Program-made: the position numbers and the translations under genes
Assembly: GCF_000400465.1 (NCBI RefSeq)
Contig: NW_008806286.1
Span: 203,865 to 235,864, forward strand
Reading direction: 5' to 3'
Source of the DNA: Wallemia ichthyophaga EXF-994
Lineage: Eukaryota; Fungi; Basidiomycota
DNA length: 32,000 bases
Shown: piece after piece, positions 1 to 32,000 of the stretch
Layout of the letters: every line of letters starts with the position of its first letter
Numbering within the stretch: the first letter of the stretch is position 1
The notes under the pieces: generated by a model
The model's input: only the letters and a program-made list of their open reading frames with translations
Database searches by the model: none
Told to the model about the DNA's origin: nothing

Positions 1-73
1 AGCTGTTGCACAATGTAAACACAATGTGGCTCTTTACTGTACGGCAAATCCTCACCATACTCAGCGATGACAT
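1..73 (-). CDS. Possible first exon and first intron of a gene running off the left edge of the window
   Basis: Minus strand reads ATG TCA TCG CTG AGT ATG (73-56), then GTGAGG...CAACAG (55-3, 53 nt, typical intron size here). Too short to identify. Confidence 0.3.
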   Translation of the reverse strand, partial: MSSLSMVRICRTVKSHIVFTLCNS

Positions 74-166
74 GTTCACCTAATCAAATCACTTGGATCA
101 AGTCAAGCAGGTTGATCCGCTACGACGACCAAATCAGGAATAAAAATCAGTGAAATCCAAAGGAAA

Positions 167-1553
167 ATGGATCCAGTGGATATTATTAATAGGGCTAATA
201 TAAAAAAAACATGGTTAATGACCCAGCCCATCAAGTATATATACATATTCGGCGTATGCTTATCTATAGCACTCTTATCACCAATTTGGGCACTTATTGA
301 TTATCCACTTAGTAACAGGCCAAACAAGGATTGGCCTTTGAGTAGATGTATACGCATTCGAGCATTTAGAATGATTGAACCCGTCATACCGCTCTGCGCA
401 TTCGATAGAGATTTGGGGAGGATACCAACAGAGCTACCTTACGCACATCTACTTAAGCGGTCTAAGTTTACCTATATACCTCCACTTGCAGAGGAGTATA
501 TCAGTGGGTGGCTTCGCAATCTCATTGAGAGTGTGGAAACGCTTCGGATAGAGAATGAGACAAAAGTCGGTGTTATTAATGAAAGATGGCTGCAGGATTA
601 CACACCAAAATTGGAAACATGTAGGCCAATTCAAATACCCTGTTACGTCTACTTTGATGAAAGAGTCTCACCTGCAAAAGCATCAACACTTGACTTAAAC
701 TTGGATTTGGAGGAAGATGATAAAGTCATGTTGCAGTTTCACGGCGGTGGATATATTGTAGGCAGTGCTCACGAAAACGATGTGACAGCAACGCTTTGTA
801 AAGACTTTATCAAGTTTGGGTCAGTCAAGAAAATATTTAGCGTAGATTATAGATTAGCGTGGTATGCTCCATTCCCAGCTGCTCTGATAGATGCTATCAG
901 CTCGTGGTCTTACCTGGTTAACCAACTTGAAATCAAACCACATCAGATAGTATTTAGTGGTGACAGCGCAGGTGCTAATCTCGCACTCGCATTGACAAGA
1001 TATTTGATAGAAAACGAACTGCCGGGACCTTCAGGTTTAGTACTACATTCACCGTGGTCAGATATGACATTTTCACGTAGAGTGATGTCTACTTCATTCA
1101 CCACGAACAAATACAAGGATATTCTCGAATCAACATTTTCGCCTTATGCCGTCAAGATGCTGACGCGTTATGTGGGAGTTGAGATGATTAATTCAGTGTA
1201 TCTATCACCAATGTCTCAACGGAATGGTAAGGATGTTGAAACATTCAAACAATTTCCGTCAACGTTCATAATTGCTGGTGAATGTGAGATGTTACTGGAT
1301 GAGTGCGTTGATTTGCACGAATCAATGATTAGAAGTGGCGTTGGATGTAGATTGCACATTGTTGGCCGTGGTGTACATGATCCAGCCATGTTCAGCTCAT
1401 GGCAAGAACCAGAACGGAGTGAAATGTTTTATACATTAGCAAGGTAAGTACTACAAGAATAATTGATATCGATATTGAAAAATAAAACGCAGCTGGATTG
1501 ATGGATTATTTGGGGTTCCCAAACCGGATTACGGGGATTCAAATCAAGTTTAA
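167..1553 (+). CDS. Alpha/beta hydrolase, hormone-sensitive-lipase (HSL)-like esterase with N-terminal hydrophobic segment; 2 exons
   Basis: HGGG oxyanion motif, VDYRLA, GDSAG nucleophile motif, GECEMLLD and VHD catalytic region. Intron 1444-1492 (GTAAGT...CGCAG) extends the ORF to ...ARSWIDGLFGVPKPDYGDSNQV* (TAA 1551-1553). Confidence 0.85.
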
Positions 1554-1581
1554 AGATGTAAAAATCATGTAAATTGTATTT

Positions 1582-1788
1582 TCAAATACCCAAACGCTGT
1601 TCCATAGTTTGCTGCTGACGACGTTTCTCATTTGCTTCGATAGCGTTGTATGGTGTACTGCTATCAATGCTTCTATCGAGGCTAGTATCTTGGCCGTCTC
1701 TTTGGAAATTCTTTTTATTCAAATCTTTTGAGAAATCCAATAAATCTTGTTGGGTTAGCGCTATCTTTGTCGGATCGCGTCTGAGCAT
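1582..1788 (-). CDS. CDC26: Anaphase-promoting complex subunit Cdc26
   Basis: 68 aa. N-terminus MLRRDPTKIALTQQDLLDF matches the Cdc26 signature (human MLRRKPTRLELKLDDIEEF). Confidence 0.85.
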   Translation of the reverse strand: MLRRDPTKIALTQQDLLDFSKDLNKKNFQRDGQDTSLDRSIDSSTPYNAIEANEKRRQQQTMEQRLGI

Positions 1789-1867
1789 TCTGATTGGTCA
1801 ATTTTGAAGAGAGGCGAAGAGAAGAAATTTCACAAAGCGGAAATGTTCTTCTCGTACACCCAAGTGC

Positions 1868-1983
1868 ATGCTTCTTACTGGCACAACATCTGGAGAGTAA
1901 GTAAAGCGTTAGACCAAGGAATCAATCTAATCAGAGTATTTAGCTACATTTCTGACGCTGTATACAAATCACTCAATTACTAA
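1868..1983 (+). promoter_or_regulatory. Spliced uORF encoding an arginine attenuator peptide (AAP), MLLTGTTSGDYISDAVYKSLNY
   Basis: Exon 1868-1896, intron 1897-1943 (GTAAGT, branch CTAAT, TTTAG), exon 1944-1983. The product TSGDYISDAVYKSLN aligns with Neurospora arg-2 AAP TSQDYLSDHLWRALN and yeast CPA1 AAP TCQDYISDHIWK. Its stop lies 2 nt before the CPA1 ATG. Confidence 0.88.
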
Positions 1984-1985
1984 GA

Positions 1986-3206
1986 ATGTTACTCAAGCAA
2001 TTTGCTAAACAAATCAATCTCAATTCAATTCGTCAATTCGCAACTCAAGCCAGTTTGACTCAATTCAATCCAGCCACTCTTCACTTGAAGTCTGGCCAAT
2101 CCTTCTCCGGGCGTGGATTCGGTGCAAATAACTCAAGCTTTGGTGAAACTGTATTCACCACCTCAGTTACATCTTACACAGAATCTATGACTGATCCTTC
2201 TTACAAAGGTCAGCTCTTGGTTTTCACTACTCCTTTGATTGGTAATTATGGTGTACCAAAAAACCCTTCCGGTGATCAAGGTCAATTTACTCCTGAAATG
2301 ATGTTAGAATCTTCTGGTATTCAATGTTCAGGTGTTGTTGTTGCTGACGTCGCCGAGAAATTTTCACACTATGAAGCTGTTGAAAGCTTACACGATTGGT
2401 GTAAGAGACATAATATACCTGGTATCACAGGTGTTGACACTCGCGCCATTACAACGATTTTGAGAGATCAAGGTACTACTCTTGGTCAGATCGCTGTTGG
2501 AGAGACACATGAAACAAAGCCTGTTGAATATTTTGATCCATCACCTATCAATTTAATTGCAGAAGCTAGCACCAAGTCACCATACACTATAAATGAAAAT
2601 GGCGATGTACACGTCGCCATCATGGACTTTGGATCAAAGGCAAACATTATTAGATCACTTATTAAAAGAAATGCAAAGGTCACAGTGTTGCCTTGGGACT
2701 ACGACTTCCATAGTAACAGAGATAGCTTTGATGCGCTCTTTTTGTCAAATGGACCAGGTGATCCACGTCATGCATCAGTAGCTGTCGAGAACCTCAAGAA
2801 GACAATTCAAGATTACAAGAAGCCAATATTTGGTATTTGTATGGGTCATCAGTTACTTGGTTTGGCAGCAGGTTTGGAAGCTTACAGAATGACTTTTGGT
2901 AACAGAGGACACAACCAACCAGTTTTAGCGTTGGGTAGTTCAGGATCGATAAAGCAAGGTAGAGTTTATGTGACGTCGCAAAATCATCAGTACGCACTAA
3001 AGTTGGAGGAGCAGTTCCCAAGTGGATGGGAACCGTTCTTCATCAACTGCAATGATTCGTCTGTTGAGGGAATCAAGTCTAGCGAGGATTCAGGTAGAAA
3101 GATATGGGGAGTACAATTCCACCCTGAAGCGTACGGAGGACCATTAGATACGATAGAAATGTTTAGCGATTTCGTAAACTCAGCTAAGAGGATGCAAAAT
3201 TCATAG
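1986..3206 (+). CDS. CPA1: Arginine-specific carbamoyl-phosphate synthase small (glutaminase) subunit with mitochondrial-type presequence
   Basis: GETVFTTS, MTDPSYKGQ, GVDTRAIT, LSNGPGDP, GICMGHQ (catalytic Cys), GNRGHNQP, TSQNHQYA and VQFHPEA motifs; 406 aa, intronless; upstream AAP uORF. Confidence 0.97.
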   Translation: MLLKQFAKQINLNSIRQFATQASLTQFNPATLHLKSGQSFSGRGFGANNSSFGETVFTTSVTSYTESMTDPSYKGQLLVFTTPLIGNYGVPKNPSGDQGQFTPEMMLESSGIQCSGVVVADVAEKFSHYEAVESLHDWCKRHNIPGITGVDTRAITTILRDQGTTLGQIAVGETHETKPVEYFDPSPINLIAEASTKSPYTINENGDVHVAIMDFGSKANIIRSLIKRNAKVTVLPWDYDFHSNRDSFDALFLSNGPGDPRHASVAVENLKKTIQDYKKPIFGICMGHQLLGLAAGLEAYRMTFGNRGHNQPVLALGSSGSIKQGRVYVTSQNHQYALKLEEQFPSGWEPFFINCNDSSVEGIKSSEDSGRKIWGVQFHPEAYGGPLDTIEMFSDFVNSAKRMQNS

Positions 3207-3212
3207 AATAAA

Positions 3213-3581
3213 TTATTTAAATGATGCAATAACTTGATCAGTACATTCGTATAAAGACTTTAGAGTTGAAACGCATTCCTTCTCAAGAGTTTCGTCGGAG
3301 CTATTTTTGTGCTTTTGAAGACAAGCGTCGTAGTCGTTGATAATATGACCACAGGATTGCTTAACGGCTTTGAGCTGAGGAACGCTGATAAGAGAGGGTC
3401 AGATGGAGGAAGAGCGAGTGAAGATATAGACCAACTTGTCATCAGCGCATTTAGTTAAATCTTCTCTTTGAGTTTTGCAGATGTTGTGCCAGTCATTGGA
3501 TTGATTCTTGACGATACATTGCTGATAGTTATTCAGGAAAGTAGAGCACTTGTCTGCGACGATATCCAGGCTGCCTTCCAT
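3213..3581 (-). CDS. MIX14: Mitochondrial intermembrane-space protein with four CX9C motifs (Mix14/CHCHD5-like); 2 exons
   Basis: Exon 1 MEGSLDIVADKCSTFLNNYQQC...CKTQREDLTKC. Intron 3385-3435. Exon 2 ...CGHIINDYDAC...CVSTLKSLYECTDQVIASFK*. Four C-x9-C motifs in total. Confidence 0.8.
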
Positions 3582-3611
3582 CGTTATATGGTTATTTACA
3601 GCCACCGTACA

Positions 3612-4331
3612 ATGAACTTTTGGGAGTCCACCCAGCTAAATAAAATAATAAATAAATCTGAATTGAACAAAATAAATAAATTAGATAAGACAGTGCTACA
3701 GGGAGATTATTATAAGCTAGAGATTTATGCAATAAACACGCTTTATAAGTTTGGCAAGAAGATGACCAATAGGCAACGGGTGTTAAGTACAGCCGCAGTG
3801 TATTTGAAGAGGTTTTATCTGGAAAACAATTACTTAGAAACTGATTTGAATTTGATTATAATAACATGCTTATACTTATCAAGCAAGGTAGAGGAGTTAC
3901 CTATTTCGATACGCGTACTATCTGCAGAGTCAAATAAGTACTTTAAGATGGAATATAGCCAGCAATCAATCGGTAAAATGGAATTTAATCTTATAAACGA
4001 TTTAGATTGCCAGCTGATAGTACATCACCCCTTAATTAAGCAGTTTAATATTGAAGACAGTATAAAATCTTTAAGTCATTATATACTCAACGATATCTAC
4101 AAGACGAACATAATTCTACAATATCAGCCATACAACATTACAATCTCAATCATTATATTCGCTTACTCGATTCAATCCAAATTAAACCAGCCAATTCAGC
4201 TGCTTCGTGATCTAAACTGCGATTTAAGCGTGGTGGATGAAATTATAAAGCAGATATATAACTTCTATAGCACGCTACCAAATGTCGTTGACGATGAAAT
4301 TAAATTGTTATACTTAAATTCTCACTTGTAA
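3612..4331 (+). CDS. SSN8: Cyclin C (Mediator kinase module)
   Basis: Starts MNFWESTQ (cyclin C-type N-terminus) at ATG 3612, with cyclin box RQRVLSTAAVYLKRFY...TCLYLSSKVEE and MEFNLINDLDCQLIVHHP. The ORF-track start at 3468 overlaps MIX14 and is not the real start. Confidence 0.85.
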   Translation: MNFWESTQLNKIINKSELNKINKLDKTVLQGDYYKLEIYAINTLYKFGKKMTNRQRVLSTAAVYLKRFYLENNYLETDLNLIIITCLYLSSKVEELPISIRVLSAESNKYFKMEYSQQSIGKMEFNLINDLDCQLIVHHPLIKQFNIEDSIKSLSHYILNDIYKTNIILQYQPYNITISIIIFAYSIQSKLNQPIQLLRDLNCDLSVVDEIIKQIYNFYSTLPNVVDDEIKLLYLNSHL

Positions 4332-4367
4332 TTCATTTAAACGATTTCTTTCTTTTCAACTACTTCC

Positions 4368-5877
4368 ATGCTGAGTAGAATATCAAGGAATTTTAAATTT
4401 GTTAGAAATATGTCCACAGTACCACTTCCTTCTGATTACAACTCTTTCCTCTACAAATCACTTAACCAAGCTGACCCTGAGATTGATCAAATCATCAAAG
4501 ACGAAACTCATCGTCAATTCACCGGGTTAGAACTTATTGCCTCTGAAAATCTCACTTCCCTTGCCGTATTAGAAGCAAACGGCTCTATCCTCTCAAACAA
4601 GTACTCTGAAGGTTTACCTGGCGCTCGTTACTACGGTGGCAATCAACACATTGACAGATTAGAAAAATTATGTCAAAAGAGAGCCTTGGAAGCTTTCGAC
4701 TTGGATGAAAACGTCTGGGGCGTTAACGTACAACCTTACTCGTGCGTTCAAATACTTAACACTTTTCTATCTTCTGACTTACTTTTAAAGCGGCTCTACT
4801 GCTAACTTTGCTGCTTTCACCGCTCTCTTACAACCTCAAGATAGAATTATGGGTTTAGGCTTGCCTGACGGTGGTCACCTTACTCACGGTTATTATACCG
4901 CAAAGAAGAAGATCACTGCCTCTTCCATCTACTTCCAATCATTCCCTTACCAAGTCGACAGATCAACTGGTCTTATCGACTACGACACTTTGGAAACCAA
5001 CGCTAATCTTTTCAAGCCTCGCTTACTGGTTTGCGGTGGTTCTGCTTACCCTCGCGACTGGGACTACGAAAGATTGCGCAAGGTCGCTGACCAGCATGGC
5101 TCTTACCTTTTAATGGACATGGCTCACATTTCCGGTTTGGTCTCTGGTAAAGTTCAAAACTCTCCATTCGATTTGTGTGATGTCGTCACTACTACTACAC
5201 ATAAAACCTTGAGAGGTCCAAGAGCTGGTTTAATCTTCTTCCGTAAAGATAAGGAGTCCGATTTAGAATCAAGAGTTAATGCCGCTGTCTTCCCTGCTTG
5301 TCAAGGTGGTCCACACAACAACACTATCGCTGGTATCGCGGTTGCTTTGAAGCAAGCCTCCTCACCTGAATTCAAGGACTACGCAAAGGCTGTCATTGAC
5401 AACAGCAGAATCATCGCTGAAGAACTCCTCAAACATGGCTACAAACTTCAAACATCTGGCTCCGATAACCACTTAGTGTTGTGGGATCTGAGACCTTTAG
5501 GTATTGCTGGCTCAAAGATTGAAACCATTTGCGATTTATTGCACATCACCCTCAATAAGAATGCTGTTGCCGGTGACACCTCCGCTGTCGTACCAGGTGG
5601 TGTAAGAATTGGTACAGCTGCTTTGACTTCTAGATCTATGAAGGGTGAAGAAATGAAGCAAGTCGCTCAATTCCTTCATCGTAGCGTTCAAATCGCGATT
5701 GAAGCTCAAAAATTGGCTGGAAATAAATTATTGAAGAACTTTGTCAATGTCGTCAACACTAACGAAAAGATTAGCAACGATGTCAAGACTCTTAACAAGG
5801 AAGTTCACGACTTTAGTGTCAAATTCCCATTACCAGGTGTTCCAGACACTTCAGTCATCCAGCCACCAAGCGTTTAG
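4368..5877 (+). CDS. SHM2: Serine hydroxymethyltransferase; 2 exons; possible mitochondrial presequence before a second ATG at 4410
   Basis: [31 protein letters not shown] and [12 protein letters not shown] (PLP lysine). Intron 4742-4790 joins the two ORF-track pieces as QPYS|GSTANFAAF. The SHM1 versus SHM2 assignment is tentative. Confidence 0.95.
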
Positions 5878-5984
5878 ATTCTCTAACCAACTGGATTTGT
5901 TTCGTTTTCAATTTGCAGAGGCTTATTTTTTTTTTTAAAAAAAGCTATTTCTCTCTCAAAATTTGTATAAAATTATGATACATT

Positions 5985-8900
5985 TCAACATATGTAAAAA
6001 AAATTATCATTTAAAGTTTTCATCTTTTCCATTGACAAAATGGCGTAGAGATCTTCGCGATCATATTTGAATCGTGGTAGGGGGTCAACATATATGTCCC
6101 TCTTAGTTTGTTGTCCTCGCTGTCCAGCAGGCGGCGACTTCATGTAGTCCATTGACTCGTCTTGTGAATTGTCATAAACATCATCCATTATATCTATTGT
6201 CTGTTGATGTAATTGAGATGCTGTTATCGGTTGAGAATCAAAATCAGGGTCTGCATGTTCCTGAGTTGTTGCATTTGGCAGTAGACTATTATTGCCATTA
6301 CTTGTATCAAACTGAGAGCGATCTTGAGACAAGTCTTGTGAATGACCCTGTGAATGCTGTTGAGACTGCTCATATAAATTCTTCTGTGATTGTTGCGACA
6401 TTGCTAAAGAGGTATCTCGTTCCTGTGATTGCTGAGACATATCTTCAAACGCCTCTCGTGACTCTGGTACAAGAGTCTCATCTGCTACCACTTGTGTACC
6501 TTTAAAGAATGTTCCATCTTCTCCCACTTTGTCATTACTGTTATTGATAATTGGGAATTGACTTTGTGAGAGGTTAAAACTGACCTGAGATTCAACTACT
6601 TGAGATTGAGGTTGAGATTGCGATCGAGATTGTGAGTGCGGCTTCTGAGACTGTGACATCTGCAAATGCTCACGTCGTTGCGATTCAGTCATGGACTCAG
6701 GCATATAGTCATATACAGCCTGCATCGGAAAGCTCGATTCAATGCTACCTAAGGATGGTATGGGTGAGGATGTAAACTCATTTTCGTTACTCTCAAGTTT
6801 CCGTCGAACTTTACGTGGTGAAGATGCGACTTTGTTTGTCAATAAGCTCGATGGTTCACTCGTATTAATTACTTTCACCAGCGGTGTATTTAACACTACT
6901 TCACCAGATGAGCTAAAGTACTGTGTCTTTGAGGATGGGGTGGAAACGATTTCAGCACTATTAGTACTATCGTTCATATCTTCTGCCTCTTCGCGCTCTA
7001 TATCTGCTGGAAAATCTAGCGGCCGCTTTCCTTTGTCTAGTCTTTCAATCTTCTTGAACCCTTTACGCTTCCTTTGTATCCCAATCCCTCTGCCTGGTTT
7101 ACGTATTTGCATCTCACAGTCTTCTTCTTCAAATGCTGGACTGCTGAATGGTAGCAATTGATTTAAATACTTTAATCTTGTCTGTCTCTCTGGCGATTGA
7201 GGTTGTTGTGAGGGTTTTTTCGGCTTTTCCTGCAATGATTCCTGTATTTCCATCGGCAGTGAAAGAGCTGCCGCCTCAGCTTTATGATTTTGATGCTGCA
7301 ACTCTAGCAAAGACCGTGTATTTGGAGATGAACTTGATGGTCGAGGTATCGGTAGGTTATTAATAGATGACGTCGAGTAATCCCCGGGTTGCTTCGACGA
7401 TGTAGCTCTGACGTCTTTATTCACAATTTCTAAACCTTCATTGCTATCATTCGTTGCAGTATCAGCACTATAATTGGATCTTCGCAGCTGTTCAAGGACT
7501 ATATCGGTCCCCGTAGAAGATCTATTCGAGGTTTTGGCTAATCCAGTCTTTAGCAATAATGGCGCTGGCCTTATTATTCTTGATTTGTAACCTTCATTGG
7601 AGCTACCAGCATCAGCATCCCCTTTACTTATACTATTACTGTTATCTTCTTCAAATTTCCTAGCACTAGTCTCGGTCATTTGTACGTCCATGCTCTTGTG
7701 ATTACTATCAATAACAGGCATGATATCATGACTCTGACCACTACTATCTTCGTCATTACGCATTTCTGTATCAGCAGAGTGCCTAGAGCTTCGTTCATCA
7801 GCCTCGTCTCCTTCTATTAGATTCTGCTGATGCATTTTAATGCTTTGTTGCATGTTATAAGGTACCTGAGATTCATTAGGTAATGGAAAGGAAGAGTCTA
7901 TTCCGTCGGTTGAGAGTAATTGATTATTTATACATTGCTGTGAATGCTGTGAATTATTTGAGCGTTGTGAAAGTTGCAAATACTTCTGTACTTGATTGGA
8001 TTGTGATGGAGGATGTCGCGTAGTTGACAGCTTGGCCTGCGACGGCACATTGGGCAGATCTTGCATGTTCTGCAAATCATGGTTTAATCTCTCGATAGAC
8101 TCTTCGTTCTTCATTTTCTTTTCTTTAGAGTTAACATCATTAGGCGTTTTCTCTTTTTCGAGCGATCTATCAATCGATTGGGGCATTTGCTGGGAGCTGA
8201 AATAGCCCTCATAGCCAATTTGGTTGAATGGTAGTTCTTTACTTGAATTTCCTGAAAAGTTGGGGTTGTATACTGTATCATGTTATCAATTGTGTCTTTC
8301 AATTGAAGAACACACACCTCCGGTCTTGGATAAAAGCAACTCTTCGTCTTCTGACATCCAGCATATTTCTTCGTCAAGTGTCATCCACTGCGAAATCATA
8401 AGACTGAAACATGGTAAGAGATGTAACTCACGACCGGCCATTGAGAGTGTCTAAACAGATGCACATTAGGGTGACGAGTTAAACCAGGATTACTTCCATG
8501 GAGTTTTGGTGCAGCTAGATTGGTATCGGGATTTAATCTCGAGATATTCGTGTCATTTGTGTATGGCGACATGCTTTTGTTTACCGCTTGCCTTTGTTCG
8601 TCATTCTCATCAAGTGTTGCATGTCTTGACAGTGGCTTTGATTTTGTTAAATTGGAGAGCAAATGGTATTACATACTCACGGCAATTTTTGATGACTTTC
8701 TGCCGAGAATACTCGACTTTCTTGAGAGTGCACCAGCAGATACACTCGAGCTGCCACTGCGACTAACGAGATAATTAGACACATAAAAGGGGATCAGTAT
8801 TACCACACACAGTTGATTTAAAGTGAAGTCGCTGATGAGTTGCTCGCCCATGATATCTGTAGGATCGCCGAAGACAGGTTCACCGAGGCAACCTTTGATG

Positions 8901-9371
8901 ACAAAGTCATCAACGACAAAGTAAAGAGAAGGCTTGTGTCTAATGCGATTCGTTCCATCGCTTATTTGGTTGAGGGAGTCGATCTTACCGATCTGAGCTT
9001 TCCATTGTAATAGAAAGACAATGGATCCACCCAGTTGGGTGAATCTCAAGTCATCGTTAGCACCTTCAAAAGCGATTAAAGCATTTCGAGTGAAGTAACA
9101 CGGTATCCTAATATCTTTATCGCTGGCGATAGCCCACCAACTTTCACTGGAATTGGTGCCTTCTTCGATGGGAGTTTGGGTGCATAGAAATTTACGGAAC
9201 TAGAAGATTAAATTAGATTATGTCTTTTCGCCATCTAAAACCACTCACTTCGATCAGCTGGACTTTCTTGGGTTTGCAGTTAGTGTATTCATTTATCGCG
9301 ATATTCTCTTGGACATTTTTATTGTAATATTCCAGGAACCATGCTTTTATCCATGGATTCAAACTCTCCAT
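5985..9371 (-). CDS. TPP1: Telomere protein TPP1/Tpz1/Est3-like: N-terminal OB fold plus long S/Q-rich disordered region; multi-exon
   Basis: Spliced N-terminus MESLNPWIK...KKVQLIE|FRKFL...WWAIASDKDIRIPCYFTRNALIAFE...RFTQLGGSIVFLLQW...FVVDDFVIKGCLGEPVFGDPTDI matches the TPP1/Est3 OB pattern (PWI...QL.E...SD...I...FT..A...F...RxT.L.G). Intron 9200-9248 is clear. Further introns between about 8270 and 8810 lead into the 733-aa ORF 5985-8186; the internal splice model is approximate. Confidence 0.75.
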
Positions 9372-9741
9372 TGGCTGCTCTCTATCGCGATGATGACCGT
9401 TTAGCTTCAATACACGTTTAATACTGCTTTTAATTTTTATATTTTCCGAGTTTCATTGGTGCTTACGTTCTCTAAACACCCACTTTCTGTTTAACCGCGT
9501 TTTACTTCCCTTCGATAAGCACAAGACGGGCACGTGATAGCAACGAGGCATAATATGACTTTGAGGAACAAGCATGTACTAGGTTAGAATTAAAGGTCTA
9601 TAATTAACATTTTAAACTATACAAACACTGTGATAAGCAATAAAGACAATTACAACTGATTAGACTATCGATAAAAAGCTTTCGAGATGGATTTTGTGGG
9701 ACTTTAGCGTGATTGAGATGGGCATATGGCTGACGGTGGTT

Positions 9742-11452
9742 TCATGCCTGTTCATTCCCGACTTCATGCTTGACTTCATGTCCCCCAGACTGAGAATCGT
9801 TGTTTACTTTTTCGGTTGTTGGGTTTGAATGAACCCCAAAGTTTTGAATTGAATGTTCACCTTGAAGCAACGCTGGAACATCAGCAGTGAGAACGTCATA
9901 AAGATCAGACTCTGGTTCTCCCAGTTCAGCCAAATCCATACCCATTATTTCGTCATCATCGTCTGCTCTGAACTGACATCCTGGAATGAGGTTGATGAGG
10001 AATAGAAGGATGTAAGTCATAACGAATGAGTACGCAATAACAGTAACTGTGTCAGCGAGCTGGTAGCCTAACTGAACAAAGTGACCATCGAGCCTTCGCA
10101 ATGTTAGCAGAAATTCATTAGAAAAGTCAAACTCACCATCCACCGTCAATGGGGTCTGATCCATCGAAACTTGCAACACTCGATTGAGCAAAGATTGCGG
10201 TGAGGATGTTGCCGCATATACCAGCAACAGCTAGTCAAAATTAAGTAAATTCTTTTCAAATTATTCCATATATACTCACCGTGAGCACTGAAAATATCCA
10301 ATGCGTCGTCAATGCGCACGAGGTCTTTCAGCTTAGTTCCGAAGTTGCTTGCTAATGCGCCAATGAAACCAAAGAGGAATGATGCAGGAGTTCCAACATA
10401 GCCCGAGGCAGGTGTAATGCAAACCAAACCAGAAATAGCACCAGAGCAGAAACCAACGACTGAAATTTTTCTTTCAAGCCTGTAGTCGAGTAAAACCCAA
10501 GTGAGACCACCCATTGATGCAGCTGTGTTTGTGACAATACATGCTTGAGCTGCACGGAGGTTTGCGCCAAATGCAGATCCACCGTTGAAGCCAAACCATC
10601 CAATCCAAAGAAAAACAGTACCTAGAAAGACAAGGACAGGGGAGTGTGGTCTGAATGCGATTTGATTTGTGCCATATCCTCTTCTCTTGCCAACAAAAAG
10701 TGAAATTGCGAGGGCAGCAACACCAGCGTTGATGTGAACAGGAGAACCACCGGCGAAATCCAGTGATCCCAAAACAGCCATCCAACCATCTGAATTCCAG
10801 GTCCAGTGAGCTATTGGATTGTATACAATGATCGTCCAACACAAGATGAAGAGCATTGAAGGAAGTAATCTGCCTCTTTCTGCGAGCGCTCCAAGAGCAA
10901 TAACAATAGTGATACACGCAAAAGTACCTTGGTACCAAGCGTGAACGAGCATAGGTAAGTTTGATTGATCCTGATCTAAAATATCTTTGAAACCACCAAA
11001 AGACTGTAGGTCACCAATGTAACCGCCGTGAGAGTTTCCAAAAGTTAAGCTGTAGCCCATGCAGACCCATTCCAAGGAGACAACTGCGATACCGATCAAA
11101 GACATAAAAAGGAGGTGCATTGCGTTTTTTCTGCGGGTAAGACCGGCATAGAAGAGGCCAAGACCAGGTATCATTAGCCAGACCTAGCAGAGGTTTAGTG
11201 AGAGAGCCTGGAAGCAGGAAGATTACTGACAAGGAATGTGGAAGTGAGCTGCCATGCAATATCGCCCTGACTGTATACCTGTGGATTACCGGAAGACATT
11301 GGTAAGTTGGCTAATCAGTTGATAAGAGGGATGGATGTAGATTGAATAGAATACTCACGGTCTGGAAAAGCGACCATGTCCTGAAAGATATCAGCGTGGT
11401 TTACATAAGGAAAATTGAGGACTTACAGAGGTCGTTGGTGAAACTGAACCAT
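9742..11452 (-). CDS. AMT: Ammonium transporter, Amt/Mep family; 6 exons
   Basis: GDIAWQLTSTFLVWLMIPGLGLFYAG, DFAGGSPVH, WIGWFGFNGGS, LVCITPASG and DDALDIFSAH. ATG at 11452; introns 11381-11426, 11279-11358 and 11184-11230, plus two more near 10230-10280 and 10095-10140. Both pore histidines are present (twin-His, Mep2-like). Confidence 0.95.
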
Positions 11453-11535
11453 CTTGCTGGAGAGCGCCATATAAAATGTTAACCATAATGTTTCTTGGAT
11501 GAAGAAGGGGCAAGAGCTCTCAAATATAAAGACTT

Positions 11536-11880
11536 CTTATCTGCATGATTGATTTTTTTTCATTGATAAGATAAGTACCTGAATGGGCCAAGAGGGTGGG
11601 ATGATACACCGATAGCTGATATGTGATGAGATAAGGCTGATGTAATGCTTCTAAATGGCTTCTGCATGGCTACTAAATGGCTCAGGCTGGTATCGTAGTG
11701 TGCTGGTTTTGGAAGGTGTTGTAGATAAGGAATTTGAGGCGTGGGTATTTGAGGGTATAATGGCTTAAGCAATAAAATTAGGAGTATACAGATGTAAATC
11801 CAATAGTAGATAATTGTAATTTAGCTGATAAGTACAGGATAATTTGATTGGTCAAGGGGATAGATATTGACGATAAATGA
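11536..11880. promoter_or_regulatory. Cluster of GATA sites upstream of the ammonium transporter (candidate nitrogen-catabolite-repression element)
   Basis: CTTATC at 11536; GATAAG at 11565, 11570, 11630, 11724 and 11827; GATAA at 11809, 11838 and 11872; further GATA cores at 11603, 11611, 11618 and 11859. Confidence 0.65.
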
Positions 11881-12568
11881 TACTAAGACCGCCTAAACTG
11901 CAAAGATGTATATTGAGTAAGGTAGAATAATATTTTAAATTAAAATATTCGAACTATGTCATCATCACGGCTCCAACTCAAATCAACTCTTTTTCCCTAC
12001 TAGATCATCCTTAAAAATGTCAGCAATTGCTCAATTAGTTGAAGTAAGTAGATTAAATCTTATTGCTCCCTTTTAATCAAATTTCGCAGAAAACAATCGC
12101 AGAGAACGTTATCGCTGTATTCTCTAAGGCCTATTGTGTGAGCCTATTTAGTCTTAATTTATGAGACTTATTTACATGTTACAGCCATTCTGTACTCGCA
12201 CTAAGAGCTTAATATCAACACTCCCAGTTAAGAAGGAAGATGTGGCTATTTTAGAGTTAGTTTATTGCTTATGAATCGAGGATATCATAACTGAAGGTCA
12301 CAGGTTAGACCAAATGTCCAATGGCTCAGATATACAAGATTACCTTCACAAGAAGACTAATCAGGTTGGTTAATGGTCAGGTTATGTCATCAAACTCTAA
12401 CAACCTCAAAAGAGATCTGTTCCAAACGTTTTCGTTAAACAGCAGCGTAAGTTCAGTAGTCGGACCACATATTTTGACTTATATTTCCACTATAGACATC
12501 GGTGGTAACGACGACTTCCATGCTGCTCACTCCGCAGGAAAGATTCAAAAGTTATTAGAGTAAATCGT

Positions 12569-12850
12569 TCATTGCAAATACACTATTGATGATCTAACTA
12601 TTGGTCCGTTTACTTGTAATCTTTCCTCAATCTGCCCTTGATGCTCATTCTGCGCTCCTTCTCCATCTAAACATCGTGGTGACGAAGAAGATGACGGCGT
12701 AGATGCTGATGTTCTTATAACGCCGTCTAAATAATTTGACTGTGTTTTATCCAAGTATTCAAAGCTGTACTCCCTCGAACGTCTTCTCATTATCGATGGA
12801 GTCGCTCTCTGCTTCTTCTCGATCTTCTTGCTTAAAAATTCTCTGCCCAT
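12569..12850 (-). CDS. Hypothetical 93-aa basic/Ser-rich protein
   Basis: ATG in ATAATG context and an open frame; no recognisable domain. Confidence 0.25.
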   Translation of the reverse strand: MGREFLSKKIEKKQRATPSIMRRRSREYSFEYLDKTQSNYLDGVIRTSASTPSSSSSPRCLDGEGAQNEHQGQIEERLQVNGPIVRSSIVYLQ

Positions 12851-12948
12851 TATAAAAAAACCAACTATAAATACTTCAATTTGTTGATCTTGAGATCCTT
12901 TTAAGTTGTTTCATTTTAATTTACTCACCAAAATGTTGGGCGTAGAAT

Positions 12949-13553
12949 TTGAACCAACTGTTAATTCCAATCATTGGTTGTCTCTTTTTTCTTCAACCGC
13001 TTTGCCCTTGCCATTCTATTCACTCAGAACAAAATAACAACACATCAGTATTCCAAATTCCATCTCAAAATGCGGTAGACGAATTTCAAGGACTACATAG
13101 CAATGCTTGCATAATTGTTGATATTTATCAATACTACCCTATTTATGAATCCGTTTCTGATGTCCTTCGTTCGTCAGTGGAACGAATCAATCCGATTGAT
13201 CAAGGGTGTACAGCTCTAAAATTTCCCAAACACTTTAAAAACAACTTGAGTTGATTCCTATCATTTGCTTGAGGGGCTAATCAATGAGGGGGTTGAGTAG
13301 CAGCTTTTCTAAGCGTGTAACGCCATATCAAGATTGTATCAATGCTCTAAAGTCTATTACGAAATACCTGGTTCCTGCAATACGTATTTCTGCTGAGATT
13401 GCAAGATACCACAAAACTCCCAAAACATTTAGTGGAAATCAGGGCTCTTGGGTTATATCGAGTTCTGAAAACTATGTGGAAGTGATGATCCGGCACTACT
13501 CTTGGGCACGCAATAAAGGAGATACGGCAGATTTCACCTGTATTGACAGCTAG
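12949..13553 (+). pseudogene. Possible broken gene for a small secreted protein, overlapping the left edge of the inverted repeat
   Basis: Two same-strand ORFs in different frames (12949-13254 and 13284-13553). The first has a signal-peptide-like LLIPIIGCLFFL stretch but starts at TTG after an in-frame stop. No family recognised. Confidence 0.2.
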
Positions 13554-16500
13554 AATAATTTGAAATTCACACGTTTCAAGCATTTTTAAATTAAAGCTTC
13601 TAAGATGTATCTTGCATGTTAAGACACGTTGCGTCCACGGGTGACTTAATTTGGGTTCTTGGATAAGTATCAGTGGAAGCCCTCGCCTATCACCTCTCAA
13701 CAATAAATTTTGTAAGATAAACTCGGCTCAGACCAACTCTCCAATTTAGATTTCGAATCTGGTTGATAATAAGAAAAAAATATCGTAAGTAAAACACTGA
13801 GGGCAGAGATGAAGTTCGAAATCTGAGTAAAACCTTAGAGGCTGTAATTTTTTTACGTCTTAAATAACGGTTAGTAATGCCGGATAAAAACTAAAAACCC
13901 TGTCCTGTAATTATTTCCAAATAATTCAAGAATCATGAGATGCTTTACAGTTTTTTCTCATAATGATCGCCTTCGAAACATTTAGAAGATCAACCACATC
14001 AGAGCGATATCGCTCTTTCCTTTTGTCTGGTACCTATTTTGACCCTATGAAGTATGAATCATTATGTATGCATTTAGTTTCTGAATTTCCAGGAGGTTTT
14101 GGCACGACGAGTTCAGAACCAAAAGAGTGCATATAACTTGAATGATCGAAATCGATAATTATGGCAAATACTCACTGGCAAAGTTAGGATAAACCAGTCT
14201 ACTTATTGCTAAGAGAGTAAATCGACTACACCTAACCCGCTAAACAAGTAAAAGGAGTTATCTTTGTAGATATATCAAAATCCCCGAAAAGGATAGGATA
14301 GGGTATGCTCAAAAGTGACCGGATTGGAGTGCCAATTGGGCCACTTGAATTCAATTGTGTCAAGATGGCAGACAATGAACATAAAGACTGACCTTGGCCA
14401 TTAAGTGTAGGGTGTCATTCGGTTGTTCAGATGAGTGGAGGTGGAACTGAAGTGAGAAAGACATAGCGTTCGTGGTATGAGAAAGCCCATAATTTTGCTA
14501 TATTAATTTTTTCAATTATGCTTTCCCGTCCTCATCTCTATTATTACAACATCCTTAATGTTGTTTTGTTCCACTTGTACATTTCGTCTGAACTATGAAA
14601 GTTGGAATGCACCTACTGTTGCAAATGTGTGAATTAATTTAGCATGTTGATTACTTTCTAAACTATACAGTTCGTCATAAAGTTTTAAGTATAAAGTTGA
14701 AATGAAATTAACCTTTTGAAAATCATCGTCTAGAAGTTGAACTGAGGCTCCTGAAAACAGTCAGCTCTAGTGAAATGATTAGGAACAGTATTCCTAAACT
14801 CGAAACCTTTTATCGTCACTTTATGAAGACGTCACGCGATGTTTCCGCCAAGTATCCGCCAAGTATCCGCCCACTGATCTAAAAAGGTACGAACGAAGTA
14901 TTTGTCTACGTATCGTATCTGTGGTTCCTTATAACTCATAAAAGCTCAGTCTTATCATATGCTGATGCTTAAACCACATACCCTTCAAGTAAAGTCTGAC
15001 GCGGATGAATTGAGGCTAGCTGTGGCTAATATGATGATGAAATAGTATTTACAACTTAAGGCAAGCAGGATCAGAGATACGAATTCAGATTCGAAGAGAA
15101 ATAATATTTATAACAAGCTCTGCTTGACTCTGGGAACACGAGTTGCAACGAAGGCCTTCGAGGGTAACATTTTGATGTTTTCGTGTCGATCTAAGCGCAT
15201 GTTTACAAGATTATGAGAGGCCAGCAAGCCGCAATAGCCCCCAAACATTAATCGGAAAGGCTGAAATGAAAAGTGGACAAAAAATGAAACTTTTTTGGAG
15301 CCCAGAAGTCTAATAATTTAAAGCACATCATTAACTGTTCATCGCAGTTTACCCACGAGGACTCATAATGCCAAAATGCGTGCACTAGGTTAAGGTAAAG
15401 TTACCCGATTATTCATCTGTTCGCCTTTTATCATTATCGCGATAACTATGCGAAAATTAGAGTCGCAATCGACATCGTCTTCTATTCTGCCAAAACGCGT
15501 ACACTAGGTAACTTTAACCTTAGGAGCAATTGAAGGTATATCCGAACAGACACTTATTTGGCTGTATCGTATCGTCTTCTTAGATCCAAGAATCACTCTT
15601 CACTTAACAGAATCGTACTTCAACATGCTTGACCCGAGCTCTAGAAAATGTTGAGGAAAGATGCATTGATTCTCATGCTGAGTAATGTAGGCTTTTGTTA
15701 AGCTTAGTTTAATAGGTATACGGCTTTGTTGTCAACTTTTCCGCTTCGCTGATACTTACTCATCATCGTAAGGGGGTAATGGTACCAACTTTAGAAAACG
15801 GCCATGATCACATGTCATTAATGTATATGATTGACAGGCTAGATTTCTTATCTAAACTTAGCAAGTCACTCGTACATGTCGCAGCTAAGCTAATACGAAA
15901 AAGTGGTTTAAGACACATTAGGCTTTAACGCATGTGTTAGAGCAATTTCATCGTAGCTAAAACATCATTGTCAATATGACATCGCAATTATTTGAGTTAG
16001 ATCACGAAATAACTTTATCTTTCCAGCAGAAAAAGCTCACATATTGCGAGTAGCGGGATGAACATAAGATAAAAGTAGAAGCACAACTATCAAACATTAA
16101 ATATCACTTGACCACACCAGCAATTATGGGTAATACCTCTCTTAGATTTGAAACCTTGCCGAATGGGGCGTCATTCAATCATTTCTCCCAGGACAATCTT
16201 TATCGCTTACTTGACCTCATCGAATTTAGCAAATGGTCAGGGTAGTCAAGAGTAATTTCGAGAATTACTCATAAAAACCTATTGGGTTGGAAAGTAGTGA
16301 ACATCAAAATTGTTGAACGAGTAGCTTTATAGTGTGGCCCATCTATAATTACGATCTCATTACTTGCAGTAGATCTCAAGTGCGTCACGCTATCAACGTT
16401 AGAGAATGTCACACTTACATAACTGAAGCGCTCTATATCATTTTGTAAGTGGCTTAGCGCGCTAGATGCTAACCTCGTCAATATTATTGATGAAGTTGGC

Positions 16501-16888
16501 ATATGTGACATCGTTCTACTGACAATTATGCATTTGGCTCAATGCTAAGAAAACAAAGTGCTTATCTATACTCAAGAGAGAGTATACAATTTACTGAGAT
16601 TTCCGTTGCAGGCAATCGTTTGTTAAGATATTCATTTTAAATGGAAACTGTTACGAATTGATCTAAATTTGACGCTAAGAGTTAAACTGCACTAAATATT
16701 AGGGCAAGAGAGAATGAAATAGAGCTAACATCCTTGACCTGTGCTTGTCACACTAGTGAGACAAAGTCCGAGATAAACTTCTTACTCAAATGAGCTACTT
16801 CACTTAACTGTTGGCGACCCAAATCATACTTGTATTACATTGATGAAACTCCAAATCTATCAAAACATAACTGATAGAGCCCTACAAG
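13422..16888 (+). repeat. Left arm of a 3,467-bp inverted repeat
   Basis: Reverse complement of 18040-21506; paired coordinates sum to 34928 throughout. Blocks near 13.4, 13.8, 14.2, 14.9, 15.1, 15.9, 16.6 and 16.8 kb were identical on spot check. Three mismatches were seen in the innermost 23 bp. Confidence 0.98.
14844..14871 (+). repeat. Short tandem repeat (TCCGCCAAGTA) x2.5 in the IR arm; mirror copy at 20057-20084
   Basis: Sequence tccgccaagta tccgccaagta tccgcc is directly visible. Confidence 0.9.
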
Positions 16889-18039
16889 GCTAACAATTTA
16901 TCAGTATGTTAAATAATAATTATTTCCAAGCGGAAGACACGAGGTACTGCATAATCCGTGATTGGCGAAACAAACTGCTTCGAACATTTCTTTTTCGCTA
17001 TAAAAAAGTCATCATGACACGCTCAGAAAAAGTATTTAAAGGCTCTTCAAGAAATAAGAACTATTGTTTAGTTCCAACTTCAAAAGTCAAAACTGGGTTT
17101 TTTTCTACTTACATATCTATAAAAGCCGTCAAATAAGTAATTCTTCTTGGGCGCTTTACCTACCTTGTCGAAAAAAAAAATACTCATTCGCCTGTTTGAT
17201 TTGTTGGGATGTATTTCATTTGAATTGCCTTTATCGGTCTATTAAAAACTGTTTGATCGAGTGAGGTGAGAAACCCGTTGTGTAACCAATGTGAGAAAAA
17301 CACAAAATTTATGTCGGTCGGAGATAAAAACGATGAAAGTACTATATGCTACAGTTATGACACAAGCATGAATGGCGATTTGACTTCATAATTCAACCTA
17401 AACTTCCTTAGATGATTGACAAAAACGTCGTGATAACCTCCTTCAAGACTATTACCCCCTACTACAAGTCCTGATATACCTTTAGATTATTATTTTTATC
17501 GTTTATAATATCCTACTTTATTTAGATCTCACAAACTATGAAAACGTAATGATTTTTTCAAAGTAAATTTCATTCTTTGAGAAGAACAATTTTCTCGAAA
17601 GCGTTAGAAGTGTAATTATGAAATGAAGTTAGTGTTTTTCTTTTTTTTCGCCATGGTTAGCTTTGGTCGTAAAATATGTCTCCCAGATGTGAAATTCATT
17701 GTCGATAACATGATTTCTTAATAATTCATACAACTTTAAAGGAGGTTGATTTGGGCACTCTAGATTTTTTTACCTTTAAAGTCCTAAAGTTTGAACGTTT
17801 ACTTCGGTACTCAACTGAATGCTTCTTTTTTTTTTCTTGCTCTTCTCTCGTTTTAATTTAGATAGGTCTTTCAGAGGTTAAACATTTCGATTGATAAAAT
17901 CCTAGACTTAATTTTTTTTAGTTCACGTTTATCATTATGATTTGTAATAGTTGGTTTATAGTGAAATAATAGTAATTACTTGACTTCAAAATTCAAAGAT
18001 TCATCATTGTACAATCCAGAAAAATTCAAAGTTGTAAAA
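16889..18039. other. Unique AT-rich central core between the IR arms
   Basis: 1,151 bp with A10 and T-rich homopolymer runs; about 32% GC by hand count over 16921-18000, with several 60-bp lines at 22-23%; only short uninformative ORFs. Confidence 0.85.
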
Positions 18040-21000
18040 CTTGTAGGGCTCCAACAGTTATATTTTGATAGATTTGGAGTTTCATCAATGTAATACAAGT
18101 ATGATTTGGGTCGCCAACAGTTAAGTGAAGTAGCTCATTTGAGTAAGAAGTTTATCTCGGACTTTGTCTCACTAGTGTGACAAGCACAGGTCAAGGATGT
18201 TAGCTCTATTTCATTCTCTCTTGCCCTAATATTTAGTGCAGTTTAACTCTTAGCGTCAAATTTAGATCAATTCGTAACAGTTTCCATTTAAAATGAATAT
18301 CTTAACAAACGATTGCCTGCAACGGAAATCTCAGTAAATTGTATACTCTCTCTTGAGTATAGATAAGCACTTTGTTTTCTTAGCATTGAGCCAAATGCAT
18401 AATTGTCAGTAGAACGATGTCACATATGCCAACTTCATCAATAATATTGACGAGGTTAGCATCTAGCGCGCTAAGCCACTTACAAAATGATATAGAGCGC
18501 TTCAGTTATGTAAGTGTGACATTCTCTAACGTTGATAGCGTGACGCACTTGAGATCTACTGCAAGTAATGAGATCGTAATTATAGATGGGCCACACTATA
18601 AAGCTACTCGTTCAACAATTTTGATGTTCACTACTTTCCAACCCAATAGGTTTTTATGAGTAATTCTCGAAATTACTCTTGACTACCCTGACCATTTGCT
18701 AAATTCGATGAGGTCAAGTAAGCGATAAAGATTGTCCTGGGAGAAATGATTGAATGACGCCCCATTCGGCAAGGTTTCAAATCTAAGAGAGGTATTACCC
18801 ATAATTGCTGGTGTGGTCAAGTGATATTTAATGTTTGATAGTTGTGCTTCTACTTTTATCTTATGTTCATCCCGCTACTCGCAATATGTGAGCTTTTTCT
18901 GCTGGAAAGATAAAGTTATTTCGTGATCTAACTCAAATAATTGCGATGTCATATTGACAATGATGTTTTAGCTACGATGAAATTGCTCTAACACATGCGT
19001 TAAAGCCTAATGTGTCTTAAACCACTTTTTCGTATTAGCTTAGCTGCGACATGTACGAGTGACTTGCTAAGTTTAGATAAGAAATCTAGCCTGTCAATCA
19101 TATACATTAATGACATGTGATCATGGCCGTTTTCTAAAGTTGGTACCATTACCCCCTTACGATGATGAGTAAGTATCAGCGAAGCGGAAAAGTTGACAAC
19201 AAAGCCGTATACCTATTAAACTAAGCTTAACAAAAGCCTACATTACTCAGCATGAGAATCAATGCATCTTTCCTCAACATTTTCTAGAGCTCGGGTCAAG
19301 CATGTTGAAGTACGATTCTGTTAAGTGAAGAGTGATTCTTGGATCTAAGAAGACGATACGATACAGCCAAATAAGTGTCTGTTCGGATATACCTTCAATT
19401 GCTCCTAAGGTTAAAGTTACCTAGTGTACGCGTTTTGGCAGAATAGAAGACGATGTCGATTGCGACTCTAATTTTCGCATAGTTATCGCGATAATGATAA
19501 AAGGCGAACAGATGAATAATCGGGTAACTTTACCTTAACCTAGTGCACGCATTTTGGCATTATGAGTCCTCGTGGGTAAACTGCGATGAACAGTTAATGA
19601 TGTGCTTTAAATTATTAGACTTCTGGGCTCCAAAAAAGTTTCATTTTTTGTCCACTTTTCATTTCAGCCTTTCCGATTAATGTTTGGGGGCTATTGCGGC
19701 TTGCTGGCCTCTCATAATCTTGTAAACATGCGCTTAGATCGACACGAAAACATCAAAATGTTACCCTCGAAGGCCTTCGTTGCAACTCGTGTTCCCAGAG
19801 TCAAGCAGAGCTTGTTATAAATATTATTTCTCTTCGAATCTGAATTCGTATCTCTGATCCTGCTTGCCTTAAGTTGTAAATACTATTTCATCATCATATT
19901 AGCCACAGCTAGCCTCAATTCATCCGCGTCAGACTTTACTTGAAGGGTATGTGGTTTAAGCATCAGCATATGATAAGACTGAGCTTTTATGAGTTATAAG
20001 GAACCACAGATACGATACGTAGACAAATACTTCGTTCGTACCTTTTTAGATCAGTGGGCGGATACTTGGCGGATACTTGGCGGAAACATCGCGTGACGTC
20101 TTCATAAAGTGACGATAAAAGGTTTCGAGTTTAGGAATACTGTTCCTAATCATTTCACTAGAGCTGACTGTTTTCAGGAGCCTCAGTTCAACTTCTAGAC
20201 GATGATTTTCAAAAGGTTAATTTCATTTCAACTTTATACTTAAAACTTTATGACGAACTGTATAGTTTAGAAAGTAATCAACATGCTAAATTAATTCACA
20301 CATTTGCAACAGTAGGTGCATTCCAACTTTCATAGTTCAGACGAAATGTACAAGTGGAACAAAACAACATTAAGGATGTTGTAATAATAGAGATGAGGAC
20401 GGGAAAGCATAATTGAAAAAATTAATATAGCAAAATTATGGGCTTTCTCATACCACGAACGCTATGTCTTTCTCACTTCAGTTCCACCTCCACTCATCTG
20501 AACAACCGAATGACACCCTACACTTAATGGCCAAGGTCAGTCTTTATGTTCATTGTCTGCCATCTTGACACAATTGAATTCAAGTGGCCCAATTGGCACT
20601 CCAATCCGGTCACTTTTGAGCATACCCTATCCTATCCTTTTCGGGGATTTTGATATATCTACAAAGATAACTCCTTTTACTTGTTTAGCGGGTTAGGTGT
20701 AGTCGATTTACTCTCTTAGCAATAAGTAGACTGGTTTATCCTAACTTTGCCAGTGAGTATTTGCCATAATTATCGATTTCGATCATTCAAGTTATATGCA
20801 CTCTTTTGGTTCTGAACTCGTCGTGCCAAAACCTCCTGGAAATTCAGAAACTAAATGCATACATAATGATTCATACTTCATAGGGTCAAAATAGGTACCA
20901 GACAAAAGGAAAGAGCGATATCGCTCTGATGTGGTTGATCTTCTAAATGTTTCGAAGGCGATCATTATGAGAAAAAACTGTAAAGCATCTCATGATTCTT

Positions 21001-21506
21001 GAATTATTTGGAAATAATTACAGGACAGGGTTTTTAGTTTTTATCCGGCATTACTAACCGTTATTTAAGACGTAAAAAAATTACAGCCTCTAAGGTTTTA
21101 CTCAGATTTCGAACTTCATCTCTGCCCTCAGTGTTTTACTTACGATATTTTTTTCTTATTATCAACCAGATTCGAAATCTAAATTGGAGAGTTGGTCTGA
21201 GCCGAGTTTATCTTACAAAATTTATTGTTGAGAGGTGATAGGCGAGGGCTTCCACTGATACTTATCCAAGAACCCAAATTAAGTCACCCGTGGACGCAAC
21301 GTGTCTTAACATGCAAGATACATCTTAGAAGCTTTAATTTAAAAATGCTTGAAACGTGTGAATTTCAAATTATTCTAGCTGTCAATACAGGTGAAATCTG
21401 CCGTATCTCCTTTATTGCGTGCCCAAGAGTAGTGCCGGATCATCACTTCCACATAGTTTTCAGAACTCGATATAACCCAAGAGCCCTGATTTCCACTAAA
21501 TGTTTT
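18040..21506 (-). repeat. Right arm of the 3,467-bp inverted repeat
   Basis: Reverse complement of 13422-16888. Mirrored ORFs 16269-16511(-)/18417-18659(+) are identical, and 13347-13703(-)/21225-21524(+) are identical up to the repeat edge. Confidence 0.98.
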
Positions 21507-21928
21507 ACTGCTCAATCCTTGTAACCTTGATATGTTGCCGAAGTTTTAAAGAATGTTCCAAATTTTCGCACTCGTGAGCAAATCTAATGACTTACCTAAA
21601 CTTTCTCGGTCACTTGCGAGTGTCTTCGCGGCTTTATAGCTCTGCTTCAATAGAAGCTTGCGGCCAGGCAGATGGGCCGGAGTTATTTAACGCGTCCATC
21701 GAATACGTCATCAAAGACATCTATTCAGGCTGATCGGTTAGGCTGACTTTGTGTAACGCCAACGTGATTACAAAATGTAGGCGGGATTGTTTATCGGTAT
21801 CCCTATCCAAGGTTGCACTAGACTCATAACGATCCACTAGCGAAAACATTGTTCTTTGTTATACTTCGCTTCCTGAATAATAATCGCAACAAAAGGCACC
21901 TTAGCGGAGCCTTGATCCATTCGAACGG

Positions 21929-23851
21929 ATGTACTATAGTACTAAGGTATGTTGAACATCACCTATATGCTCTACAAACTGAAACAAAATAACTAGAGTA
22001 TCAACAATGCCAAATCAAGAGCAAACACGAGCACGACGTTGGCGGATGAAATTGAGGACAAATTTGTCACGGAAAGAGATCACAATGGAGTTAATAACGG
22101 CACTCAAGAGCCGCAATCTTATTTACCGATGATTCTTGCTGAAAATATTCCATCTTACTACGAGGGCTATGGATATGAGCACATCAACAGTACAGAAACT
22201 GGAACATACTTTTCTTCACCACCAGCAAGCAGTTATCAATTTCAACAGCCTAGCATGCAAACTCATTACGAGGACGATCAAGCAACGACACGACTGGTTA
22301 GTCACGGTCCCATAGATGCAGCACTGCTTCAATACAATGACAAAAGTAATTTTGAGATCTCTCCACAAAATACTGTTGCTCTTATGGACCTTCATGGAAT
22401 TAATAATTATCAATACCCATCGCCATCACCATGTAAGTTCGCACCGAAATTAAAAGAGCTTGACGACCTGACACCACAAAGACACCAACAGGTGTGATGT
22501 GCACCAGTATCCGGCGCATTATTGTACGTGTCAGCTAAGTCGAGAAAGTTTCTTCTGAACACACAGCCTAAGGGAGTCAGACAAATGATTTAAGTCAACA
22601 GGATCTTTCAGGTGAGTCTTTGATCGTAGATCAGCGCATTATTTGAACAGTTTAGCCTATGCGATAAATGACGCTGCCTTATGTGATTATACAGGTGTAG
22701 ATCACACCTTGGCTGACGATGGAATATATAGACATATGAAACCACCTCCACAAATCTCACAATCACCTCAGTACTACTTCCAGCCTTTTTTCAATCAAGC
22801 GTACCCTGCTAGCGGTTCACAAAGAACCCCATCGATTCCATTCCGCATCTCGACTGAAACAGAGTCACCCAAAGGGGGTGTTTATAGTGCGTGAAAACTA
22901 ATCACTGTATTATAAGCTAACAAGGGCACTAGCAGTGAACAATGCTAAGATGCATGCTTCGTCATCGATTCCACAAGAGTCAGCTTCAAGAAACAACGAT
23001 GCTACTGCTAAGCCAAGCGCGACTTCATCCAGCAGTATACGTAGCGCTGAATTAAGAACAGCTTCGAGATCAACAGATTCTGTTACATCTAATTCACCAA
23101 CTTCAACCTCAGCTACAAACCTATCAACGGCCAATTCAAAGAACGGCAGGAGATCGAGAAAGTGTCCCTTTCCTGGCTGCAGTAAGGTATTCGGCTATGA
23201 AATTGACATATAAATGAGCTGACATGTTTTTAGAAGTTTGTTCGTGACTCGACACTGGATGTAAGTAGAGAATCACGATAGCGTCGTTGTTGCTGACTCA
23301 TGTGTTGAAGAGTCACTACAAATCCCACACAGTCCCGCGCCCGTACATTTGTAGTGTGTGTTCAAGGTCATTTGCACGAAAGCACGACGCAGAAAGACAT
23401 TTCCGCATGCACAATGATGATAGGTAATTACTAAAGAGCTTTTCGCAGTTGAAGTTGACCACCAAATCAGACCCTACTGCTGTCCGAACTGTGAAGCGAC
23501 ATTTCCCCGCTCAGACGCACTCAGGAGGTGAGTACGCGGTTCTAAGAAAGCAAAGCTGAATGCTGGGCATGTAGACATTGGAATTCACAGCCAAAGTGCG
23601 CTCAGAAGGCAAAAGAAGGTGCCAAAGTGGAAGAGGACGGTAAATCTAGTCAGCTTGCAAAGGGACAATCACCAAAGGCGAGGAGAATTGCAGCTAAGAA
23701 GATGTTAGATATTAGTTCAGATGAGAACGAAAACGAAGAGAGAAGTGAAGGTGATGGTGTTGGAATTGGAACGGAAAGTACACTTCCGAAAGCGTCAACG
23801 TCTTCACCACAGAAGAGATCAGCGAAGAAACGCAGAATAGAAAAGCAGTGA
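21929..23851 (+). CDS. Zinc-finger transcription factor with two C2H2 fingers and one C2HC finger; multi-exon
   Basis: Spliced fingers CPFPGCSKKFVRDSTLDSHYKSH, CSVCSRSFARKHDAERHFRMH and CPNCEATFPRSDALRRHWNSQPKC. Likely start ATG 21929 (MYYSTK|SINN, intron 21947-21996). C-terminal basic NLS-like KKRR. Confidence 0.8.
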
Positions 23852-24094
23852 TGTATGCTTGAACGATTCAGCGCAGAATAGAAAATCAATGACAATTTCT
23901 TGAATAACTACTCAACACACGGCGACCAATGACGACTATTGACAAGTCGAATTTCTTGGACAAAACATAACCTTCACGACGCTTGTATAAATTCTTGTAT
24001 TTTACAAATAATTGTTTGTACTATTGAAGTTGGGTGGGAATAGCGATACCTTGTAACTCTGTTAACGACGGCGAGGATTGTGATTTGTGAAAAT

Positions 24095-25025
24095 ATGTAA
24101 GCGGTTATCGGAAGGCATTGTTCATGTGTTTAAGCTACAACAGGTCTAGCGAAGAAATCAGCCAGTACGAATTGCAGCTTGAGCAAGTCAAGGAGACGCT
24201 TACAGCTGATCCGACAAACGCAGATCTACTTGGACTTAAGGATGAATTAATGAACATTATCGATCTACTTAAAGCAGCTTCGGCTCCTGCTCCATCCGCA
24301 TCCACCTCATCTCAAGCAGAATCATCACGCTCTAGCACTGCAATTGAGCCCGAGGCTGTTTCGTTTAAGGCAGGTGAAGACGTATTGGCAAAATATAAAG
24401 ATGGTAAATTCTACCCAGCGACAATCAAAGCCGTTTCAGGCATACATCCAAAGATAGTATACACGATCAACTTCAGAGGATATCAGGGTACAGAGCAAGT
24501 ACAGCCGAACATGATAAAAGCTATGGATGCCCATACAAAAATAAATATGACTAACAAGCGACAAAGAGATTCACAGAAATCCTTGACGTCGATTGAGGAT
24601 GATAAGGAGAAAGACAAAAAGCGTAAGAAGAACGAGAAGAAGGCGGTAGTTAGAGAGCAGAAGAATAGTGAAATGAGTAGGCCTTTGGATAATTTGGTGG
24701 TCTACCTGACTAACGCATTTTAGATGATAAGCAGAACAACTGGCAAAAGTTCGCGAAGAAGGCAAACAAGAAAGGTATACACATTGCTGGATCTGAAGGC
24801 AAAAGCATGTGAGTCGAAAGGGCTGTTTTCATTCAGATTTTGATAGAATTTCTTCTAGATTTAAAACACCCGACAATCCATACGGCAGAGGTGTGTTTGG
24901 ATTATGCGGTGTTCTAATCTAACAAACCCGATTTAGTTGGTGTTACAGGCTCAGGTAAACCGATGACCGAGCAAAAAACTGTAAGAGATAAGCACATATT
25001 CAACCAAAGCTTAGAAGATCAATGA
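24095..25025 (+). CDS. SPF30: Tudor-domain splicing factor SPF30/SMNDC1; multi-exon
   Basis: N-terminal EEISQYELQLEQVKETLTADPTNADLLGLKDEL, Tudor FKAGEDVLAKYKDGKFYPATI, C-terminal NNWQKFAKK and FKTPDNPYGRVGVTGSGKPMT. Start codon modelled as AT|G across intron 24097-24143; stop TGA 25023-25025. Confidence 0.88.
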
Positions 25026-25371
25026 ATTTGTATCGTGTACATTTGCATCTGCATCTACATTAGATCTCTCAGTTCGTATCATACAGTGTCACAATTTTAC
25101 CATGCTTCAGATTTGCCGTGTGCGTAATGCTTGCGATATACTTACAAACGAGCTTTGGTAAGCGGAATCTCAAAACGTCATTCTTCATGACGTAATCGGC
25201 CTTGGAAGGTGTGTGTAACAAATATCACGAATATCAGGAAATGTTCTTTGAAATGCATGTAGATGTAAATTACCCTGTATTCAATAGCAATATGGGCGTT
25301 GAAAATTGGTCTGGTACCCAACTTACTCCAAGATTCTTAATCTTCCTCAATTACGACCACGTAATTTAAAA

Positions 25372-27226
25372 ATGGGAGCAGAATACTTTATTGGTATCGA
25401 TGTCGGTACAGGATCAGCAAGATCAGCTTTATTATCAACCAGCGGTGATATTATTGCTGAATCAACTTACAACACACATACTTGGAGAGACGCGAACGAC
25501 GCCAACATCTTTGAGCAATCATCTGCCAACATCTGGGGTAATATCAGTCAATCTGTCAGGGATGTCGTCAAACAAGCTCAAATTCCAAAAGAAGCTGTAA
25601 AGGGTATTGCTTTTGATGCTACATGCTCATTGGCAGTTACCGACCGAGACGGTAACCCAATAACTGTATCCAATAATGATAAGCTTGGTAAATCCGGCGA
25701 AAGAAACATTATCTTATGGGCAGATCATAGAGCTGAAAAGGAAGCCAACCTGATCAACTCAACAGGTGCAATGCCTTTACAATTCGTCGGTGGTACCGTA
25801 AGCTTGGAAATGGAGATACCAAAGACTTTATGGCTCAAAAACCACATGGATCCTGAAGATTTTAGAAGGTGTATGTTCTTTGATTTACCTGATTGGTTGT
25901 CATACAGAGCAACTCGCTCATTAGCAAGATCTAACAACTCACTTGGTTCTAAATTCACTTACGTAACACCTTCAATTTCTGGTGCCTATCCATCTGGATG
26001 GGATCCAAAGTTTTTGGAGCAGATTGGCCTCGGTGACCTCGTTCATCAAGACTTTATTCCAATTGGTGGTGCACCAAACAAGAACGGTCTTGTCTTAACT
26101 GGTGGATTACCTGTTGGCAAGGGTTTGACAAAGGAAGCTGCCGAGGAGTTGGGCTTAGCTGAAGGCACAGCAGTTGGAAGCTCAGTTATCGATGCCTATG
26201 CTGGATGGATTGGTACAGTTGCTGCCAAGTCGGCTAAAAAGGGCGAAGATTTACCAAAAGACGCTGTCGCCTTTGAGGAGTGTGCACACAGATTAGCTGC
26301 TTGTGCAGGTACATCCACATGTCACATTGTACAAGTGAGTGATATATTTCGATTAAAGCACCGTCTAATCAAGCTACACAAAGTCACCAGAAGGTGTATT
26401 CGTTCAAGGTGTCTGGGGACCTTACAAAAATGCAGTCTTCCCAGGCTGGTGGATGAATGAGGGAGGCCAGTCATCCACGGGACAACTTATAGATTTTATT
26501 TTGAAAACACACGTCGCTTATCCCGAATTAGAGAAGGTTGCAAATGAAAGAAAGACAAACATCTTTACCATACTCGGAGAATTATTGGAGAAAGCAAGGG
26601 TAGAAGAAGGTGTAGAGACGGTTAACCAAATAAACAGAAACATGCACTTCTACCCAGATTTGCACGGTAATAGATCACCATTGGCTGACTCAAGAATGAG
26701 AGGTATGATAACTGGGTTGGGATTAGACGGAACGTTAGGAGACTTGGCTAGAAAGTTTCAACTTACACTTGAAGCTATTGCGTTACAAACTCGTCACATA
26801 GTCGATCAAATGAATGAATCAGGACACAAGGTGAACTCAATCTATATGTCAGGTGGACAAGTAAAGAATAGGGCATTAATGCAATTAATTGCGGACGTTT
26901 GTCAAATGCCATTAATCTTACCTGCATCAGCATCTGGACCAGTCGTTGCTGGATGTGCAATCCTTGGAAGGTATGCATATGAATTATCGCAAATGAAGGA
27001 TTTCGATGAGATCGCTAAGCAACAGCAAGCGGAGCAAACTGGAGAGAATAACAAGAGAAGGTTATGGCAATTGATGACGGAAATGACAAAGCCTGGTGAA
27101 ACAATCGAACCAAACTGTCCTAAGAAGGATAGCTTGTTGCTTGGTGCAAAATACAAAATCTTCAGAGAATCGATTGACATTCAAAGAAGATGGAGAAAAG
27201 AGGTTGAAGATGCTATTAAAGAGTGA
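25372..27226 (+). CDS. FGGY-family pentulose/ribulose kinase (YDR109C-like); 2 exons
   Basis: YFIGIDVGTGSAR, GIAFDATCSL, ILWADHRA, FFDLPDWLSY, GTSTCH, EGGQSSTGQL, PDLHGNRSP and YMSGGQVKN. Intron 26335-26383. Confidence 0.93.
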
Positions 27227-27286
27227 AGGAAAAGAGTGATAAAAGTGCAATGTATATTGATAAATTGAAATGAAATAAATTGAAAG

Positions 27287-28022
27287 TTATGAAGATTCGA
27301 AGTCCTTATAATAGATGATTGCGTCGTCGTAGTATTCATTACCTTGAGTATCGAGGAGTCTACCCGCCTTTGGAACGAGACCTGCCCTTGTAAAACCAAG
27401 ACCATCCCAAATGCGTGAGCTAGCGACATTTGATTGATAAACAAGGTTGAATATGGCTGATGAGATGGGTTAAGTGATGTCTTGCTGAGTATGTTTGAGC
27501 AAACTTACAGCCTTTGTATCCCAATTTAGGACCGTAGTGTAAGTAGCTTTTTCCTAGTGTAGATCCTAATCCAAGACCTCTTTTGTGAAGATTGACAATG
27601 AAACCGGCATTGCATATCTGAATAATTGATTGAGTAAATTGCGGTGAGGTATAGCATAAAGTACACACATGATTAGATCTACCGACATAGTTTGGTTTGA
27701 CGTAGTAGCATCCACCTAAAACATGATCCCATTCATTATCGCTTATTTGGTTGATCGGCTTATCGGTAAGTAACCCGATGAAAAGGTCAGCAGTGAAAAA
27801 GTAGGAAGTAAATTGTTCTTGAGTCATAGGCTGTTCAATTGGGTATGTGCGACCTTGATCGATTATGCTATTAAACAACTGATGCAGCCTGCTTAAGAGC
27901 TGTTTTGGCGCGATTGAGGGATCATTTAAGTGATGTATGTGTAATTTCAATTGACCTGGTAAGTTCCAGGTGGTGGAATCTAACTTTGTAGATGAATTTC
28001 TTGATTCTGCTGGGTACACCAT
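27287..28022 (-). CDS. MPR1: GNAT N-acetyltransferase, Mpr1 (L-azetidine-2-carboxylate acetyltransferase)-like; at least 3 exons
   Basis: QGRTYPIE, YYVKPNYVGRSNH|ICNAGFIV, RGLGLG..LGKSYL, GYKGS|IFNLVY..N.AS.RIWDGLGF and DDAIIY; stop TAA 27287-27289. The start is uncertain (28022 or 28088). Confidence 0.8.
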
Positions 28023-28085
28023 CTGACAGTATGTTTTAAAGGTTAGTGAGGTTATCAGGGTAATAATAAGTTTAAATTTAGAGGA

Positions 28086-29464
28086 CATGTCTGGATAAAT
28101 CCCTACAAGCACGGTCAAGCTATCCGCACATTAGAAGTGCTACAGAACAGAATGCTCAGGAAGGCTCTGGGAGCAGTACAAACAACTCCATTATACATGC
28201 TCCACTTCGACACCGCAGTGTTGTCGTCAACCGAGAGGCTTCGCATGAGAAATGAATCTTACCTGTTGAGAACGCTCACTCGACCTAGCGATCACCCCGC
28301 ACACGTCATCACCGCAAGCATTCTGCGGAGGTTAAGGAAGAAGTTCGTCTCGCCCTTGAACGCAGTATTACTCGCCAAACCAATGCTCGAGGGCCTGAAG
28401 GAGATGGAAACCATAGTACCTCATCCTTTCGTGCCGTGGGTACCTGCAACACTAAGCTTTTCACATGCGAAGAATAAGGAACGAGCAAAAGCAGAGAATA
28501 CGTAATTATGCAATCAATACAATACGTCATGACCCTTCTACACAGATGGATCTCTGGCCGAGGGGCAAGTTGCGGCAGGCTATGCAGCTAAACTTCCACA
28601 CAGACGAGACTGGAATAGCTCATCTTACAAATGAGGTACTGACAGCCAATTCACAATCTACGAAGCAGAGATATTGGGAGTATATCTCGCTCTAGAATTG
28701 GTCGAAGAAGAGTTAATCCACACATCCCTACACCGCCAGTAGTCTCTATCCATAGCGACAGTCAGGCGGTTCTTTCGGCAATGGTTTAACTGCAAACAAC
28801 AAAAACAGGTCAATATTTGATAAAGCAAGTACTTGACAAAATCGATTGGATCAAACGAACAAAGAGAAAAAACCTAGTTGTCCAATTGGGCTGGATCCCA
28901 AGACATGTGGATATCTAAGTTAACGAACTAGCGGACAGAATCGCCAGCGAGGGAAGGACACGGTCAACCCACCAGACTATGTGGAGTGACCTGACACTCA
29001 AAGCTTCTTACTCAGCTATGCGACGCAGAATGCGCGAGCGGTATACAGCACCCCTAAAAGTAGAAGCCTCTATAATATCAGACATTAATGCCAACGCCGC
29101 AAAAAGTATCAGCTGGAAAGCTGACAGCAGCAAAAGAAAAACGGCCAGGGTACTCAACGAGATGCCTAGCCACCCAGCTACGCTCAGGGGATTTCTCCCA
29201 CGACCAAATCCTACCGTTTCCGTTTCCGTCTGATTGATTCACCTAAATGCAGTGCGCGTGGAACAAAGGACACCATCTCGCATAGAATTTTCATATGCAA
29301 AAGACATAATGGCCAGAATCACATTAAGAAGAAAGATTACCAAGATCGACATTCGGTTCACCTTAAGTCCAATACTCAGAAACGCACACTCTCTACAAGC
29401 CCTTTACGAGTTCTTCAAACCGCAATTGACTACATACCAAAGATACTTCGGTAGTTCGGCATAA
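28086..29464 (+). mobile_element. 5'-truncated, decayed non-LTR retrotransposon (LINE, Tad/I-like) fragment: RT thumb plus RNase H plus 3' region
   Basis: VW...LEVLQNRMLRKALGAVQTTP (post-RT region); RNase H motifs FYTDGS, IYEAEILG, IHSDSQA, WIPRH and NELADRIA; several in-frame stops and frameshifts. Confidence 0.88.
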
Positions 29465-29652
29465 GTGAGAACCACCAACAGATTAAAAATTACGACACAA
29501 GTCAAAAAATGCTTCAAGTAAATTCGGAACTCCCTTTGAATCCTCATGCTTTAAGAAGTATTATGGACGCAGTTTAAACATGTATCGTCTTGACAACATA
29601 TTCAGATTTAATCATCATAATAAAATATAATATAATTTAGTGTACAAATAAG

Positions 29653-30312
29653 CTATTGATCCATTGCGCTATCATCCTGTTCATCTTCATCATCTTGTTC
29701 CCACCAACTGACAATACCAAGACCTTGGCCATCGATTGAAGCAGTTAATCTATATGCTGTTGGTACGGCTTCCTCTTGATCATCAAGTTGCTTCTTTTTG
29801 GGTGTTGGATAGACGTTTTCAAAGTGCTCAGCTTCAACCCTGATTCTGATTTGTTCACCGATATCAATGTAAGCTCTTTGTTCAGGTGAAGAAGTGAATG
29901 GATCACCATCTTCCCAACCAGCGAGCCAAAAGAAGGTATTCTCAGCGCTATCGAATTCTGAAATTTCAGGTAACTGATTCTTAGGTATCCAGATGTCATC
30001 GAAGAAGTCTATAGATGCGATGATACCATGTTGATTTGTAGATTTAACTTTAGCAAGCAAGATTTCACCGATAAAAGGCCTAAAAACGAGTAAGTTGAAA
30101 GTAACTTTGTAGTATACGTTGCCATTAGAGTGCTGTAGGTAGCCTTGACTAGATTGAATGATAGAATGTAAAGAAATGGATAAACCGACATCTTGTAATA
30201 TTTTATTAGAATATTTAGAGTTAATGCTATCTCTAATAGCGATTGAAGGTTCTAAATTGAGATTTGAAGGGATAACAGGGATCGTGTCCTTGACTAGAGA
30301 TAAGATGAACAT
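29653..30312 (-). CDS. RPC25: RNA polymerase III subunit C25 (Rpb7-like)
   Basis: MFILSLVKD...INSKYSNKILQDVGL, VFRPFIGEIL, DFFDDIWIP and C-terminal DGQGLGIVSWW. ATG at 30312; intronless. Confidence 0.92.
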   Translation of the reverse strand: MFILSLVKDTIPVIPSNLNLEPSIAIRDSINSKYSNKILQDVGLSISLHSIIQSSQGYLQHSNGNVYYKVTFNLLVFRPFIGEILLAKVKSTNQHGIIASIDFFDDIWIPKNQLPEISEFDSAENTFFWLAGWEDGDPFTSSPEQRAYIDIGEQIRIRVEAEHFENVYPTPKKKQLDDQEEAVPTAYRLTASIDGQGLGIVSWWEQDDEDEQDDSAMDQ

Positions 30313-30323
30313 GGTAAGAGGAA

Positions 30324-30718
30324 TCAAGAAGGGTTGTTTAGTAAATTGATAAAATAATTATGAAGCTCAGATTTTATTTGAGTTGGTAGAGCGTCTGTGG
30401 GGCGATAAGTACTTGATATACTCTATAGCCCAAGCGAACCTTTAGCGTTTGAATGAATAAATTCAATCAAATTAAAAACATTTAAATTTGATTGGTTGGA
30501 TAATTTGTCTGTAAGAATGAATAAAAGGCTTTAGAATAAATAATTAACTCACTTAGAACATCACACCTGACCTGATCATTCCATCCAAATGAGTTTAGCT
30601 TGTCTTTTATAACGGATTGCAACCTGAACCACTCCCCGTTCTCGACCAATTTTCTAATTTATTGAGTAATTCGCTATAGCTAGCACAGTTGAACAAACCT
30701 TTGTATATCAACATCCAT
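30324..30718 (-). CDS. SUS1: SAGA-DUB/TREX-2 subunit Sus1 (ENY2), 86 aa; 4 exons; absent from the ORF track
   Basis: Exons 30718-30699, 30653-30553, 30508-30440 and 30394-30324 (261 nt; introns of 45, 44 and 45 nt) give MDVDIQRKLVENGEWFRLQSVIKDKLNSFGWNDQVRCDVLNKLSNQSNLNVFNLIEFIHSNAKDALPTQIKSELHNYFINLLNNPS. This matches the ENY2 pattern KLIETGERERL...KL.ECGW.DQ...VP..VK.EL. Confidence 0.85.
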
Positions 30719-30737
30719 CACGGTGAACTGACTTGAA

Positions 30738-32000
30738 ATGGAATTATTGACGAATTTAGATGAAAATTATTTATTATCAGATGATTTCAATCTATCAAAG
30801 TTCTTATTAACTAAGAATATAAATAAAATTGATGACTATGAGAAGGATCTAGTTGTGTTACAACATAATATCAGCATAAACACAGTAAATCAAATCTATA
30901 GCAATTACAATAAATTAGTAAATAGCTCAAATATATTACAAGATGATAGAGTCTACTTGGATATCCTAAACAATCACATCAATCAGTTCAAAATTAGGTT
31001 GAAAGTGGGTCGATATCGTTGGATTTATCCTTTTAAACTTTTAACATTATCTTAGTCTAAGATACACGAAATCAAATCCAACAAGTCGGATGTCGAGATG
31101 AGTCTACAACATCGTCATTCTATAAAGATTGAAATTTCGAGATTAAATAATATTATAGACTTTACTAATTACAGCAACCACATAACCACACTCATCGACT
31201 CTGTTGATCAAGATAAACCAAAACATTTGAAAAGAATTTCACTTCAATTCAATCAATTGGTCTACTTGTTCAATAAATCATCTACCTATATTCAAAGCAA
31301 CTCAACTGAAACACTAAAGTCATCCTTATTAAACAAAATCGATCTTACTTTCATCCAACTACTGTTCAACTACGATAAATCTCTAGATAACGACTTGATT
31401 GAAATTATTAGATCATATGAGATTCTAAGCTGTCTAGATAGAGCTCAATTCACTTTCAAACAATTCTCGTATAAAGTTCTAAACTCACTCGATGATTCTC
31501 ATCTCTTTAATAACATCGTTAACTTGATCAAACAAAGAATATCCCCAATCACTAACCTATTCGAATCCTGTCACAACTCTACAAAGATACGTGAATCCTT
31601 GAATCCATCAAAAACATCCATCTCAAACTCTTCTGATGATCTCATAACTGATTATGACTTTTATGAAAACACTTTATACTCTCAAATTGAACTCATCATC
31701 TTAAACAGACTCGGATTAGACTTATTCGCTGTTGGTCGACCCAACGAATTCCAACACAACTACAAATCTTTCATTTCATTCCTTCAATCAATTGAATCTT
31801 TATCCCCTTCAATCGATTCTGTTATAAAATTGAGGCAGAACGCAAGAAAAGGTTTACTACAAAGATTTCAATTGAGTAGCTACTTTCAGCTAAGATTTAA
31901 GGAGGTAGTTGGTGTCGTTGAGGGTGCTTTTCATTCTCCACTTATTTATTGTCAACCAGGTGAAAGCTACACGATTAAACAATCTGAAAGATTAGATTGG
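30738..32000 (+). CDS. COG2: Conserved oligomeric Golgi complex subunit 2 (3' end outside window)
   Basis: Intron of about 50 nt near 31006-31055, then an open frame to the window end with LKRISLQFNQLVYL and FLQSIESLSPSIDSVIKLRQ...QRFQLSSYFQLRFKEVV (COG2-type W/F.L..YFQLRF.E). Confidence 0.78.

Follow-up and report, generated by a model that had tools for sequence, protein, structure and literature searches.

A gene-free inverted repeat of 8 kb around a short AT-rich core is present in scaffold KE007236.1 of Wallemia ichthyophaga EXF-994, the source of the 32,000-nt stretch analyzed here (the window, to which all coordinates refer). Judged by analogy with better known fungal systems, this repeat most likely serves as the centromere of the chromosome that carries KE007236.1, and we treat it as a candidate compact regional centromere with a probability of roughly 0.5. 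The reading concerns one locus in W. ichthyophaga and draws on the geometry of the repeat, the behavior of its arms and the comparison of the locus among Wallemia species.

Geometry, composition and gene content of the repeat

Base-by-base pairing of the two arms (i + j = 34928) gave a perfect run of 3,444 nt (13422-16865 versus 18063-21506), followed by 34 nt with 7 mismatches, after which matching falls to the random level. The outer edge of the arms is sharp and the inner edge is graded (Table 1). When the core was compared with itself (16900-18028), its halves had no mutual similarity. A unique core is found between two inverted copies of the repeat, and the contig ends of strain assemblies and of Logan assemblies agree with this. 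The outer limits 13422 and 21506, the pair sum of 34928 and the lack of indels, all proposed in an earlier sequence-only reading, were found to be correct by the repeat finder and the base-by-base pairing. That reading also described a unique core between inverted arms, which stands, although its sizes (3,467 bp for the arms and 1,151 bp for the core) are slightly off, 3,478 and 1,129 nt being found. It had further recognized a basidiomycete-like genome, and the source is indeed a basidiomycete (Basidiomycota, Wallemiomycetes).

Table 1. Features of the inverted repeat and its flanks, in window coordinates
Feature	Position	Strand	Remarks
Ammonium transporter gene, left flank	9742..11486	-	Pfam PF00909, gene call in contig L001, homologues
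Glutaredoxin gene, 6 exons	12017..12563	+	gene call in contig L001 at 20032-20578, also read directly
Left arm of inverted repeat	13422..16899	.	3,478 nt (repeat finder); inner edge 16866-16899 decaying
Unique AT-rich central core, proposed "mid" region	16900..18028	.	1,129 nt, 31.4% GC
Right arm of inverted repeat	18029..21506	.	3,478 nt (repeat finder); perfect over 18063-21506
C2H2 zinc-finger gene, 496 aa, right flank	21929..23851	+	gene call in contig L002 at 16462-18384
Tudor-domain gene, right flank, synteny anchor	24124..25025	+	
FGGY-family sugar kinase gene, right flank, synteny anchor	25372..27226	+	

The GC content rises from 31.4% in the core, where about 32% had been estimated beforehand, to 37.6% in the arms and 40.3% in the remainder of the window, the published mean of the W. 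ichthyophaga genome being 45.35%. The core is not the only GC minimum even inside the window, nor its sole low-GC kilobase, since the genic stretch from 30.0 to 31.7 kb is equally low. It also departs from the Malassezia type, a repeat-free AT-rich core of 3-5 kb at the GC minimum of its chromosome, being 1.1 kb long and flanked by repeats. The indices of RIP-like mutation bias were unremarkable in arms and core.

The repeat region is the sole long gene-free stretch of the window, whose genes are closely packed elsewhere. From 13728 to 21996 (8,269 nt) all open frames are shorter than 110 codons; the second longest stretch of this kind in the window measures 1,596 nt. The longest stop-free stretch in the repeat region has 102 codons, with stops occurring near the random rate. 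The Pfam scan, which took in the ten longest stop-free segments, the two frames with the fewest stops (with X at each stop) and only the longest segments of the other four frames, gave no match in the repeat region, and there was no signal of transposase or reverse transcriptase in the frames scanned. No tRNA genes were found in the repeat region and no Rfam match was obtained there, even at E 0.1. The claim that no recognizable gene is present is thus borne out by the ORF, Pfam, tRNA and Rfam tests. Two HMMER matches to the longest arm reading frame were discarded as spurious, being sums of many weak matches to translated tandem repeats. On the left, the last gene before the repeat is the glutaredoxin gene, followed by 858 nt of unique spacer; on the right, a 422-nt spacer precedes the zinc-finger gene, the first one after the repeat.

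A segment lying between identical inverted repeats can invert, and a recombination-driven switch of the kind known from mating-type loci in Ogataea and Komagataella could be imagined here. We find this hardly probable, since the 1.1-kb spacer has no ORF longer than 80 codons and no domain match, which leaves no gene bracketed by the arms. The published candidate mating-type locus of W. ichthyophaga involves STE3, CAF1 and BAP31; these are absent among the window genes identified, and the window has no mating-type genes.

The region could also be a large non-autonomous DNA transposon of the foldback type, with very long terminal inverted repeats, or the degenerate remnant of a mobile element. 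Long inverted termini around a short middle without coding capacity correspond to the foldback plan, and the genome paper gives ~85 kb of DNA-transposon sequence for this species. We nevertheless consider a transposon quite improbable. There is no target-site duplication, as the left flank ends in ...AAAACTCCC and the right flank starts with ACTGCTCAA..., with no direct repeat between them, and neither a transposase nor another protein domain gave a signal in the frames tested. The arms are not built of subrepeats, the only one found being an 11-bp unit with 2.5 copies per arm, and no subrepeat arrays occur. Their 4-mer composition resembles local intergenic DNA (r = 0.81) more than coding DNA (r = 0.70). 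No second copy of the arm was found in ~590 kb of Wallemia loci, which is a tiny and biased sample. The position is fixed, the site being occupied in all the W. ichthyophaga strains examined, and it appears to be conserved across species, with unassemblable DNA at the same place in two others.

Assembly support and concerted evolution of the arms

The reference assembly was made with SOAPdenovo (K=21) from 500-bp and 2-kb libraries, and the 3.4-kb arms were never spanned. Because these libraries are too short to span the arms, the perfect arm identity is partly that of one collapsed contig placed twice; for the same reason, the arm length and the joins between arms and core rest on a single short-read assembly. 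Such a data set, together with strain assemblies that are reference-guided, speaks for an assembly artefact, either as one repeat contig wrongly placed twice or as a false palindrome. The ends of other contigs make this very improbable. At least nine further assemblies (17 contigs read) terminate precisely at the two outer edges, and so do three Logan assemblies, each built automatically from the reads of public sequencing runs. Strain contigs stop 119 nt into each arm (L001 and L020 at 13540 on the left, L005-L009 at 21388 on the right), while Logan contigs stop 30 nt into the arms (L026 ends at 13451 on the left and L027 starts at 21477 on the right). In every strain and Logan assembly examined, the two flanks run into one and the same end of the arm, inverted relative to each other, and these contig ends support the inverted arrangement of the arms as well as the sharpness of their outer edges. 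Furthermore, the inner edges, which differ at 7 of 34 positions, join different ends of the core, something a collapsed false palindrome would not do, and the sequence is unique in both flanks and in the core.

Contigs reaching into the arms also revealed variants, carried in the right arm by L003 and L004. At arm position 22, a divergent lineage has A both in the right arm (L003, L004 and L027) and in the left arm (L026), whereas both arms of the reference have G; the left- and right-arm contigs of this lineage come from different samples. As one variant is common to both arms of the divergent lineage and the other base to both arms of the reference, the arms evolve in concert, which shows that they are homogenized by gene conversion. 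Their virtual identity is seen both in this common variant and in the 3,444-nt perfect run, the latter partly an assembly construct.

The same locus in other Wallemia species

The zinc-finger gene of the right flank is conserved in W. hederae, in W. mellicola and in a sister species (tblastx), and W. mellicola has a zf-C2H2 call at the homologous place. The Tudor protein of W. mellicola is 72% identical to that of W. ichthyophaga. Similarity to W. ichthyophaga ends at window position 21571 in the sister species and at ~21648 in W. mellicola, a homology cliff only 65-142 nt from the right edge of the repeat. Beyond it, the sister species and the W. mellicola reference scaffold have ~1-1.3 kb of AT-rich non-homologous DNA and then the contig or scaffold ends. 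The W. mellicola strain contigs with the right-flank gene are all ~99 kb long, as if broken at the same place. Searches of the repeat region against terminal stretches from three other species by blastn (word size 7) and nhmmer found similarity only in the right-flank promoter, and blastn of these terminal stretches against each other gave no similarity outside that promoter. As seen up to the contig ends, these comparisons show that the position of the right edge marks a homology cliff and an assembly break in both the sister species and W. mellicola.

In W. hederae, other genes adjoin the group of zinc-finger, Tudor and FGGY genes, without an AT-rich gap in between, and the glutaredoxin and ammonium-transporter flank lies at the start of the same contig. 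A single inversion of ~55 kb would explain this arrangement, and it appears to have a breakpoint at the junction between the repeat and the zinc-finger gene. Rearrangement breakpoints adjoining centromeres are common in fungi, as in Malassezia and Candida. The glutaredoxin gene of W. hederae is 1.5 kb from the contig end, where an 884-bp array of an 8-bp satellite is located; this end structure is a tandem satellite, not a demonstrated inverted repeat. A telomere was also considered for this array, but a satellite seems more likely, because the unit TTTRTGCA is rich in G on neither strand and its sequence changes all along the array.

Two other loci were of no help. The ammonium transporter of W. 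mellicola, the only gene its surroundings have in common with the window, was discarded as a left-flank anchor because 50 kb separate it from the Tudor gene on a shared contig. A homologue search with the FGGY kinase missed the full-length proteins of W. ichthyophaga and W. mellicola but led to the contig of the sister species and, through a cluster list, to a metagenomic Wallemia. In the latter, an RSN1-family gene adjoins the Tudor and FGGY genes, with neither the zinc-finger gene nor a gap, which shows another rearrangement there, uninformative about the repeat.

A different origin of the structure would be a palindromic duplication of intergenic DNA with no role in chromosome segregation, whose arms gene conversion keeps identical and which might be a source of ncRNA or simply persist as a neutral relic. 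The repeat geometry, the concerted evolution of the arms, the lack of genes and the native-like composition fit such a duplication equally well. The comparison among species fits it less well: a neutral relic is not expected at the same position in a species as distant as W. mellicola, nor is it expected to combine complete sequence turnover with a coincident rearrangement breakpoint. In addition, the published W. ichthyophaga genome is 73.6% coding and has 1.67% of repeats, and at such a coding density 8 kb of gene-free DNA would be costly. We consider this duplication unlikely, although it keeps an appreciable probability.

A candidate centromere and its known counterparts

The centromere proposed in the sequence-only reading is partly supported by these results. 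The concerted arms, the lack of a target-site duplication, the non-homologous region that assemblies of W. mellicola and the sister species fail to cross at the same place and the W. hederae breakpoint are all in its favor. Characterized basidiomycete centromeres are either retrotransposon-rich, as in Cryptococcus, or short AT-rich cores, as in Malassezia. The centromere reading is weakened because these are of other types and because the core is no more AT-rich than the 30-31.7 kb stretch. If the analogy with Komagataella phaffii and with the imr-cc organization of Schizosaccharomyces pombe holds, CENP-A nucleosomes would occupy the core and extend along the arms, and the structure of the repeat, rather than its sequence, would contribute to defining or confining the kinetochore domain. 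The arms would be kept identical by recombining with each other, which may also flip the core.

We suggest, more tentatively and at somewhat less than even odds, that the arrangement of a core between inverted repeats is a native Wallemia centromere type, which would have arisen independently of those of Komagataella, Candida tropicalis and Schizosaccharomyces. Its position would predate the split of W. ichthyophaga and W. mellicola while its sequence would have been wholly replaced, and W. hederae would represent a centromere-adjacent inversion, possibly with a shift to the 8-bp satellite. The novelty asserted in the sequence-only reading held in our literature search, which gave no description of Wallemia centromeres nor of a centromere in any Wallemiomycete. 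Wallemiomycetes are an early-branching lineage within Agaricomycotina. If true, no inverted-repeat centromere would have preceded it in Basidiomycota, and the design would have originated independently a third or fourth time, this very compact form having re-evolved in a distant phylum, in a genome just as small. This would support the idea that the inverted repeat is in itself a way of defining a small centromere, rather than a peculiarity of yeasts that lost heterochromatin. The genus, with at least 4 species and more than 40 sequenced strains, would offer a system for the study of centromere turnover and centromere-linked rearrangement, and a centromere of 8 kb might serve as a building block of stable plasmids or artificial chromosomes for an extreme halophile.

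Among known systems, Malassezia is comparable in its compact basidiomycete genome, the few-kb size of the candidate, the AT-rich core and the synteny breakpoints at the locus. Its centromeres, reportedly described by Sankaranarayanan et al. in 2020, are said to be AT-rich cores of 3-5 kb that contain a 12-bp motif and lack a flanking inverted repeat. In C. tropicalis, there is also a core between inverted repeats, of 3-6 kb, and the centromeres are alike across chromosomes. The imr-cc-imr domain of S. pombe resembles the W. ichthyophaga repeat in its unique core and in flanking inverted repeats homogenized within the chromosome, which in S. pombe are chromosome-specific, although its central domain has ~15 kb and is accompanied by tens of kb of outer repeats common to the chromosomes. 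The centromeres of S. pombe have tRNA-gene boundaries, whereas no tRNA genes and no outer repeat arrays were found in the W. ichthyophaga repeat region.

The centromeres of K. phaffii consist of 2.0-2.7 kb repeats around a 1-kb mid region, with G+C a few points below the genome mean (Coughlan et al. 2016, PMC5010909). With them the W. ichthyophaga repeat shares the few-kb inverted repeat, the unique core of ~1 kb, the near-identical arms, the lack of genes and a total of 6-8 kb (PMC5010909), as well as a base composition modestly under the genome mean; no conserved motif is known in K. phaffii. The arms are longer in W. ichthyophaga, at 3.5 kb versus 2.0-2.7 kb, and K. phaffii is an ascomycete yeast that lost H3K9me heterochromatin, while W. 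ichthyophaga belongs to another phylum. Cse4 binding, one centromere per chromosome and polymorphism of core orientation have been demonstrated in K. phaffii. With its 3.5 + 1.1 + 3.5 kb, the W. ichthyophaga candidate is closely similar to the K. phaffii centromeres in both size and geometry.

Geometry and assembly of the inverted repeat

The repeat finder returned a single large inverted repeat in the window, with arms of 3,478 nt each around a gap of 1,129 nt. When each position i is matched against 34928 - i, the arms pair perfectly and without interruption over 3,444 nt. Their outer edge is sharp, the pairing ending abruptly at 13421 / 21507, and at the inner edge 7 of 34 nt are mismatched after the perfect run, beyond which matching falls to random level. 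The sequence-only reading had the coordinates, the sum of 34928 and the absence of indels right, but its arm length was about 11 nt off and its core about 22 nt off. The arms have 37.6% GC and the core 31.4%, compared with 40.3% elsewhere in the window and a published mean of 45.35% for the W. ichthyophaga genome. A low-GC kilobase is not exclusive to the core, as 30.0-31.7 kb of the window is equally AT-rich. We found no subrepeat arrays in the arms beyond a single 11-bp unit present 2.5 times. The 4-mer composition of the arms correlates with local intergenic DNA (r = 0.81) more than with coding DNA (r = 0.70), and the CpG and RIP-type indices of arms and core are unremarkable.

Features of the locus (window coordinates, except for the last row)
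Feature	Position	Strand	Remark
Carbamoyl-phosphate synthase small chain	1986-3206		
ORF with Cyclin_N match	3468-4331	+	
Ammonium transporter	9742-11486	-	
Glutaredoxin	12017-12563	+	
Short ORF across left outer edge	13284-13553	+	89 codons
Short ORF across left outer edge	13347-13703	-	118 codons
Left arm	13422-16899		perfect match 13422-16865
Core	16900-18028		
Right arm	18029-21506		perfect match 18063-21506
Stretch without open frame of at least 110 codons	13728-21996		8,269 nt
C2H2 zinc-finger	21929-23851	+	
Tudor	24124-25025	+	
FGGY kinase	25372-27226	+	
Rpc25	29656-30312		
AT-rich segment	30321-32000		30-31% GC; runs past window end
8-bp array (TTTRTGCA)	L025:1-884 = W. hederae SPNW01000010.1 1-884		884 bp, ~110 copies; contig end

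Only 500-bp and 2-kb libraries went into the SOAPdenovo assembly (K = 21) of the reference, so a 3.4-kb arm is longer than any read pair can bridge and the perfect arm identity is partly that of one collapsed contig placed twice; arm length and arm-core joins are based on this assembly alone. The strain assemblies of Gostinčar et al. (2019), reference-guided and with 194-962 contigs each, are all broken at the repeat. Their left-flank contigs (L001, L020) end at 13540 and the right-flank contigs (L005-L009) at 21388, exactly 119 nt into the arm on either side, and the terminal 119-mers are mutual reverse complements. Logan contigs, built automatically from further public sequencing runs, reach 30 nt into the left (L026) and right (L027) arm. 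Since left and right contig ends match, both unique flanks lead into a single repeated sequence at the same end, the duplication being inverted and not direct. Inner edges that differ (7/34) and join different core ends would be absent from a falsely built palindrome, and we regard an assembly artefact as very improbable.

Both arms of the reference carry G at arm position 22, where more divergent strains carry A, in the right arm (L003, L004, L027) as in the left (L026); the flanks of these strains are 99.4-99.6% identical to the reference. The same variant in both arms points to one substitution copied into the other arm. The case for arms evolving in concert is strong but not airtight, left and right arms being taken from different samples. 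In L003, three further arm differences occur in 172 nt (2.3%, vs 0.57% in its flank), a small sample that hints at arms changing faster than the flank.

Gene content and mobile-element signals

The earlier reading of a compact, basidiomycete-like genome was correct, the source being Wallemia ichthyophaga. The Rpc25 protein is encoded in 17 contigs, including the EXF-994 reference scaffold KE007236.1 (337,453 bp), which matches the window at 100% identity from 19653 to 32000, a span that takes in part of the right arm. Scaffold position equals window position + 203,864, placing the repeat at 217,286-225,370. The carbamoyl-phosphate synthase small chain is identically encoded in GCA_004918415.1 (L001); along 13.2 kb this assembly shows 100% identity to the window and thus comes either from the reference strain, sequenced again, or from a near-clone. 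One paper took the assembly to represent the proteome of W. ichthyophaga, under the taxid of EXF-994.

The Cyclin_N match (E = 1.9e-12) lies where the strain annotations examined have no gene call, and is possibly a missed cyclin-like gene. The W. ichthyophaga reference has no gene call in the AT-rich segment at the window end, which shares 73% identity with a region of the sister species. Annotations of W. mellicola and the sister species place a COG2-domain gene (533-642 aa) at this spot, and the segment probably holds an unannotated COG2 gene. In several strain annotations (L003-L009), zinc-finger, Tudor and FGGY (24124-27226) are merged into single models of 1,011-1,194 aa; these are gene-model errors of the population assemblies, the reference annotation keeping them separate (496, 252 and 601 aa).

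That the repeat holds no recognisable gene was borne out by the ORF, Pfam, tRNA and Rfam scans. Over one arm and the core, the longest stop-free stretch has 102 codons, and each of the six frames has 84-120 stops in 1,535 codons, where composition predicts about 107. The ten longest stop-free segments gave no Pfam match better than E = 0.09, and the two fewest-stop frames, run at full length with stops written as X, gave nothing at E 0.1 or better. The only two full-library HMMER matches to the 102-residue segment are translated tandem repeats, artefacts of summed weak matches. The tRNA scan of the repeat region found none, and no Rfam family reached its gathering score or E 0.1 there. The longest stretch without an open frame of at least 110 codons covers most of the repeat, the runner-up in the window having 1,596 nt. 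An invertible switch is a remote prospect, there being nothing to switch in the spacer. The two short ORFs straddle the left repeat boundary, so their right-arm counterparts differ at one end; they show no conservation in W. hederae and have no gene call in the assemblies examined.

The outer edges carry no direct repeat or target-site duplication (…AAAACTCCC before the left arm vs ACTGCTCAA… after the right arm), the Pfam scans gave no transposase or reverse-transcriptase signal in the repeat, and no further arm copy occurs in ~590 kb of Wallemia loci, a small and biased sample. A foldback-like element is improbable, lacking target-site duplication, coding capacity and subrepeats.

The locus in other Wallemia species

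In a sister species (Logan run SRR25399871; 73-84% DNA identity), similarity to the window starts at 21571, 65 nt outside the repeat, and beyond it 1,050 nt unrelated to the W. ichthyophaga arms run to the contig end. In W. mellicola, whose Tudor protein is 72% identical, one strain contig (L022) has its start ~3.3 kb upstream of Tudor, the remaining strain contigs with this gene are all ~99.3 kb, as if breaking at one shared place, and the reference scaffold JH668246.1 ends just 363 nt past the L022 start. Similarity to W. ichthyophaga ends at window ~21648, and the terminal 1.5 kb has 31-36% GC. The ammonium transporter, which borders the repeat in W. ichthyophaga, sits in W. mellicola (L010-L019, L022; SPRE01000037.1 and relatives) ~50 kb into the contig of the right flank, its neighbours there being unrelated; the gene was relocated, or else the DNA around it was rearranged.

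W. hederae, the published sister species of W. ichthyophaga, keeps zinc-finger, Tudor and FGGY as one block. Its upstream neighbours are WD40, CID and malate-synthase genes, the GC being normal and the sequence free of a gap. The same contig starts 1.5 kb beyond the glutaredoxin gene, which borders the inverted repeat in W. ichthyophaga; ammonium transporter, SHMT and CPSase then follow, ordered as in the left flank of W. ichthyophaga. At this contig end lies the 8-bp array (unit variants TTTATGCA / TTTGTGCA / TTTCTGCA), whose motif is absent from the window and all other loci compared; it may be a satellite, a centromeric repeat or an unusual chromosome end. One ~55 kb inversion, with one breakpoint at the junction of repeat and zinc-finger gene, would account for this order, and glutaredoxin would then stay beside whatever repeated structure W. 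hederae has.

A metagenomic Wallemia has an RSN1-family gene directly upstream of Tudor and FGGY and no zinc-finger gene, which is another rearrangement at the same spot. Its contigs (L029-L038, ENA and Logan) carry an FGGY C-terminal ORF 86% identical, and it recurs in many metagenome assemblies (43 index blocks). Judging from these alignments, the site appears to be an old boundary, with conserved genes on one side and fast-changing, non-genic, assembler-blocking DNA on the other, and rearrangement breakpoints seem to cluster at its edge. An inverted repeat may lie past the contig ends of the other species.

Comparison with known centromeres

A palindrome of non-centromeric nature fits everything directly shown, although it accounts poorly for the cross-species pattern, and we hold it to be possible but doubtful. 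A centromere is the most likely explanation, with a probability of about 0.5 for this single candidate locus, because of the features shared with the Komagataella phaffii centromere and of a position apparently conserved across species where the sequence is not. By analogy with K. phaffii and S. pombe, CENP-A chromatin would sit on the core and spread into the arms, and the repeat structure, not its sequence, would help to define the domain.

Our literature search found no paper linking Wallemia with centromeres or inverted repeats of such kind. As of 2016, inverted-repeat centromeres in fungi were known from K. phaffii, C. tropicalis and S. pombe only, and basidiomycete centromeres were described as typically heterochromatic (Coughlan et al. 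2016, PMC5010909). If confirmed, this well-supported candidate, at one locus, would extend the known inverted-repeat architecture to a new phylum, probably with an independent origin. The closest match is the K. phaffii centromere, with "virtually identical" arms of 2.0-2.7 kb around a 1-kb mid region, gene-free, a few points under the genome mean in G+C, without a shared motif, and with arms that recombine in nature (PMC5010909). Like it, the Wallemia repeat is gene-free and mildly AT-biased, falls into the same size class, has the same geometry and shows homogenised arms.
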